The notes under the pieces are model-generated. The model was not told where the DNA came from. It saw nothing but the letters and a program-made list of their open reading frames with translations, and did no database searches. The translations under genes and the position numbers were made by a program. Of a DNA stretch of 64,000 nt, positions 1 to 64,000 are shown piece by piece. How positions within the stretch are numbered: position 1 is the first letter of the stretch; each line of letters opens with the position of its first letter. The DNA lies in the IMG/VR virus record IMGVR_UViG_3300035703_000010, positions 1 to 64,000 of that record, one strand, 5' to 3'.

Positions 1-2
1 GT

Positions 3-947
3 GCCATCGTCGGATTCTCTGTGCAGCTTGCAGAAACTCTTTCGACTCGTTATGAGGATGGTAAGGGTATCATCATCGAAGACCCGGTCATGTATCCTGT
101 TCGTGTCGAACCGAAGTTGGATGGTCTTAGGTGCGTTGCCGTAAAGCATAACGGCGAAGTGACGATGTTCACACGGAATGGTACGGTCCTTGAGACTCTT
201 CCACGAATCAAGTCTTTGATTGAAGCGGCTCCATGGGATGAGTTTGTTCTCGATGGCGAAGTGATGGGTGTGGACTGGAACGAATCAGCTTCTGTCGTGA
301 TGTCTCACAAGAAAGGTAAGGATGATTCGAATATGATCTTCCACGTCTTCGACGCCCTTCACTTCTCTGACTGGCGCGACCAAGATAATCACCTAGACCT
401 CGAGGATCGAGTCGAACTCGTTAAGGAACTCGTTGGACAGGTAGGAAACTCGTCTGTCGTTCAAGTTCCAGGTCGATTGGTCAGTAACGAAAAGGAGTTA
501 CTTGAAGCATATGTCGCCGACACTGATGCTGGCTACGAAGGCATCATGGTGAAGGACTTGGTGGCTCCATACCTCTTTAAAAGATCTTCGAATATTCGTA
601 AGATGAAACCTGTGGCGACATATGAAGGAATTATTGTGGGTCATTATGAGGGCCGCAGGGGATCGAAGAGAGAAGGCTTGTGGGGAGGCTTTGAAGTTGT
701 CCTGCCAAATGGAGTTGTGACTCGAGTCGCGGGGGGATTTACCGACAAGATGAAGGCCGAAATCAATGTTGATCCAAATTCGTGGATCGGTCGAATCGTC
801 GAGATGGAAGGCCAACCTGATCCGCAGACTGGCGATGGTCTCACGAAGGATGGAAAAGTTAGATTTCCTGTGTTTATTCGAGAAAGAGACCCTCGCGACG
901 TCGATCAAAAGGTGGTTGTCGCAGGGCAAACTTATCTCAATAAGTGA
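3..947 (+). CDS. lig: ATP-dependent DNA ligase (5'-truncated by window edge)
   Basis: Ligase motifs EPKLDG (KxDG adenylation lysine), VLDGEV, FDAL, YEGIMVK, KMKP and C-terminal OB-fold RFPVF. The frame is open back to position 3 (AIVGFSVQLA), so the GTG at 21 is probably internal. Confidence 0.95.
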   Translation, partial: AIVGFSVQLAETLSTRYEDGKGIIIEDPVMYPVRVEPKLDGLRCVAVKHNGEVTMFTRNGTVLETLPRIKSLIEAAPWDEFVLDGEVMGVDWNESASVVMSHKKGKDDSNMIFHVFDALHFSDWRDQDNHLDLEDRVELVKELVGQVGNSSVVQVPGRLVSNEKELLEAYVADTDAGYEGIMVKDLVAPYLFKRSSNIRKMKPVATYEGIIVGHYEGRRGSKREGLWGGFEVVLPNGVVTRVAGGFTDKMKAEINVDPNSWIGRIVEMEGQPDPQTGDGLTKDGKVRFPVFIRERDPRDVDQKVVVAGQTYLNK

Positions 948-1049
948 ATTGTAATACAATGTAAATTGTTAATACAACTCATCTCATCATGTATATTTTA
1001 TGATCGCGTAATCTTGAAGATTACATTTGGTTACTAAATGGAGAAAAAA

Positions 1050-1259
1050 ATGAAGAACTTTGTATTACTTTCAATTGTTTCATGCTGCATTGCTGGATGC
1101 CCTGGTAAGGATCCTGTTGCAACTGATTCAACCGTTTCAGCTGTTGTTACTGCAGAAGCCGCACCATCAGCTGTTCCAACAGCCACTGCATCCGCAGCTG
1201 TCGAAGCCGCACCAGCTCCTTCAGCTAGCGCATCAGCAGCACCAGTTGAGAAGAAGTGA
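1050..1259 (+). CDS. Small predicted lipoprotein with Ala/Ser/Pro/Thr-rich tail
   Basis: MKN + hydrophobic stretch + lipobox IAG-C (Cys17), then low-complexity PSAVPTATASAA/PSASASAAP. GGAG at 1040-1043 favours ATG 1050 over 1038. Confidence 0.7.
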   Translation: MKNFVLLSIVSCCIAGCPGKDPVATDSTVSAVVTAEAAPSAVPTATASAAVEAAPAPSASASAAPVEKK

Positions 1260-1287
1260 AAAAATATAATTGAGTTTTTAAATTATA
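1260..1287 (-). terminator. Possible AU-rich terminator hairpin ending the fibre operon
   Basis: TATAATT (1265-1271) / AATTATA (1281-1287) inverted repeat followed on the minus strand by a T run; lies between convergent genes. Weak stem. Confidence 0.3.
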
Positions 1288-1289
1288 CG

Positions 1290-1362
1290 GTGACCTCGTC
1301 CTCTAAATCTAAGATACGGACAACATCTTCCGAAATCAGAGTGAAAGCCTCTGCGAGGTCAC
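1290..1362. ncRNA. Candidate structured RNA element (three-way junction)
   Basis: Perfect 9-bp closing stem GTGACCTCG/CGAGGTCAC enclosing hairpins AAGAT..ATCTT and CAGAG..CTCTG; GC-richer than flanks; intergenic. Confidence 0.35.
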
Positions 1363-1366
1363 AAAA

Positions 1367-1639
1367 TCAATCGATGATTGATTCAATATTAGGTGAGTTA
1401 ATTTTGTCATTTAACAAGCTGTATAGCTTGTTTTTTACAGCCTCATAAAGAGGTTGCTCAAACTCAACATTTGCTAAATCGACTTTGTCATGCTCTTTTG
1501 AAACAAAGTTTCCTGATCCGTCGATAAAACCCAAAGAATAATGAATCGTAACTAGTCCGCTTTCAGGCGTAACTACAAATTGGGTTATTTTCACGGTGTC
1601 TATAACGATTGTTTCTGGACTGTTAAGAGTTAAAGGCAT
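1367..1639 (-). CDS. Hypothetical protein (possible fibre assembly/accessory protein)
   Basis: 90 aa ORF directly downstream of the long fibre gene on the same strand; function inferred from position only. Confidence 0.55.
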   Translation of the reverse strand: MPLTLNSPETIVIDTVKITQFVVTPESGLVTIHYSLGFIDGSGNFVSKEHDKVDLANVEFEQPLYEAVKNKLYSLLNDKINSPNIESIID

Positions 1640-1664
1640 AATTTAATTATTCTTTCTTAGTACG

Positions 1665-4600
1665 TCATGCAACAATAAAATTGACTTTTAAAGTTCCGTT
1701 TGTTGAATTAGTATTGTGAGCATTACAAATTCTAATATTGAAAGCTCCTGATGTAATAGAGTCTACCATTACATATGGATGACCATCTGTGCCTATTGTA
1801 CCTGAATAATCTCCAATTGTTGCGACGACGACTGATGAACTAGCGACTGCGCTGTTCGTTACGGTAAAGGAAGACGAGCTATTTGCGCTGATGGCCGTTG
1901 AAACTGTTGTGATAACACCTGATGATGAGTTTATCGTAACTCCAGTAGTAATCGATCCAGTTTGAGTTACAGTCGCTTGTCCAAGGTTGAAAAGTTTTCC
2001 TTGCGTTAAAGCTGTGTTCGCAGTTAGAGAAACTCCTCCGCTTCCAGCATTAAGTGTCAAAGACGAAGTGCTATTTGTAGATCCAAGAGTAACTGTCTGG
2101 GCGGCTGCGCCTGTGGCAATGCTTGTAGTTCTGGCTGAAGCGCTAGTACCAATGTTTATTTGACCTGTACCAGCGTTGATTGTGACGGCTGACGCACCAG
2201 TCGATGCTCCTATGGAAACAGCTGAAAGTCCTGTACCTGCTCCGATAGTGATCGTCTGTGTATTGGACGTATTGTTACCGCTGCTTCCAATGTTAATTGT
2301 GTTTGTAGCAGTTGATCGTCCGAACGTCATAGTTCCAGTAGCGTCAGCCGATCCAAATGTATACGTACCTGCCGTTGCGCAAGCTAGAGAAAAATTACCT
2401 GAACCTGTTAGGTTAAAACCGCCTGTTCCTGATCTTAGGATCGTAAAACCTGTGCTGGTCGATAAGCTTCCAATCGTAATATTGTTTCTTCCTGTAGTAG
2501 AGGCAATGTTGACTGTTTGTATAAGGGTACCGTTGTTACCAGCTGCGCCAATATTAATCGTGTTAGAAGATGTTGAACGTCCTAACGTTATCGTGCCTGT
2601 GCCTGTTTCTCCGCCGACAGTATATGTTGTCGATGTAGATCCGGTTAATAACATGTTACCGGTTCCTGCTTCAAGCATTAACGAAGAAGCTCCGAAAATA
2701 GAGCCTACTGTTACTGCCTGAATTGCATCAGCTGTACCTAAGTTAACTGCGCGCGACGAAGGAGTCGTTCCTATGTTTAGAATCGATGCACTTTGAAGAA
2801 GATTGAATGTCGAAGCCGTCGTGTTAAGATTACCGCCGTTTACGTTAACATCGCCAGTAAAAGAAGTTCCGCTGACGGTTGCAACAATAGAATCATTAAT
2901 AGCTAAAACAACTGAGCTATTTGCACCGCCGTCTGTAAGTGTTAATCCAGTTCCTGCGCCTAGAGTTCTTTCGTTAGTCAATGTAGAGTCAGAAGAAATT
3001 ACAACATAAGAAGCAGTCACTGGAGCTATTTCAGAAACGTGTGCTAATTCTCTTGGAACTCCTCCAATTAAGGAATTAGGACGACCAGTCGTCGTGTTCA
3101 TACCTAAATCTCCAGCAGAAAGAGGAGTTGAAGTCGCATTAAACCTAAACAAAGCTCCTGGTGCTGAGCCGCTGACGTTTATAATTCCTGCTCCACCTCT
3201 GATGAATCCTGCATCTTTTGCTTGACCTAACCCAGGTTGGAATCCGACGGTTGTAGATGGCGGGAATAAAAGATCAGCATTATGTTCTATTGTTGTTACA
3301 GAACCTCCTCTAGTCCAACGGTATACTGCTGTAGATGCTTGAATTAGTTCAGCAAAGTCGGTCGTGCCGATTCTAAATGACGGGCTGGTTCCTATATGTA
3401 GAGTTCGTACAGGAGTTGTTGTGTTTATCCCAAGTCTATTGTTGTCAGAATCCCAAACAAAAGCAGAATCTTGTTGAATTATTCCGTTAGCTTGATAAAG
3501 CACGCCGCTAAGAATTGTTAAGTTTGAAGCTCCTAAACTTCCTGTAATCCCAACGTTTCCCCTGAATTGAGTGCCGCTAACAGTGGCAACTATGTTATCG
3601 TTGATTGCTAGCGTAACATCACCTGAAGATCCTCCTCCTGTCAGACCGGTTCCAGCATTAACTGCAGTAATGTCGCCAACCGTTCCATCATTCGTGATTG
3701 TGATTGCACCAGAAGAGCCCGTGGTGATAGAGATACCACTTCCTGCAATGAGGTATGATGTTCCGTTAGTTAATTTTGTTAATGAACCGCTGAGACCTTG
3801 GGAGAACTTCGTTTGGCCGGAGACGGTGTTTGTTCCAGAAGAATTTCCTATGTTTAGTGCTGTCGATGCCGCGCCGGCGAAGTTGACAGTCGTTGAGTTC
3901 GTGTTGAAAACGTTTGCTGTCGTGTTTGAAGTGGAGATTAATCCAGAATCGCCGATCGAAACATCACCGATCGTGAGGATGTTTGTCGTTTTATTATAAG
4001 TAAATTCGGCGTCACCACCGAATGTAGATCCTCCATCGTTGAACTGAACGTATGTGTCTAATCCTCCCGGCGTCGTTGGAGATACACCACCACCTCCTGT
4101 AGAAGTTATGCTTCTAAAGAGACCGCCTTGAACAAACCTAGCCTGAGCTGTATCTGATAGATTGCTTGCATTACCTTTTACTAACAGCGAGGCGACGTAG
4201 ATCGCTCCATTTTGCGTGTTTTTTCCTTCAGTAAATGTTTCTGTTGGAATAGCAGCTTCAGCTAAGTCTAACGAATTGTACGTAGCGTTACCGTAATAAA
4301 CATAGAAAGCTCTATTTGCAGAATTCGGGAACCAATAGACTCTCTGTATCGTAAACTGTCCTGCCGTGACGCTTCCAAGCGTTCCGTTGTTGTTGTACTT
4401 TGTTGGATCGATTACGGTATAACCTGCTCCACCTACGCCGGAATCGATGATATCTGTAGAGCCACTGACATATTCTCTGTATATCTTTGAAACAGTGACA
4501 GCCGTGTCTGTCGTCGACATGACGTAGTTTGGATCGTCTGGATCGACGGTGTAATTTCTGCCTTCCGCATATGATTCACCGGCTGATTTTATTAACGATA

Positions 4601-5423
4601 ATGTAGACCCGCTAGCTGCTAGCACGTGACCAGAAATCTTTAAGGGTCCAAACGCGCGGACGAAATGGCTCGTTTGTTGCGGGACAGAGTATGCTGTAGA
4701 TGGAGTCGTGGCCGTACCGTTCGTGACGCTACCTGATTGGTGTAGCACCTGACCTATTTTGACGTAGTCTAAAAAGTCTCCATTCGTGAATGGCGTTGTC
4801 TGCTGAATAATTCCACCGTTCTGATTAATACCAACGTATGTGATCTGATGGGTCGCGACGTACGTCAACGATTGGCTAACGTAGGTGGGCCATTCGACAT
4901 ATTGCACTGTTGGATACGGATCTGAAATTAATGATGCATTCGGCGCGATGATAAGAGCCGAGCCTGAAGTGATTGAAAACGTTGTCGTACCGTTTTGTGT
5001 TGATAGAACCCCGCCGTGGAGAAGACCCGTCGACATTATCGATTCTAACCAACGAAGACGTGTCGTGTTCGTGTAACCAGTCCCTGGCTGGTATTGAGTG
5101 AAGTAGAGGTCGTTTGTGGATCCTGAGGTATAGATGTAAGAAGCCGACTGATTCGTTGGGATTCTAAGCGCCCCGACTGGTTTCATCTGGATGTATTCAG
5201 AGACGCCGAAGGCCCCAGAAGCGAATGTATCACCTTTGAAAACGATGGATGGGGTATCGGCCCCCGAAGCCGTTGAGCTACCAGAGACGAAGAAGGTGAC
5301 GGTAGGATTTGGAAAAGAAGGGAAGGATGAACCTGGCTGGTTCGCGAATATGACGCTACCTGTAATGCCAATTCTCGAAGAGTTACTAGCCGATCCAGAA
5401 ATATTATTCGCAATTAAAGCCAT
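1665..5423 (-). CDS. Long tail/head fibre protein (1252 aa), G/S/T-rich
   Basis: Beta-rich G/S/T/N composition, internal repeats, YVQFNDGG..FGG..FTYN motif typical of phage fibres, C-terminal TVTQ..SITTGVTIN..SFTVTN module; shares segments with the neighbouring fibres. Confidence 0.8.
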   Translation of the reverse strand: MALIANNISGSASNSSRIGITGSVIFANQPGSSFPSFPNPTVTFFVSGSSTASGADTPSIVFKGDTFASGAFGVSEYIQMKPVGALRIPTNQSASYIYTSGSTNDLYFTQYQPGTGYTNTTRLRWLESIMSTGLLHGGVLSTQNGTTTFSITSGSALIIAPNASLISDPYPTVQYVEWPTYVSQSLTYVATHQITYVGINQNGGIIQQTTPFTNGDFLDYVKIGQVLHQSGSVTNGTATTPSTAYSVPQQTSHFVRAFGPLKISGHVLAASGSTLSLIKSAGESYAEGRNYTVDPDDPNYVMSTTDTAVTVSKIYREYVSGSTDIIDSGVGGAGYTVIDPTKYNNNGTLGSVTAGQFTIQRVYWFPNSANRAFYVYYGNATYNSLDLAEAAIPTETFTEGKNTQNGAIYVASLLVKGNASNLSDTAQARFVQGGLFRSITSTGGGGVSPTTPGGLDTYVQFNDGGSTFGGDAEFTYNKTTNILTIGDVSIGDSGLISTSNTTANVFNTNSTTVNFAGAASTALNIGNSSGTNTVSGQTKFSQGLSGSLTKLTNGTSYLIAGSGISITTGSSGAITITNDGTVGDITAVNAGTGLTGGGSSGDVTLAINDNIVATVSGTQFRGNVGITGSLGASNLTILSGVLYQANGIIQQDSAFVWDSDNNRLGINTTTPVRTLHIGTSPSFRIGTTDFAELIQASTAVYRWTRGGSVTTIEHNADLLFPPSTTVGFQPGLGQAKDAGFIRGGAGIINVSGSAPGALFRFNATSTPLSAGDLGMNTTTGRPNSLIGGVPRELAHVSEIAPVTASYVVISSDSTLTNERTLGAGTGLTLTDGGANSSVVLAINDSIVATVSGTSFTGDVNVNGGNLNTTASTFNLLQSASILNIGTTPSSRAVNLGTADAIQAVTVGSIFGASSLMLEAGTGNMLLTGSTSTTYTVGGETGTGTITLGRSTSSNTINIGAAGNNGTLIQTVNIASTTGRNNITIGSLSTSTGFTILRSGTGGFNLTGSGNFSLACATAGTYTFGSADATGTMTFGRSTATNTINIGSSGNNTSNTQTITIGAGTGLSAVSIGASTGASAVTINAGTGQINIGTSASARTTSIATGAAAQTVTLGSTNSTSSLTLNAGSGGVSLTANTALTQGKLFNLGQATVTQTGSITTGVTINSSSGVITTVSTAISANSSSSFTVTNSAVASSSVVVATIGDYSGTIGTDGHPYVMVDSITSGAFNIRICNAHNTNSTNGTLKVNFIVA
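2026..2727 (-). repeat. Protein-level tandem repeats in the long fibre
   Basis: TGTITLGRSTSSNTINIG (2548-2600) vs TGTMTFGRSTATNTINIG (2287-2339); several xVT(V/I/L)GS..xSS(L/V)x(L/I)xAG(T/S)G units. Confidence 0.75.
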
Positions 5424-5466
5424 TGTTCATCCTTCCGATTTATCTTGATTTAAATAAACGTTAATG

Positions 5467-6822
5467 TCAGAACTTGAGCTGTGGATCCTCATCAAGGTGA
5501 GGAACAGCTTCAAGTAAGAACTTGTAACGTTTACCGGTCTTGTTGAAACGAATTGTCAGCATATCCTCTTCTTCGATGAGGGTATAGTCGCCACGGTCGT
5601 TTCTGAGGTGTAAGTCGCCTGTATACACGTTAGCCCAACGGTTCGTTGCAGAACCAAGGTTTTGAGCATTATCTCCAGAAGGTATAATATCAGAATTGAC
5701 TCTTGCTGTGAATGTAACAGTATCAGAAGTAGTATCACCAAGAGCAACAGATCCAGAAACCCCTAAATCAGCTGCAATCCATAAAGATGTATCACCGTTT
5801 GTCGTAAGAGAAGAATTTCTTAAAACTTTTCCTGTTGTATCATCGAACAATGCAACAGCGTATTGCGTAGACGATCCAGGTCCTGTAACATCTCCAATTA
5901 CTAAAGAGCTTATCGTAACTGCACCATTTGATGCAGATGAGATAGAAATTCCAGATCCCGCGATCATGTATGAAGTTCCATCCATCAAGCGAGTTAATGA
6001 TCCGCTAAATCCGAGGCTTGCAGAAACTATGTTTGCTTGAATGTCGTTTGTATGAAGGTTTGAATAAGATGATATTGCAAAGCTTCCTGTTGCTGATGAG
6101 GTAGTGGTTGCAAATGCAAATTCAGAATTTGTGTTATCCCACTTATTCATTACATTTGTGCCACCAGTCGTAAGGCCTCCAATCCACCCGCGATCTCCGT
6201 TTGTTTGCGCTATCGTACCTGAAGCGAATCCAAGACCAATCACTGAATCTTTGACTTCAAGATTCGTTGTGTTAACAGTAGCCATCGTACCATTAACCGT
6301 AAGATCACCTGTTACTGTTACATTTTTTGAAACAATAAGGTTGTTGTTTACAGTCGTTGTACCGGTACCAGCAGCAGATCCTATTATTAATGCAGTTGCA
6401 GATGAACCGATTGCAACGTTTGTTGCGTTAGCATTGAATAATGTAGCTGTTGCGGAAGTTGTAGTAATATCTCCACCGTTAACAGCGATGTCTCCGCTTG
6501 TCGTTATGTTTCCTGTTGAAAGCGTAATTGAAACTGTGCTTCCTATGGAAACACCAACCGTGCTAGCAGAAAAAGAATTAGTTCCAGTGCTTGGGTTCTT
6601 TACGAGAAGCGTGCCGGAATTTACAAGATCTCCTCCGAATACAGCCCTGTCGATTCCGGTGGCTGCTCCGGACGACGACGATCCTGAAACGAAGAACGTT
6701 ACGTCAGTTCCTGGTAACGATGGAAACAGTGAACTTGGACGGTTCGCTATAATTACTGATCCAGAAACTCCGATGACTGAATTCGATTGTGTACTACCTG
6801 ATATGTGACCGACTAATGCCAT
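5467..6822 (-). CDS. Fibre protein (451 aa) with C-terminal YTGDLHLRND domain
   Basis: N-terminus homologous to the 1252 aa fibre (MAL..ISGS..S.IG.(S/T)GSVI.AN.P.S.FPS.P...VTFFVSGSS); VTGDLTVNGT..TVNTTNLEVKD fibre motif; SD-like AGGAG upstream. Confidence 0.8.
   Translation of the reverse strand: MALVGHISGSTQSNSVIGVSGSVIIANRPSSLFPSLPGTDVTFFVSGSSSSGAATGIDRAVFGGDLVNSGTLLVKNPSTGTNSFSASTVGVSIGSTVSITLSTGNITTSGDIAVNGGDITTTSATATLFNANATNVAIGSSATALIIGSAAGTGTTTVNNNLIVSKNVTVTGDLTVNGTMATVNTTNLEVKDSVIGLGFASGTIAQTNGDRGWIGGLTTGGTNVMNKWDNTNSEFAFATTTSSATGSFAISSYSNLHTNDIQANIVSASLGFSGSLTRLMDGTSYMIAGSGISISSASNGAVTISSLVIGDVTGPGSSTQYAVALFDDTTGKVLRNSSLTTNGDTSLWIAADLGVSGSVALGDTTSDTVTFTARVNSDIIPSGDNAQNLGSATNRWANVYTGDLHLRNDRGDYTLIEEEDMLTIRFNKTGKRYKFLLEAVPHLDEDPQLKF
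5591..5625. repeat. 35-nt direct repeat, copy 1 (34/35 identical to 6979-7013)
   Basis: ccacggtcgtttctgagGtgtaagtcgcctgtata; encodes YTGDLHLRNDRG in the fibre C-terminus. Confidence 0.9.
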
Positions 6823-6875
6823 GAAAGATTACTCCTGCTGTTATAAAAGCTATTAAATGACAAGAGTAAATATTG

Positions 6876-8480
6876 TCAAGATTCGCTATCGATCGGTTGC
6901 AACATCATTTTGTACTTTTTACCTGTTATATTATTGATAACACAGAGATAATCACGTTCCTCTACGATTGTCCAATCTCCACGGTCGTTTCTGAGATGTA
7001 AGTCGCCTGTATAAACATGACCCCATCTTTTTTCAGACGTTCCTAAAGTATAAGTTGTATCTTCATCTGGTATGATATTACCTTTCATACCAAAAGATCC
7101 AGTCAAAGACAAAAGGTTTGTAGAAGAATTAAAATTTAAATTCGCAGAAGCCCCAAAAGATCCTGCATTATTAAATTGTAACTCAGTATTGCTACCAGCT
7201 GGCGTTCCACCGCCGGTAGATGAAATTGTTACTTGACCGTTTGACGCCGATGATATTGTAACGTTTGTTCCAGCAACAAGATATGAAGTACCATCAGTTA
7301 ATCTAGTAAGAGAACCTGATAATCCAAGAGTTGCTGCAAAAGAACCTGTAACTTCAACGATTCCTCTTCCTATTGAGATTCCTTTATTTACGCGTACTAT
7401 ATCTCCACGCGTAGCATTGCTGGTTGAAGTCCCGTCACCAATGATGAACAATGATGTAGAATTATTTCTTAAATTGTATTGTCCAAAGACATTTTGTCCA
7501 GAACCTGAAGCTATTGTTCCTATACCTGCTGCTAGCGAATAAGTACCTACAGCTTCAGTAGAACTACCTTCAGCATGTGATGCAATTCCAGAAGCTGTTG
7601 TTGATGCGCCTTCAGCATGAGAATACCATCCAGAAGCAATCGTAAATTGACCTTCTGCATGTGAAGCAATTGCTGAAGCTGTTGTGGTAAGTCCTTCAGC
7701 ATGTGAGTAAATGCCAGAAGCCGTAGTATTTGCGCCTTCAGCATGCGCACCAGAAGCAGAAGCCGTAGTGCTAGATCCTTCTGCATGCGCGGCAGCACCA
7801 GAAGCCGTGGTAGTTTGGCCTTCAGCGTGTGAATACAACCCTGATGCGTTTACTAATAAACCTTGTCTTAAAGATCCACTTATGACAACATCGCCACCAA
7901 ATAATGAGCGCTTATCATCCACTCCGCTTCCGCTAATCGATCCTGAGATATAAAAGAATACGTTTGTTCCTTTATCTGATGGAGAATCAATCCCGGCTTC
8001 ATTACCAATGAATGCCGCAGATCCTGTTGTGAAAATGGATCCATTCGTAGTGCTGCTGAAAAAGTTATTGGTAGCTGCAGTAGAAGAGATTGTTACAGAA
8101 CCATTTGAAGAAGAAAATATCGATATGTTATTTCCAGCGATTAAATAACTTGTACCGTCTACTAATGTTGTAAGCGATCCTGAAAGTCCTAATGTATGCT
8201 TCGTAACTCCAGTAAATGTTGATCCGCTGATCGTTGCTACTTCACCATCATTTATGGACAACGTGTAATTTGAATTTGCGCCTCCATCAGTGGCTTTTAA
8301 TCCGATGCTCGGAATAAATCGTCTTTCATTGGATAGTGAAGACGTCAATGATAGAACTAGATACGATGCGTCAGGGTCGCCTCCTCCAGTTGTACCTCCA
8401 CCCCCACCACCAGATGCATAGACAGGTTGCTGCCTATAAAATGAATACGTTTTTCTTAACCTATTTTTATCTTCGACCAT
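6876..8480 (-). CDS. Fibre/adhesin protein (534 aa) with YadA-like head repeats
   Basis: 14-aa SHAEG repeats, two GLSGSLT.L.DGTSYL.AG modules, PAGSNTELQFNNAGSFG motif, C-terminal YTGDLHLRNDRGDW domain. Confidence 0.85.
   Translation of the reverse strand: MVEDKNRLRKTYSFYRQQPVYASGGGGGGTTGGGDPDASYLVLSLTSSLSNERRFIPSIGLKATDGGANSNYTLSINDGEVATISGSTFTGVTKHTLGLSGSLTTLVDGTSYLIAGNNISIFSSSNGSVTISSTAATNNFFSSTTNGSIFTTGSAAFIGNEAGIDSPSDKGTNVFFYISGSISGSGVDDKRSLFGGDVVISGSLRQGLLVNASGLYSHAEGQTTTASGAAAHAEGSSTTASASGAHAEGANTTASGIYSHAEGLTTTASAIASHAEGQFTIASGWYSHAEGASTTASGIASHAEGSSTEAVGTYSLAAGIGTIASGSGQNVFGQYNLRNNSTSLFIIGDGTSTSNATRGDIVRVNKGISIGRGIVEVTGSFAATLGLSGSLTRLTDGTSYLVAGTNVTISSASNGQVTISSTGGGTPAGSNTELQFNNAGSFGASANLNFNSSTNLLSLTGSFGMKGNIIPDEDTTYTLGTSEKRWGHVYTGDLHLRNDRGDWTIVEERDYLCVINNITGKKYKMMLQPIDSES
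6979..7013. repeat. 35-nt direct repeat, copy 2
   Basis: ccacggtcgtttctgagAtgtaagtcgcctgtata; one synonymous mismatch to 5591-5625. Confidence 0.9.
7494..7850 (-). repeat. Eight 14-aa YadA-head-like repeats (ASGxxSHAEGxxTT)
   Basis: Seven HAEG units plus one degenerate (SLAAG) at 42-nt period. Confidence 0.85.
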
Positions 8481-8607
8481 TTGGGGGACAACCCATGAGA
8501 TTGTATTACATATTATGCAGAATTATATCCTACGGAGTAAAATTATTTACTTTTAAACATTGCTTGCCCAATTTTGTGCTGTAATAATAAAAAACGAATA
8601 TTTATAG

Positions 8608-9150
8608 ATGTTAACCATGAATCTGGTTAAACAATACTGGAATATGCTTGTAAAGGATCATGCGTGTGATCCCGACCATCATAGAAATATTTTTAATAAT
8701 CATGATAATAAAATCATAGGATTTAATAAGAAAAATAATTCTGAATTTCTTTCTAACTTCTATCCTTCAACAATCTATTTTGAAGGTGACTTATATCCAA
8801 CTGTAGAACATGCATACCAAGCTTCAAAAAGTTTAAATCTTGATACAAGAAGCTTGATCAAAAAAGCAAAATCTCCTTATGAAGCTAAAAAGTTAGGGAA
8901 ATCAGTCATCCTGTATGAGGGTTGGCATGATTTGAAAGTAGACACAATGAGATTTTTAATAAATGAAAAATTTAAAAATCCATTTTTACGATACATGTTG
9001 TTGTTAACAGATGGATATAATCTAATTAACGAAAATAAATGGAATGACAAGTTTTGGGGAATGACAAATGGTATAGGCCAAAATTGGCTTGGAAAGATTT
9101 TAGAGGAGGTGAGAAGTCAAATTATTGCTGAAGATTCTTCTGACGTTTAG
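8608..9150 (+). CDS. NADAR family protein (YbiA-like)
   Basis: FLSNFY, TVEHAYQA.K, A.KLG, KF..P.L...LL.T, ND.FWG, G.N.LG.IL.EVR motifs. Confidence 0.92.
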   Translation: MLTMNLVKQYWNMLVKDHACDPDHHRNIFNNHDNKIIGFNKKNNSEFLSNFYPSTIYFEGDLYPTVEHAYQASKSLNLDTRSLIKKAKSPYEAKKLGKSVILYEGWHDLKVDTMRFLINEKFKNPFLRYMLLLTDGYNLINENKWNDKFWGMTNGIGQNWLGKILEEVRSQIIAEDSSDV

Positions 9151-9164
9151 TTTACGGAGGTAAC

Positions 9165-9542
9165 ATGACTGGATTGAAACAAGCTATAATAGTTAGAAAA
9201 GATTTGAATCTGAACAAGAGACAAGTTGCTAACACAGTTGCGCAAGCTTCGCTAAAATTTATTTTAGAAAACAATGAGGCAGATAGAGGAGGAAAGCTAG
9301 TCGTAAGTTTATCAAGCGATGAAGTAGCATGGTTGACAGGATCTTTTTCTCAAGATATTTTAGAGGTAAAAAATCAAGAACAATTAAATGATATAATGTT
9401 CCGCGCACAAATTTTAGGAATAGAAGCATATCCAGTTTTCGATAAAAAAAATGAAGAATCAGAAGAAACTGTTTGTATTGCGTTAGGTCCTGATGAAGAA
9501 AATGTCATAGACAAGCTTATTCATGGACTAAAACCATTATAA
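9165..9542 (+). CDS. Degenerate peptidyl-tRNA hydrolase 2 (Pth2)-fold protein
   Basis: KQAIIVRKDL, IALGP and IDKLI.GLKPL match Pth2; the GK, AH and DAGxT motifs are altered. SD GGAGGT. Confidence 0.8.
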   Translation: MTGLKQAIIVRKDLNLNKRQVANTVAQASLKFILENNEADRGGKLVVSLSSDEVAWLTGSFSQDILEVKNQEQLNDIMFRAQILGIEAYPVFDKKNEESEETVCIALGPDEENVIDKLIHGLKPL

Positions 9543-9581
9543 GATTTAAACTGTTGTTATATAGTAGATAAAATTACATAA

Positions 9582-10061
9582 ATGAAGAAATGTAAGATAA
9601 CGCTTGATCAAGGAGCGAAGAAAAAATTTTTTTATTTAGCTCCTAATGCAGAATTGTTGTATTTAACGGCGGCTATCTCTACGAATAAAACTATAATAAA
9701 AAACCTTAAATCCAACCCTGATGTAGAAGAAATTTGTCTTGATCAAAACGAATGGATAGAGGCAGAATGGAACGGATGCCAGAACGTTACTGACGATTTT
9801 TCGACAATAAGAATGAATTATGTACGTTTGGTAAAAGTTTCTAAATTAACTTCTAATCAAGAAAATGATGATGCGCTGGTTTCAGTTTATTTCGGATGGA
9901 TGCTTAGAGATCATTTACGCTTTAAGAACCATAAAAAGAATAAACTGTGCGTAAAATTACTTGAATCGACTGATGAACAGTATGATTTTTCTGAGTTATT
10001 TCAAGATAATGAAACAGCTGATGATATAATAAGAAATTCTGAAGTTTCTAATTCTTGCTGA
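9582..10061 (+). CDS. Hypothetical protein
   Basis: 159 aa ORF continuing the + strand trio; no recognisable motif. Confidence 0.6.
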   Translation: MKKCKITLDQGAKKKFFYLAPNAELLYLTAAISTNKTIIKNLKSNPDVEEICLDQNEWIEAEWNGCQNVTDDFSTIRMNYVRLVKVSKLTSNQENDDALVSVYFGWMLRDHLRFKNHKKNKLCVKLLESTDEQYDFSELFQDNETADDIIRNSEVSNSC

Positions 10062-10067
10062 TATAAA

Positions 10068-10550
10068 TTATATCACCATCCATCCTTCTCCGTGCCAGCA
10101 CAATCTGGTAGAACCATAATTCGTAGCTATAGTTTGATAGCTTGCTCCATCTATCAATAATCCACCTTCGGTTGTTATTCTAATTGGAATAACCCCAGAA
10201 GCTCCTGAAAAGTCTTTAACTATTAAAAGTTGACCATGCCTAGAATTATTAGGTAAAACGACGGAAGAATACCCCCTTGAAGGTCTTTCTGCAATGGAGT
10301 ATGAAGTTATTATACTTGCAATTGTAACATTATCATCTATGTTTATTGACCAGGAATTCGAATTACTAATTGTATATTTTTTTTCAGATAAACAAATTTT
10401 TCCTTTTAGTATCATATCGGCTGGTGTTTGTGACAAACCAACTTGAAAACTTGAAGGACTTGCAACTAATTGTATGTTATTAGTAGCGCTATTTCTGACT
10501 AATAAAAAAGCTGATTCATCAATTTTCTTTTTTGTTTCTACTTGTTTCAT
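10068..10550 (-). CDS. Virion accessory protein with fibre-tip-type C-terminal domain
   Basis: VLP....GQLLIVKDFSG.....I.I.....LIDG....I.TNYGS..L.W.G..W pattern common at the C-termini of phage fibre proteins. Confidence 0.6.
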   Translation of the reverse strand: MKQVETKKKIDESAFLLVRNSATNNIQLVASPSSFQVGLSQTPADMILKGKICLSEKKYTISNSNSWSINIDDNVTIASIITSYSIAERPSRGYSSVVLPNNSRHGQLLIVKDFSGASGVIPIRITTEGGLLIDGASYQTIATNYGSTRLCWHGEGWMVI

Positions 10551-10552
10551 GA

Positions 10553-12025
10553 TTAAATAGTTACATTTCCTACATCATCAATTGAAAAGCCTATTAACGT
10601 TAAATTCGACATTAATGGAACGTTAGATCTATTCCTTTGTTGCAAATCAAAGTATGGTAATGAAGAAGTCGCAAATTGACTTAAATTTTGTGACATTGTA
10701 AGTTCAGGATCAGTTATATTTTCATTTTGATCTAAAAACTTTACAGTAATTGGTCCATCCGATATTTGCGTTCGTGATATTAATTCTTCTTTATTTTCTA
10801 ATAACGTTTTTGTATATATCCTTTGTTCCAACATGTCTCTATACTGTCCGTATCTGCCTTGACGATAGTACATTGATGTATAATCTGGTAAGCCATTATA
10901 AATGCCGTATTTCCATCCGCGTATAACAGGTGATGTACACCATATGCTTCCAGTGTAGTTTTCGTATCCTATATAAGCCCCTCCAAGCGGAGGGACTGTT
11001 GTTATTTTGTTCGTCCTAAATTCTGGCCAGTTATTAGTTCCTCTTCTACCATATCCTGTTATGCTAGAAGTTGAAATAAGGCTTCTATCATAAAACGTAG
11101 TTATTGCATCTCCAAATCCGAATAAAATTTTTATTGTGTCTTCAACGTTGCAAGCACCGGTTACATATGTTGAAAATCCTCCTCCTAAACTAACTGTTGA
11201 TCCTAAATTTACGTCAGCACCCCATCTGTGGTAAAAATTTCCGCTAATCGGAGGAGAATAAGAACCTGAAGTAACATTACTTCTAAAAATGTTTTGTGGA
11301 CCGAATGTTCCTATGACTAATCCGCTTTTCTTTCTAGGTATATTAGTATAATAAAAACTAGCAGACGTGAAACCATCTCTAAAAAAAGATCCTATTAATT
11401 TAGTTTCTATGTTAGAAAAATTTTGATATTTTTCTCTCTTTATTGAAGAATATCTTGGTTCAAACGGAAATGTTTTAGTCCAATGTTTGTCAACACCAGG
11501 ATTTATTGAACCTGTTATTCCATTCCAGATTGTTTCTGTTCCCCCTGGTAAGAAACGTATATTATCTTCTGGAACGTAGGTATCAAACATGATAAATGCA
11601 GAACCAAATGTGTCCACGCCTGTATAATCCTTTCTCTGCCCAGGAGTGGAATAAGGATTATTATTCGTTGCAAATACGCTAGCACCATTAATGTTAAAAC
11701 ACTTTAATGGATTTGGTAACGTCGTATCATATATTCTTTCTTCTTGACAAATAAATTTAGCAGCTCTACAATTCCCTGATTTTTCTTTATACGGTTGTAG
11801 TCTATAAGATAATGAAGTGTTAGAATCAAATATTCCAGTACCAGGTTGTTGCGCTTGATTACTGTTTATTGATCCATAAACAACACCCCTGTTGGAATAG
11901 ATGTACTTTTTTATTCCAAATTCTGTCACTTGCTTAAACATTTTTCCCATGACAATTTGGTCATAAGATCCTGAAATATAACATTCTTTATATTCTACTT
12001 CAAATTGATCTAAAACGGTGGTCAT
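10553..12025 (-). CDS. Hypothetical virion (baseplate-region) protein
   Basis: 490 aa; ATGA overlap with the upstream gene; lies in the structural block. Confidence 0.6.
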   Translation of the reverse strand: MTTVLDQFEVEYKECYISGSYDQIVMGKMFKQVTEFGIKKYIYSNRGVVYGSINSNQAQQPGTGIFDSNTSLSYRLQPYKEKSGNCRAAKFICQEERIYDTTLPNPLKCFNINGASVFATNNNPYSTPGQRKDYTGVDTFGSAFIMFDTYVPEDNIRFLPGGTETIWNGITGSINPGVDKHWTKTFPFEPRYSSIKREKYQNFSNIETKLIGSFFRDGFTSASFYYTNIPRKKSGLVIGTFGPQNIFRSNVTSGSYSPPISGNFYHRWGADVNLGSTVSLGGGFSTYVTGACNVEDTIKILFGFGDAITTFYDRSLISTSSITGYGRRGTNNWPEFRTNKITTVPPLGGAYIGYENYTGSIWCTSPVIRGWKYGIYNGLPDYTSMYYRQGRYGQYRDMLEQRIYTKTLLENKEELISRTQISDGPITVKFLDQNENITDPELTMSQNLSQFATSSLPYFDLQQRNRSNVPLMSNLTLIGFSIDDVGNVTI

Positions 12026-14895
12026 TTCTTTGTTTCTCCAATGACAACTTCATGTACTGCGCCTGATGATAAAGGTTGATTCAAAGTATCATGGAATTCG
12101 CTACCATTTGACACTAGACTTCCATATAAAGTTATGTTTATGCTTCCTGTTGAAAATTTAATATCATGTTGTATAGATCCAGAAGTCCAAGGGGAAGAAG
12201 TTAGCGTAGAAAAAAACGCTGGTCTAGATTTGGAAGCTGCTAAAATCAGTCTATCTCCAGGAAGTAAAAGATATGGAGAAGTAAACGATTTACTTCTATT
12301 TACGATAGATGATGCTATTACTACTCCTTTAGCATCGGCATAAGATCCAATAGCATTTTTTATATCAGAAAGAGTAGTGGTCCCTTGGTAAAGGTAAAAT
12401 GGATTATCATAATAATCTAAATTTCCTTGAGTTGTAATGTATTCTTTACCTAATAATGATCTTCCTGAAGGTTCGAATCCAACCCCTCCACGACCAAAAT
12501 TATTTATTGATAAAATTTCCTTATATCTAAATGAAGACAATCCTCCATAAGGATTTGGATTAAAAAAGTATTCTGATCCTTCATACTTCCATGTAGAAGA
12601 ACTAAATAACAAATCTAACTTAGCCTTAGCTAAATTGATGTCATTCCCTCCAGAACCGTTATTATAACCTTCATTAATTAATATTGAATCTCTTATTAAT
12701 GTTCCATTCGATATTTCTGATTTACACTTAAAAACAACACTTCCTGTGTAATAATAATTTCCTCCAACATTTTCTGGAATGATTACAGCTGAAGGCGTTC
12801 CGTACGCATTAAATCCTTGAGGAACCACTTGCCAGACTTGTCCTCCGTTATCAACCCAATTGCTACTTGCTGCATCAATGTCAGGAAAATTAGAAAAAAC
12901 TATTTCAGCTGTATTGTCTAGTTGATGCGTGACAGTTCCACTCAAAATTAAGTCTCTTCTAGTTTTGTTAGGACCAATAAAAACTTGATTGTACAAACAT
13001 ATTGTTAAGCCTGGACCTCCTATATCAAAACAATGATTTAATTCATCTGGAGCATATGGAGAATCATCTGTTAACGGTATAAAACATTTTGTTTTATCGT
13101 TAAACCATCCAGGACCAGCTTCTAAAGGTAATTCAATCACTGCTTTTTCTAATAAAAATGGTTGTTGAATTGGTATGCTTATAGATTCATCTTCTATTGC
13201 TGAATACCGCTGATCTGTTTGTATACTTTTATTATAAGATTTAGTTATTGCCTTAATTTCATTTTGCCTGGTCCAATTTGTGCCGATAAATTCGTCAGTT
13301 CCTAAAGAGCTATAACTTCTCGTATTGCTTCCTGAAGATATATTAAATCCGAAAGCATTAAACCCTCTATCTGTTTCTATAATTCTAACATTTGAAGCAT
13401 CTGCATAAGGATCAGCTATGTCAAATCCTTGCAAAAATGATGATGTCGGATACTGCCATCTTCCGGTTCTTTTGTTAAAATAATATATGCTTGATGATGC
13501 TCCAAACATCGTCGTTTTGTGATCAACTCTATAAGATAATCTAATTTGCGTTTTTGATTTTAGCGGACTGGTAAAACCTTCGCCTACATCTTTTAATGTA
13601 GAACCTACCGTAAAAAATGGATCAATATCTGAACCTGGATCATTTTCAAATAATTTATTTTCAGTAAATGGAGAGATATAACTTTTAGAATTATCTTCTA
13701 GAAAATCTTGTACTAAAGTTTTATTAACAGAACCGGTTGTTATTATATCTTCTGAAAAAAGATTCTGATTTGCTATTTCTGAAAATGATGTTGGAGCATA
13801 GAATCTAGGAAGAGTTGTTGGATAATTTATGTCATTTCTTGTTGTGTAATTAATTGATTTTCTATCGTCGAATGTAGATGAACCGTTTCCAGGTCTAGAA
13901 GAATCTCCTGTTCTAGCGACTGTAGGTAAAGTTATTTTAGAGTCTTTTTCTCTTAATGATAGTCTTGGTAAAATTTTTCTTCTATTTAGGGGTGGTTGAA
14001 ATGTAAAAACAGCTCCTGAATTTGTCTGGCCTGGCCAGTAGTTGTTAACTGTTAAATTTCCGCCATAAGGAACATTTTCATACGTCATTGTAAAGTCATC
14101 TAAAACAGAATCAACATATGACCCAGAAATTGATCCACCTAAAGAATATTTGATACGAGAAGACTGATCATATCCTAACTCATATGAAAAATCACGAAAT
14201 CTATAAGTTCCATTTGGCATAAAAATGCCAATTGTTGCGCTTTCATTTACCGGAAAATCAAAAACAGAAATTTGATTTCTTGGAGCATATCTAAATTCTA
14301 TTTTTCCATTTTCATAAAAAATTATCTCAAATTCTAATCTATTACTTAATCCACCAGCGTTTGTTGAATTCCATCTTACAATTAAACGCCTTCCTTCGAA
14401 GGGCAATATGTCATTACAGTATTGAATCGCAAATTTTCTTGGATTAACTCTTGCTAATGGAGGTTCTATTCCTTTATTATATCCATCAGTTCCTAAGATT
14501 TCTGCGTTGCTAGAATTTGTTAAGTTAGACCACCATACTGCAAAAAAAGCATGGTTTGCTAAGAAAGTAGGTTTAATAATATTTGCATAAGGAGTAGAAC
14601 CTCCTAAAACATCTGAAGCTGTAAACGTTGTAGCAGGATCAACTAAAACTATCCATCCATCGACGCTAACGTTAAACTTTGTATAAGTTATTCCATCAAA
14701 AATAAAAGGAAACCCTATATCTGTATCTCCACTTAACCCCCCGCTTTGTCCAGATTTACCTGCATTTCCTGGTGCTTGTGAAAATCTTTCTTGAGGAACC
14801 TTAGTTAATCCTAAGTTGCTGTCTACTGATAACGTTAGAATATAATTCTCGAATATTCTAGCGGGCGCTTGGCGTAATGATTTTGGAGTTGGCAT
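12022..14895 (-). CDS. Large virion protein with N-terminal nidogen(NIDO)-like domain
   Basis: IGFPFIFDG.TYT.F.VS.DGWI...FAVWW.NL...IVRWN...FEIIFYENGKIEFRY...ATIGI resembles NIDO-like modules of surface proteins. Confidence 0.6.
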   Translation of the reverse strand: MPTPKSLRQAPARIFENYILTLSVDSNLGLTKVPQERFSQAPGNAGKSGQSGGLSGDTDIGFPFIFDGITYTKFNVSVDGWIVLVDPATTFTASDVLGGSTPYANIIKPTFLANHAFFAVWWSNLTNSSNAEILGTDGYNKGIEPPLARVNPRKFAIQYCNDILPFEGRRLIVRWNSTNAGGLSNRLEFEIIFYENGKIEFRYAPRNQISVFDFPVNESATIGIFMPNGTYRFRDFSYELGYDQSSRIKYSLGGSISGSYVDSVLDDFTMTYENVPYGGNLTVNNYWPGQTNSGAVFTFQPPLNRRKILPRLSLREKDSKITLPTVARTGDSSRPGNGSSTFDDRKSINYTTRNDINYPTTLPRFYAPTSFSEIANQNLFSEDIITTGSVNKTLVQDFLEDNSKSYISPFTENKLFENDPGSDIDPFFTVGSTLKDVGEGFTSPLKSKTQIRLSYRVDHKTTMFGASSSIYYFNKRTGRWQYPTSSFLQGFDIADPYADASNVRIIETDRGFNAFGFNISSGSNTRSYSSLGTDEFIGTNWTRQNEIKAITKSYNKSIQTDQRYSAIEDESISIPIQQPFLLEKAVIELPLEAGPGWFNDKTKCFIPLTDDSPYAPDELNHCFDIGGPGLTICLYNQVFIGPNKTRRDLILSGTVTHQLDNTAEIVFSNFPDIDAASSNWVDNGGQVWQVVPQGFNAYGTPSAVIIPENVGGNYYYTGSVVFKCKSEISNGTLIRDSILINEGYNNGSGGNDINLAKAKLDLLFSSSTWKYEGSEYFFNPNPYGGLSSFRYKEILSINNFGRGGVGFEPSGRSLLGKEYITTQGNLDYYDNPFYLYQGTTTLSDIKNAIGSYADAKGVVIASSIVNRSKSFTSPYLLLPGDRLILAASKSRPAFFSTLTSSPWTSGSIQHDIKFSTGSINITLYGSLVSNGSEFHDTLNQPLSSGAVHEVVIGETKK

Positions 14896-15800
14896 CAGTA
14901 ACCTAAGCCTCCATATGCTAGAGAGTCTGTACCCTTTGTTGTAACATCATCGTACATCCATCCGCATCCTGCAGAGATTTCATTTTCAGAAATATAATTT
15001 TCTGTCGACCCAACTAATTTTAAAGCATCATCAAGCATATCTTGTGGAAGGTTTGTTGACAATTGTACTTTGTTTAAAGAATCATTAAAAGGATTTATGT
15101 AAGATTTATCATCATTAAAGTATGCCATTGTGGGAATTTTTTTTACTGTTCCCATCATGTCTATCAAATCTAGCCACGGTTGAATTTTATAGTTTTCTTT
15201 TTTTAATTTTATGTTGCTGATTCTGCTCGTCGACGTCGTTATATCTGAATTTCCATCCATCATCATTCCTTTGATAGAATGAGCTTCGAATGGAACGTCA
15301 ATGCTGTATAAAGCCGCAACAGCTCTTATTGATAGCGGTTCTATTACACCGTTAAAATTATAATTTTCAGTTTCATCGCTATCATGCGTTACTAAAGGGT
15401 AGGTTATTATCTGCTCAAAATTTATATACTTTAATGCGTCGTAATATTCTAACTCTTTAAAATGATTTTGACGTAAGAAATTTCTATCTGCTCCATAGAA
15501 ATTTTTTCTTATAACATGACCAGGTTCACCAGCATGTATTCTAATAGAATTACCAGCATAAAAGTGAGAATATTGTGTTATCTCTACACCTTGCCTAAAC
15601 CCGTCTATTAATTTTGTGTCTATAGATCCGGTGATCAAATATTGATTAGCATTTGAATTTTTTATTCTTTCATTTAAATCTACGCCTGGGCTATCATCAA
15701 AAAATAAAACATCTTTTTTTGGCAAATAATTGTAAAAAAACGCTTCATTTTTTTTAGGTGTTAATAGCTGATTAGCACGATTTAATATTTGCTTTGACAT
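14895..15800 (-). CDS. Hypothetical virion protein
   Basis: 301 aa; abuts the next gene; structural block context. Confidence 0.6.
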   Translation of the reverse strand: MSKQILNRANQLLTPKKNEAFFYNYLPKKDVLFFDDSPGVDLNERIKNSNANQYLITGSIDTKLIDGFRQGVEITQYSHFYAGNSIRIHAGEPGHVIRKNFYGADRNFLRQNHFKELEYYDALKYINFEQIITYPLVTHDSDETENYNFNGVIEPLSIRAVAALYSIDVPFEAHSIKGMMMDGNSDITTSTSRISNIKLKKENYKIQPWLDLIDMMGTVKKIPTMAYFNDDKSYINPFNDSLNKVQLSTNLPQDMLDDALKLVGSTENYISENEISAGCGWMYDDVTTKGTDSLAYGGLGY

Positions 15801-15821
15801 AAGAACTATCTATGAATTTGT

Positions 15822-18800
15822 TCAACTTCCCATCCCGGAATCAAATTGCGTTTTTCTTGAATTGCTTGAAATGAAATAATTGTTAGAAAACTTATATTCA
15901 AATTTATGCCTTTCTAACATATGTGATTCAACCAAAAAGTTTGTTCCCTTAAACACAGTTTTTCTAGGGATTAACTGTTCTATAAAAGAGCTAATAGAAT
16001 TATCGAACCAACTATAAAATTCAAAAAACGCTTTAAAATTAAGTTTGTTTTTTAGTTTATTAAAATAAACCATTCTTAGTTTTTCTAAATCAGGATAATC
16101 TGAAGAAAACATCAATTCTGGATTTCCTAAATAGTTTTGAATGGAATCAAATGTAGAAAACATGTTGATTATGTCTTTATTTAACGCATCAACTAAAGAA
16201 AAATCTATAGAAAATCTTGTGTCATCTATCGGAGATTCTGATCTAACGATTTCATAAACAGGTGCTTTTTGTGACCATTGATTCCTGTTTATGAGCTCTT
16301 CATTTTTATAACCTCTTACTCTTATTTTGTCATTAGTAATCAATTCATCAAAATATGGAGAAAGATGAGAATAACGAATTATTTCAGGAGTTATGCAATT
16401 TCTGTCATTTGGAAATCCGCTTCCTGAAAGATGAGCATTGTTTTCACTAAAATCTATAAATTCTATATTTCCGTTGTTATCTGCTTTTTTAACTTCTTGT
16501 TTAGATAAAGAATCTATTCGAAGTCTTTCAAAAGATCCAGTTAATATCTTTTCATAATTGAAATTTTTTAATGGATCATTCACTCCTAAAGATTGATAAT
16601 TTCTTATGTGTTCTATCCATTCATTTTCTTCAAAAGATTTTGACCAAAATCTCAATTTCATTGCTCTTCCATCAAACGTCGTTTGGCGAGCTGCGTTATC
16701 AAAAACTTTTGTTTCGTTATTTAAAAACCTATATGACGTTGAACTGCCAGCTGAAATTGCCTGATTGGTTCCTAAACAAATGAAAGATCCAGACACGTTC
16801 GTTTGATGAACTAAATCTAATGTTCTAAATACGTTAGAGTTTAGTGGTGAAGAAGATCCAGTTAATTCATAAAAATATGAAGAAGTTGATAACAGATAAC
16901 TTATTTCTCCATCATTTTGTAATCCAACTCTTAAAAAGTATGATGATGATGAAATAGAAGAAAAAGAATCATTTCTTTTGCAACCAAAAGAAACGTTCCA
17001 TACATCTCCCCCGAATATTGCATCTTTCGGAAGGTCTAAAGACATGTTTAAAACTGGAGCATCAAAATCGTTTCCTGGCCTTAAAAACAAAGATACTCTT
17101 GGAGAAGTTTCATCGTAGTATCCTACTAGATTTGCTACTAATCCTGGATTTTGTATTCCAGATCCAGTAACACACAATCTTGCTAAAGATTGTGTCAAAG
17201 AATTTAATTCTACTGTATTCAAATTGTATTTGTAAGAACATTCAAATGTCCATGATCCTGATGTTAGCAAACCATCATTTAGAGAATTTGATATGCCGTG
17301 AGGTGGATACTCTTGTTTGTTTGTAAATGTTCCTTCAGGATATGGATATCCAACTTCAGTTCTAGAACCAGATAAGAAAGCAGACGTAACAAGAGAACCA
17401 GTCGAAAAGCTTACGATTCCTACTACGTCAGTTTTTGATTCTCTTGAATCTGAAATGTTTTTATAATTTGCTCCGCCATATTCTCTAAATCTCATGCTTG
17501 CATCTGGTTCTATTCCAATAGAACGTAAAAATGCTTTGATGCTATGCTGAGTTCCTTTCGAGCGGATAACTGAAGGTAAATTGATTAAAATTCTTCTTAA
17601 AAGTTCATGTTGAACTGATTGCAATGAAAGGTTTTCGTTTCCTTTGACCAAGGGGTCGATGTTTTCAGCAGAAACGTATTGCTCAATTGTTGAAGTCGTA
17701 AAAAGAGGAGGTATAAAAAACCCATAATGTTTTGCGACGTCAAATAAAAGATTATTAGGTATGCTTTTGTTTAAGTCATAATCGACTGTTTTTAAAGAGC
17801 TAAATGCGTCTAAAAACAGTTTTATTTCATCAAAAAACTTTGCCCAAATATAAAGCAAAGAAAGCATAACTTGGACATTGTTTAATTCTCCTTGTCCAGG
17901 TATTCCGTTTCCACCGTATTTTGTTCCATCATTTTGATCTTCAGATATGAAACCTTCAGAAGCGCTTCCTTCCAACAAATAATGCTTAGGAATTAATTTA
18001 GTAATGATATTTGGATTTTCTTCATCATAGCTTGAAGCGCTAGTTAACAATTCCACGTTCAGAGTAATGACATCATCATAAGCAGGAAAAAGAACAGGAG
18101 ATAAACTGTCTTTTTCGTATGTCATATTACTGTCTGCATCATTTTCCGTAGATTGTCTTAAGCTTCCCGTGAAGTTTGAAATGTATGAATGTAATGCATT
18201 TCCAGAGCTATCTAAAACGATTGAATTGACTAAGTCGTTAGTAATAGGAGATAATGGTGGAGGTGGCTCATTAAATTTATAGTACAGTTTTAAGTCTGGT
18301 GATGAATAAATCGATTTTTTAGCATACGATTTTAATTGACCCAGAGTACGAACGGAATGAAAGATTCTAAGCTCATCCATGCTACCAGACAATGTCTGTT
18401 GAGGAGCAATAAAAGATCCTAATACGGTATAACTAGATCCACTTCCTATTAATAGATCCGCATAATTTATGTTTAAGTTATCTATCTTTGTTTGATTCGT
18501 TGATACGGCAGCTAAAGATTCTTGATTGTAAATTTTTAGATTATGAAGACCCGAGTCCCTGTCAAATATAAAACATAAATGATTGAATTTTCCTTTGTCT
18601 ATATTTGTAGAAACAGACATACTGGAAGATCCAGAAAAAACGTCAAAAACAGTTTCTACTATTGATGTCGACACAGTCGGATTCAAACGTATAGAGAACC
18701 CTTGGTTGTCATCAGGATTAATTTTCTGTAATATGATTTGTGTTCCATCGGTAGAAATCTCAGGAATTTTTAATTGCATTTCTATGCTTAAAGAATTGTT

Positions 18801-19304
18801 GTTTCCTGGATTGATTATTGAAGATTTTGCTGATGCATCTGGACTTAGACCAGGGAATAAAGATCCTGGTATGTCTTTTACTTGAATGTACGTTCCGAAG
18901 GAAGGAGATGCTTCTGAAAGTTGCGTTCCTGAAAAATGTAGCTGTCCTTTAAACTTTGGAAATCTATCAAAAACCCATTTATCAAACCCTGTTAAGTCAG
19001 AAAAAAAGTTTTCTATTTCTTCTCTGTTTCCGTCGAATGGATATCCGTTAATAATCTGTTCAAAAGCTAAATTAACTTTAGCTTCTGCGGACATGAAAAA
19101 TGTGTGATTTTCAAATTTTGACCAGTCTACATTTAATTGTTGGGTTGACTTTAAACCTGTTCCTTGTATAGAATACCCAAAAGAATTTTCATTGTTAATG
19201 TTTGAGCCTGAAACGTCTGAAAACGTTAAAGAAATTGATCTTCCGTTTTGAGAAGCTGCTTTTAAAAATGAAGGAATATATTGCGATTGATTGTAATTTG
19301 ACAT
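15822..19304 (-). CDS. Baseplate protein with LamG/concanavalin-like domains and P2 gpI/T4 gp7-like segment
   Basis: FNHLCF..LLIG..SGSMDELRIFHSVR..LYYKFNE..DSSGN LamG pattern; AKHYGF..RRIL.NLP...RSKGT..SIKAFLR.IGI baseplate-wedge pattern. Confidence 0.7.
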   Translation of the reverse strand: MSNYNQSQYIPSFLKAASQNGRSISLTFSDVSGSNINNENSFGYSIQGTGLKSTQQLNVDWSKFENHTFFMSAEAKVNLAFEQIINGYPFDGNREEIENFFSDLTGFDKWVFDRFPKFKGQLHFSGTQLSEASPSFGTYIQVKDIPGSLFPGLSPDASAKSSIINPGNNNSLSIEMQLKIPEISTDGTQIILQKINPDDNQGFSIRLNPTVSTSIVETVFDVFSGSSSMSVSTNIDKGKFNHLCFIFDRDSGLHNLKIYNQESLAAVSTNQTKIDNLNINYADLLIGSGSSYTVLGSFIAPQQTLSGSMDELRIFHSVRTLGQLKSYAKKSIYSSPDLKLYYKFNEPPPPLSPITNDLVNSIVLDSSGNALHSYISNFTGSLRQSTENDADSNMTYEKDSLSPVLFPAYDDVITLNVELLTSASSYDEENPNIITKLIPKHYLLEGSASEGFISEDQNDGTKYGGNGIPGQGELNNVQVMLSLLYIWAKFFDEIKLFLDAFSSLKTVDYDLNKSIPNNLLFDVAKHYGFFIPPLFTTSTIEQYVSAENIDPLVKGNENLSLQSVQHELLRRILINLPSVIRSKGTQHSIKAFLRSIGIEPDASMRFREYGGANYKNISDSRESKTDVVGIVSFSTGSLVTSAFLSGSRTEVGYPYPEGTFTNKQEYPPHGISNSLNDGLLTSGSWTFECSYKYNLNTVELNSLTQSLARLCVTGSGIQNPGLVANLVGYYDETSPRVSLFLRPGNDFDAPVLNMSLDLPKDAIFGGDVWNVSFGCKRNDSFSSISSSSYFLRVGLQNDGEISYLLSTSSYFYELTGSSSPLNSNVFRTLDLVHQTNVSGSFICLGTNQAISAGSSTSYRFLNNETKVFDNAARQTTFDGRAMKLRFWSKSFEENEWIEHIRNYQSLGVNDPLKNFNYEKILTGSFERLRIDSLSKQEVKKADNNGNIEFIDFSENNAHLSGSGFPNDRNCITPEIIRYSHLSPYFDELITNDKIRVRGYKNEELINRNQWSQKAPVYEIVRSESPIDDTRFSIDFSLVDALNKDIINMFSTFDSIQNYLGNPELMFSSDYPDLEKLRMVYFNKLKNKLNFKAFFEFYSWFDNSISSFIEQLIPRKTVFKGTNFLVESHMLERHKFEYKFSNNYFISSNSRKTQFDSGMGS

Positions 19305-19306
19305 TT

Positions 19307-20851
19307 TTAAGCAACCTGTGTATCACTGATTTTAAAGACGTTTGAAACAGATTTAAAGGTTTTCTTAGTTCCACCTAAAACCAACATTACATCTATAACA
19401 TAGCTTCTTTCTTTCATTAGATTAGAAGTGTCTAAAACGAAATACATTCCGCTAAAATCGCTGCTAACTTTTGTAGAACCATATGTTTCATCAAAAGATA
19501 GAATGATTTCATTTGTAGAAATATCTCTTACTTGATAATAAGCTTTTCTTACGACTACTCCTGATAGCTCAATCGGTCTTTTCACTAGTTTTATTGTGGG
19601 AGACGTATGATCGAATATGTTTAATCTAATGAAAACTTTTTCATCAGTTCTGTGTAATGCTTGAAGTCCTGAAGTAGTAACAACGTAATTCTTGAAATCT
19701 ATCGTTGAATTTGATCTTTGAGAAGGATAGACTGTCAATTTGCTACCGGTGAAATATGCTACAGATTCATCAAGAGACAACCAGATTGGTGTGAACGTAA
19801 CCGATCCTGAATGCTGAAGTTCTTTATACAGAGTTTGATTTGTTTGAGGTATTGTAAACGAAGCAGAATATAACCCTGGATAATAGTTTACACCATCTGA
19901 ATGCTGAGATCCTGTAAAAATTAAAGAGTAGCTTCCGTTTCCAGACACTGCGGTTACTAATTTTAAAAGTAGACTGTTAGATCCAGTTATAGAAGTTAAA
20001 GATGATCCGCTTAAAATATTTGCAGGCTCTCCGTGTAAATAATTCCTTAAAAATATAGTAGAGTTTTGATCAAATCTTAAATTTTGAGAATCGTCTTGCA
20101 CTGAATCGTCATATCTAACGATTAGACGCGGGTGCTTAGTAGAATCATAAGCTGTTCTGCTAGAGAATCTTTTTACAAAGTACGAATATTTGTCATCTTC
20201 AAGATTCGATTTTAATGATAACCTGAATCCGCTATCTGGTAGAATTCCTGCTAAAGTCGCAGAAACTATCTTCGTCACGTCAACAGTTAGGTCTTCTTCT
20301 CCTGTGGAGAAGTGTTGAGTAACTTCAAGATTCGTTCCTCCTAAATCGACTGAAGAAGTTATATAATCGCAGACTTCTTCAGCTCCTCCACCTTTTCCAG
20401 ACCCTGACATTTCCCAGCTTGTACCAATTGATGAAGAAGAAAAATTGCAAGCGTCATAATCAGAATAGTAAACGACGTCTCTTCCGACACCTTCATCAAA
20501 AGATTTTGACATTGGGAATATAGAAACATCAAAATTTGAAGGAGTTGTTTGGCCGCCATATACATCAAAAAGCTTCAATGAACAATTGAATGTTTTATGA
20601 TTGATATTAATAGAGCTTGAATAAATTAGATCTTTTATAGGTTGCAAATCAAAATGAATCAAGATCCTGCTTAATTCCAAGTTAGGAAAAGATGGATTGT
20701 TGTCTGCAAACGTAACTCCATAGAGTTTGAACAAATCTAAAGTTCCTGCTGCGCCTACATTCGAACCTGTACGCAATGAACCTGAACTTGCTATTTTAAT
20801 AAATCTATTTGTTATGTAAGCATCTTTATCTGCTTTTAATATCTTATACAT
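19307..20851 (-). CDS. Baseplate-associated protein, DNRLRE/CBM96-like N-terminal domain
   Basis: A.KDAYI, SRILI.FDL, W..SG, DVT.IV, ..GF.L, F.SR....P.L.V.YDD pattern. Confidence 0.55.
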   Translation of the reverse strand: MYKILKADKDAYITNRFIKIASSGSLRTGSNVGAAGTLDLFKLYGVTFADNNPSFPNLELSRILIHFDLQPIKDLIYSSSININHKTFNCSLKLFDVYGGQTTPSNFDVSIFPMSKSFDEGVGRDVVYYSDYDACNFSSSSIGTSWEMSGSGKGGGAEEVCDYITSSVDLGGTNLEVTQHFSTGEEDLTVDVTKIVSATLAGILPDSGFRLSLKSNLEDDKYSYFVKRFSSRTAYDSTKHPRLIVRYDDSVQDDSQNLRFDQNSTIFLRNYLHGEPANILSGSSLTSITGSNSLLLKLVTAVSGNGSYSLIFTGSQHSDGVNYYPGLYSASFTIPQTNQTLYKELQHSGSVTFTPIWLSLDESVAYFTGSKLTVYPSQRSNSTIDFKNYVVTTSGLQALHRTDEKVFIRLNIFDHTSPTIKLVKRPIELSGVVVRKAYYQVRDISTNEIILSFDETYGSTKVSSDFSGMYFVLDTSNLMKERSYVIDVMLVLGGTKKTFKSVSNVFKISDTQVA

Positions 20852-20852
20852 G

Positions 20853-22688
20853 TTATAAAGCAGTCCTTCCTACTATATCAAATTCAGGATATTTAAATTC
20901 AAATATTCCGCCTTCAGGTGGATATAGCAATCCTTTTCTAGTGTTGTTCTTTACGTCATAGCTTACATCGCTATATTGTCTTCCATTCACTATGCCGTTG
21001 ACGTTTCTGAACTCCATGTTGGTAACTGATATTACGCCAGAAACAGTATATATTATGTTTTGAATATCAGATAAAACTATAGGTTGATCTATATAGAATC
21101 TTTTTGTGTTAAATTGTTCTACAAGCAAAGTAATAATTTCTTGTAATACGATTTGTTGATTTAGCGAAGGATCAATTAATACGTCAAATTGAAACGATAA
21201 ATTGACTATTTTTGCATCTAAAATGTCTATGGCGTCCGTGATTAAACGATAAGGAGCTAAATATTTTCTTATGTTTTCTTTCAACGTATCTGGAGCATGT
21301 ATTAAAGTCGACAAAGAATCTCTGCAAACTATGAATAGCTGGGTAGACAGCGGATTTGTAGGATTAGACCTCACAGTAGCTCTGAATGGTCTTCCAAAGT
21401 TTGATGGGATCGAGTAAATTCTAGCAAGCAAATCTTCTCTAGTAACAATTCTTTCTTGAGAGTTTCTTATTGATGATATCAACGCTCTTAATTCGTCAAT
21501 CGTGGGAGCATCTTCTCCTCCTGCTGCTGGTCTTTCATTTGTTAATGAAAAACTTTTTCTAACAAAATTCACTATTTCTAAGCTTGGATTTAACGGAAAC
21601 TCTAAAAGAAGTTGTGAAACATTTGTTAAGTTGTTTGCAGCGATATTATGGCTTAATCCTCCTCCATATCTGTAAGTAACTGTTAATATAGAGTTTGGAG
21701 CATATACCCCTAAAGTTCTTGTATTTAAAAGTTTTAATGGATTTACTGAAGTTCTAGAAAAAGTCTTTGAGTAAGGAAATGATATTGCAAATTCAGAAGG
21801 ATCTGGGACTGCATCATCATCTATATTGTTGTCATCACCAGCTCCTAAAATAAGAGTCGTCGACCTTGATCCTAAGTCTACAACGCTAACAAATCTATAA
21901 GGCGCTGGAACGACTTTCAATGAATCAGGTACGTCTGCAGAATCACTAGCTGTGTTTAAGACGTTTCTATATACAACATCTTCTGTCAAATTTCCAACTT
22001 CATAGTATGAATTTCCTAAACTATCATTTACTGATATGATGTCAGTTACACTGTTTTGAGCTAATGTGATCGACTTGAAGGGAATAAAGTTAGAAAGGTT
22101 AAATTTTTCCGTTGTTTGCGTACCAGAAATGCATAATCCTCTGGTCGCCATAGTAAAAGTGTTAGGATTACCGTTTTGGTTTAATTTTGCAACTTTTATT
22201 TCTGCAATATAGTTTCCGTCGGCATCTTTTTTTGCAAAATCTACGTCTGATAATAGAATAAAATTTGTTCCAGTTATAGAAGTAAACGTTGAATTTGCTT
22301 TTACAATTGGTAAAGAACCTGGTCTTGGAACATAGCTTCCTTCAGATAATACTGCTGGAACTTCAATAAAGAAAGTAACCTCTACAGTAGCCGGCGTAGC
22401 TCCTGTTATTGGAACGCCGGCTGATCTAATAAGTTTCTCTATATTTTGAGTTTCTATTGCAGTGTTTGGATCAAGTTCGTTATATTGATGATCAAGATAA
22501 AATGACATGACATCACCAGTGTATGCAGCCATGTCAAGCAATAGTCCACCGACTGAAGTCTCTGAAAAATCTTGTATTCTATCAGGGTAATATAATCTTG
22601 CGTATTGAATTAAATTTGCGCGCAACGCATCAAAATCTTTAGCAAGATAACTTCTACTTCTAAAACGTTTTAATTCTGTTTTTGCCAT
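20853..22688 (-). CDS. Baseplate wedge subunit (T4 gp6 / baseplate J-like)
   Basis: KDFDALRANLI.YA..YYP....DFSE.S.G..LLD..AY.GDV.SFYLD.Q.NE N-terminus; AAGGED; Q.R.VT.ED...R. Confidence 0.9.
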   Translation of the reverse strand: MAKTELKRFRSRSYLAKDFDALRANLIQYARLYYPDRIQDFSETSVGGLLLDMAAYTGDVMSFYLDHQYNELDPNTAIETQNIEKLIRSAGVPITGATPATVEVTFFIEVPAVLSEGSYVPRPGSLPIVKANSTFTSITGTNFILLSDVDFAKKDADGNYIAEIKVAKLNQNGNPNTFTMATRGLCISGTQTTEKFNLSNFIPFKSITLAQNSVTDIISVNDSLGNSYYEVGNLTEDVVYRNVLNTASDSADVPDSLKVVPAPYRFVSVVDLGSRSTTLILGAGDDNNIDDDAVPDPSEFAISFPYSKTFSRTSVNPLKLLNTRTLGVYAPNSILTVTYRYGGGLSHNIAANNLTNVSQLLLEFPLNPSLEIVNFVRKSFSLTNERPAAGGEDAPTIDELRALISSIRNSQERIVTREDLLARIYSIPSNFGRPFRATVRSNPTNPLSTQLFIVCRDSLSTLIHAPDTLKENIRKYLAPYRLITDAIDILDAKIVNLSFQFDVLIDPSLNQQIVLQEIITLLVEQFNTKRFYIDQPIVLSDIQNIIYTVSGVISVTNMEFRNVNGIVNGRQYSDVSYDVKNNTRKGLLYPPEGGIFEFKYPEFDIVGRTAL

Positions 22689-22689
22689 T

Positions 22690-23154
22690 TTACGTCACAT
22701 ACATTGATATTTGAAGTGCTTTATCTTTTATTCCTAATTCATTAACATTATAAGTTATTATTATTTTTAATATACCTACATGTCTGTTTTCTTCTCTGTC
22801 GATAGAAGAAGCAAAGTTTTGCAAACTAACAAATGGCATCCATTTTGAAACTGCATTTCTTATTCTAGTTATAGCTTCATCATCGAAAGTTTCTATGTCT
22901 GTATACTCTGAAGTCAACTCTTTTAAGTTTGCACCAAACTCGTAAAGACCAAGTCTTTCACCCCAGTTTGTAAGAAGTAAATTTCTTAAGTTATCATGTA
23001 TTTGGTCTGCAAAACTATAGTGCATTGCAAATATGTTCTTTTCATCTAATCTAAGAGGGGTTTTAATTCCAACAGGGGTTCTCGTTACTAAAACTTTCTC
23101 TGTTTCAATAACGGATGCTGTTTTACCGACGCTCTTAAACTTGTAAGAAGACAT
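22690..23154 (-). CDS. Baseplate gp25-like protein (GPW/gp25 family)
   Basis: QI.DNL.NLLLT..GER....FG..L......I..A...WMPFV signature; adjacent to gp6-like. Confidence 0.9.
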   Translation of the reverse strand: MSSYKFKSVGKTASVIETEKVLVTRTPVGIKTPLRLDEKNIFAMHYSFADQIHDNLRNLLLTNWGERLGLYEFGANLKELTSEYTDIETFDDEAITRIRNAVSKWMPFVSLQNFASSIDREENRHVGILKIIITYNVNELGIKDKALQISMYVT

Positions 23155-23223
23155 TTATTTCTCTAACGGTAAATATAATTAGAGCAATTTTCTTTGCACA
23201 TAAATTATGCAAAATTTTGTGTA

Positions 23224-26070
23224 TCATGAAAGAGTATCTTTATTTTTTTCAGATTCATTTTTTTCAGATTCTTTGTAAGGTCTACAATAATTTGGAAATA
23301 CGTAAGGACCAAAAGGGTTATATACTCGTTTAATTCTTTTAAAGTTCTTAGAACTGTTTACTGATATTTCATCCATATAGTCAGCTGCTATAGCAGCTAA
23401 TGGTCCTGAATTTTCTTCTTTATTGCAGTAGTTATCCGTCTTATAAATTGCAATAATTCTTCTTTCATTAGGAGATATTACGATTCCATCTTTAGAATTA
23501 ATTGTGCTAGCTTGTGGTAATTTAGAACAACCGATAAAAAAACCATCGTCACCATCAAAATTATTAGAGATATATTTCTTATTGTAATGACGAAACAGCC
23601 CTAAATCATACACATTTTCTAAAATAGCTGATGGTTTACCTACTTCTTTAGCAAAAGAAATAGTGATGTTATCACCAGCGTTTAGTCCATCAAAACTTGC
23701 TTGGTAACCTTTTATTTCATCGGCTGATACTTGCGTTGCGACATTATTAGAAAACTTTTTCCGTATTCTTAATTGATATCCTATGTTTTCTCTTATTTTT
23801 TTATTCGTTTCTTCATTATCTGATTTTATGAATTTTTCTTCTTTTTCTACATATTTTGAATTATAGTCGTCGATTGATCCACCTTCAATAGCTTGTATAC
23901 TGTATGATAACGTATCAAACTTAGGACCTCCTTGTTTAAACGGTTTATAGTCATATCCAGCTTTTCTATCAACATCAACAAGCAAAACGTGCTCTCCGTT
24001 TATAGCCCAATCAGATGTTTTGCCATATGTGTTAGGACCCGGGTTAGCAGTCCTGACGATTAGAACTGCATCTCCTTTTGACAAAGAAGGAAACCCTAGT
24101 TCTTCAGAGTTATTGTTTCTTAACATTATTCCTATATCAAAACCGCTTAAAATAGCTCGTTCTTGTCTTGGTTTGAGATAAGGTTTTAAAAATTGCAAAT
24201 TTTCTGAAGGAACAATATTTGCTTGATCTGCTTTTAAACTCCAGTCTTCGTTAAATGCATCTGTAGCTAACATTTCTCCTACATGTAACGCCATGCGACC
24301 ACTATCTTTACTTGTCTTCATTTCAGCGCCGGAGCCCAGATTATATCTGCATTTTTCCCCTGCATACTTTTCTAGTTTTTCTTTTAGTTGTTTTACAGTA
24401 AGACCAGTTCCAGGTATTACAGTTGTTTCTACTCTTGGCGTTATAATTGGTTGTTTCGTTTTTTCATCTATAGTAACGTCATATAAATCATTTATAATTC
24501 CTCTGCCACCAGTAGGATTTTCAAAGTTATATTCATAATTTGGACTTTTACACCCTTTTGAAACCCAACGGAAATTTCTCATTAATCCTATGTTCAATCC
24601 TATCCTAACCGTTCCTTCGTCTGAAGAAAACGTTGATAAGAAAAAACGGTTTAAAGCTCCACCAGCTCTTAAGCACGACCGAACAAACATTCCACATGAT
24701 GATAAATTACCAGAATTGTTTTCAGCTTCTCTAAAAAACCCTGTTTTGTCGTGAACAGGTGTTGCTTCCAAAACTTGAATGTCTTGTGAAATTTCGCTTA
24801 ACAAACGTTTTGGACCAACATCAAACTTAATCGCGTTTTCTGGATTGGTTACTGGTTCTCCGAATACATTTAAAAAGTTGTCTGGAAAGCTTTGAAATAG
24901 ATGTTCTGTGTAAAATAGCCCTTGTAAGTACCGTGTTCTTTCAGAAGCGTGTTCGGCATTCCCGTAATAAGAATTTTTTAATCCTACTGCATAAGAATGC
25001 GCCTTTTCTGATGGTCTTAGTTCTTCTTTTTCTAATGGTTGTTTTCTTTCTATAACTACAGGTCTGTATTTAGCTGCAGGTTCTTTTGCGCTAGTTATTT
25101 GAGTTATACTTGTCGTCATAGATCCAGGAGCAGAACCTATCGTTAATGCTAAAGTTGCGACTAGGTTCATTTCTGCTATTTTCACAGCAAGAACTGAGCT
25201 ACTTGCTCTTTCTAAGACTGCAAATTCGTTTGGTTCAGGACCTAACATTCCTGATTTTTTTATGATTCCTGCTATTTCTGAAACTATCTCTATAGGATTT
25301 CCTATCTTAGAAATAAAGTTTGGAACTTTAGAAACTGTTTCTGATAGTACTTTTGGAAGATTTTGAAAAGCTGCAAATTCTTTTGCTGCCAAGAAAGAAA
25401 ATATTACTTCTGGAGGCTTTGGAGCATTTGCGATTATTTGTTCTGGGGTTAATTCAAATTTTGGCAAAGAGTCAGGAATATTTGGTAAAGAAAATCCTAA
25501 AGGAGGTAACGGTGGAACAATAATAGGAGGTTTTGGAATTGCTGGCGGGGGAGGGAGGTTTTTTTCTAGTAACGTTTTCAATAATTTTGCAGGTCCATCT
25601 GGAGCTAGAAATTTAACTTCTCCTGCATCTATTAAATCTCCAATCATTTTTATTGGAAGTAGACCGGTCAAATACTGTATGAATCCTCCTGGGAAATCTA
25701 TGAGGGGAAGATCTACATTAAAAGCATCTTTACCTAATGCTATAGGGTCAGCAATAGCTGGTAACAGACTATAATTTGGTTTTAGGTTATAATCATTTGC
25801 AAGTTTTTCATACCTTGCTATCCAGGTTTCATAAAATGAAGAATAAACAACTTCATCTTTTAAAAAATTTGGATTTCTTCTTATTAAGTCTTTAAATACA
25901 GGAGACGGAGCAATTTTATCAGGAAATGGAATGGGAGGTTTTAGTGCTTCTGGTATATTATCTGTACCGTATTCAAGAATTAAAAGAACTTGAGAAATGA
26001 AACTATTTTTTGCTTCTTTAGTAAGTTTTCCATTTTCGTCTAAAATACCTACGTGTTGTTGGCAACTCAT
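23224..26070 (-). CDS. Large baseplate-region protein, Pro-rich, possible divergent Cys/His peptidoglycan hydrolase
   Basis: 948 aa between gp5-like and gp25-like genes; Pro-rich segment; SCGMFVRSCL, GDAVLIV and GEHVLLV motifs reminiscent of CHAP/NlpC-P60. Confidence 0.5.
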   Translation of the reverse strand: MSCQQHVGILDENGKLTKEAKNSFISQVLLILEYGTDNIPEALKPPIPFPDKIAPSPVFKDLIRRNPNFLKDEVVYSSFYETWIARYEKLANDYNLKPNYSLLPAIADPIALGKDAFNVDLPLIDFPGGFIQYLTGLLPIKMIGDLIDAGEVKFLAPDGPAKLLKTLLEKNLPPPPAIPKPPIIVPPLPPLGFSLPNIPDSLPKFELTPEQIIANAPKPPEVIFSFLAAKEFAAFQNLPKVLSETVSKVPNFISKIGNPIEIVSEIAGIIKKSGMLGPEPNEFAVLERASSSVLAVKIAEMNLVATLALTIGSAPGSMTTSITQITSAKEPAAKYRPVVIERKQPLEKEELRPSEKAHSYAVGLKNSYYGNAEHASERTRYLQGLFYTEHLFQSFPDNFLNVFGEPVTNPENAIKFDVGPKRLLSEISQDIQVLEATPVHDKTGFFREAENNSGNLSSCGMFVRSCLRAGGALNRFFLSTFSSDEGTVRIGLNIGLMRNFRWVSKGCKSPNYEYNFENPTGGRGIINDLYDVTIDEKTKQPIITPRVETTVIPGTGLTVKQLKEKLEKYAGEKCRYNLGSGAEMKTSKDSGRMALHVGEMLATDAFNEDWSLKADQANIVPSENLQFLKPYLKPRQERAILSGFDIGIMLRNNNSEELGFPSLSKGDAVLIVRTANPGPNTYGKTSDWAINGEHVLLVDVDRKAGYDYKPFKQGGPKFDTLSYSIQAIEGGSIDDYNSKYVEKEEKFIKSDNEETNKKIRENIGYQLRIRKKFSNNVATQVSADEIKGYQASFDGLNAGDNITISFAKEVGKPSAILENVYDLGLFRHYNKKYISNNFDGDDGFFIGCSKLPQASTINSKDGIVISPNERRIIAIYKTDNYCNKEENSGPLAAIAADYMDEISVNSSKNFKRIKRVYNPFGPYVFPNYCRPYKESEKNESEKNKDTLS

Positions 26071-26083
26071 AGCTTTACCCTTA

Positions 26084-27718
26084 TCATTTAATCAAAACTT
26101 TATTAGCAAAAGTCCCTAAATCAGCATTTCCTTGTTGCGGAAGAGCTGGTATATTTCCAGAAGGCGATGGGTTTTGCGAACCAGCAATGAGTCCGCCACC
26201 ATTCGTCATTATAGAAGTACCTGCTATTCCACCGTTTACGGCAATAACAGGTTGAGCAGTGCATACTATTCCTCTATTTGCGTCTTCTCCACCTAACTTT
26301 ATATACCCTGTATCTGATGGTTCAAATACGATGTCACCGTTAGATTTTATAGTTATCGATGCCCACTTTTTTGAATCAGAATTTTGGGTTTTTATAGAGT
26401 TTTCTCCTATTTGCTGAGTTGTGTTATTAGCAGAATTGTCGTTGGAAATCGTATCAGGTTCATAGTCACCGACTGCACTTTCTATTGGTTCTTCAGAAAA
26501 TCCAGTTACTAAAATTTGCACATCTGATCTTGCAAAAATCCTAACTTTGTCAGATTTTATTATTATTCCTGCATCTCCATTTTCTGAATCTAATACTTTA
26601 GGAGTTCTTGAAGAATTTTTTTGAGTTAATAAAAGGCTTTCATCGACTCTTGTGTTTTGAGAGACATAAATTCTACTTCTATCGTTTAAAAAATCTGGAT
26701 CTCCTTCATTTGAAAATTGAGTTGTTGAAACTTTATCTTTAGCTAATTCTTGGTTTTGAAGATGATTAATAACTTTCTTACCACCAGTTTCTGGTCGTTG
26801 TCCTCTTCCAGCTACGATGTCTATAGATCCTGCATTTTTCTTAGATAGATTTGGATTTGTTCTATCAACAGAAAATGAATTTTCAAAAATATCATTAGGA
26901 TTGTATGAAGCAACTCTTCCTAACCTATCTCTGCCTAGAACAATAAGGGTGTTATTACTTCCTTCTAGCGCAATATCTCCTGGCCTTTTTTTAAACCTAG
27001 GAACTGCTTCGTAGACAGAAGCTTTTGCTGCGTCTGACTGTTGAATGATTTTTTCGTATTCTCCTTCATCGCCCGATATTAGAGCGCTGTCTGGATCTAC
27101 TATCGTTGAATCATCATCTAAAAATATTTTTTTATAGACCCCGTTTTTGAAATGATATCTTGGTTTTTTTATTTTTTCTTGATGTTTAAATCTTGCTTCT
27201 ACATTTTCTTCTTTTGATATTAAAAATGTTTCGTCATATTCTCTTGGATGATGTGAGTGATTTACGTCATCAACATGTCCAGAACCTACGATAGAACATA
27301 CCCAATACCCTAATATTTGTCTTTGTGTTAATGATTCGAACATGACCCAGACGTGTTCTCCGGGTTTACAAGGCATGGATAACGCTGATGGAAAAAGGGG
27401 ATATAAAAATAAGTTTGTTTTAGCGTATGTTATGTCTCCATCAGCTGATTTATAGACAGGTCTTGCTAATATGGAGTTTCTTGGTAAAGTTTTGTCAATC
27501 GCAAATTCGCGATTTCTTATTTCTCCGTGCAATCCTTCAAGCTCTTTAATTTTATCTAAAGTTATAATATTCGGATCAAAAACAGTTTCTAAAACTACCC
27601 AGCGTTGAAAAACTGGCGGGAGATTTAATTGATTTCCTCTAACCGTATTATATCGGTTTTGTACTTCATTATCTCGCTTTAGAAAACCTTCTGCTGTTTT
27701 TACATGTATTTCAGACAT
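26084..27718 (-). CDS. Baseplate hub/central spike protein (gp5/VgrG-like OB fold)
   Basis: YPLFP.....P.KPGE.VWV.F.....GYW OB-fold pattern; GD..LEG....I.LG and I.SD.V.I.A beta-helix-type repeats. Confidence 0.7.
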   Translation of the reverse strand: MSEIHVKTAEGFLKRDNEVQNRYNTVRGNQLNLPPVFQRWVVLETVFDPNIITLDKIKELEGLHGEIRNREFAIDKTLPRNSILARPVYKSADGDITYAKTNLFLYPLFPSALSMPCKPGEHVWVMFESLTQRQILGYWVCSIVGSGHVDDVNHSHHPREYDETFLISKEENVEARFKHQEKIKKPRYHFKNGVYKKIFLDDDSTIVDPDSALISGDEGEYEKIIQQSDAAKASVYEAVPRFKKRPGDIALEGSNNTLIVLGRDRLGRVASYNPNDIFENSFSVDRTNPNLSKKNAGSIDIVAGRGQRPETGGKKVINHLQNQELAKDKVSTTQFSNEGDPDFLNDRSRIYVSQNTRVDESLLLTQKNSSRTPKVLDSENGDAGIIIKSDKVRIFARSDVQILVTGFSEEPIESAVGDYEPDTISNDNSANNTTQQIGENSIKTQNSDSKKWASITIKSNGDIVFEPSDTGYIKLGGEDANRGIVCTAQPVIAVNGGIAGTSIMTNGGGLIAGSQNPSPSGNIPALPQQGNADLGTFANKVLIK

Positions 27719-27719
27719 A

Positions 27720-28103
27720 TTAGTTTTTTATTTTATCAAATAAATCTTCTGGATTTATGGATTCTGAAGCAGCCTCTGCCCTTGCAACTAGTTCAGCTAA
27801 TTTTATTAGCTGATCGTTCGCTTTACTCATTCTTTCGATGTATGAAGATATCGTCCTTCCATGTACTGCATGTTCGGTGCTTTTATCTTGGACTATCATA
27901 ACGAGTTTAGTGAACATTATGTACGCATTTTGTCTGTCACAAATTGCATTTTCATAAATTTCTTTCCACAGTTGTTTCTTTTTATCATTGATAGATTCAA
28001 TCTGGTTTAAAAGACCACTAAAATCCTTGATTCTGTCTTTTATACTTCTATCTGATATCTCAACAATTTCTGTTTGTGAAGCGTCTTGGTCGTCATCAGA
28101 CAT
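27720..28103 (-). CDS. Hypothetical helical protein
   Basis: 127 aa, helical/coiled-coil pattern; SD-like AAGGAA. Confidence 0.7.
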   Translation of the reverse strand: MSDDDQDASQTEIVEISDRSIKDRIKDFSGLLNQIESINDKKKQLWKEIYENAICDRQNAYIMFTKLVMIVQDKSTEHAVHGRTISSYIERMSKANDQLIKLAELVARAEAASESINPEDLFDKIKN

Positions 28104-28139
28104 GTTATCAATTCCTTATTAGCTATCTATAAAAATTAT

Positions 28140-28892
28140 TTAATAATTTGAAACTTGTTCCACTTTTAATTTATTGTAATGTTTTTTTACCGCCTGCATC
28201 GAAGTAGTTAATTGTTTAGGACTCAAGCCAGATAGTTCTCTTATGTATAGAAGAATTGCGCTTTTATTTAAGATGTCAATGTCATTAATATTTTCAAATA
28301 TCGTTATAACTGAATTGATACAAAGCAATTCATTTTCAACTTTTACTCTAGATCGTATCTCATACATCATCTTTAATATTTCTGCAATGTTTTCAGAATT
28401 TTCTAAGAAGTAATCTTGAGATGGAATCATTCTTCTTTCTTCTACGACTTGAATTTCTGAGGTGCTTAATCCTTTCGGATCATCTATGCTGACATCTCTT
28501 CTTCCTCTTTGCACCTTTTGTTTTGTCTTTATGATCAACCAGTTTTTTGCGACGACGTTAAAATAAGAAAACGCATTTGTACCCATGTCTGGATTAAATT
28601 TATGAATCGTTTCAAAAAGAAAATTAACGCAATCATTCTTTAAATCTTCGTACGTGTCATGAAGGCCACTAAACTTGTGAATGTTGATTAAATTTTCTAC
28701 AAGCTTTTCGAATGCAGGTAATATTTTTTCAACATAAAGCTTTTCTCTTACTTTACGATCTGAAGATTTTTGAAATTCCACGATTGCTTCTTGAGTTTCA
28801 TTCGTAAAATAAAACTTTGGATTTTGTGGATCCGCTTTTACTTCTTCGTTTTTTAATTTTTTGTTATTTCTTTTATTTTTTCCAGTCGTCAC
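28140..28892 (-). CDS. Phage sigma factor (sigma70 region 2, gp55-like; probable late sigma)
   Basis: YFT.ET..AI, DLK.D...FL.E...KF.P..G..AFSYF..VAKN.LI region-2 pattern; divergent C-terminal HTH-like segment; GTG start overlaps the upstream stop. Confidence 0.8.
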   Translation of the reverse strand: MTTGKNKRNNKKLKNEEVKADPQNPKFYFTNETQEAIVEFQKSSDRKVREKLYVEKILPAFEKLVENLINIHKFSGLHDTYEDLKNDCVNFLFETIHKFNPDMGTNAFSYFNVVAKNWLIIKTKQKVQRGRRDVSIDDPKGLSTSEIQVVEERRMIPSQDYFLENSENIAEILKMMYEIRSRVKVENELLCINSVITIFENINDIDILNKSAILLYIRELSGLSPKQLTTSMQAVKKHYNKLKVEQVSNY

Positions 28893-29194
28893 GATATCAT
28901 CCCATCTTCTTTTTCTTTTTCAAAAGGTACAATGACTTTGTTTGCAATTAATAACATAGCCTCTCTAGCGTTTTTTACATCTTTTACCATTGATATAACG
29001 ACTGGATCATCGAATAATACAGGAGATTTTAGATGCCTAGATACGTCTTGATAAGATTTATCTATAATGTCTAAAGATTCTTCTATTTGCGACCCTATCT
29101 CATCTATTTGCTCTACTAACTTTAACGATTTTTTTATCATCGTTAGTAGCGAAAACAATGTAATGAGATTTGTTATTAGTAAAAGATATATCAT
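28889..29194 (-). CDS. Small membrane-anchored coiled-coil protein
   Basis: N-terminal hydrophobic helix MIYLLLITNLITLFSLLTMI; overlaps both neighbours by 4 nt. Confidence 0.65.
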   Translation of the reverse strand: MIYLLLITNLITLFSLLTMIKKSLKLVEQIDEIGSQIEESLDIIDKSYQDVSRHLKSPVLFDDPVVISMVKDVKNAREAMLLIANKVIVPFEKEKEDGMIS

Positions 29195-30351
29195 GTTAAA
29201 TATTTCGAAAGTTTTTCATCATAAATCTTTGAAATTTGAGAATGGCTATACAGCTCAATTATTTTTTTTGAACCTTGTTCAGCCCATTCTTTTGGCGCAT
29301 TTGGAGCGCTTTTAAATTTTAAGATTTTTTTCTTAAAATCTTTTTCAACGGCTTCTGCCCATTTTGCATTTTTTACAAATATCTTTTCATCGACTCTACT
29401 TTGGTGTATTTGCTTAAGTTCATAATCTACATTTATGAACTTAGTATGATTCATAAAGTCCATATGTCCAGACCACCCAGTAGCGATGACAGGAAGACCA
29501 GATGCAGCTGCTTCTAGAAGAGGTAATCCATATCCTTCTCCTCTAGTTAAAGAAACTAAAGCTTTTATCTTTGGATGTTTATAAAGTGCAGATACGTCTT
29601 CATCGTTCATATCTCCATGAAGCAAATAAAATTTTGGAAATTGAGTTTTTCTTACTTCTTTAAGAAGAGCTTCTAAGTTTCTTAAAACAATATTTTTGTC
29701 TATCTTCGTATTTCTGCCTGCGTTTGTTTTTATTACTATTCCAACATCTTCATCTTTAGAAAATGTTTCACAAATCCACTTAATGGTAAAAAGTAAGTTT
29801 TTTCTATCATTATATGGATTGTTTCCGGTCATTTGTCCAAACAACAAAAAGTTAAATGAAGTCTTGATATTCGACAAGTCTATTTCTTTTTTAGACGTTA
29901 AAATTTCTTCTGGAAATGATTCAGGTATTATGTACGATGGTGTTTGTAACTCTGCTGAGTTTTGCAAACTTTGCAATGAATGTTTAGAAGGAACAACTAT
30001 GCAAGACATTTTATTGCAGTTTGAAACCCAAGATGGATTTGCTATATCCGTTTCAACTGCTGCAGTAATTCCAATGTTTGTTTTGCACAGATTTGGATCC
30101 CACTCATTCGGTAGTTGTAGCTGGATTGAAACGTCTGCTCTATAATCAGGATTAACTGTTCTTTCCATTATTTTTGAAATAAGACCATTGTCTTTATTTC
30201 TATCTAAAATCCATGGCGTGTCTCCCCATGGAGTTAATAAAAACTTAACATCTATATCATTTCTAGACAACAACCATTTTGCTACTTGTCTACTATGAAC
30301 GCCATATCCAGATTGAGTTAAAGCAGGCCCTCTAAAAATTACTTTTTTCAT
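29191..30351 (-). CDS. Glycosyltransferase family 4 (GT-B)
   Basis: SGYGVHSR N-terminal motif; VSLTRGEGYGLPLLEAAASGLPVIA (EX7E). Confidence 0.92.
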   Translation of the reverse strand: MKKVIFRGPALTQSGYGVHSRQVAKWLLSRNDIDVKFLLTPWGDTPWILDRNKDNGLISKIMERTVNPDYRADVSIQLQLPNEWDPNLCKTNIGITAAVETDIANPSWVSNCNKMSCIVVPSKHSLQSLQNSAELQTPSYIIPESFPEEILTSKKEIDLSNIKTSFNFLLFGQMTGNNPYNDRKNLLFTIKWICETFSKDEDVGIVIKTNAGRNTKIDKNIVLRNLEALLKEVRKTQFPKFYLLHGDMNDEDVSALYKHPKIKALVSLTRGEGYGLPLLEAAASGLPVIATGWSGHMDFMNHTKFINVDYELKQIHQSRVDEKIFVKNAKWAEAVEKDFKKKILKFKSAPNAPKEWAEQGSKKIIELYSHSQISKIYDEKLSKYLT

Positions 30352-30354
30352 TTT

Positions 30355-31599
30355 TCAAACCTCTGTAAGATTCCAGCTTTTGTATTTTTCGCTCCAGCTT
30401 TCGCATAAATCCGTCAAAGTTTCATCCCATTGTAAGATGACATTTTCGATATTGTAATCTTTTTGTGCATGTTCAAATGCTCTTTGACCAATTGATTTTC
30501 TTTTTTCAGGACCCCATTCATACATCTTCATAAACGCGTTTGTTAAAGATTCATGCGTGACATAATCTTCATAAATGTAAGGAACTAATTGATTTCCTAC
30601 AAGAGAGCTTGCATCAGGAGTTAGTGCAATTCCATATTGCTCACCAGTTTCATGATCTTCAACTTGTCGAGTCAAACCACCAGTTTTTATTGCTATAATT
30701 GGTTTTCCACACATCATTGCTTCTAATGTTGATAACCCAAATCCTTCATTACAGCTACGGTTTACAACCGTGTCGCAAGCGTTGTATAACTTGTTCATGT
30801 CTTTAAATTCTATTCTATCTTTTGAAAATACTACATGATCTCTTAGTCCCAACATTTCTACGACATGAAATAAATTTGGTCCTTCAGGATCTAACGGTTC
30901 AGTGTGCATTATTAATGTTGCTTTTGTATGACCGTGCTTTTCTCTTAATTGGTCAATGAACTTTTTCCAAGAAACGAGTATATCTGATGGCATTTTTCTA
31001 CGAGCATTTCTTGAAACGAATAACGCAGTAAAATGATCAACTTTTTCTTTTCCTAACAATGAAGACTTATATTTTTTTTGTTCTTCTTCAGGAAGAGGAT
31101 GATAGATTTCTTTAGGAATTGCATGAGGAATATAATTCGTTTTTTCAGGAAATCTTGAATGTACCATTTCATATGTTGGCCAATTAATACAATTTATTAA
31201 ATCGGTAGATTCATACAAAACTTTATTAAACTCTGGCCAAGGATAGTTATCCCATAGATGGTTATATGCTATTGGGCACACTTGATGAATTTCATCTTCC
31301 ATTTCCCAAACCCAAATAAAAAATCTTGGATCTGTAAAAAGCAATAAAACGTCGGGTTTTTCTGTAGCTAAAACCTGACGTAACATATTTCTATCTCCAA
31401 ATCCATTAGTGGGTTTGATTATAAAATCGTCGTTAACTACGACAGTTCTATAATCTTCATGTTTAACAGCTCCTCCAAAACACTTAAACTTCCATTTTCC
31501 AGTTGCGATTAATCCGTGAATTAACCACCTAGCTTGTGTACCTACGCCGCTTGAACTTAACGGATGGTCTGAAAGCATTAATACTGTTTTTTTCTGCAT
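30355..31599 (-). CDS. Glycosyltransferase family 4 (GT-B)
   Basis: SGVGTQAR; RNARRK; NEGFGLSTLEAMMCGKPII (EX7E). Confidence 0.92.
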   Translation of the reverse strand: MQKKTVLMLSDHPLSSSGVGTQARWLIHGLIATGKWKFKCFGGAVKHEDYRTVVVNDDFIIKPTNGFGDRNMLRQVLATEKPDVLLLFTDPRFFIWVWEMEDEIHQVCPIAYNHLWDNYPWPEFNKVLYESTDLINCINWPTYEMVHSRFPEKTNYIPHAIPKEIYHPLPEEEQKKYKSSLLGKEKVDHFTALFVSRNARRKMPSDILVSWKKFIDQLREKHGHTKATLIMHTEPLDPEGPNLFHVVEMLGLRDHVVFSKDRIEFKDMNKLYNACDTVVNRSCNEGFGLSTLEAMMCGKPIIAIKTGGLTRQVEDHETGEQYGIALTPDASSLVGNQLVPYIYEDYVTHESLTNAFMKMYEWGPEKRKSIGQRAFEHAQKDYNIENVILQWDETLTDLCESWSEKYKSWNLTEV

Positions 31600-31637
31600 G
31601 TCGTTATATTACTAACTTTTGAAAAATTTGTAATATT

Positions 31638-32456
31638 TTAAGTGCAGTGTTCACTATTTTTAAATTCACACCACGTACAAGCATCTCTATTCTTTAGAGC
31701 GATACCTCTTTTTACTGAGGTTATCATATTGCTAACAACTTTTAAAGATCGTTTAATAGGAACTTCTCCAAGCGAAACCGAGAACAATTCGCAATGTTCG
31801 CCTGGCTTCGCAGACTTTTTTAACAACACGAATCCACAACGTACATCTTTAACTGGGACATTGGGATGTTTTTGACACCAATAGTTTTTATAAAGCGCCA
31901 ACTGCGCCTTGACCATATCATCGGATCGTTTTTCACGAAACCAACCACGGGCGGTTGTCTTCCAGTCTAGGATCCAGTAAATAGTCTCTCCTCGCTTACC
32001 CTTAGCTTTAATGACACCGTCAATAAACCCCTTGAAAGCATGCGGATGATTCTCTACGGCTTCGTAGAGCTGATGTTCTGCGTCAACGACTTCCCATTCT
32101 GGAAAAGTATCGTCTAAAAACTTTGGAACTTCCGATAAAATAATTTCAGCTTCAACTTTAGCTTTAGATAATGACTGTTTACTAAAGTCTTGATTTCCTT
32201 CATGCTGTGCCCATGCTTTTTCCATGTGCTCAAAAGCAATTTCAAATTTCATTTCTCTAGTCAATAGATAATGTTCGCATGAAGCATGTACTGCAGTTCC
32301 AAATTCAAGAACAGGAGATGGTTTCGAAAGGTCAATTTTTTTGATATGGATAAGATTGTGTCTATACGAACACTCTTTCCATAGCTTAATTTCTGAAAAT
32401 GAAACATGAGGTTTACCAGTAGGTAATACCTCAAAAGGGGGTGTTACTTCTTGCAT
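31638..32456 (-). CDS. PD-(D/E)XK nuclease, Cas4/AddB-like with Fe-S cysteines
   Basis: SFSEI..W.EC, FGTAVH, KGFIDG, ILDWKT, QL.LY, C-terminal CTWC..C. Confidence 0.9.
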   Translation of the reverse strand: MQEVTPPFEVLPTGKPHVSFSEIKLWKECSYRHNLIHIKKIDLSKPSPVLEFGTAVHASCEHYLLTREMKFEIAFEHMEKAWAQHEGNQDFSKQSLSKAKVEAEIILSEVPKFLDDTFPEWEVVDAEHQLYEAVENHPHAFKGFIDGVIKAKGKRGETIYWILDWKTTARGWFREKRSDDMVKAQLALYKNYWCQKHPNVPVKDVRCGFVLLKKSAKPGEHCELFSVSLGEVPIKRSLKVVSNMITSVKRGIALKNRDACTWCEFKNSEHCT

Positions 32457-32488
32457 TTAACGATAGTAACACCCTCTTAATTGTTAGT

Positions 32489-33454
32489 TCAAACTTTAGG
32501 TTTCTTTGAGATTGCTCTACCTACTAGCTTTTCCCAATCTCTTTGTGGACGAACTTCCATGTTTTTGTGCCAAGCGCCATTCATTACTTTTGGATCTACT
32601 CCAAGCGTCTTTGCAATGCTAATCAAAGCGTTAATATCTTTAACAAAGCAGCTTCCTCCGAAACCGAAAGCAGGTTCTCCTGTATCATCTGCAGGCATTG
32701 GACCAGGAACTTTCCAATGCGAATTTCCTAGTCGCTTGTCTAAGGTCGCGTACTCAATTACTTTATCATAATCGATATTTGCTCCTGAAGAGTCTAAAGC
32801 TTGACAAATTTGATAAAACTCGTTTGCAAGAGCGACTTTGACAGCAAGATGAATGTTGGTAACATATTTTACCATTTCTGCTGTTGTTGATGAAGTTTTG
32901 ATAATTGGAACATTTGGAAATGCTGATTCAAAAACTTGCTTAACTTTGTTAATCCAAGGACGAGGGCCTCCAAGGATAATTCTGTTTTGATTTCGCATGT
33001 CATCGACTGCATTTGCTTCTGTTAAAAATTCTGGATTAAAAATCACTTTCAATCCAGTTTCAGCAAACTTTTTATTCCACATTTCTACTGAGCCTGGTGG
33101 AACGGTTGATTTGACGACTGCAATTCTTTCGCCTGGTACTGCGGCTAATTCTTTTAAAGCACCTTCGACGATGCTAAGATCGGCAGAGCCATCCTCAAAC
33201 ATAGGTGTAGGAAGGCACACAAAATAAACTTTAGAAAAGCCCGGTGTTCCACCTTCCTCATTATCTCCGATTAATTCTGCAATAGACCCAGGATAACCAG
33301 CAGCTGAATCTCCATGAGAAGGTAAAGATCCTTTAGCATATTTGCCTGCTTTGTCATAAGCATATACATCAAATCCGCGTTCTGAGAAAACAGTCGTAAG
33401 AGATCCTCCTACGAACCCTTGACCAATTACAGCGATAGATTTATTTTTTTTCAT
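32489..33454 (-). CDS. ugd: UDP-glucose/GDP-mannose dehydrogenase family, short form lacking C-terminal domain
   Basis: IGQGFVG Rossmann motif, VCLPTP, KSTVPPG, NPEFL.E, AEMVKY, GFGGSCFVKD catalytic Cys; only 321 aa. Confidence 0.88.
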   Translation of the reverse strand: MKKNKSIAVIGQGFVGGSLTTVFSERGFDVYAYDKAGKYAKGSLPSHGDSAAGYPGSIAELIGDNEEGGTPGFSKVYFVCLPTPMFEDGSADLSIVEGALKELAAVPGERIAVVKSTVPPGSVEMWNKKFAETGLKVIFNPEFLTEANAVDDMRNQNRIILGGPRPWINKVKQVFESAFPNVPIIKTSSTTAEMVKYVTNIHLAVKVALANEFYQICQALDSSGANIDYDKVIEYATLDKRLGNSHWKVPGPMPADDTGEPAFGFGGSCFVKDINALISIAKTLGVDPKVMNGAWHKNMEVRPQRDWEKLVGRAISKKPKV

Positions 33455-33486
33455 AGATTTTTATATAATCTAAAAAATGCTAAAGT

Positions 33487-34389
33487 TCATTTGATGACGT
33501 TGATAATGGATTTCCATCCTTCATCATTTCTGATAAACTCAACTGAAGAATTTATTTTTTCTTGAGTTTCTTCAACGTTATCAAGAGTTTTTGTTATTAA
33601 ATCCAAGGACTCTTCAAAACTTTTATAAGTCAAAATTGAAGAAATATTATTTGTGTAATTCACACATTCTTCCTCATAATCCCTAATGCTTATGCATCCT
33701 CGTGAAGCAGCTTCTATGTCTTTAACCCATAACGCGTTTGCTGATATTTTATTCGAATTTACAACCCATTCTACTTGTTCGTTGTGTATAAAAATTTTTA
33801 TTTTAGATAAATTTTGTAAAAAGCCGTTATAAGATGATTGTTGCAAAATCGTAACGTTAATATTTTTTGATTTTAAAAAATCAAAAAACTTTTTTCTATA
33901 AGGGTGAATTTGTCCACAAAATCCAACGTCAATTTCTCTATCCTTCCAAGCAGGATCAGAAGAACAATACTCTGGTAAAACCCACATTTTTACAAACGTA
34001 GATTTCATACCTTTATCGATGATAAAGTTACTCCACCATTTTGAAGTATTTAAAAACGATTTAACATTTAGTTCATTATAAATTTTTTGATACGATCCTT
34101 TGTAACGAGAATCATCTTTAAAAGATTCCCAAGGATCTTGTTCATATACGAATATTTCTTGATTGTTAAGATACTTTTTTACTAAAGAAATATTATTGTA
34201 CAGAGTTCTTAGTTTTAAACATGATAAAAACTTATCAGCATGAGGCAAACTTTTTCCTGAGGCTACGTCGGAAATAGTACTAAAACTAAGATTAGTTTCA
34301 TCTTGCAACGTTTTAAATAACTGATGTTGAAAACAATTGCTTTTTACATATTGGTAATCATCAATAATTACGTGAAGATTTAATTTCAT
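33487..34389 (-). CDS. Putative glycosyltransferase (CgeB/YkvP-like GT-B)
   Basis: REIDVGFCGQ.HPYR.....FL, KIKIFIH, K.IEAA.RGC pattern. Confidence 0.65.
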   Translation of the reverse strand: MKLNLHVIIDDYQYVKSNCFQHQLFKTLQDETNLSFSTISDVASGKSLPHADKFLSCLKLRTLYNNISLVKKYLNNQEIFVYEQDPWESFKDDSRYKGSYQKIYNELNVKSFLNTSKWWSNFIIDKGMKSTFVKMWVLPEYCSSDPAWKDREIDVGFCGQIHPYRKKFFDFLKSKNINVTILQQSSYNGFLQNLSKIKIFIHNEQVEWVVNSNKISANALWVKDIEAASRGCISIRDYEEECVNYTNNISSILTYKSFEESLDLITKTLDNVEETQEKINSSVEFIRNDEGWKSIINVIK

Positions 34390-35089
34390 TTAGTATTAAT
34401 TCCTTTGAATAATTTTTAATAGAAAAATTAAATGCATTTTGAAAATCATCATCAGAATAGTCTACATCATTATATTTTGATGAAAGATTAAATCCTAATA
34501 AACATAAACCTCTTATTTTATCGAAGTTATTTTTTTGCCAAGCATCATAAACTTTGTTGAAAATATCTGACTGATTTTTTTTGCCTCTATGAAACCCATA
34601 GTGAAATGCTTGTTTATCTGAAGGAAACCAACAATGCATTCCAGCGGGTATTAATTCTTTAGGAAGTTCATTTCCTCTAATAACAATGTTATGTCCAGAA
34701 TCTGCTCGATCTGGATATAACTTGTTTACTTTTGTTGATACGTTCACTGTATTTCTTAAACATGTGAGTCCGTATATTAGGCTATCGGTCATGTAATCAT
34801 GAAGCCATGCTTGAACTCCAGTTAGCTTATTATTAATTTTAAAAAGTTCAGCAAATGTTTTTATAACTAAATTGTGAGACAATATTGTGTCTGCATCTAC
34901 TTTTAAAAAAAGATCATAATCTTTTTTTGATTTATTCCATTCTAAAAAAAGCTTTTCATGTGCTTCTTTTTCAGGCAAGTTAGAAACAACATAATGAAAT
35001 GTTTGAACATCTATTTGAGAAGCTATCGATTCCTTGCATTTCTCAAATTCATTTTCTCCACACTCCATCGTTCCTACAAAAACTTTCAT
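34361..35089 (-). CDS. Putative glycosyltransferase (GT-A, DxD)
   Basis: YDLFLKVDADT DxD motif; island context. Confidence 0.65.
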   Translation of the reverse strand: MKVFVGTMECGENEFEKCKESIASQIDVQTFHYVVSNLPEKEAHEKLFLEWNKSKKDYDLFLKVDADTILSHNLVIKTFAELFKINNKLTGVQAWLHDYMTDSLIYGLTCLRNTVNVSTKVNKLYPDRADSGHNIVIRGNELPKELIPAGMHCWFPSDKQAFHYGFHRGKKNQSDIFNKVYDAWQKNNFDKIRGLCLLGFNLSSKYNDVDYSDDDFQNAFNFSIKNYSKELILNEIKSSRNY

Positions 35090-35107
35090 TTATTTCTCCA
35101 AATAAAA

Positions 35108-35599
35108 TTATAAAATTTTGTACATACAAATTTGATCAAAAAATTTTTCATCTCTGTATAAAGAAGAAATTAATTTACCTTCTTCTATAAACCCAAGATT
35201 TTTATATACTCTTTGACCTATTAGATTGTATTCTGCTGTCGTTAAACTTACTCTATGAAGTCCGATCTCTTTACAATAATCTAACATTAACGACCACATG
35301 AATTTTGCATATCCTTTACCTCTAAAATTTTTATGAATATCTGCTCCTAATATGCAATTTCTATTAGTAAAATCTATATTGTAAAATTTAGTAAATCCTA
35401 CTCTTTCAGAATTTATTTCAAATATTTTTCTTTTTTGAGAATTATCTTTTGATATTTTTTCCCACCAAGATAAATGTTGATTTAAAGTTATAGGATTTGG
35501 ATTGGTTAAATTTTTTAAAACTTCTGGATCATTGTGTAATTCAACTAACCATTCATGGTCGCCATGATTAATCTCTCTTAATATCATGTTTTGTTGCAT
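35108..35599 (-). CDS. GNAT N-acetyltransferase, PseH/RimJ-like
   Basis: LREI...D...L..L.ND, FRGKGYA acetyl-CoA motif, N......Y..LGF..EG; adjacent to the aminotransferase. Confidence 0.88.
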   Translation of the reverse strand: MQQNMILREINHGDHEWLVELHNDPEVLKNLTNPNPITLNQHLSWWEKISKDNSQKRKIFEINSERVGFTKFYNIDFTNRNCILGADIHKNFRGKGYAKFMWSLMLDYCKEIGLHRVSLTTAEYNLIGQRVYKNLGFIEEGKLISSLYRDEKFFDQICMYKIL

Positions 35600-35602
35600 A
35601 TG

Positions 35603-36742
35603 TCATTTTTTAGATAATTTTATTGTTAGATTTGCGATGTAAGTTATGTCATCTTCATTTAACCACCATCCGCATGGCAAAGAAAATTGATAAGAAGAAA
35701 ATTCTCTAACTCCAGGTAAATTAGATTTAAATTTTTTAAAAGTAGTGTAGTCATCGTTAGGAACGTGTACAACACCAGCTTGAATTCCTTCTTTATTTAA
35801 CTTTTCTAATAGTTCATCTCTAGAAATTTTTTTATTTTTTAATTTCATGGTATAAACCCACGACGATGATTCAGAAAGACTAGGCTTCTTTGCAGGAATT
35901 ACATCTTTGCTTTTACTAAATAGTTTATCATATAAAGCAGAATTTTGTTTATGTTTATTGATAATGAAATCGATATAAGGAAGTTGTGATAATCCAACTG
36001 CTGCAGTTAGATTATTCATATTAAATTTGTATCCAGCTTCTAATATGTCGACGTCCCATTGTTGACCCTTCCAATTTCCTTTTGAGTCTTTTGCAAAATC
36101 TCTATCTAATCCAAACCATTTTAAAGATTTTGACTTTTTATAATCATTTTCGTCTAAACAAACTAATGCCCCACCATCTCCAGTTGTTATGTGTTTAATT
36201 GCTTGAAAACTATAACAAGTAAAATCTGCGTAATTATGAATTTGCGAATTGTTATAACGAGATCCAAACGCATGAGCTGCATCTAAAATTAGTTTTATAT
36301 TTTTTTCTTTGCAAATTTTACTTAGTTCTAAAAGTTCAGGTGGAGTTCCTGCCCAAGCTACAGCCATAACTGCTTTTGTTTTGTCAGTAATTTTTTTTGC
36401 AACATCGGCTGGATCAATCATTCCATGATCTGGGTTTATATCCGCCCAAATTATATTTGCACCAATAGTATGAATTGGAGTATTAGTAGCTACGCAAGTC
36501 ATTGGAGTCGTGATGACTTCATCACCTTGTTGAACTCCAGCTAATTTTAAAGCTAGAGTTAAAGCAGAAGTGCAACTATTAACTAATATTAGTTTATTAG
36601 TTTCAAATATTTCTTGCATTTTTTGAGTTAGCTCAGTGACTTGAATTCCTTCATTAATGAATCCTGATTCTAATACATCTTTAATTTTTTCTAAAGATTC
36701 TTTTACTGGTATATGAACTTTAAAAAGAGGATAGCTTTTCAT
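35603..36742 (-). CDS. DegT/DnrJ/EryC1/StrS PLP-dependent sugar aminotransferase (PseC-like)
   Basis: NSCTSAL, GDEVIT, DAAHAFG, SFQAIKHITTGDGG (PLP lysine), LPCG. Confidence 0.93.
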   Translation of the reverse strand: MKSYPLFKVHIPVKESLEKIKDVLESGFINEGIQVTELTQKMQEIFETNKLILVNSCTSALTLALKLAGVQQGDEVITTPMTCVATNTPIHTIGANIIWADINPDHGMIDPADVAKKITDKTKAVMAVAWAGTPPELLELSKICKEKNIKLILDAAHAFGSRYNNSQIHNYADFTCYSFQAIKHITTGDGGALVCLDENDYKKSKSLKWFGLDRDFAKDSKGNWKGQQWDVDILEAGYKFNMNNLTAAVGLSQLPYIDFIINKHKQNSALYDKLFSKSKDVIPAKKPSLSESSSWVYTMKLKNKKISRDELLEKLNKEGIQAGVVHVPNDDYTTFKKFKSNLPGVREFSSYQFSLPCGWWLNEDDITYIANLTIKLSKK

Positions 36743-36745
36743 TTT

Positions 36746-37768
36746 TTACTTTCTATTAGTTGCAATTTCTTCTATTTTTAAACCTTGAAATTTTTCTAGT
36801 GGCATGTCAATTATGCCAAGATCTTTTAACTTTTCAAGTAATTGTTGCTTTGACATAACGTCATCTGCGCTAGTGTAGGTAAATCTTTTTTCAGAACCAG
36901 CATGATAAGCAGGTCCTATTACAAAATGAGTGTTTATATCTTTTGTTCGAACGGATTCTGATTCATTAACTAAATCTTCATGTTTTTTCTCACCAGGTCT
37001 TAGTCCTATTGTTTTTATAGGTTTATTATATAATGTTGAGAAAATTTCTGCAAGATCCCCAATTCTCATTGAAGGAATTTTTGGTATCCAAGTTTCTCCG
37101 CTATTTCCATTTTGTAAAGCTGATACTATTAGATCTACGCTGTCATCTAAAGTCATAACAAATCTTGTCATGTCAGGATCAGTGACAGTTAAATAATCAG
37201 AACTTTCAGCTTGATATTTAAATAAAGGTATAATGCTTCCTCTAGACTCTAGAACGTTGCCATATCTAGTGCATAAAAATTTGATGTTTGTTAAATCATT
37301 CTTTGATTGAGAAGTAACCAATCTTTCAGATATACCTTTGCACATGCCGTAAACATTGACTGGAGAACAGGCTTTATCGGTACTCACGAATAAAACTTTC
37401 TCTAATTTCCAACTGTCATTAAAATTTGAAGAAAGCTCTTTAACAGACTTTATTACGTTTTGAGTTCCTAAAAGATTTGTTTGAACGCTTTCAAATGGAC
37501 TTAATTCGCATGTATCTACTTGCTTTAAAGCAGCAGCGATAATTATTACTTGAGGTCTATAATGATAAATGACTTCTTTTACTCTAGAAAAATCTCTAAT
37601 ATCTCCTACAAAAAATTCTAAATTTTTTGGATAAGACAATTCATTTTTTATCGTCCAATGTTTTGCTTCATCTCTTGAATAAACAGCTACATCATTATTG
37701 GATGATAAAAATCTAGTAATTAATTTTCTTCCTAAAGAGCCTGTCCCACCAAATATTAGATATTTCAT
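36746..37768 (-). CDS. pseB: UDP-GlcNAc 4,6-dehydratase, PseB/FlaA1-type
   Basis: GGTGSLG, YSRDE.K, AAALKQV, STDKA, YGMCK (YxxxK with Tyr, as in PseB rather than the Met of FnlA/CapE), RYGNV..SRGS, MTRF, GLRPGEK.HE. Confidence 0.8.
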   Translation of the reverse strand: MKYLIFGGTGSLGRKLITRFLSSNNDVAVYSRDEAKHWTIKNELSYPKNLEFFVGDIRDFSRVKEVIYHYRPQVIIIAAALKQVDTCELSPFESVQTNLLGTQNVIKSVKELSSNFNDSWKLEKVLFVSTDKACSPVNVYGMCKGISERLVTSQSKNDLTNIKFLCTRYGNVLESRGSIIPLFKYQAESSDYLTVTDPDMTRFVMTLDDSVDLIVSALQNGNSGETWIPKIPSMRIGDLAEIFSTLYNKPIKTIGLRPGEKKHEDLVNESESVRTKDINTHFVIGPAYHAGSEKRFTYTSADDVMSKQQLLEKLKDLGIIDMPLEKFQGLKIEEIATNRK

Positions 37769-37800
37769 TTTTATATTGTATTTTTTTACAAAAACGTTGT

Positions 37801-38637
37801 TTAAAGTTTAACAACACTTTCAAACGAAATATCAAAAAGTTCATCAGTTCTTGTCGGTTTATAATCAATAGACAAATTGTAATTTCTGCTTCCATTTATA
37901 ACTAGATGAGGGTTTTCATTTCCTAGTTTAGAGTGCCAAATTCCACCATCTATAATTGCTGACTTTTGATACTTTTTATAATAAATTTTTTGATAATCTG
38001 TTTCATTAAACTTTTTAAGATTGAAAAGTTCAAAAAAAACTTCTTTCATTGTTTGCATTCTTGTAAGAGAAGGAAGTTTTGGTAAAAAATTGCAAGTGTA
38101 TATCTCGTGATCTTTATCAACAAGATTAAACTCTACTTTTTTATTTTCTATGAAATTATCTTGAACCACCCACGCGTATCTTTTGGAGTCTTTGTTTATA
38201 TTTCTTTTATCATATAAGTTTCTTTTTGAAACGGAAAATTCTTCAGTCCTTACAAATCCAACATCATTATGCTTGTTTAAAAACTCTTCACAATGTTTTA
38301 ACTTGCTGAATGCATCATCAAAATGAATAATGTCTGATTCTATTATGTAAAGATACTTGTAATCTTTATTCATTATTTTTTGGTAATTTTTTAAACACCA
38401 AAAAATAGCGCTCCAAAATCCAATATTAGTTTTACTTTTAAGAACGTTTTTAAAGTTGTCTTTTAAAAGATCTATACTTCCTGGATAAGTAGAATCATTA
38501 TCAAATACTAAAAGATCTTTCTTTAAATCATCATCTAAAAGACTTGAAAGATTATTTACGACTTGCTTCAACACTTCAAATCTAGTGCTTTCTTTCGTAC
38601 ATGTTACTAAAAGAATTAGTGTATCATTCATAAACAC
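37801..38637 (-). CDS. Putative glycosyltransferase family 2
   Basis: LLVFDNDS, NIGF..A, YLYIIESD motifs. Confidence 0.75.
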   Translation of the reverse strand: MFMNDTLILLVTCTKESTRFEVLKQVVNNLSSLLDDDLKKDLLVFDNDSTYPGSIDLLKDNFKNVLKSKTNIGFWSAIFWCLKNYQKIMNKDYKYLYIIESDIIHFDDAFSKLKHCEEFLNKHNDVGFVRTEEFSVSKRNLYDKRNINKDSKRYAWVVQDNFIENKKVEFNLVDKDHEIYTCNFLPKLPSLTRMQTMKEVFFELFNLKKFNETDYQKIYYKKYQKSAIIDGGIWHSKLGNENPHLVINGSRNYNLSIDYKPTRTDELFDISFESVVKL

Positions 38638-39757
38638 CTTTTAGAAATTTTTCCCAAACTTCCCAGTAATAATCATTAAAAATTTTAAGATTCATTTCTT
38701 CCATCCCAAATTTTAAGCTCCTTTCATAACCTGGATCTTTTAAAATTTTTTCTATTGCTTCTGCAGCTTCATTTGGAGTTTCAACAATAACTGAGTTAAT
38801 TTTGTCTACTAAATAGTTTGTAGAATTAGATGAAAGAACATATTTTTTTGTTGTAATAATAGGAATTCCTGAGTTTAAACAATAATAAAAAACTCCGCCG
38901 CCCCAATCAGTTTGTTTGAAGTGTACTGCTGCTTTTAAATTTTTAGTAATTTTATAAGATTGCCTTGGAGAAATTGTCGAAAATTTACCAGTTACGCCAT
39001 TTTTTTCAGAAAATCTTATATCTGCGCCGGCTGACCGAATGTTTCCTCCAAAATTTTTTACTTCTTCAACGTTTTTTTCTTTTAAAATTAAATTCATTTT
39101 AACAAAAAACTTGTAGTCATCTGGTTGCCTGACTTCAAAATTATGATTAAATGATGCAAATTGTAATGAATCTACAACATTAAACTCGCTATCTATGTCT
39201 AACAATTTAGTTTCAAAATCTACGCAAAAAACATTAACGTTATTAACGTTCGTATGTTTAGATTCATAGTTAGCTGGAATAAACTTAGCTACGTTTTTTG
39301 GTCTGTGATTTCCAGGATCATGGTTCCATGCATTCATTGTTGATGAAACCCATTTTGCGTTTGGAAAATATTCGTTAGCTACCTTGAAGTAATGTAATAA
39401 ACTTTCTTCGCCTCCTCTTAAAGTATGAAAAATTTCTATTCCGGGATTTTTTTCATTTAAATCTATTATTTCGCAAGATATGTCTTCATCATATAAGCAA
39501 CATGATTTAAATGTTTTCAGAAAAAAATCTTCTCCAAAAAATGCATTGTTTTCCTGGAATGGATAAAGATCAAGATTTCTTTTGCTTTTATCAATTGAAG
39601 ATTTGCACAATAAGATAGGCCATGTAGCTATTTTTTCCCATTTAAGTCCTAAAGTGCCAGGTTTTGGTACAAAAACTTTATGGCCTAACTTTGAATAATG
39701 ATAGATCATAGATGTTAATCCACTTCTATCATCAGTTGGAAAAATAAAAATATTCAT
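38624..39757 (-). CDS. Putative glycosyltransferase (divergent GT-B)
   Basis: KLGHKVF; C-terminal AVHFK..DWGGG.FYY.L..GIPII...D..N..IVET..EAAEAI. Confidence 0.7.
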   Translation of the reverse strand: MNIFIFPTDDRSGLTSMIYHYSKLGHKVFVPKPGTLGLKWEKIATWPILLCKSSIDKSKRNLDLYPFQENNAFFGEDFFLKTFKSCCLYDEDISCEIIDLNEKNPGIEIFHTLRGGEESLLHYFKVANEYFPNAKWVSSTMNAWNHDPGNHRPKNVAKFIPANYESKHTNVNNVNVFCVDFETKLLDIDSEFNVVDSLQFASFNHNFEVRQPDDYKFFVKMNLILKEKNVEEVKNFGGNIRSAGADIRFSEKNGVTGKFSTISPRQSYKITKNLKAAVHFKQTDWGGGVFYYCLNSGIPIITTKKYVLSSNSTNYLVDKINSVIVETPNEAAEAIEKILKDPGYERSLKFGMEEMNLKIFNDYYWEVWEKFLKGVYE

Positions 39758-39775
39758 ATTATTTCTTTTATTAGA

Positions 39776-40687
39776 TTAAAAATCAAATTCTGGTCCTTCT
39801 AACAAAACCTTGCTTTGAGGATATTTTTTTTGATCTCCATTTTCAGTCTGATAAGTCCATCCAATAGGATTGCATACATCAACAAAACTTAAAGGAGCGA
39901 AAGAATCTTGTTTTTTATAATACTCTTCTGGAGAAATTTTTTCATAATATTCTCCAGAAGAAGAAGGAGCATCTAAATAATACCCATATCGTTTATTGCC
40001 TCGTATGAAAGCGTATCCTCCTCTTGGGTCGTTCCATACAGGGGCAAATAAAGGAACCCAACTGCAATAATTCAATTGCAAATTAGGCAATTTTGATTTT
40101 AAATGAGAATCGTACCAGTCTTCTGATCTACCCCAAAATTCTTGAGTTTGTGGCCAATCAACTGGATAATTTCCAAACTTTTCAAAAATTTCTTTTTTAA
40201 AGAAACCCATAGTCGGAAAGTGGTTATCTAACGGCAAATAGTATTTGTAGTTTTTATTTTTTATTACTAAATTTTTATTAAATTTATTTTGAATAGTGGA
40301 TCTTCTAACCGCGTTAACTTCCAGAGAAAGCATTTCTTTAGAAGAATAGAAATCTTCTACAACTTTTTCTAAAACTTCTTTATTGCCAATAAATTGTAAA
40401 TCATCTTGAAGAAACAAGATTACATCATGCTTTGCATTTTCTATGATAATGTTTTTTGCAATATATTCATCATTAACCCAATTTCTTTCTTCAGGACTTC
40501 TAGAAAATAGTTGATGAATAACCCCGCTTTTTTTCTGCTCTTCAAGATATTCTTTAAGACCATGTTCTATGCTACAATTGTCAACAGCAATAACTTGATG
40601 ATCATTAGAAATTTCTTTTATGCTATTAAAAAGAGATTTTGTGTATTTTAAACGATTAAACGTTGTTATTCCAATTGTTATGTTCAC
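39776..40687 (-). CDS. Glycosyltransferase family 2
   Basis: ITIGITTFNR, IAVDNCS, ILFLQDD. Confidence 0.88.
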   Translation of the reverse strand: MNITIGITTFNRLKYTKSLFNSIKEISNDHQVIAVDNCSIEHGLKEYLEEQKKSGVIHQLFSRSPEERNWVNDEYIAKNIIIENAKHDVILFLQDDLQFIGNKEVLEKVVEDFYSSKEMLSLEVNAVRRSTIQNKFNKNLVIKNKNYKYYLPLDNHFPTMGFFKKEIFEKFGNYPVDWPQTQEFWGRSEDWYDSHLKSKLPNLQLNYCSWVPLFAPVWNDPRGGYAFIRGNKRYGYYLDAPSSSGEYYEKISPEEYYKKQDSFAPLSFVDVCNPIGWTYQTENGDQKKYPQSKVLLEGPEFDF

Positions 40688-40696
40688 TTTTTAACC

Positions 40697-41584
40697 TCAG
40701 CTTAAAATAATCTTCCAAAACGATTCCATAGATTCTTTCCACTTTGGAGGAGTTTTAGAATTTTTTAAAAAATTTCTTTTTGATAATATCTGTTCAATTT
40801 CAAAGAAATTTTTATAAACATGTTGTTTACCTACAAATTCAACGGCGCCGCCTCCTTCAGCATGAACGTATGTTGGAAGTCCAACTGCAATTGATTCTAA
40901 AACGTGATTAGGTCCAGGATCATGTCTAGACGCGCTAACATAAACGTCATATTTACATAATTCATCAGCTAAAGCTTTTCCGTATAGCGGAGGTATCGTT
41001 TTTGAATTAGAAAAAGTTCCTCTATCTCTTCCTATATACGTGAATGATATTTTATCGTTTTTAGTACTTAAGTAATCTAAAAATTCGTAAACATCAAAAC
41101 CTTTTAAGTAGTTATTAGACCAATGATGAGTTACAATTTTTAAAACATCATCATTCTTTTCTTGATAATTTGTATTAAAAAAATCTTCATCAACTCCGTT
41201 ATATAAAACGGATTGATTTTTGCAAATCCACCCTTTGTTATTAAAGTAATTTTTCATCCAATTACTTACAAAAATAGTTTTTGTATTAATCGCGCTACAT
41301 TGTAATAACAATTGATCCATATGTTCTGTGTTTTTTCTTGCGTCACATTCATTAATCCTTTGAATGACGGGTATTTTTTTTCTTGATATAAATTTTGCAG
41401 CATCATTTATATCGAATGATTTATCTCTTCGAGGATCGACCAAAAAAATTAGATCAGTATCATCAGTTAACTTATCAGTTAATTCAACTCCATCTGGAAC
41501 AGATGAATAAACTGCTTTAACAAAATTATTGCCACCGCCGTACGGTCCAGAAATAGGAGCTCTATTAATTGCAATTTTAACCAT
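40697..41584 (-). CDS. Glycosyltransferase family 4-like
   Basis: GPYGGG, YNGVD, KG.D, DVYVSASRHDPGPNHVLES.AVGLP. Confidence 0.85.
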   Translation of the reverse strand: MVKIAINRAPISGPYGGGNNFVKAVYSSVPDGVELTDKLTDDTDLIFLVDPRRDKSFDINDAAKFISRKKIPVIQRINECDARKNTEHMDQLLLQCSAINTKTIFVSNWMKNYFNNKGWICKNQSVLYNGVDEDFFNTNYQEKNDDVLKIVTHHWSNNYLKGFDVYEFLDYLSTKNDKISFTYIGRDRGTFSNSKTIPPLYGKALADELCKYDVYVSASRHDPGPNHVLESIAVGLPTYVHAEGGGAVEFVGKQHVYKNFFEIEQILSKRNFLKNSKTPPKWKESMESFWKIILS

Positions 41585-41603
41585 TCATAAAATTTTATAA
41601 ATT

Positions 41604-42506
41604 TTATAATGATTGTATCAAAGTTCTATAAGGATCATATCCTTTAGGAAGTTTCCATTCTTCTACGTCTGGTATGCTAGGAATTGCAAAAGTTACATCG
41701 TCTGAAATTGACGATTGAGGTAAAATTTGAGAAGCAATTCCTATGTTTCTAGAAACCACTGGAATGTTTAAAAGACCGCATTCAATAAGCGATTGTGGAC
41801 CTCCTTCGCATCTAGCAGTTACAGGATATAAATCTAATGTTTGATATAGCTCATTAATCGTTTTTTGATCTGGTCTATCGAAATATGTAAATGAAATATT
41901 CGACGCAGTTAATCGATTGATAATATACTGCCTTCTCCATCCTGCTAAAACTACATGTAAATTTTGTTTTTCTTTTGACCATTTTTCTATTGCGTCAGCT
42001 AGAAGATCTGGTCCTTTTTCTAGTTTTGGAGAAATTAAGTCTTTACCTTCTGTATCTCTTTGAAATGATCCAATTAAAAATCCATTTTCAGGTAAATTAT
42101 GTTTTTTTCTTAGACTTTGTTTTTCTTCTGTTTGATACCAAATATTTTGATTTGCCCAATACTTTAATAAGTGAATAGGCTTAGAAGTAAACTTTCTAAT
42201 AAAGTCTGACGTTTGTTCATTGTAAACATGATATGCTGTAGTAATTTTATCTCTTAACAAAAAATTATGAACGTCAATGTCTTTAAACTTTTCTGGAACT
42301 ATATGATGTACTGTCGTTAGAACTTTTTTATTTTTTAATAGTCCTTTAAAAAACATTTGTTCCCAACACCAATCAGCAAGTAGCCAAACAACATCAGCGT
42401 CTTTGGGATTTAACACGCTGATATCTTTGTTGTCTTCATTCCACTCTTTTACAAAACGGTCAACAATCCAGTCTTCTGATGGCGGGAGGACATACACTTT
42501 ATTCAT
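41604..42506 (-). CDS. Glycosyltransferase family 4-like
   Basis: IGSFQRD, KGPD, DLYPVTARCEGGPQSLIEC....PVVS. Confidence 0.85.
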   Translation of the reverse strand: MNKVYVLPPSEDWIVDRFVKEWNEDNKDISVLNPKDADVVWLLADWCWEQMFFKGLLKNKKVLTTVHHIVPEKFKDIDVHNFLLRDKITTAYHVYNEQTSDFIRKFTSKPIHLLKYWANQNIWYQTEEKQSLRKKHNLPENGFLIGSFQRDTEGKDLISPKLEKGPDLLADAIEKWSKEKQNLHVVLAGWRRQYIINRLTASNISFTYFDRPDQKTINELYQTLDLYPVTARCEGGPQSLIECGLLNIPVVSRNIGIASQILPQSSISDDVTFAIPSIPDVEEWKLPKGYDPYRTLIQSL

Positions 42507-43438
42507 GAATGTAAAACGCTTTCTAAAAACGAAAGATAATCATTTAATGTTCGTTGCATTGAAACATCAAAACAGTGAGATAAATCATTCTTATGGGGTA
42601 AACGATTCTTTATTTGTGCTACGTCAATTTTAGGAGGATTATCGTAGTCAGTTAGTTCAAAGTTATATTCTTTTTCTTCTTTTAAAATAACTCCATACCC
42701 CTGAACTAGTTCTTTTGTTCCTCCATGTTCAGAACAAATAACTGGTGTTCCTTGTGATAAGGATTCTACTACAGTATTTGGACAATGGTCTAACCATGCA
42801 AGATGTAACATCCAATTAGCTGCAGAAAATATTTCTAAACAAACTTCGTGGGGTTGAGATCCTGCATAAAAAACGTGAGGATCAGCGACTTTTATTGGAT
42901 TAGATCCTAAAACTATAAGAGCAGCTGAAGAATAAAAATTTCTTAAATGTTTATATAACTCTATGTTTTGTAACAAACGTTTTTGAGGATGCCAATTTGC
43001 AGAACATACGAATAACATTTCGTATTGTTGTCTAATTTGTTCTAATACAGGTATTTGAAATTTTTTAATTTCTGGTGCATTAATACCGTTTCGAATTATT
43101 TCGAATTTTTTTGGATATCCCCACCACTTCGTAGTCATGCCTTTATCAAATGCTGACTGCCATATTACAGCATCAGCTGATTGATAAAGCTTTTTTATAG
43201 AAGAGTTTTTTGTTTCAAACTCTTCAGGAGAAAACCAAATTCCATCAAGCCTTTGAACAACTTTTTTTGCTAATGGTCTGCCAGTAGGTTCAATAAAAAC
43301 TATTGAAATTTCAGCTTTTCTACCATCATATAATTCAACTTCATGACCAGATTCTATTAACGCCATAGCTAATCTCTTTCCAAAAGAATTTGGACCAGAG
43401 TTTGAGCTCATATTAACGTTGTCAAGATGTATTTTCAT
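42503..43438 (-). CDS. Glycosyltransferase family 4-like
   Basis: SGP.SF..RL, IRNGI, KRL, LHLAWLDHCPNTVVESLSQGTPVICSEHGGTKELV. Confidence 0.88.
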   Translation of the reverse strand: MKIHLDNVNMSSNSGPNSFGKRLAMALIESGHEVELYDGRKAEISIVFIEPTGRPLAKKVVQRLDGIWFSPEEFETKNSSIKKLYQSADAVIWQSAFDKGMTTKWWGYPKKFEIIRNGINAPEIKKFQIPVLEQIRQQYEMLFVCSANWHPQKRLLQNIELYKHLRNFYSSAALIVLGSNPIKVADPHVFYAGSQPHEVCLEIFSAANWMLHLAWLDHCPNTVVESLSQGTPVICSEHGGTKELVQGYGVILKEEKEYNFELTDYDNPPKIDVAQIKNRLPHKNDLSHCFDVSMQRTLNDYLSFLESVLHS

Positions 43439-43800
43439 GATCTCTTTTTTACTTCAGCAATAAAAGGAATTGCAAATGGAGTCTTATTAAACATCATTGC
43501 CATCAAAGCAATTTCTTTTGTTTCTATGTTAGAAAGACTAGCTCTTTGCGTAAATATATTTGGATCTAACTCTTGATTTCCATTTATAGTTACAGCATCA
43601 TAATACATCTGTGCTATAAAATTTACAGATTCATTAGTCAAAGGAACTGAAGATTCTTTAATGATTTCAGATAAAGAAAAGAAAATATCTTGATAAATTT
43701 CTGAACAAATTTGTGGTGTTAGTTTTTCACCTTTTCTTTTAAATAAGCGTTCAGATAAAAGCTTAGAAATAGATTCATGAAGAGCTTCGCCTTGCATCAT
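43435..43800 (-). CDS. Hypothetical protein within glycosylation island
   Basis: 121 aa helical ORF with ATGA overlaps on both sides. Confidence 0.7.
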   Translation of the reverse strand: MMQGEALHESISKLLSERLFKRKGEKLTPQICSEIYQDIFFSLSEIIKESSVPLTNESVNFIAQMYYDAVTINGNQELDPNIFTQRASLSNIETKEIALMAMMFNKTPFAIPFIAEVKKRS

Positions 43801-44531
43801 TTTACATACCCTCTGTTCCTTAAAAAAACAGCTTCATCCCTTTGAAATATAGCATCATTTGTTTGATATGTTTCAGGAACATCATTAATTGTGTAATGAT
43901 ACATTACTCTAGGTAAGAAAAATCTTTTTTTAGAATTATGAAGAGCTGGTAAATAAATTGCTTGATCTCCTGCTCTTCTGATATAACTTCCATCTTCTCC
44001 TCTATAGTTTTCATCTTTTACTTCATTTAGTAATTTTTTTCTAAATGTTTTTAAATGACTAGAAACCCAAGCATGTTTATACGGATCAACTTCTTGTGAC
44101 ATTGGACAACTTATGTTTTTGTCACTAAATCCCCAACGATGAGCTGTCCATAAAGTATCACATGAAGTTTGAACATAAGCAGAATTGATTATCATCAAAC
44201 AATCAGAATCTGTTAGCCAGTCATCTGCATCAATTCTACAGACGATGTCTTCATCATCACACATTGATAACCCTTGTAATACATTTGCAACTTCCCATTT
44301 TTTTTCAGAGTTCCAAATATTAATGATTCTATTTTGATAAGTTTTTCCTAAGATATTTTTAAAATCATCACAAATTTGAAGAGATTTTTTTGAATGATTT
44401 TCTGAAGACACATCATCGATTAAAATAATTTTCCAATTATCATATGATTGACCGCAAATAGAATGAAGCATTCTGGGTAATGTTTCAGACGCATTATACA
44501 TTGGAGAAATAAACACAAATCTATTATTCAT
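43797..44531 (-). CDS. Glycosyltransferase family 2
   Basis: FISPMYNA, SI..QSY.NW.IILIDD.S, RIDADDWL. Confidence 0.9.
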   Translation of the reverse strand: MNNRFVFISPMYNASETLPRMLHSICGQSYDNWKIILIDDVSSENHSKKSLQICDDFKNILGKTYQNRIINIWNSEKKWEVANVLQGLSMCDDEDIVCRIDADDWLTDSDCLMIINSAYVQTSCDTLWTAHRWGFSDKNISCPMSQEVDPYKHAWVSSHLKTFRKKLLNEVKDENYRGEDGSYIRRAGDQAIYLPALHNSKKRFFLPRVMYHYTINDVPETYQTNDAIFQRDEAVFLRNRGYVK

Positions 44532-45238
44532 TTCATCATCTCATTTGCTTTTTTATAAGATTCATGCGTACCAGCATCTATCCAACCAGTTTCAACATTT
44601 GTGAAAGTTCCAATTCTGTTTTTTACCATGAAAGAGTTTATGTCGCTTACTTCATATTCTCCTCTTGCTGATGGTTTTAAACTTTTAATAACATTAAAAG
44701 CTTCTGGAGTGTAGCAATATACTCCGACTATAGCATCATTGCAAGTTGGATGTTTAGGTTTTTCAACTACATCGGCTATTTTTCCATTTTGATAAACTGG
44801 AATTCCGAATCTTTCTGGATCATGTACTTTTTTAGTAAACAACGCATAGTCATCGTTTGAATCGCTAAATTTTTTTATAGAGTTTGTTATTTTTGAGTAG
44901 TTTTCAAAAATATTGTCTCCTAAGATTGTTACAAATTTTTGATTTCCGACGAATCCTTCGCATAATTGAATTGCTGAAGCAATTCCGTTAGCTACTTCTT
45001 GTATGCAGTAATAAATTGAGCATCCATATTCAGTTCCGGAACCAAGCAACATGGCGAATTGTCCAATGTGCTCTTGTCTAGTAATAATGCAAATTTCCTT
45101 GATACCAGATTCTACTAAAAGATTTATAGAATGAATTATCATAGGCTTTTCGCCTACTGGAAGTAGACATTTACTGGTAAATTTTGTTAAAGGCTGAAGT
45201 CGACTGCTAATCCCTCCAGTTAGAATAATTCCTTTCAT
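44528..45238 (-). CDS. Sugar-1-phosphate nucleotidyltransferase, short RmlA/SpsI-like
   Basis: MKGIIL.GG..SRL.PLT....K.LLPV..KPMI, GIA.A, LGDNIF, PERFG, EKP, PS.RGE.E, W.DAGT.ES...AN. Confidence 0.9.
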   Translation of the reverse strand: MKGIILTGGISSRLQPLTKFTSKCLLPVGEKPMIIHSINLLVESGIKEICIITRQEHIGQFAMLLGSGTEYGCSIYYCIQEVANGIASAIQLCEGFVGNQKFVTILGDNIFENYSKITNSIKKFSDSNDDYALFTKKVHDPERFGIPVYQNGKIADVVEKPKHPTCNDAIVGVYCYTPEAFNVIKSLKPSARGEYEVSDINSFMVKNRIGTFTNVETGWIDAGTHESYKKANEMMK

Positions 45239-47175
45239 TTTTTATTCCTGTTTAACATGATTTTTGGTTGCGCTTTTTCAACTGTTAAATGAGGAGTTGT
45301 AGTTTTGCCATCCCATTTTTGATGCCAAATCCATCCGCCTAATTTTTCTTTAAGCTCTTTAGCTCTTTTTTCAATCATTTCGTCAGTAACTTCTTGCCAA
45401 GGATGATCAAACATCATATTTGAAGCTGAAGTATCTTCGTATTTTTTACCAGATAATGATTCCCAATGTTTTGTCCAATAATCTTTATATAATTTGATCT
45501 TTCTTTCAAGATTATACCAGCTATAATGAAAAACGCCTGGTAAATTATTAACGACATTATTAAACCAAGCATTATAGTCTTTTAATGCTTTTTGATTTCC
45601 TAATAATGCAGATCTTCTTATTTGATCTGCTTCTGCAGTATAGAATGTAACATGATTGATTCTATTTCCAGTTTTAGAATCAATCATGTCGCAACCATCT
45701 GTACCTTCAGCTGCATACAAATCTCCGTTAGAGTCATATCTTCTAAGTTCAACAGGAATGCCATGAGTTATGTTTTGCTTATTTCTACTTAACCTCCACT
45801 TCCAAGGCATGATATCAAGTCGAACCTTTTCAGGACCACCCCAATACTCAATGACTGGTAATGATATTAAATCAACATTTGCTGGAAACTTTGAACACAA
45901 ATCAATTATTTTTTCTGCATCTGACTCATGAACAATTTCATCTGAATCCATTTGCCAACAGAAAGTTGATTTACACATGGATCTTGCTTCTGCTTTTTGC
46001 ATTCCATCAAACACTGCAAATCGTGGATGGTTCCAATCTCTATGAATTTGTTTTATGACAATCTTGTCATTTTTTTCAGATAATTCTTTTAGTTTTTCCC
46101 ATGTGCCGTCAGAAGAACCTCCATCTACAACACATACTTCTTCGCAAAATTGAAGCATAGATTCGATGCATTCTACAAAAGGATAGTCTTGTTTAATGCA
46201 ATTATATACAGTTGTGTATCCACTTATAGATGGCTTATAATCCATCATCTTCTTTATTCCATTCCAAAAAATTGTTGGAGCTGTAAAAAGATATTCTTCA
46301 ATTTCTTTGATGTTTTCTGTATTAAACCATTCTTCATCTTTGTGTTGAACGTTATCATTAAGATGAAGCTTACATCCTAACAATTTTGCTTCTATAACCA
46401 TTCTTGGACACGTATCTTTTCCTTCAGGAAGATATACAAATCCTTCTGCTTTCGAAAACCTATTTAGCATTTCATCATATGAAATATTCCAAACTACGTC
46501 ATGCTCTTTTTTATTTTCTTGGCACCAAAGTTTCGCATTTTTAGCTCCTTTTACCCAAGAATCTGATCCAAGTACTATCCAAGATTTTCTAGGCGTAGAA
46601 GATGAATTAGATTGTTCTCTAAGAAGCTTGATCATTCCTAGAGTATTTTTTGAAAATACGCTGGATAAAACAATGTTCGTTTTTTCTAATAAAAATGGGA
46701 ATAAATTTAGATACCACTCTTTTTGAGCTTCTGACATCCACCATAGTCCTCTAGAACCATAGTAGAAAGCTGATATCAATTTTCCATTAAGTTGTTCTTG
46801 ACAATCGCAATCTTTTCCTGATGCTGATTTATGTTTTTCTGGGGATCTATATCGACAGTATTTATAGTCGTATTCTAATATGCTATATTTTAAATTTCCT
46901 ATGATGGTAGGAATTAATTCTGGATTCAATTGAGCAAAATTTCCAAATATCCAGAATTTGTCGACGCCTTGTTTAAGAAGATCTAAACTTAAATCTTTTG
47001 ATAAAATTTTTGTGTACGGAAGAGGACATTCATCTATTAAAGCTTGAGTTGTTAATTCTGCTCCTCCGACATAATGCTCTGCAAAAAGATCAGCAACAAA
47101 AATTATCTTTGCATCTTGTGGGATAGATAAATCTATCATTTTTGTGCTAAAAATACTTTCATTAAAGTTATTCAA
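45235..47175 (-). CDS. Bifunctional glycosyltransferase (GT-B + GT2 fusion)
   Basis: N-half: GGAELT, FVYLP.GKDTCPRMVIEAKLLGC; C-half: ISGYTTVYN, VVDGGSSDGT, QMDSDE. TTG start with GAGGG SD. Confidence 0.88.
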   Translation of the reverse strand: MNNFNESIFSTKMIDLSIPQDAKIIFVADLFAEHYVGGAELTTQALIDECPLPYTKILSKDLSLDLLKQGVDKFWIFGNFAQLNPELIPTIIGNLKYSILEYDYKYCRYRSPEKHKSASGKDCDCQEQLNGKLISAFYYGSRGLWWMSEAQKEWYLNLFPFLLEKTNIVLSSVFSKNTLGMIKLLREQSNSSSTPRKSWIVLGSDSWVKGAKNAKLWCQENKKEHDVVWNISYDEMLNRFSKAEGFVYLPEGKDTCPRMVIEAKLLGCKLHLNDNVQHKDEEWFNTENIKEIEEYLFTAPTIFWNGIKKMMDYKPSISGYTTVYNCIKQDYPFVECIESMLQFCEEVCVVDGGSSDGTWEKLKELSEKNDKIVIKQIHRDWNHPRFAVFDGMQKAEARSMCKSTFCWQMDSDEIVHESDAEKIIDLCSKFPANVDLISLPVIEYWGGPEKVRLDIMPWKWRLSRNKQNITHGIPVELRRYDSNGDLYAAEGTDGCDMIDSKTGNRINHVTFYTAEADQIRRSALLGNQKALKDYNAWFNNVVNNLPGVFHYSWYNLERKIKLYKDYWTKHWESLSGKKYEDTSASNMMFDHPWQEVTDEMIEKRAKELKEKLGGWIWHQKWDGKTTTPHLTVEKAQPKIMLNRNKK

Positions 47176-47213
47176 TTTTCCCTCAAAAATTACTGTTAAA
47201 GAATATTTAATTA

Positions 47214-47280
47214 AAGATCTAATTCTTATTAGATTTATTCTAAGAAATATCTTAGATATAGATCTATTGTCTTTATAGAT
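47214..47280. promoter_or_regulatory. Array of three tandem TCTA..TAGA palindromes at the divergent strand switch
   Basis: ATCTAAT/ATTAGAT (47217-47234), TCTAAGA/TCTTAGA (47239-47256), ATCTAT/ATAGAT (47262-47280) plus TAGATCTA (47259-47266). Confidence 0.45.
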
Positions 47281-47300
47281 TATTTATAATAGCTAAATAA

Positions 47301-47933
47301 ATGAGGTTGTATATGCCTAGGGGAAAAAATAGCGAAAAAAGTAATTCACTTATGAAAAAAGCTGGACGTCCTAGGAAATATCAATCTTCTGTAGAAGAAG
47401 TTGAACAAGGCTCAGAACATTCAAAAAAAGCTATTGAAACTATTGAAAATAGTTATAAACAAATCATGGAAATGCAAGATAGAATCTTGTCAGCCCCAGC
47501 GATGAATGGTGGATTTACAACTTTGATGTATAAGGTTGAGAACATAGAAAAATCTCAAAGCCAGCTGGTACAAAAAGTTGATCAAATTCATGGAGTTCTT
47601 TACGAACCTGACACAGGCTTGTATGCCAGGCTAAAAAAAGTAGAAAATGATTGCGCTCCAAACGAAATGATAGATGAAATCGAAAAAGATATTCAAGAAA
47701 TAAAGCTTTGGAAAAACTCAGAAGAAAAGCAATCTGAAAAAGAAGAAGTTAAAGACGTAGAAAAAGAAAAAATCTTATCCGATCATGAGACGACAATAAA
47801 AGATCTACAAAGAAGCATAAACAAATACAATGCAGCAACGAAATGGATTGCTGTATCTTTAGGCGGCGGCATAATAAGCATGATTATTAAACTCATATAT
47901 GAATATGTTAGTGGTCACGTAAAAATAGTTTGA
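47301..47933 (+). CDS. Coiled-coil protein with C-terminal membrane anchor
   Basis: Basic N-terminus, long heptad pattern, C-terminal WIAVSLGGGIISMIIKLIYEYV hydrophobic helix. Confidence 0.7.
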   Translation: MRLYMPRGKNSEKSNSLMKKAGRPRKYQSSVEEVEQGSEHSKKAIETIENSYKQIMEMQDRILSAPAMNGGFTTLMYKVENIEKSQSQLVQKVDQIHGVLYEPDTGLYARLKKVENDCAPNEMIDEIEKDIQEIKLWKNSEEKQSEKEEVKDVEKEKILSDHETTIKDLQRSINKYNAATKWIAVSLGGGIISMIIKLIYEYVSGHVKIV

Positions 47934-47959
47934 ACATCATCAATAAATTGAAACATAAT
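47930..47959 (+). promoter_or_regulatory. Possible sigma70-type promoter
   Basis: TTGAAC-N18-CATAAT upstream of 47967; weak in an AT-rich background. Confidence 0.25.
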
Positions 47960-47966
47960 AAAAATT

Positions 47967-49166
47967 ATGTCAGTTTTTCTAAACGAAGAAGTATCTTTAA
48001 AGATATCTTACGTTTTTAAAAAGCTTAAAGAAATTATTGAAAATTCAAAAAATTCTATATCATCAAAAAAAGAAAAAGTTTTGTTTAAAACAGACATACA
48101 GGCATGTTTAAACTATAAGTTTGAAGATGCTTTAGAAGAATCTATTAAAAAAATTATAATTGATCATGCTTTTAAAGCAGAGCAATTATCTCCTGGTTCT
48201 TTTAAAGAAACTATTTTAATTTCTAATGATTTATTGATGAATGAAAATAGAAATGAACATGATGTAAAAGTTTCATTCCATCCAAAATTAGAAGATTTAA
48301 AAAAAATAATTGATGTGTTTTCTACAGATGAAGTTGTTTCAGCTTTATGTTTTGAAGCTATAAATTTATCTGGATTTGGCGGAAAAATTTCTATAGAAAA
48401 AAGTTTAAATTCTGAGACGTCTGTTGAACTTATTGACGGATATTCGTTTAAACATGATAACTTAGGAATTCATCCAATAAAAATAAAAAAGCCTAGAATT
48501 ATTTGCATTGATGGATATATCGAATCTGTTTCTGAAGCAAACTTATTGTTTGAAGGAGCTGTGCAATTAAAACATCCACTAATTCTAGTTTGTAGAGGAA
48601 TGAGTGATGAAGTTCTTCAAACAATAAAAGTTAACAAGGATAGAAAAACTATGTTTATTTATCCTATTAAAATACCTTTTGATTTGCAAGGAATTAATAC
48701 AATAGCTGATATTAGCACTGTGATAGGATTAAATCCAGTATCTTGTAATTTAGGTGATCTTATATCTGCTACAAAAATAGAAGATTCGGTAGAAATAGAT
48801 GAGATTTTTATTACTGGAAATTCTTTAATAATAAAGAATTCAAAAACTAGAAAAAATGTTAACTTACATTTAAGATCTTTAATAGAAAAAAGACATTCTT
48901 CGAATGTTGATGTAGAAGAGTTATTAACAGTTAGAATAAAATCATTATCCAATAATTGTGTAATTATAAGATTGCCTAATGATTCAAAGTATGTATCAAC
49001 TTCTCAATCAATTGATTATGTACTTAGGTCAGTAAAATCTATGCTAGATTATGGGATATTTTTTGACAATAATAAAATTAAACTTTATGGAAGTCGCCAA
49101 TTTTCTATTGACATGTCGAAAAAACTTTATTCTTTAATAAAAAACATTCATGCATTTTTAGAGTAA
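47967..49166 (+). CDS. Truncated, ATPase-degenerate GroEL/Cpn60-like protein
   Basis: Colinear similarity to GroEL intermediate/apical domains (EAI..G..G.I.IE......VELIDG..F; P.I..IDG.I; PL.L......E.L.T...N; DI....G; E.L..RI..L....IIR); GDGTTT replaced by PGSFKET; only 399 aa. Confidence 0.8.
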   Translation: MSVFLNEEVSLKISYVFKKLKEIIENSKNSISSKKEKVLFKTDIQACLNYKFEDALEESIKKIIIDHAFKAEQLSPGSFKETILISNDLLMNENRNEHDVKVSFHPKLEDLKKIIDVFSTDEVVSALCFEAINLSGFGGKISIEKSLNSETSVELIDGYSFKHDNLGIHPIKIKKPRIICIDGYIESVSEANLLFEGAVQLKHPLILVCRGMSDEVLQTIKVNKDRKTMFIYPIKIPFDLQGINTIADISTVIGLNPVSCNLGDLISATKIEDSVEIDEIFITGNSLIIKNSKTRKNVNLHLRSLIEKRHSSNVDVEELLTVRIKSLSNNCVIIRLPNDSKYVSTSQSIDYVLRSVKSMLDYGIFFDNNKIKLYGSRQFSIDMSKKLYSLIKNIHAFLE

Positions 49167-49227
49167 AAACATCTTTTGTAAAGATTTCCAGTTTACTTTG
49201 TTAAAGATGATGCATAACATATAGATT

Positions 49228-49491
49228 ATGTCAAACGTAAATTTAGATAAAGCTTCTTGGGAATTAGTTGAAGTGTTGAAAGATACTGCTAAGAAAAATC
49301 TTCTTAACGCTGTAAAAAATGATCAACTTAAATTAGATCAAGAAATTTTACCAAAACTTTTTACCTTGATTGATTCTTCAATGTCTGAAGGTTATAATAA
49401 AAGTTATAAAGCTTTTTCAACAAAGTTTTTAAAAGTAAGCAAAGATTTAGCTGCTACAGCTGATAAAGATTCTTTAAAAAAAAGAAAGTGA
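49228..49491 (+). CDS. Hypothetical small helical protein
   Basis: 87 aa ORF in the co-oriented block. Confidence 0.65.
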   Translation: MSNVNLDKASWELVEVLKDTAKKNLLNAVKNDQLKLDQEILPKLFTLIDSSMSEGYNKSYKAFSTKFLKVSKDLAATADKDSLKKRK

Positions 49492-49507
49492 ACTTCTTTA
49501 AAAGAAT

Positions 49508-49984
49508 ATGGCTATCTTTGGTCAAAAACACTTAATAAAGTGTAGATGCGTATTACCACAGTTTAAAAACTCTTCAGACCCAGAGAAAAAACAACATAGA
49601 TTCACTGTTTTTTCAGAAATTGTTGATGATGTTGTTAAACAAAAATTTTCTCAATGTAACAATTGCGGTCTTATTCATAAAGTTACAGATATATGCACTT
49701 CTGAAATAATGTCAGGTAAAGAAGCAATGTCATCAATTTTAACAATTGAAGATATAAAGTCGGGTCTTCATCCTTCTTTAACTTCAATTCTTGAAAGATA
49801 TCAATGTGATTTACCTACATGGGAACAAGCACAATTTATTACGGAAAATAAGCGTTGGGGTGAAATAATCATCTTAACTAGCGACGTTGAAGATGACTCT
49901 AAAGTTATAAAATATCTTAGAGTTTTAGGGGAAACTTTATTTAAAGTTGATTCTCATTCTAGAAAAGAAACATTAGGTGTTTGA
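49508..49984 (+). CDS. Hypothetical Zn-binding protein
   Basis: CRC ... CNNC...H....C cysteine pattern. Confidence 0.65.
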   Translation: MAIFGQKHLIKCRCVLPQFKNSSDPEKKQHRFTVFSEIVDDVVKQKFSQCNNCGLIHKVTDICTSEIMSGKEAMSSILTIEDIKSGLHPSLTSILERYQCDLPTWEQAQFITENKRWGEIIILTSDVEDDSKVIKYLRVLGETLFKVDSHSRKETLGV

Positions 49985-50225
49985 TATGCATTATGGACAA
50001 TTATCTTCAGAAAAATCAGCTAAAGAAAATGAAGATTGCAGAAGAATTGTAAAAGAAATTTTAAATGTAGGATTGACTCAACGTCAACATATGTTTCTTA
50101 TTTATTTACTTTCTCTTGAATTAGAAAACATTGAATACGTACAAGCTTTAGCGGATACTATTAAAGAAATAGCTGGAGATCAGATTTTTATTTCAAAGAG
50201 AGAAGAAAATGGGACGAACAGTTGA
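49977..50225 (+). CDS. Hypothetical small helical protein
   Basis: 82 aa; overlaps both neighbours. Confidence 0.6.
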   Translation: MFDMHYGQLSSEKSAKENEDCRRIVKEILNVGLTQRQHMFLIYLLSLELENIEYVQALADTIKEIAGDQIFISKREENGTNS

Positions 50226-50814
50226 ACCTCAAAATTTGCGAACCGCTCATTCAGGAAAAACAAACTCAGATGGGCAAGATGCTGCTATATTAATGTCTCC
50301 AAGCGAAGATTCTAGAATAGTAGTTCTTTATGGAGGAGTAAGCGAGCAATCAATAGCTGCAACTATAGTTCAACTTCTTTATTTAGCAAATCAAAATCAT
50401 AAACCAATTCATCTTGTAGTTTCTACTTATGGCGGATCAGTTGATGAGATGTTTTCTCTTTATGACACTATTAAGTTTTTACCATGTCCAGTTCACACTA
50501 TCGCTCTAGGCAAAGTTATGTCTGCCGGCGTTCTATTGTTGGCCTCGGGCGTCAAAGGCAAAAGAATGATTGGTTCATCTGCTAGACTTATGATGCATCC
50601 AATTTCAGGCGGATTTTATGGAAACGTTTTTGAATCAGTAAATGAGACAAATGAACATAAGAGACTTCATCATTTAATGACTACAGCTCTTCAAGATGAA
50701 ACAAAGATGACAGTTGAGCAAATTGAATCGATCATGAAGTCAGGTCATGATTACTATCTGACCCCTGAAGATGCGATAAAGTTAGGAATCGTCGACAAAA
50801 TCATCGGCAAATGA
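50209..50814 (+). CDS. clpP: ClpP-family serine protease
   Basis: GGSV, KVMSAG (catalytic Ser), KR...SSARLMMHP (His), HDYYLTPEDA.KLG.VD (Asp). Confidence 0.92.
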   Translation: MGRTVEPQNLRTAHSGKTNSDGQDAAILMSPSEDSRIVVLYGGVSEQSIAATIVQLLYLANQNHKPIHLVVSTYGGSVDEMFSLYDTIKFLPCPVHTIALGKVMSAGVLLLASGVKGKRMIGSSARLMMHPISGGFYGNVFESVNETNEHKRLHHLMTTALQDETKMTVEQIESIMKSGHDYYLTPEDAIKLGIVDKIIGK

Positions 50815-50853
50815 TTGTGCAATGTTTGCAGGATTAGTTGTACCTTTGTACGC

Positions 50854-52500
50854 ATGCCTCTTAACGATTATGTAAGATATTTTCCTTTTCAAAAGATCAG
50901 AAAAGAGCAATCTAAAGCCATCGAATTTGCTTTAGATTCTTATGAATCTGGAAAAAGATTTGTAATTCTTGAATTAGGTACTGGAGTTGGAAAATCAGCA
51001 ATTGGAATTACAATTGCTAGATACATGGAGGCACATGGATCAAGAATTAGAGATCAAAAAGGAGATTTGATGACAGGATCATATGTCATCACGACTCAAA
51101 AAATTCTTCAAGAACAATATCTTAGAGACTTTGGTGGTAGTCCTACAAAATCTTCTTTAGTAAGATCGATTAAGTCTAGTTCAAATTATCAGTGTTCATT
51201 TTATCCTGATCAAACATGCGCAGAATCTAGAAGATTGCTAAGTAGCCTTACGAAACAATTAAGTGGAACTGAATTTCAAAAGCAATGTAAAAACCAATGT
51301 CCTTACGCTTTAGAAAAGCAAGAATTCATTGATTCACCAATTTCAGTAACAAACTTTTCTTATTTTCTTGCAGAAACAATGTATGCTGGAAAATTAGAAC
51401 CAAGAGGATTGTTGGTTGTTGATGAAGCGCATAATACAGAAACTGAATTAGGAAAATTCATTGAAGTAACTTTTTCAGAAAAGTTTGCTAGAGATGTTTT
51501 GAAATGTAAGTTACCAAAAAGTTTAGATCAAGAATCTGTTTTTGAATGGGTAAGTAAAACCTACAAAAAAGCAGCTTCAAAGTATTCTAAAGAACTAGAA
51601 AAAAACTTAGCAAAACTTAGTGGTGATATTGAAGGATATGGATCGTTTTCTAAGCAATACGAAATGCTGGACAAACATGTTTGCAAGGTTAATCGATTTT
51701 TAGAAGTTTATAAATCGAACAATTGGGTGATGAACGTTTCATACCCATCTCCTGACAACAAGAAAGCCGGAAAAAAATTCGAATTTAAACCTATTGATGT
51801 TTCACCATATAGTCATGATGTATTTTTTAAACATGGTGGAAGAGTCTTATTGATGTCCGCAACGATTGTTAACAAAGAAATATTTTGCGAGTCTTTAGGA
51901 ATACATCACGATGATGTTGCATTTTTGAATATTCCATCACCATTTCCTATTGAAAATAGACCAATTCATTTTATTCCTGTTGGTTCAATGTCTAAAAGTA
52001 GCATTGATCAAACGTTGCCTAAGATGGCAGAAGCAGTTAAGATGCTTTTAGAAAAACATTCAAATGAAAAAGGAATAATTCATTGTTCAAATTACAAGGT
52101 TGCAAAATTTATCAATGAATCGCTTGTTTCTCATAGGGTTCTTATGCATGATTCTTCAAATCGTGATCAAATGTTAAAGATTCATTTAGAATCTTCTGAA
52201 CCAACTGTTTTATTGAGTCCATCTATGATGGAAGGTGTCGATTTATTTGATGATCATAGCAGATTTCAAATAATTTGCAAAATTCCATTCCCTTATTTAG
52301 GAGATCTAGTCGTAAAGAAGAGAATGGAAAAAAATAAATTTTGGTATCCTTATATGACAGCTAAATCCGTGATTCAGTCATTAGGAAGATCAATTAGAAA
52401 TGAAAAAGATCACGCGGTCTCTTACATACTAGACGGAGATTGGGATAGATTTTTTAAAATGAATAGAACTATGTTTCCAGATGATTTTGTCATATCATAA
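50854..52500 (+). CDS. DinG/XPD/YoaA-family Fe-S helicase
   Basis: GTGVGKS Walker A, four Cys after motif Ia, VDEAH, LMSAT, EG.D, KIPFP, QS.GR.IR..D. ATG 50854 preferred to TTG 50815. Confidence 0.9.
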   Translation: MPLNDYVRYFPFQKIRKEQSKAIEFALDSYESGKRFVILELGTGVGKSAIGITIARYMEAHGSRIRDQKGDLMTGSYVITTQKILQEQYLRDFGGSPTKSSLVRSIKSSSNYQCSFYPDQTCAESRRLLSSLTKQLSGTEFQKQCKNQCPYALEKQEFIDSPISVTNFSYFLAETMYAGKLEPRGLLVVDEAHNTETELGKFIEVTFSEKFARDVLKCKLPKSLDQESVFEWVSKTYKKAASKYSKELEKNLAKLSGDIEGYGSFSKQYEMLDKHVCKVNRFLEVYKSNNWVMNVSYPSPDNKKAGKKFEFKPIDVSPYSHDVFFKHGGRVLLMSATIVNKEIFCESLGIHHDDVAFLNIPSPFPIENRPIHFIPVGSMSKSSIDQTLPKMAEAVKMLLEKHSNEKGIIHCSNYKVAKFINESLVSHRVLMHDSSNRDQMLKIHLESSEPTVLLSPSMMEGVDLFDDHSRFQIICKIPFPYLGDLVVKKRMEKNKFWYPYMTAKSVIQSLGRSIRNEKDHAVSYILDGDWDRFFKMNRTMFPDDFVIS

Positions 52501-52553
52501 ATTTTACTCTTGATTCATGATGCCTATATTTTTCGTCAGGAGGATAATCCAAA

Positions 52554-52754
52554 ATGTCAGAAAATGAAGTTTTAGCAAAGTGGTCAGATCTTAAATCTCT
52601 AGTAGAAGCTCTAGAGCATGATGTTGCAAAGAACGCAAAAGGTACTGCAGCTGCAGGCGTTAGAGTAAGAAAAGGTCTTAGAGATTTAAAGGTAAAAGCA
52701 GGAGAACTTGTTAAGTTAACTCTTACTTTAGACAAGACCAAGAAAAAGGATTGA
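52554..52754 (+). CDS. Histone H1-like protein Hc1 family
   Basis: L..L.E.LE.D.AK...G..AAG.R.RK.L..LK....ELVK pattern; strong SD AGGAGG. Confidence 0.75.
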   Translation: MSENEVLAKWSDLKSLVEALEHDVAKNAKGTAAAGVRVRKGLRDLKVKAGELVKLTLTLDKTKKKD

Positions 52755-52776
52755 TTTTAAATTGGTCAGTATTTGA

Positions 52777-52808
52777 AATGGGATACATATATGTTTGTGT
52801 ATCCCATT
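52777..52808 (+). terminator. Intrinsic terminator-like hairpin after the Hc1 gene
   Basis: Perfect 11-bp stem AATGGGATACA/TGTATCCCATT, 10-nt loop, followed by GTTATTT. Confidence 0.6.
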
Positions 52809-52842
52809 GTTATTTAACAAGTACTTAACTAAGAGGTTTTAA

Positions 52843-53217
52843 ATGCCAGCACCACGTAGAGCAATTTTAGCAAATATTCATGAACAAAAACTAGATCCAA
52901 AGAAGTCTTATTCAAAACTAGACAAAAGTGGAAAGCTTGTTGAAGAATCTTCTTTTACAGATAATAAAAAAGTAAAAGAAGACAAGCCTATTGTTTTTGC
53001 TTCATTAGATAAAGTTGAAAAAACTCAAAATGATGTTTTAGATCAAGAAATATTGCAAGCTTCGCAACAAGCAAAAGAAGAAATTCTTGAATCTAAAACA
53101 GAAAATTTAGTTGAATCTTTAGCCGAAACGACTGAAATTCAACAAGAAAAAATTGAAATTAATCAGCAATTTATGAAAAAGAAGCAAAAGAAAAAAGAAC
53201 AATCAAATCAAAATTGA
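52843..53217 (+). CDS. Hypothetical charged low-complexity protein
   Basis: 124 aa, E/K/Q-rich, basic termini; SD-like GAGG. Confidence 0.6.
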   Translation: MPAPRRAILANIHEQKLDPKKSYSKLDKSGKLVEESSFTDNKKVKEDKPIVFASLDKVEKTQNDVLDQEILQASQQAKEEILESKTENLVESLAETTEIQQEKIEINQQFMKKKQKKKEQSNQN

Positions 53218-53451
53218 GTTTTTGATTTTTTGAATGATTGTTTTTTCTATTTGGCAAATTCTCATTCTTGTTAATCCGTATATTTTCCCAATTTTTTGAA
53301 GAGTATACGGTCCGTTTTGAGATGCAATTACAACACAGTTAAAGCTGTCATCATTATTGATATAATGTTTACAGCTTTTCTTTTGGCAATTTACTTTATT
53401 TGCAGAATGTGCTTCGAAACATTTTGTGTTGTTAATAACTGGTAATTTCAT
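53203..53451 (-). CDS. Stand-alone sigma70 region 4 HTH with N-terminal Cys4 motif
   Basis: YTLQKIGKIYGLTRMRICQIE matches sigma 4.2 (TL.EIG..FGVTRERIRQIE); four Cys upstream. Confidence 0.85.
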   Translation of the reverse strand: MKLPVINNTKCFEAHSANKVNCQKKSCKHYINNDDSFNCVVIASQNGPYTLQKIGKIYGLTRMRICQIEKTIIQKIKNSILI

Positions 53452-53513
53452 TTTTCTTCTATCAATTAGTTTATAATCTAAATGTTAAATTTACATTGTT
53501 CATATAGAATAAC

Positions 53514-54878
53514 ATGACAAAAACATATGTTTTAGATACAAACGTCTTGCTAAGTGATCCTGATAGCATTCATAGCTTTGAAGATAATGATTTATTGATT
53601 CCAATTTTAGTTTTAGAGGAATTAGATAAACATAAAACTAGAAATGATGATGTAGGAAGAAACGCTAGACAGGTAAGCAGAATGCTAGATTCCATGAGAA
53701 ATGAATCTAGTTTTCATGATGGAGTTAAAACTCGTGGTGGAGGAACTATAAAAATAGTTTCTTCAGAGGATGATCCACGTTCTCTTTTACCAAAGGAATT
53801 ATTAAAAAGCTCCAGTTTGGATAACATGATCATTGGATTCATGCTAACTCAAAAAGACAAGAATCTAGTTCTTGTTTCTAAAGATATAAACATAAGAGTT
53901 AAATGTGATGCTTTAGGTCTTAAGTGTCAAGACTATTTAAACATGAGAGTTTCATCAGACATAGATGAACTTTACAGAGGCGTGAAGCTTGTTCATGTTA
54001 ATGAAGACATCGTTGATTCTTTTTACAAAGATGGAAAGATTCAAAAATCAGATGCAACAGATGAACAAACTTATCCAAATCAAATCGTTATTTTAAAAAC
54101 AGTTGACGATAGAGGAAACACTATTAAGTCTGCTATGTCACGCTTTCATGAAGATGGAACTTTAAGATCATTAGCAAAAATTGATAGCGTGTTTGGATTG
54201 AGACCTAGAAATAAAGAACAACTTTTTTCTTTAGACTTACTCATGGATGAAAACATAAAACTTTTATCCATGATAGGTAAAGCCGGTTGCGGTAAAACAC
54301 TATTAGCTATAGCAGCTGGATTAGAACAATTAAATTCTATAGGTTCACAATCAAAATATCAAAAGTTGATTGTGTCTCGTCCAGTTCAACCCGTTGGAAA
54401 AGACATCGGTTACTTACCAGGAACATTAGAAGAAAAAATGGAACCATGGATAGCACCTGTTAAAGACAATCTAGATTTTCTTTTAGGTATTAATGGTAAG
54501 AAACCTGGTAGAAAATCAAAAGATAATCTAATGACATCTGATCCTTATCTTGAGTTGATGCAACAAAGAGGATTGATAGAAATTGAAGCGATATCATTTA
54601 TTAGAGGTCGTTCAATTCCAAATGCATTCATTATAATAGATGAAGCTCAAAATTTGTCAATGCATGAATTAAAAACGATCGTAACTCGTGTAGGAGAAGG
54701 AACAAAAATCGTTTTAACTGGAGATATTGAGCAAATTGACAATGTTGACGTCGATGCTTACACGAACGGTCTTACATATGCAATTGAAAAATTTAAAGAA
54801 CATTCAATTGCTGCTCACGTTACTCTTCTAAAAGGAGAAAGAAGTCCATTGGCTACTTTAGCTTCTAAGATTTTGTAA
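53514..54878 (+). CDS. phoH: PIN-PhoH (PhoH2/YlaK-type) protein
   Basis: YVLDTNVLL PIN domain, VLEELD..K, SKD.N.R.K, GKAGCGKT, RP....G..IG.LPG, RGRS, IIDEAQN, GD..QID. Confidence 0.93.
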   Translation: MTKTYVLDTNVLLSDPDSIHSFEDNDLLIPILVLEELDKHKTRNDDVGRNARQVSRMLDSMRNESSFHDGVKTRGGGTIKIVSSEDDPRSLLPKELLKSSSLDNMIIGFMLTQKDKNLVLVSKDINIRVKCDALGLKCQDYLNMRVSSDIDELYRGVKLVHVNEDIVDSFYKDGKIQKSDATDEQTYPNQIVILKTVDDRGNTIKSAMSRFHEDGTLRSLAKIDSVFGLRPRNKEQLFSLDLLMDENIKLLSMIGKAGCGKTLLAIAAGLEQLNSIGSQSKYQKLIVSRPVQPVGKDIGYLPGTLEEKMEPWIAPVKDNLDFLLGINGKKPGRKSKDNLMTSDPYLELMQQRGLIEIEAISFIRGRSIPNAFIIIDEAQNLSMHELKTIVTRVGEGTKIVLTGDIEQIDNVDVDAYTNGLTYAIEKFKEHSIAAHVTLLKGERSPLATLASKIL

Positions 54879-54915
54879 GTTATCTTGTGTGATTTAATAA
54901 ATAGTTGATATCAAC

Positions 54916-55902
54916 ATGAGTGGAATCTTAGATAATAGAACGAGAATAATGGATACCATCGTCACTTTAGAAGGTCGACGACAAATGGCTGATGGTAAAC
55001 TAAGAATAGAATATGTCAGTTTTACAGATAATTCTACATTCTATGATCCAGATGTTGTCAGTGGATCAGCTGATGCCACCAATAGATTATATTTTGAACA
55101 ATGTCATTTGCCTCAAGATCAAATAACTTTTGAAGCTGATGATTCTGGAAGATTAAAACCATTTAAAAATTCTAAAAACGTTAACGTATCTAACTCTGGA
55201 AAAATTTTCGTTTCTTCTTCAGCGGATATAGAATTTTTAACAGGAACTGAATTTACTTCAACAGCTGAAGATTTAATTGCATCATCTATTAATAATTTCA
55301 ATAATTTGCAAGCTATTGGAACTAAAGATTATGTTTTTGAAAATGAAGGATTTGAATTAGGGCCTTCAGAGATATCTTATACTGTTAATTACAATATAAA
55401 AAATGGAAAAGAAGAAATTGTTAATAATTTTAATGAAAATTTTCTAGAAACAAGAAACTTAGAAGAATTTCCTAGTTTGTTTAATTCTAAATGGTTAGAA
55501 AACGTTATTAATTTTAAGTATTTGCCTCCAATAAATAAAAATAATGATAAGAGTATAGACAAATCCAATATTTCGTTTTTAGAAGCTAACAAAATTGGGA
55601 ATTACCAAAATTTAAAATCAGACAAGCCTTATGATTATGTTTCTATTGAAAAAGATTTAGCAAATCTTGAAAAGAATGGATTAAAAAAATCTATAACTTT
55701 TGATCCTACGTCTTTAAATAATAACTTGGTTTCTCAATTTTTAGAAATAAGCAATGTAGAAATGCAAAAATTAGATGTTATTGATTACGGAACGTATATT
55801 AATAACGGTAAAACAAAACATATGTTCTTTGTTGGGAAAATAAAGACAGATGTTGATGATTCACAATGCTTTATTAATTTATTTACTTTAGTTTTTGAAT
55901 GA
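54916..55902 (+). CDS. Putative tail-associated structural protein
   Basis: N-terminus DTIVT.EGR....G.L.IEYVSF.D resembles phage tail collar/fibre-base N-termini. Confidence 0.45.
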   Translation: MSGILDNRTRIMDTIVTLEGRRQMADGKLRIEYVSFTDNSTFYDPDVVSGSADATNRLYFEQCHLPQDQITFEADDSGRLKPFKNSKNVNVSNSGKIFVSSSADIEFLTGTEFTSTAEDLIASSINNFNNLQAIGTKDYVFENEGFELGPSEISYTVNYNIKNGKEEIVNNFNENFLETRNLEEFPSLFNSKWLENVINFKYLPPINKNNDKSIDKSNISFLEANKIGNYQNLKSDKPYDYVSIEKDLANLEKNGLKKSITFDPTSLNNNLVSQFLEISNVEMQKLDVIDYGTYINNGKTKHMFFVGKIKTDVDDSQCFINLFTLVFE

Positions 55903-58381
55903 GGATCCGATGTACGTAGAAGGTATAGACAAAAAAAGAGGAATTCTATTTGTAGAGGATAATTTCGCCAGTCTCGAAAAAATTGATCCTTTAAATGATG
56001 CTATAACAAACATAAATAAAGATCTTCACTTCAAATTTTATTTTAAAGTTTCTCAAACAAAAGCAATTCAAGAAGGTTGTTTTTCTGTTGTTGTAACCTT
56101 AAGAAGCGCAAATAAGCAAATACCTGTTATTGTTCCGAATGTAAGAAATGGAGAAATCAATACAGAGACTCTTTTAGATAACATCTTAACCAACAAACAA
56201 AAAATAAAAAATCAAAGCATTCAAGATGAAACGTTTATTGTTTCAGAAAAAACTGCAGATATTAGTTCAAGAATAGATAATAAGTTTCTAACGTCTTTAA
56301 GATCAGGTGCTATAGATGAATCGCAGTTTGGAAAAACAAAAGTAATTGTTAGAAAAAAAAGAAATGTCCAAGACATCGATACAAGCTTTGATAAAAATGG
56401 ACTAAATAATAGAGTTTTAACGAGGACTGCTTTTGGAGATTTAGCAATGCTAAAATCAACCCCTAAACTGGAACCAGAAGCAATAAAAAAACGTTTTAAA
56501 TTGTTGAACTCTTTAATACCTCCATCTTCTGTTACATCTGTTTCAAATAAAACTATAACTCCTTATTCTTCATTAACTGGGTGTGTAAACACTTTACAAA
56601 AAAATAATTTTAGAAATTCTTTATTGGATTCTTTATCCTATTTTCATCACACTTTTGATATTCAAGATGAAAAGACTCAAAAAGACAGAAATGATTATGA
56701 AACGATAATTGAACAAAAATTTGATGATTTAATAAACATTAACGTTGATTTTGTTTTAAAACAATCATACATGTATCAACCGTTCTTTATTGTAGAATTT
56801 AAACTAGTAAAAAGAATAGTAGATTCCAGAAAACAAGTTCAACAAATCGTAATAGAAACAGTAGAAAAAAAGCTAGACGTTAAATCACATTATGATGAAT
56901 TTCTTTTTAATGATTACAAACCATTATCAGTAGGTGTATCTAAAAAAGGTCAAGAAGTTTTTTTGCAGATATGCAATCCTAATGAAGGAGCTTGTTCTGC
57001 AGAAATATATGGAAAACATATAAAAAACTTTAATGAATCTTCATTTTATAAAGTCGGATCATTAGTTTTTGATTCAAAGAATCAAATAGCATTTAAAAAG
57101 TTAATCGATAATGACATAGATTCAATTTATAGAGTCGTTGCATCGAACATAAGAAATGGTAATTTATCAAATGATTTTACAGATGTTGTTGTAAAAAATC
57201 CAAGAAAAATCACGAACAATGAAGTTATTGTAATTCCTCAGTTGGGATCTGGAAAAATTAATTTAACCGTAATTAACAATTCTTATAATTCAGGAATTAT
57301 TGCATGTAAGATTTTATATAGAAATGTTACTAAAAAAGAAAATAGTTATCAAATTTCTCAAATTTTAAATTTTTCTGAGCAAAAACAACAGTCTATTTTG
57401 ATTACTTCTGCGTTAATTCCTTATAACGACTATGAAATTACTACTAAACTTATTTATGAAAATGGAGTAGAAATATTTTCTCAAAATTCTAATTTGATAA
57501 AATATATTCCTTATTTGGGTAACGTGTCGACGACTCAAGCAACAAACGTAGTTACTTCAACAGGATTTAATGTTACGTTTGACCTAAATGCAAGTCTAGA
57601 ACAAAGTGAATTATCTCAAATAAATGATCTTCTTGCTAGCGTCTCCACAGTTTTTGATACTGAGTATTATGATTCTAAAATTTCAGAATATGAGAAGTTT
57701 ATTGCATTTCAAATTTTTAGATACAACAAACTAGATGGTAGCTGTTCAGATTTAGGGATATTAAGCAATAATTCTTCTTTTTCAGATGTCGATCAATCTA
57801 ATTTAAGAGGAATAAGTCCAGCAATACAAGGAGGAAAATACAGATATGTAGTTTATCCCTTGTTAAGAGACCCAGAAACAATATTACAAACTAAAAAAGA
57901 ATTAATAGATCAAGAAACAAAGAAAAAATATACTGCGAACATTAGAAAACATAAGCATCCTCTAACTTTAATGAGAGGAAGCGTTTTATCAAAATCAAAA
58001 ATTGACAATGACACCGTTCCTGATATGCTGTATGGTATGATCGGAAATTCTATTCATATTGATGTTGACGTAGGAATTAATCAATTTCCTATGATAAAAA
58101 ACTTTGTTGCAAATCAAATAAACAATAAAAAAGTTATTTTAACGTGGAATATAGAAGGAGATATAAAGAAGTTTGATCATATTTTAGTTTTAAAAGATGA
58201 AGGTGGAATAAAAACATTAATAGGAAAAACTCACTGTTTGCAGCAAGAATTTAAATTCGGTTATGATTTATCAAGCGATGATATAGGTAACATTAGATTT
58301 GTTTTAACTCCGATATTACAAGATTATTCGACTGGAAGGTCAATAATGTCAGATTATGTTTTAGTTAATGATGTTGAGTAA
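55895..58381 (+). CDS. Large hypothetical protein with Ig/FN3-like beta segments
   Basis: 828 aa; VILTWNI, Y.Y.VYP, F.LTP strand patterns. Confidence 0.6.
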   Translation: MNEDPMYVEGIDKKRGILFVEDNFASLEKIDPLNDAITNINKDLHFKFYFKVSQTKAIQEGCFSVVVTLRSANKQIPVIVPNVRNGEINTETLLDNILTNKQKIKNQSIQDETFIVSEKTADISSRIDNKFLTSLRSGAIDESQFGKTKVIVRKKRNVQDIDTSFDKNGLNNRVLTRTAFGDLAMLKSTPKLEPEAIKKRFKLLNSLIPPSSVTSVSNKTITPYSSLTGCVNTLQKNNFRNSLLDSLSYFHHTFDIQDEKTQKDRNDYETIIEQKFDDLININVDFVLKQSYMYQPFFIVEFKLVKRIVDSRKQVQQIVIETVEKKLDVKSHYDEFLFNDYKPLSVGVSKKGQEVFLQICNPNEGACSAEIYGKHIKNFNESSFYKVGSLVFDSKNQIAFKKLIDNDIDSIYRVVASNIRNGNLSNDFTDVVVKNPRKITNNEVIVIPQLGSGKINLTVINNSYNSGIIACKILYRNVTKKENSYQISQILNFSEQKQQSILITSALIPYNDYEITTKLIYENGVEIFSQNSNLIKYIPYLGNVSTTQATNVVTSTGFNVTFDLNASLEQSELSQINDLLASVSTVFDTEYYDSKISEYEKFIAFQIFRYNKLDGSCSDLGILSNNSSFSDVDQSNLRGISPAIQGGKYRYVVYPLLRDPETILQTKKELIDQETKKKYTANIRKHKHPLTLMRGSVLSKSKIDNDTVPDMLYGMIGNSIHIDVDVGINQFPMIKNFVANQINNKKVILTWNIEGDIKKFDHILVLKDEGGIKTLIGKTHCLQQEFKFGYDLSSDDIGNIRFVLTPILQDYSTGRSIMSDYVLVNDVE

Positions 58382-58383
58382 AA

Positions 58384-61300
58384 ATGATTAAAATTCCAAG
58401 GATAAAAAAAGATTCTAGAGCAAAATTAGGAACTCCAACATCACAGGCTGTTCCTAAAAAAGTTGTAATAAATCAAAACGTACCAACTCAAATTACTACA
58501 ACTGTACCTGCTTCAGCACAAATATTTCAAACAGGACAAACTGCTCAAACTGTAAGACCAATTGTAGAAGGCAGCGCTGTTGGTCCATCTTCACGAACAG
58601 ATCAAAATATAATAGGTGGCACAGCAAATCAAACTTCTCAAGATTCTCAACCTTCTAAAAAAAATGATAAAAAGTATCAAGATCCGCAAAAAACAGCGCC
58701 TGGAATAATCCCTCCAGCTAATGACCTTAAACCAGAAGGAATGCAGCCAGGCAAGCTGCTTGAACCTGAAAAGCCTGACTATAATTCTGAAGAGTATAAA
58801 TCATCAATAACTTTATATCGTCCTGAAATAATAGCATTAACTAAGTTTAATCCTCTATATGATGAAAGTTTGAATCATACTGAGTATGGAAAGCTTTTTG
58901 AAGCTTTGGTAGAAACCTTAAGAAAATCTGATGTTGCTGCTAGAAACCTCGTAAATTCATCGCAGCAGCAGCAAGATTCAATTTTAAAAAATAATCAAAA
59001 ATTGAATGAAGAATTAAATGTTTTAAATTCAAAAATAAACGAATTGTCATCTTATATTCAAACTTTCGTTTCTTTACAAGATTCAATTGATTTATCTAAG
59101 TTTAGTTTTTCTCCTCAAGAATTTTTATCTTATGAATTCCAAAATCCTCAATCTTTTTCTACATACGATTCATTGAATAGCTACGTATCTAGATTAGAAA
59201 AAAATCTAACTTTAAACAAAGCTTTACATTATAGTCTGTCTTACAAAAACAAAAATCAAGATAAAGAAGGAAATTATTTTAATTCTCCCCCTACTAGATC
59301 ATGGATAGTATCTCTAGAAGAAATGAAACAAATGATTCATTCTCATTCTAGAAAAAAGATGAATGTAAAAACAAATGATGGAATATCATTAGCATTTCTT
59401 TCATTACCTGATTTAATTTCAAATGATAGAATTACAGCTCAAAAAATCATCGATTTAGGTAATGAAATTATAGGAGAAACAGAAGATATTCTTGAAGGAT
59501 CGAATAGATTTCTTTCTATTCAAGAACACATTTCAAGGTTTAATAGGCAAGTAGACGGTGTTTCTATTCTTTTATATGTGATGCTAAAAGAAATAAGGCA
59601 AAGAGCTTGCTTGCAAATGTCAAATCAAAATATTACTTTGCAATCTAGAAATGAAAAAATAAATTCATTAATTTTAAGTTATTATCCAGTAAACGGAAAT
59701 GTTTATAAAAGAAGTAATGAAAACGTATTTTCTGGTACAAAATTGTATGATATAGGCGTATTTGGAGAGTTTGGAGATCGATCTAGATTAGTTTTTCCTC
59801 TTGAGAAACAAAAACCGCCTGGAATCACTAACGGAAATGATTACTTTTTTAAAGACTTTGGAAGTGAGTCATTTTTTACGCAAATCCTTTCTCAAGAAGG
59901 ATCTTCTGACAAGATTAGAATAGATGATTTTACTTCAACGCTAAATGAAGTTGACAAACTTTTTTCTGATTACTTGTTAAATTCAGGAATATTACCGATA
60001 GATGACTCGAAGGTATCAAACGTTAGATTTTCTACTGACCCAGTTAGATTTTTACAAGACGTTTGTTCAAAACTTTTAGATACAAAAGGAAGATTTTTAT
60101 TAACTAAAAATCTTGCAGGAACAACAAGTTTAAGCGGATATGCTGGAGCAGGAAATTATGATTTAGATGCATTGATGCTATTTGGATTAGCTTCTGGAAA
60201 TTCAATATCTAAATCAAAAATGGGATCTAAAGATCTTCCAATAAAAAATGAATCTACAAAAGCTGGAACTTATAGACTTCAAGTAGAACCTAGAACTCCT
60301 GAAAAAAATATATCAATATTGAAAAATGCACTTTATTCTTATGTGTTAAAAAGACTTTCAGGAGAAACTCAAATTGATGAAGCTACTAAGTCTATAGCTT
60401 ATAGAATATATTATGTTTTAACAAATATTGCAGACGTCGTCGGGGCAGGATTAATAACTAACGATGATTATAAAGATCTAACAGTTAACGAGGGTTTTGG
60501 CGAGCAATTTCAAGAAGGAGAGCAACAAAGCGTTTTAGTATCATCAGATCCAGATAATGGATTTAGTGCAGAAGAAAGAGCTATTGTAGGTCCAACGACA
60601 ACTGGAAATCCTTTTCCAAGGAATGCTTCTCCATCTGATGAATTCATTAAATGGGGAATGTGGAGTATACAGACTCAGCCTGAAGGGTCTGACCCTTCTT
60701 CAAATGCTGAACCTTTTGCGATTCAAGACATTATAACTACTCTACAAAGTTCTAAGTTTATTGATGAGGTTGTAGAGTTGATGAGACCGGTTTCAGAATC
60801 AGATATATCACAGGATTTTTCTTTAGTTTACTTTGATGTAATTTGCAATCTAATTGGTGGATTAGCGCCTATAAAAAACATTAGAGTATATATCGATGAT
60901 TATATGATGGTTGATGAAGGTGGTGTAGCAGGTTCTACATTCGGTACTGACAACGAAATTAGAAGCGCTTTGGTGTTTTTTACCCACTTTCATAGATCTG
61001 AATCTGTTGCAGCAGAAGCTGCTGCAACATATAAGCAAGAAATTATCAATAACTTGATAGAAGAGACAAATTCTTTAATTTCATTATCATTTTCTACTCT
61101 TAACGTAGTTACTAGATTTTTAAATAATTTTAAAGAAATTAATAATAAGCTTTATTCTTTTAAATCAGAAATAGCAGAATACTTTGCAGCTTACTTAAAC
61201 AATGATCCTAAAAAGTTTGCATTAATGTTTAATGAGCAACAGCTTTCTTTAATCGTTAATTTATTTCAAGACTTTTATAATTCTTACAATTTTTTCTTAG

Positions 61301-62478
61301 AACAAAATGAAAATGAAACGCCTACTGATCAATTGTTTAGTAAGCAATTAGATAGTTTATCGTATTCTACAAAGATTGTCAAGGCTACAAGACAATTCTT
61401 TAAAGATTCAGACTACAATATGTCTAAGGGGTATAACAAACAAATTTTGACTGTTGGTATTCCGCAAGGGCTATTAAAAGATTTATTCAATAAATCTATA
61501 GCAAAATCTATTAATTCAGATGAAAAAGATATATCAAAATCTAACGATATATTCAAAATTCTTGTCTATAAAATTGATCTATTGAACGATAATATCGTTT
61601 ATTTACCGCAAGAATTTCTGTTTGAAACATCAAGATTTGTAGTAAAAGATTACTCAAAAATTGAAGATACTGATCTAATAGTAAGCAACGTTTCAGACTT
61701 TGAGAATTCATTATTTAAAGTTTTTTCAACTAGAAATTTTGAAATTTTTAGTAAAAAATCTAACAGTCTTTTTCAAGAATTTAAAGCAAAATCTAGTCCA
61801 AAAGAAGCGTTTGCATCAGCCGACTATACGAAGTTTCTTGATGATGAACAAATGTCTTCTATACTAAAAAACCATATAGTAAGTTTTATATTGGAAAACT
61901 ACTTACAGATAGTATCTGGAATTAAATTCAGTGAATCTTCATTCATACTATCAGATCCTAACGACGTTGAACTTTTATATAAAGATTTTATAGATATTCC
62001 TGTTGATAGTCAAGGTAATTTTATAAGCTTAGGCTCCGGTCGAGGTAGTCGGCAAGATAGAGCAGGTGGTCCAAATAGTCCAGAAAGAATAGCAAAAAAA
62101 CTTTCATTGACTGCAGATGTATTATTGAAAAATTTATTACATCCAAAATCTTTTGATAGAGTTTTCAATATAATATTTGATCCAGATTCGTTTATCGTTG
62201 ATGAATCTAAAACTAGTGTAGATACATTAGTCAAAATGAGAGAAATTGGAAGAATAAGACAGATTACATATAAGGGAAAGATCTACCACGTTGACAATGA
62301 TAGATCTTTTAAAGATCCTACTTTAAATTCTTATTTTGTCAATATAGAAACCCTTAATTCTACCAAACCGATTATTCCGTCAAATTCTTCAAATCCTATG
62401 ACACAATCTGGTGGTACTAATCAAAACATTCTAGATACTGCATTAAAAGTTAAAGTATTTGATGTTTGGAAAAACTAA
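58384..62478 (+). CDS. Very large hypothetical protein (1364 aa)
   Basis: Disordered Q/T/P-rich N-terminus, coiled coil, helical body; no recognised family. Confidence 0.7.
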   Translation: MIKIPRIKKDSRAKLGTPTSQAVPKKVVINQNVPTQITTTVPASAQIFQTGQTAQTVRPIVEGSAVGPSSRTDQNIIGGTANQTSQDSQPSKKNDKKYQDPQKTAPGIIPPANDLKPEGMQPGKLLEPEKPDYNSEEYKSSITLYRPEIIALTKFNPLYDESLNHTEYGKLFEALVETLRKSDVAARNLVNSSQQQQDSILKNNQKLNEELNVLNSKINELSSYIQTFVSLQDSIDLSKFSFSPQEFLSYEFQNPQSFSTYDSLNSYVSRLEKNLTLNKALHYSLSYKNKNQDKEGNYFNSPPTRSWIVSLEEMKQMIHSHSRKKMNVKTNDGISLAFLSLPDLISNDRITAQKIIDLGNEIIGETEDILEGSNRFLSIQEHISRFNRQVDGVSILLYVMLKEIRQRACLQMSNQNITLQSRNEKINSLILSYYPVNGNVYKRSNENVFSGTKLYDIGVFGEFGDRSRLVFPLEKQKPPGITNGNDYFFKDFGSESFFTQILSQEGSSDKIRIDDFTSTLNEVDKLFSDYLLNSGILPIDDSKVSNVRFSTDPVRFLQDVCSKLLDTKGRFLLTKNLAGTTSLSGYAGAGNYDLDALMLFGLASGNSISKSKMGSKDLPIKNESTKAGTYRLQVEPRTPEKNISILKNALYSYVLKRLSGETQIDEATKSIAYRIYYVLTNIADVVGAGLITNDDYKDLTVNEGFGEQFQEGEQQSVLVSSDPDNGFSAEERAIVGPTTTGNPFPRNASPSDEFIKWGMWSIQTQPEGSDPSSNAEPFAIQDIITTLQSSKFIDEVVELMRPVSESDISQDFSLVYFDVICNLIGGLAPIKNIRVYIDDYMMVDEGGVAGSTFGTDNEIRSALVFFTHFHRSESVAAEAAATYKQEIINNLIEETNSLISLSFSTLNVVTRFLNNFKEINNKLYSFKSEIAEYFAAYLNNDPKKFALMFNEQQLSLIVNLFQDFYNSYNFFLEQNENETPTDQLFSKQLDSLSYSTKIVKATRQFFKDSDYNMSKGYNKQILTVGIPQGLLKDLFNKSIAKSINSDEKDISKSNDIFKILVYKIDLLNDNIVYLPQEFLFETSRFVVKDYSKIEDTDLIVSNVSDFENSLFKVFSTRNFEIFSKKSNSLFQEFKAKSSPKEAFASADYTKFLDDEQMSSILKNHIVSFILENYLQIVSGIKFSESSFILSDPNDVELLYKDFIDIPVDSQGNFISLGSGRGSRQDRAGGPNSPERIAKKLSLTADVLLKNLLHPKSFDRVFNIIFDPDSFIVDESKTSVDTLVKMREIGRIRQITYKGKIYHVDNDRSFKDPTLNSYFVNIETLNSTKPIIPSNSSNPMTQSGGTNQNILDTALKVKVFDVWKN

Positions 62479-62509
62479 ATTATAATTTTAATCAAATTAA
62501 GTAATTCAT

Positions 62510-64000
62510 ATGCCAAAGATATCATCTATACCATCTAAACTGATATATTCAGTTGATGTTCCTGAAGTTGAAAACTTTCAAGCACAATTTGTATACAACT
62601 ATTATGTTCCAAATGAATCGATACAAGATTATAAAGATGATAAATTTGGGGAGTCTATTTTATTAGACAAAATGAATCTTAATCTTGATGTTTTAAAACA
62701 GCCTGGATATGAAATAGAAGGTTTTTTAAACAAAAATTCTAGAATTTCTGATCTAAAAAAGTTACCTCGGTATATAAAACTGACTTGGGCTAATGACTTT
62801 AAACTTTTGTCTAAAAGTAAATATGGTTTTTTTTATAAAGACAAAGTTAATAATGAAATTAAAGGAAAAGGTCTGACCGATTCTGATATATCAAAAATTG
62901 TAAGAGAGGATCAGTTTGCTAGCAGCTATTATACGTCTATAGAATCTAGCAACAGGAATATCATAAATGGAATATCTTCTGTTTTTGACTCGATAGACAA
63001 TACTTTGTTAAAAGATCCAGATCTTAGAAACAATTTTCCAAAATCAGTTAAAGAAGTTAATACAGTTTATAAAGATTCTGAAGCTGATAATACAATTCAA
63101 GCTTCTATGTCTGCAATTGCGTATCAAAAGGGAGGTCTTGAATTAAAGAACCAAACCAAAGATTCGTATTTGCAAAAATTATCATCAACAAAATTTTATT
63201 CGCAAATTAATAATAATTTTTTGCACAGCGTAGTAATAAATGCGTTAAGTTCTCAACATCCGAACAACTCAATTTTTCAAAGCTTTATAGATTATTCAAA
63301 AAAAATTAATAAGCTAAACATAAACCGCAAGCTTTCTGATTCTGAGTATAAGGCTTCAATACCATACCATACTACTTACCAATGGGACGCAAGATCAAAT
63401 TTAGATAATGAGTCTACATTTAATGTTACTGGATATGTTATAGAAAAAGTCGAAATGTTTTCTGATGGAACAGTAAAACGATTTAATCCTATCGTGATAA
63501 GAGGAGGGGAAAAAAATAGTTACATAGATTTTCAAGTTAGATATGGAGCTATGTATTTCTATAGCATTAGAACTATCATGGATATAACATACAATGCTAT
63601 AGACAATAAAGAATATAAGTTCATGAGAGTAGGATCTTTTATTGCTTCAAAAGATACGACTATTGACGTACAAACGATAGAAAATGTTGCTCCTCCTCCT
63701 CCACAAGATTTGATGTTTGTCTGGAATTATGATAGAGTAAATCAAAATACGATTGTTTTTGATCATCAAAACAATAAGCCATTTCCAAATACAGGAGTAC
63801 CAGGATCATTAATGATAGCTTGGTCAATGCCAGTTAACTCTCAAATGGATATAAAAAAATTCCAAGTTTTTAGAAGAAAATCTGTTAATGATCCATTTGA
63901 ATTAATAAAAATGTACGATTTCGATGACTCTATTTCAAAGTTTGAAACTTTAGAAAACAACATAAATCCAACGTTGATTACTAAGAGCAAAGATCCTGTT
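62510..64000 (+). CDS. Hypothetical protein with FN3-like domains (3'-truncated; absent from ORF track)
   Basis: ATG at 62510 (MPKISSIPSK...) with an open frame to the window end; GYVIEK, YFYSIR, APPPPQDL, LMIAWSMP..IKKFQVFRR are FN3-like. Confidence 0.75.
   Translation, partial: MPKISSIPSKLIYSVDVPEVENFQAQFVYNYYVPNESIQDYKDDKFGESILLDKMNLNLDVLKQPGYEIEGFLNKNSRISDLKKLPRYIKLTWANDFKLLSKSKYGFFYKDKVNNEIKGKGLTDSDISKIVREDQFASSYYTSIESSNRNIINGISSVFDSIDNTLLKDPDLRNNFPKSVKEVNTVYKDSEADNTIQASMSAIAYQKGGLELKNQTKDSYLQKLSSTKFYSQINNNFLHSVVINALSSQHPNNSIFQSFIDYSKKINKLNINRKLSDSEYKASIPYHTTYQWDARSNLDNESTFNVTGYVIEKVEMFSDGTVKRFNPIVIRGGEKNSYIDFQVRYGAMYFYSIRTIMDITYNAIDNKEYKFMRVGSFIASKDTTIDVQTIENVAPPPPQDLMFVWNYDRVNQNTIVFDHQNNKPFPNTGVPGSLMIAWSMPVNSQMDIKKFQVFRRKSVNDPFELIKMYDFDDSISKFETLENNINPTLITKSKDPV

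What the first reader, a model, noticed from the sequence alone, without database searches (positions are those of the whole stretch)
47967..49166. ATPase-dead, truncated GroEL: a possible phage minichaperone or GroEL modulator
Seen: clear colinear similarity to GroEL across the intermediate and apical domains. The ATP loop GDGTTT reads PGSFKET, the VEDALH segment carrying catalytic D398 reads IDYVLR, and about 120-150 C-terminal residues (mostly equatorial) are missing. Established: characterised phage chaperonins (phiEL, OBP) are full-length ATPases, and isolated apical domains act as ATP-independent minichaperones. Inference: an ATP-independent holdase for the giant virion proteins, a subunit that reprogrammes host GroEL rings, or a repurposed scaffold.
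Basis: partly seen in the sequence, partly recalled or inferred. Interest (0 to 1): 0.68.

Follow-up and report, generated by a model that had tools for sequence, protein, structure and literature searches.

The report
ATPase-dead mini-GroEL paralog of jumbo phages
A large uncultivated freshwater phage encodes, besides a normal GroEL chaperonin, a second, shrunken GroEL copy that has lost every ATP-binding element. This copy is strictly conserved in a whole clade of such phages, so it is a working chaperonin-derived protein with a new, still untested job.

Summary
ORF 47967-49166 (+, 399 aa) is a GroEL homolog by sequence (PHROG 1e-17; family profile vs PDB GroEL 4e-24) and by fold (AF2 pLDDT 86.7; Foldseek 3e-25; VIA Z 25.8 over the whole chain). 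The phosphate loop, D398 and the GGG loop are all replaced. This holds in all 72 aligned relatives.

It is not a simple C-terminal truncation. The equatorial domain is cut to about 136 of about 243 residues on both sides of the intermediate and apical core, and the terminal helix and strand appear to be kept.

It is not a pseudogene. There are 87 relatives of 28-86% identity and nearly constant length, dN/dS is 0.07-0.18, and synteny is fixed in 38 viral contigs. No relative turned up in cultured phages or in 185,579 prokaryotic genomes.

The same phage (204.6 kb record, about 60% complete), an 84%-complete relative and a complete relative each also carry an intact full-length GroEL. None carries GroES.

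Two of the five helix H/I groove hydrophobics are conserved polar or basic residues (L234 to N/H, V263 to K/R), a third (L259) varies, and the Y199/Y203/F204 segment is unconserved or deleted. This argues against a generic holdase.

Best reading: an ATP-independent pseudo-chaperonin with a specific partner. That function is inferred, not shown.

The parts
47967..49166 (+). Gene for the 399-aa GroEL-derived protein (P0001), stop codon included
   Evidence: ORF. GroEL homology by sequence and fold. 87 relatives. dN/dS 0.07-0.18.
47967..48263 (+). aa 1-99: N-terminal remnant of the equatorial domain. GroEL has 128 residues here. One long helix (D or E) is missing.
   Evidence: AF2 secondary structure. 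VIA aligns model residue 1 with GroEL residue 4. hhalign global alignment is colinear with a 31-aa gap. No significant local sequence match.
48180..48212 (+). aa 72-82: degenerate phosphate-loop position. E72 is invariant and P76 nearly so. It stands in place of the GroEL segment D83 to T91 (GDGTTT).
   Evidence: Column counts, alignment summary, global hhalign.
48264..48437 (+). aa 100-157: first intermediate-domain segment (about GroEL 134-190)
   Evidence: phmmer, profile and hhalign alignments.
48438..48953 (+). aa 158-329: apical domain (GroEL 192-374)
   Evidence: VIA against isolated apical domains: Z 22.3, rmsd 2.0 A, 172 aligned residues.
48510..48536 (+). aa 182-190: family signature D-G-Y-I-E-S-V-S-E, aligned to GroEL 224-232 and leading into helix H. 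Almost invariant.
   Evidence: Used as the scan pattern.
48537..48635 (+). aa 191-223: helices H and I. The groove is remodelled: L234 to N/H, V263 to K/R. L237 and V264 are kept hydrophobic.
   Evidence: hhalign mapping and column counts.
48954..49052 (+). aa 330-362: second intermediate-domain segment. It includes IDYVLR (aa 349-354, nt 49011-49028), where the catalytic D398 position is Y.
49053..49163 (+). aa 363-399: C-terminal remnant of the equatorial domain (hairpin, one helix, short strand). GroEL has 115 residues plus a tail here.
   Evidence: AF2. VIA ranges: model 394 aligns with chain 513/514, and model 399 with chain 522.
47301..47933 (+). Upstream co-directional gene (210 aa): basic N-terminus, coiled coil, C-terminal hydrophobic helix. 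33 nt separate it from the GroEL-like gene.
   Evidence: Translation. Only weak coiled-coil type hits. Found next to the gene in 29 of 38 loci. Association only; no interaction is shown.
49508..49984 (+). Downstream 158-aa Cys/His protein, the most constant neighbour (37 of 38 loci)
   Evidence: Association only.
50209..50814 (+). ClpP-like protease, downstream in 31 of 38 loci
   Evidence: PF00574 E 3e-38. NCBIfam ClpP subfamily match at 125.7 bits, below the 249-bit cutoff. Synteny. Association only.

Best explanation
The gene encodes a GroEL-derived 'pseudo-chaperonin'. It is a paralog that keeps the apical and intermediate domains on a minimal equatorial stub.

It cannot bind or hydrolyse ATP in the GroEL manner. 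It has turned the promiscuous hydrophobic helix H/I groove into a conserved polar and basic surface.

It most likely acts without ATP as a specific binding or assembly factor for one phage (or host) partner. It would work alongside the phage's own intact, ATP-driven GroEL rather than as a general holdase.

Shown: homology, loss of the nucleotide site, domain reduction, groove substitutions, purifying selection, phage-only distribution, and co-occurrence with a full-length GroEL.

Inferred: ATP independence of the function, specificity of binding, and any oligomeric state.
For: Fold and homology.

Every nucleotide-binding element is lost across the family.
- The D87 position is P in 68 of 72 relatives.
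- The D398 position is Y/R/L/N/Q in 60 of 72, with no conserved acidic residue.
- GGG414-416 is variable and the TLGPK loop is deleted.
- The 479-495 region has no counterpart in the 37-residue C-terminal stub.

Functional constraint.
- 87 relatives of 28-86% identity, nearly all 390-426 aa.
- dN/dS 0.07-0.18 over the whole gene and below 0.28 in each of three regions.
- Of 39 strongly conserved core positions, 21 are shared with GroEL and 18 are family-specific.

Groove.
- L234 to N/H in 71 of 72 relatives.
- V263 to K/R in 61 of 72.
- Y199 is unconserved.
- There is an 8-aa deletion over Y203/F204.

Paralog context.
- An intact GroEL is present in G000, in G002 (84% complete) and in G003 (100% complete, direct terminal repeats).
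- Those copies keep all ATP and substrate residues, and the window genome's copy passes the NCBIfam GroEL equivalog cutoff (628 against 582 bits).
- No Cpn10 was found in the three genomes.

The family is virus-only as far as it was searched.
Against: - No partner is identified.
- The only interaction test, a homodimer, gave no verdict.
- No RNA or protein evidence of expression is available. All 20 runs that hold the stretch appear to be DNA or are untyped, and none is on record as RNA.
- The groove mapping rests on a profile alignment and a predicted model, not on a solved structure.
- L237, V264 and often L259 remain hydrophobic, so some affinity for non-native chains cannot be ruled out.
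- Co-occurrence with full-length GroEL rests on only three sufficiently large genome records. Other records are fragments.
Confidence: 0.45

Rival explanations
1. General ATP-independent holdase (a natural 'minichaperone'). It would keep large or aggregation-prone phage proteins soluble.
For: The apical domain fold is intact (Z 22.3, rmsd 2.0 A). L237 and V264 equivalents remain hydrophobic, and L259 often does. From established knowledge, isolated GroEL apical domains have ATP-independent chaperone activity.
Against: - Two of the five helix H/I groove hydrophobics of GroEL are conserved polar or basic residues, and a third (L259) is variable.
- The Y199/Y203/F204 segment is unconserved or deleted.
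- The phage already has a complete GroEL with these residues intact.
Confidence: 0.15
2. Accessory or regulatory subunit of the phage's own full-length GroEL. It could co-assemble with it, cap it, or deliver a client to it. This would be comparable to the chaperonin-like BBS6/10/12 proteins that act with CCT.
For: - Both genes are present in all three sufficiently large genomes.
- No GroES is encoded.
- The N-terminal strand, stem-loop hairpin and C-terminal strand form the intra-ring beta-sheet in GroEL. Their counterparts appear to be retained in the model (the ring-sheet role is established knowledge of GroEL structure).
Against: - The two genes lie 87-145 kb apart and are not co-located.
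- The equatorial stub shows no sequence similarity to the full-length copy.
- The R197 and E386 positions are lost.
- The pair was not tested.
Confidence: 0.15
3. Structural or scaffold protein with no chaperone-type activity. The GroEL fold would be reused as a ring or platform, possibly membrane-associated through the upstream tail-anchored coiled-coil protein.
For: - Fixed gene pair with the upstream 210-aa protein, which has a C-terminal hydrophobic helix.
- All enzymatic features are lost.
- The conserved family-specific surface residues fit a fixed interface.
Against: The gene sits among replication and host-takeover type genes (ClpP, helicase, Hc1, PhoH). It is not in the tail/baseplate block at 10-28 kb. 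There are no virion proteomics.
Confidence: 0.15
4. Modulator or poison subunit of the host GroEL/GroES system.
For: There is no direct evidence. The only basis is the general precedent that phages manipulate host GroEL/GroES, for example T4 gp31 (established knowledge).
Against: - The residues GroEL uses to bind the GroES mobile loop are the same groove residues that are lost here.
- The ring-interface salt-bridge positions are lost.
- The equatorial domain is heavily reduced.
Confidence: 0.05
5. Decaying pseudogene or fragment of a GroEL gene.
For: It is shorter than GroEL and lacks the catalytic residues.
Against: - 87 relatives keep the same length down to 28% identity.
- dN/dS is 0.07-0.18.
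- The AF2 model is confident.
- The downstream ORFs do not encode the missing part.
Confidence: 0.01

Closest known systems
Group I chaperonin GroEL/Cpn60/Hsp60 (Pfam PF00118, NCBIfam TIGR02348)
   Same: The three-domain fold is colinear over the whole chain (Z 25.8). 21 of 39 strongly conserved core positions are identical to GroEL.
   Different: - No Pfam hit. 36.6 bits against a 582-bit NCBIfam cutoff.
- All nucleotide-binding loops and D398 are lost.
- The equatorial domain is about 136 instead of about 243 residues.
- There is no GGM tail.
- The substrate/GroES groove is partly polar or basic.
Phage-encoded chaperonins (phage EL gp146, PDB 6tmu/6tmt; AR9 and OBP chaperonins)
   Same: They are phage-borne group I-like chaperonin folds (Z 23.3 to 6tmu_A; AR9 GroEL is the top BFVD hit), and no GroES is encoded alongside.
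   Different: - Those are full-length (511-609 aa in BFVD) ATP-dependent machines (PMC7185714, PMC9598537).
- This phage has such a protein as well, at G000 192928-194439.
- The protein studied here is the additional, ATP-site-less paralog.
Engineered GroEL apical-domain 'minichaperones' (for example PDB 1kid, 1fy9)
   Same: ATP-independent by construction. The apical domain here superposes on such domains.
   Different: Minichaperones act through the native hydrophobic H/I groove, which is altered here. This protein also keeps the intermediate domain and an equatorial stub, all under selection.
Divergent chaperonin paralogs with non-canonical roles: chlamydial variant GroEL2/GroEL3, mycobacterial Cpn60.1, eukaryotic chaperonin-like BBS6/10/12
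   Same: Each is a paralog that sits beside a canonical chaperonin and has diverged or lost canonical features. There is a weak NCBIfam hit to 'variant chaperonin GroEL3' (E 4e-10). The BBS and Cpn60.1 background comes from PMC5534436 and PMC13673040.
   Different: Those proteins are full-length. The BBS proteins derive from group II. None shows the equatorial reduction seen here, and none is viral.

Membership tests
GroEL/Cpn60 (group I chaperonin) | Equatorial-intermediate-apical three-domain fold | tested here: met
   Foldseek E 2.6e-25. VIA Z 25.8 over residues 1-399.
GroEL/Cpn60 (group I chaperonin) | Passes the curated family model thresholds (PF00118; TIGR02348) | tested here: not met
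   No Pfam hit at E <= 1. TIGR02348 gives 36.6 bits against a cutoff of 582.1. The genome's other copy scores 628 bits.
GroEL/Cpn60 (group I chaperonin) | Nucleotide site: TLGP loop, D52, GDGTTT with D87, D398, GGG414-416, 479-495 segment | tested here: not met
   Replaced or deleted in the protein, with no conserved equivalent in 72 relatives.
GroEL/Cpn60 (group I chaperonin) | Complete equatorial domain carrying the inter-ring contacts (helix D; residues 434-464) | tested here: not met
   Only 99 + 37 residues flank the core. There is one helix after the hairpin.
GroEL/Cpn60 (group I chaperonin) | Hydrophobic substrate/GroES-binding residues Y199, Y203, F204, L234, L237, L259, V263, V264 | tested here: not met
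   L234 is N/H, V263 is K/R, Y199 is variable, and Y203/F204 are deleted. L237 and V264 are kept.
GroEL/Cpn60 (group I chaperonin) | Heptameric ring or tetradecamer assembly | tested here: inconclusive
   The homodimer prediction gave no verdict. This needs experiment.
Phage-encoded full-length chaperonins (EL gp146 type) | Full-length, ATP-hydrolysing chaperonin that works without a co-chaperonin | tested here: not met
   399 aa with the ATP site lost. All BFVD viral matches are 511-609 aa or longer.
Apical-domain minichaperone (functional class) | ATP-independent suppression of aggregation through the hydrophobic H/I groove | not testable with these tools
   Sequence mapping shows that the groove is altered. 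Activity needs an assay.
New phage family defined here (about 400-aa GroEL-like proteins) | Signature D-G-[YF]-[IV]-E-S-V-S-E, length of about 390-426 aa, and the E72 ... P76 motif | tested here: met

The most novel reading that the evidence does not exclude
The protein forms a seven-fold, ATP-independent ring whose remodelled apical face docks on, or feeds, the phage's own seven-fold ClpP.
- A ClpP gene lies 1-2 kb downstream in 31 of 38 loci.
- Each genome has two ClpP paralogs.
- No AAA_2-type (ClpA/ClpB/ClpX-like) ATPase domain was found in the complete genome.

This would be a chaperonin-derived substrate gate for a Clp protease.

An equally unexcluded variant is that it co-assembles with the phage's intact GroEL to make a client-specific hybrid chaperonin.
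Probability: 0.05. Interest if true: 0.9.

Novelty: new variant of a known kind. Interest (0 to 1): 0.62.

Why it matters
Chaperonins are textbook ATP machines. A natural family with the following properties would be a rare, evolution-made dissection of GroEL:
- It is under purifying selection.
- It keeps the apical and intermediate domains on a minimal equatorial stub.
- It has no nucleotide site.
- It has a re-surfaced binding groove.

It could show what the apical and intermediate domains can do without the ATP engine. It could also show how paralogs specialise next to an intact phage GroEL, and which phage process needs a dedicated factor.

No paper found in the literature searches describes such a phage protein. 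The survey of viral chaperonins considered only full-length GroEL (PMC5649160).

The family is common in freshwater and groundwater viromes. It is held in 13 studies, and ESM Atlas clusters of 71-244 members are all or nearly all viral.

Tried and rejected
- **Homodimer prediction.** P0001 x 2 with the family alignment gave 'no answer' (score 0.00). It is not evidence either way. The first attempt failed because the machine was busy.
- **Split gene.** The downstream 87-aa and 158-aa ORFs show no similarity to GroEL (hhalign probability 0.2% and 0.1%). Rejected.
- **Hidden co-chaperonin.**
  - PF00166 was not found in G000, G002 or G003.
  - The constant 158-aa neighbour folds confidently (pLDDT 87.5).
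  - It has no PDB fold match (best Z 4.8), so nothing suggests a GroES or gp31 fold.
- **Cultured-phage relatives.** tblastn of P0001 against 50,697 phage records found no match.
- **Cellular relatives.** The signature scan of 185,579 species genomes found none.
- **Origin by duplication inside the lineage.**
  - The family profile scores the lineage's own GroELs at 75-94 bits.
  - E. coli GroEL scores 67 bits, and other bacterial GroELs in the PDB score 84-88 bits.
  - There is no clear signal, so the origin is unresolved. No tree was built because the branch is too long to be informative.
- **Expression.** No run on record as RNA holds the stretch. Read laying was not used because contigs from DNA runs would not address expression.
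- **Reverse co-occurrence.** Five contigs with lineage-type GroEL (15-65% complete) contain no truncated paralog. They are fragments and the two genes lie up to 145 kb apart, so this is uninformative.
- **Promoter and terminator scan.** The counts did not exceed the shuffled controls.
- **Large profile search.** The search of protein representatives was not run. The word search, the Atlas and the genome scan already answered the distribution question.

Full report
**1. What is at the coordinates**

ORF 47967-49166 on the + strand encodes 399 aa (P0001). Relatives start at the same Met, which supports the start codon.

Pfam finds nothing, even at E <= 1. Other methods do find GroEL:
- PHROG 5725 'chaperonin groEL' matches aa 100-364 at E 1.1e-17.
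- phmmer against PDB sequences finds only GroEL/Hsp60 chains, best E 5e-10, with aa 111-337 aligned to GroEL 143-380.
- NCBIfam GroEL models hit at 24-47 bits, far below their cutoffs of 352-1041 bits.

**2. A conserved family, not a broken gene**

The word-indexed protein search returned 87 relatives.
- They are 86% down to 28% identical, and almost all are 390-426 aa.
- They lie on contigs of up to 295 kb.

A 72-sequence alignment (A1) has ten invariant positions and a near-invariant signature, D-G-Y-I-E-S-V-S-E, at aa 182-190.

Nei-Gojobori dN/dS was computed on five pairs of 75-94% amino-acid identity.
- It is 0.07-0.18 for the whole gene.
- It is below 0.28 in each of three regions: the N-terminal stub, the intermediate plus apical core, and the C-terminal part.

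**3. Fold**

AlphaFold2 with A1 gives mean pLDDT 86.7 and pTM 0.74. Only aa 29-40 fall below 50.
- Foldseek against the PDB: all of the best 500 matches counted have E <= 0.001, and the 50 listed are all group I chaperonins, best E 2.6e-25.
- VIA-align gives Z 25.8 (rmsd 4.7 A, 399 aligned) to mtHsp60. It gives Z 23-25 to E. coli and T. thermophilus GroEL and Z 23.3 to phage EL gp146.
- The model spans residues 1-399 against chain residues 4-522.
- Isolated apical domains align at Z 22.3 and rmsd 2.0 A (model 158-329 with GroEL 192-374).
- The family profile hits PDB GroEL at E 3.9e-24.
- hhalign against E. coli plus three phage GroELs gives 99.1% probability over aa 120-370 aligned to GroEL 154-417.

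**4. What has been lost**

Residue mapping comes from the hhalign alignments.

Nucleotide site:
- The phosphate loop GDGTTT is replaced. P76 stands at or next to the D87 position in 68 of 72 relatives.
- The D398 position is Y/R/L/N/Q in 60 of 72 relatives, with no conserved acidic residue.
- GGG414-416 is variable and polar.
- The TLGPK loop falls in a gap.
- The 479-495 segment has no counterpart.

Ring-contact positions:
- The R197 position is not conserved as Arg. H is the commonest residue there, in 30 of 72 relatives.
- E386 falls in a gap.

Size:
- The protein is 149 residues shorter than E. coli GroEL.
- The loss is spread over about 31 aa around helices D/E, 8 aa of the Y203/F204 loop, most of the C-terminal equatorial half, and the tail.
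- VIA ranges place model residue 394 at chain 513/514 and residue 399 at chain 522.
- The final helix and strand therefore correspond to the last equatorial helix and strand of GroEL. I read this from alignment ranges only and could not inspect coordinates.
- The N-terminal strand, the stem-loop hairpin (low pLDDT) and the C-terminal strand form the intra-ring sheet in GroEL. This is established structural knowledge.
- All three elements have counterparts in the model. The helices that carry the inter-ring contacts do not.

**5. The apical groove**

GroEL binds non-native chains and the GroES mobile loop through Y199, Y203, F204, L234, L237, L259, V263 and V264 (established knowledge). In the family:

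| GroEL residue | State in the family |
|---|---|
| L234 | N or H in 71 of 72 |
| V263 | K or R in 61 of 72 |
| L259 | variable |
| Y199 | variable |
| Y203/F204 | segment deleted in this protein |
| L237 | stays L or F |
| V264 | mostly V |

Of 39 core positions conserved at 85% or more, 21 equal the GroEL residue and 18 are family-specific. A conserved but no longer hydrophobic groove suggests a defined partner rather than generic unfolded protein. This is an inference.

**6. Genomic setting**

The window is bases 1-64000 of a 204,651-bp IMG/VR virus record that CheckV estimates as 60% complete. Tail and baseplate genes and large ORFs lie at 10-28 kb. A run of sugar-nucleotide and glycosyltransferase genes lies at 35-47 kb on the minus strand.

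The gene opens a + strand block:
- a 210-aa coiled-coil protein with a C-terminal hydrophobic helix
- this gene
- ORFs of 87, 158 and 82 aa
- ClpP
- an XPD/DinG-type helicase
- an Hc1-like histone
- a PIN-PhoH protein

The block is syntenic in 38 IMG/VR contigs, down to 28-30% identity of the GroEL-like protein. It is also syntenic in NCBI metagenome contigs.

The helicase's nearest cultured relatives are jumbo phages, at about 30% identity: Tunturi_5, phage G, XacN1 and RsoM2USA.

Runs holding the DNA come from freshwater, lake, groundwater and subsurface metagenomes in 13 studies. None is on record as RNA.

**7. The intact paralog**

The same record, outside the window, encodes a full-length Cpn60 at 192928-194439 on the minus strand (PF00118 E 1e-67).
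- It keeps every ATP-site, groove and R197/E386 residue, and it lacks a GGM tail.
- It scores 628 bits against the TIGR02348 cutoff of 582.
- The 84%-complete relative G002 and the complete relative G003 (297,894 bp, terminal repeats) also have both genes.
- Smaller fragments have one or the other, which is uninformative.

The lineage's full-length GroELs are 56-68% identical to each other. The truncated paralogs of the same genomes are 32-44% identical to P0001. The paralog therefore evolves faster, but under constraint.

No Cpn10 is found in G000, G002 or G003.

**8. Distribution and prior knowledge**

- There is no tblastn match in 50,697 deposited phage genomes.
- There is no relative in one genome for each of 185,579 prokaryotic species.
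- BFVD holds only full-length viral chaperonins as matches.
- ESM Atlas look-alikes are unnamed clusters of 401-434 aa that are 94-100% viral.
- JGI's pipeline already labels some members 'chaperonin GroEL (HSP60 family)'.
- The literature searches found no description of an ATP-site-less, reduced phage GroEL.
- The virioplankton chaperonin survey analysed only sequences spanning GroEL residues 8-514 (PMC5649160).

**9. Interpretation**

Firm conclusion: this is a selected, phage-specific, GroEL-derived protein without the chaperonin ATP engine, and it coexists with an intact phage GroEL.

Most likely mechanism (confidence about 0.45): ATP-independent, specific binding of a phage or host partner through the remodelled apical face.

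Rivals:
- general holdase
- accessory subunit of the phage GroEL
- structural scaffold
- host GroEL modulator

The single complex prediction allowed was a homodimer, and it gave no verdict. The oligomeric state is open.

No genetic code other than table 11 was used.

Noticed in passing
Outside the window: G000:C1:192928-194439 (-), locus L001:1483-3123: Intact full-length phage GroEL (about 536 aa from the likely ATG start). All ATP-site and groove residues are kept and there is no GGM tail. Orthologs in G002 and G003 are 56-68% identical. No GroES gene was found in any of the three genomes.
   Followed up: yes
window 49508-49984 (+): 158-aa protein with invariant H8, C12, C14, C50, C53 and H57, a probable zinc site. 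It is the most constant neighbour of the GroEL-like gene (37 of 38 loci) and is better conserved than it. The AF2 model is confident (pLDDT 87.5), but there is no PDB fold match (best Z 4.8) and no Pfam, PHROG or NCBIfam hit.
   Followed up: partly
window 50209-50814 (+); G000:C1:173159-173566 (-): There are two ClpP-like genes per genome in G000, G002 and G003. One lies just downstream of the GroEL-like gene, and the other lies 12-20 kb from the full-length GroEL. The window copy appears to keep Ser, His and Asp at the expected motifs. It resembles bona fide ClpP (125.7 bits) more than ClpP-type head-maturation proteases (48.5 bits). No AAA_2 (ClpA/ClpB/ClpX-type) ATPase domain was found in these genomes.
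   Followed up: partly
window 1-8500: GC content is 42-45% here, against about 27-36% in the rest of the window. The region holds three large minus-strand ORFs (1252, 451 and 534 aa) without Pfam hits, one of which has a PHROG of unknown function. Possibilities are a recently acquired island, differently evolving structural genes, or an assembly join. None was examined.
   Followed up: no
window 35603-47175 (-): A long co-directional run of sugar-nucleotide and glycan genes. It includes a DegT-type aminotransferase, a Polysacc_synt_2 dehydratase, an NTP transferase, and several GT1 and GT2 glycosyltransferases, among them a 646-aa GT2. It is partly syntenic in relatives, where the 646-aa GT2 is found in 30 of 38 loci. 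The target of the glycosylation is unknown.
   Followed up: partly
window 47301-47933 (+): 210-aa protein directly upstream, separated by a 33-nt gap. It has a basic, AT-hook-like N-terminus, a long coiled coil and a C-terminal hydrophobic helix, giving a tail-anchored appearance. It is found next to the GroEL-like gene in at least 29 of 38 loci.
   Followed up: partly
window 52554-52754 (+) and 53514-54878 (+): An Hc1-type histone H1-like protein (PF07432, E 1.7e-10) and a PIN-PhoH fusion (PF13638 + PF02562). Both are conserved in the block across the clade.
   Followed up: no
window, 25 nt upstream of 33 genes: Only 11 of 33 genes have even a loose Shine-Dalgarno-like motif, and A/T-rich leaders dominate. 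This is compatible with a host that uses Shine-Dalgarno sites little, such as Bacteroidota, but the host was not determined. No tRNA genes are present in the window.
   Followed up: partly
window 3-947 (+) and 8608-9150 (+): An ATP-dependent DNA ligase that runs off the window start, and a NADAR-domain protein.
   Followed up: no
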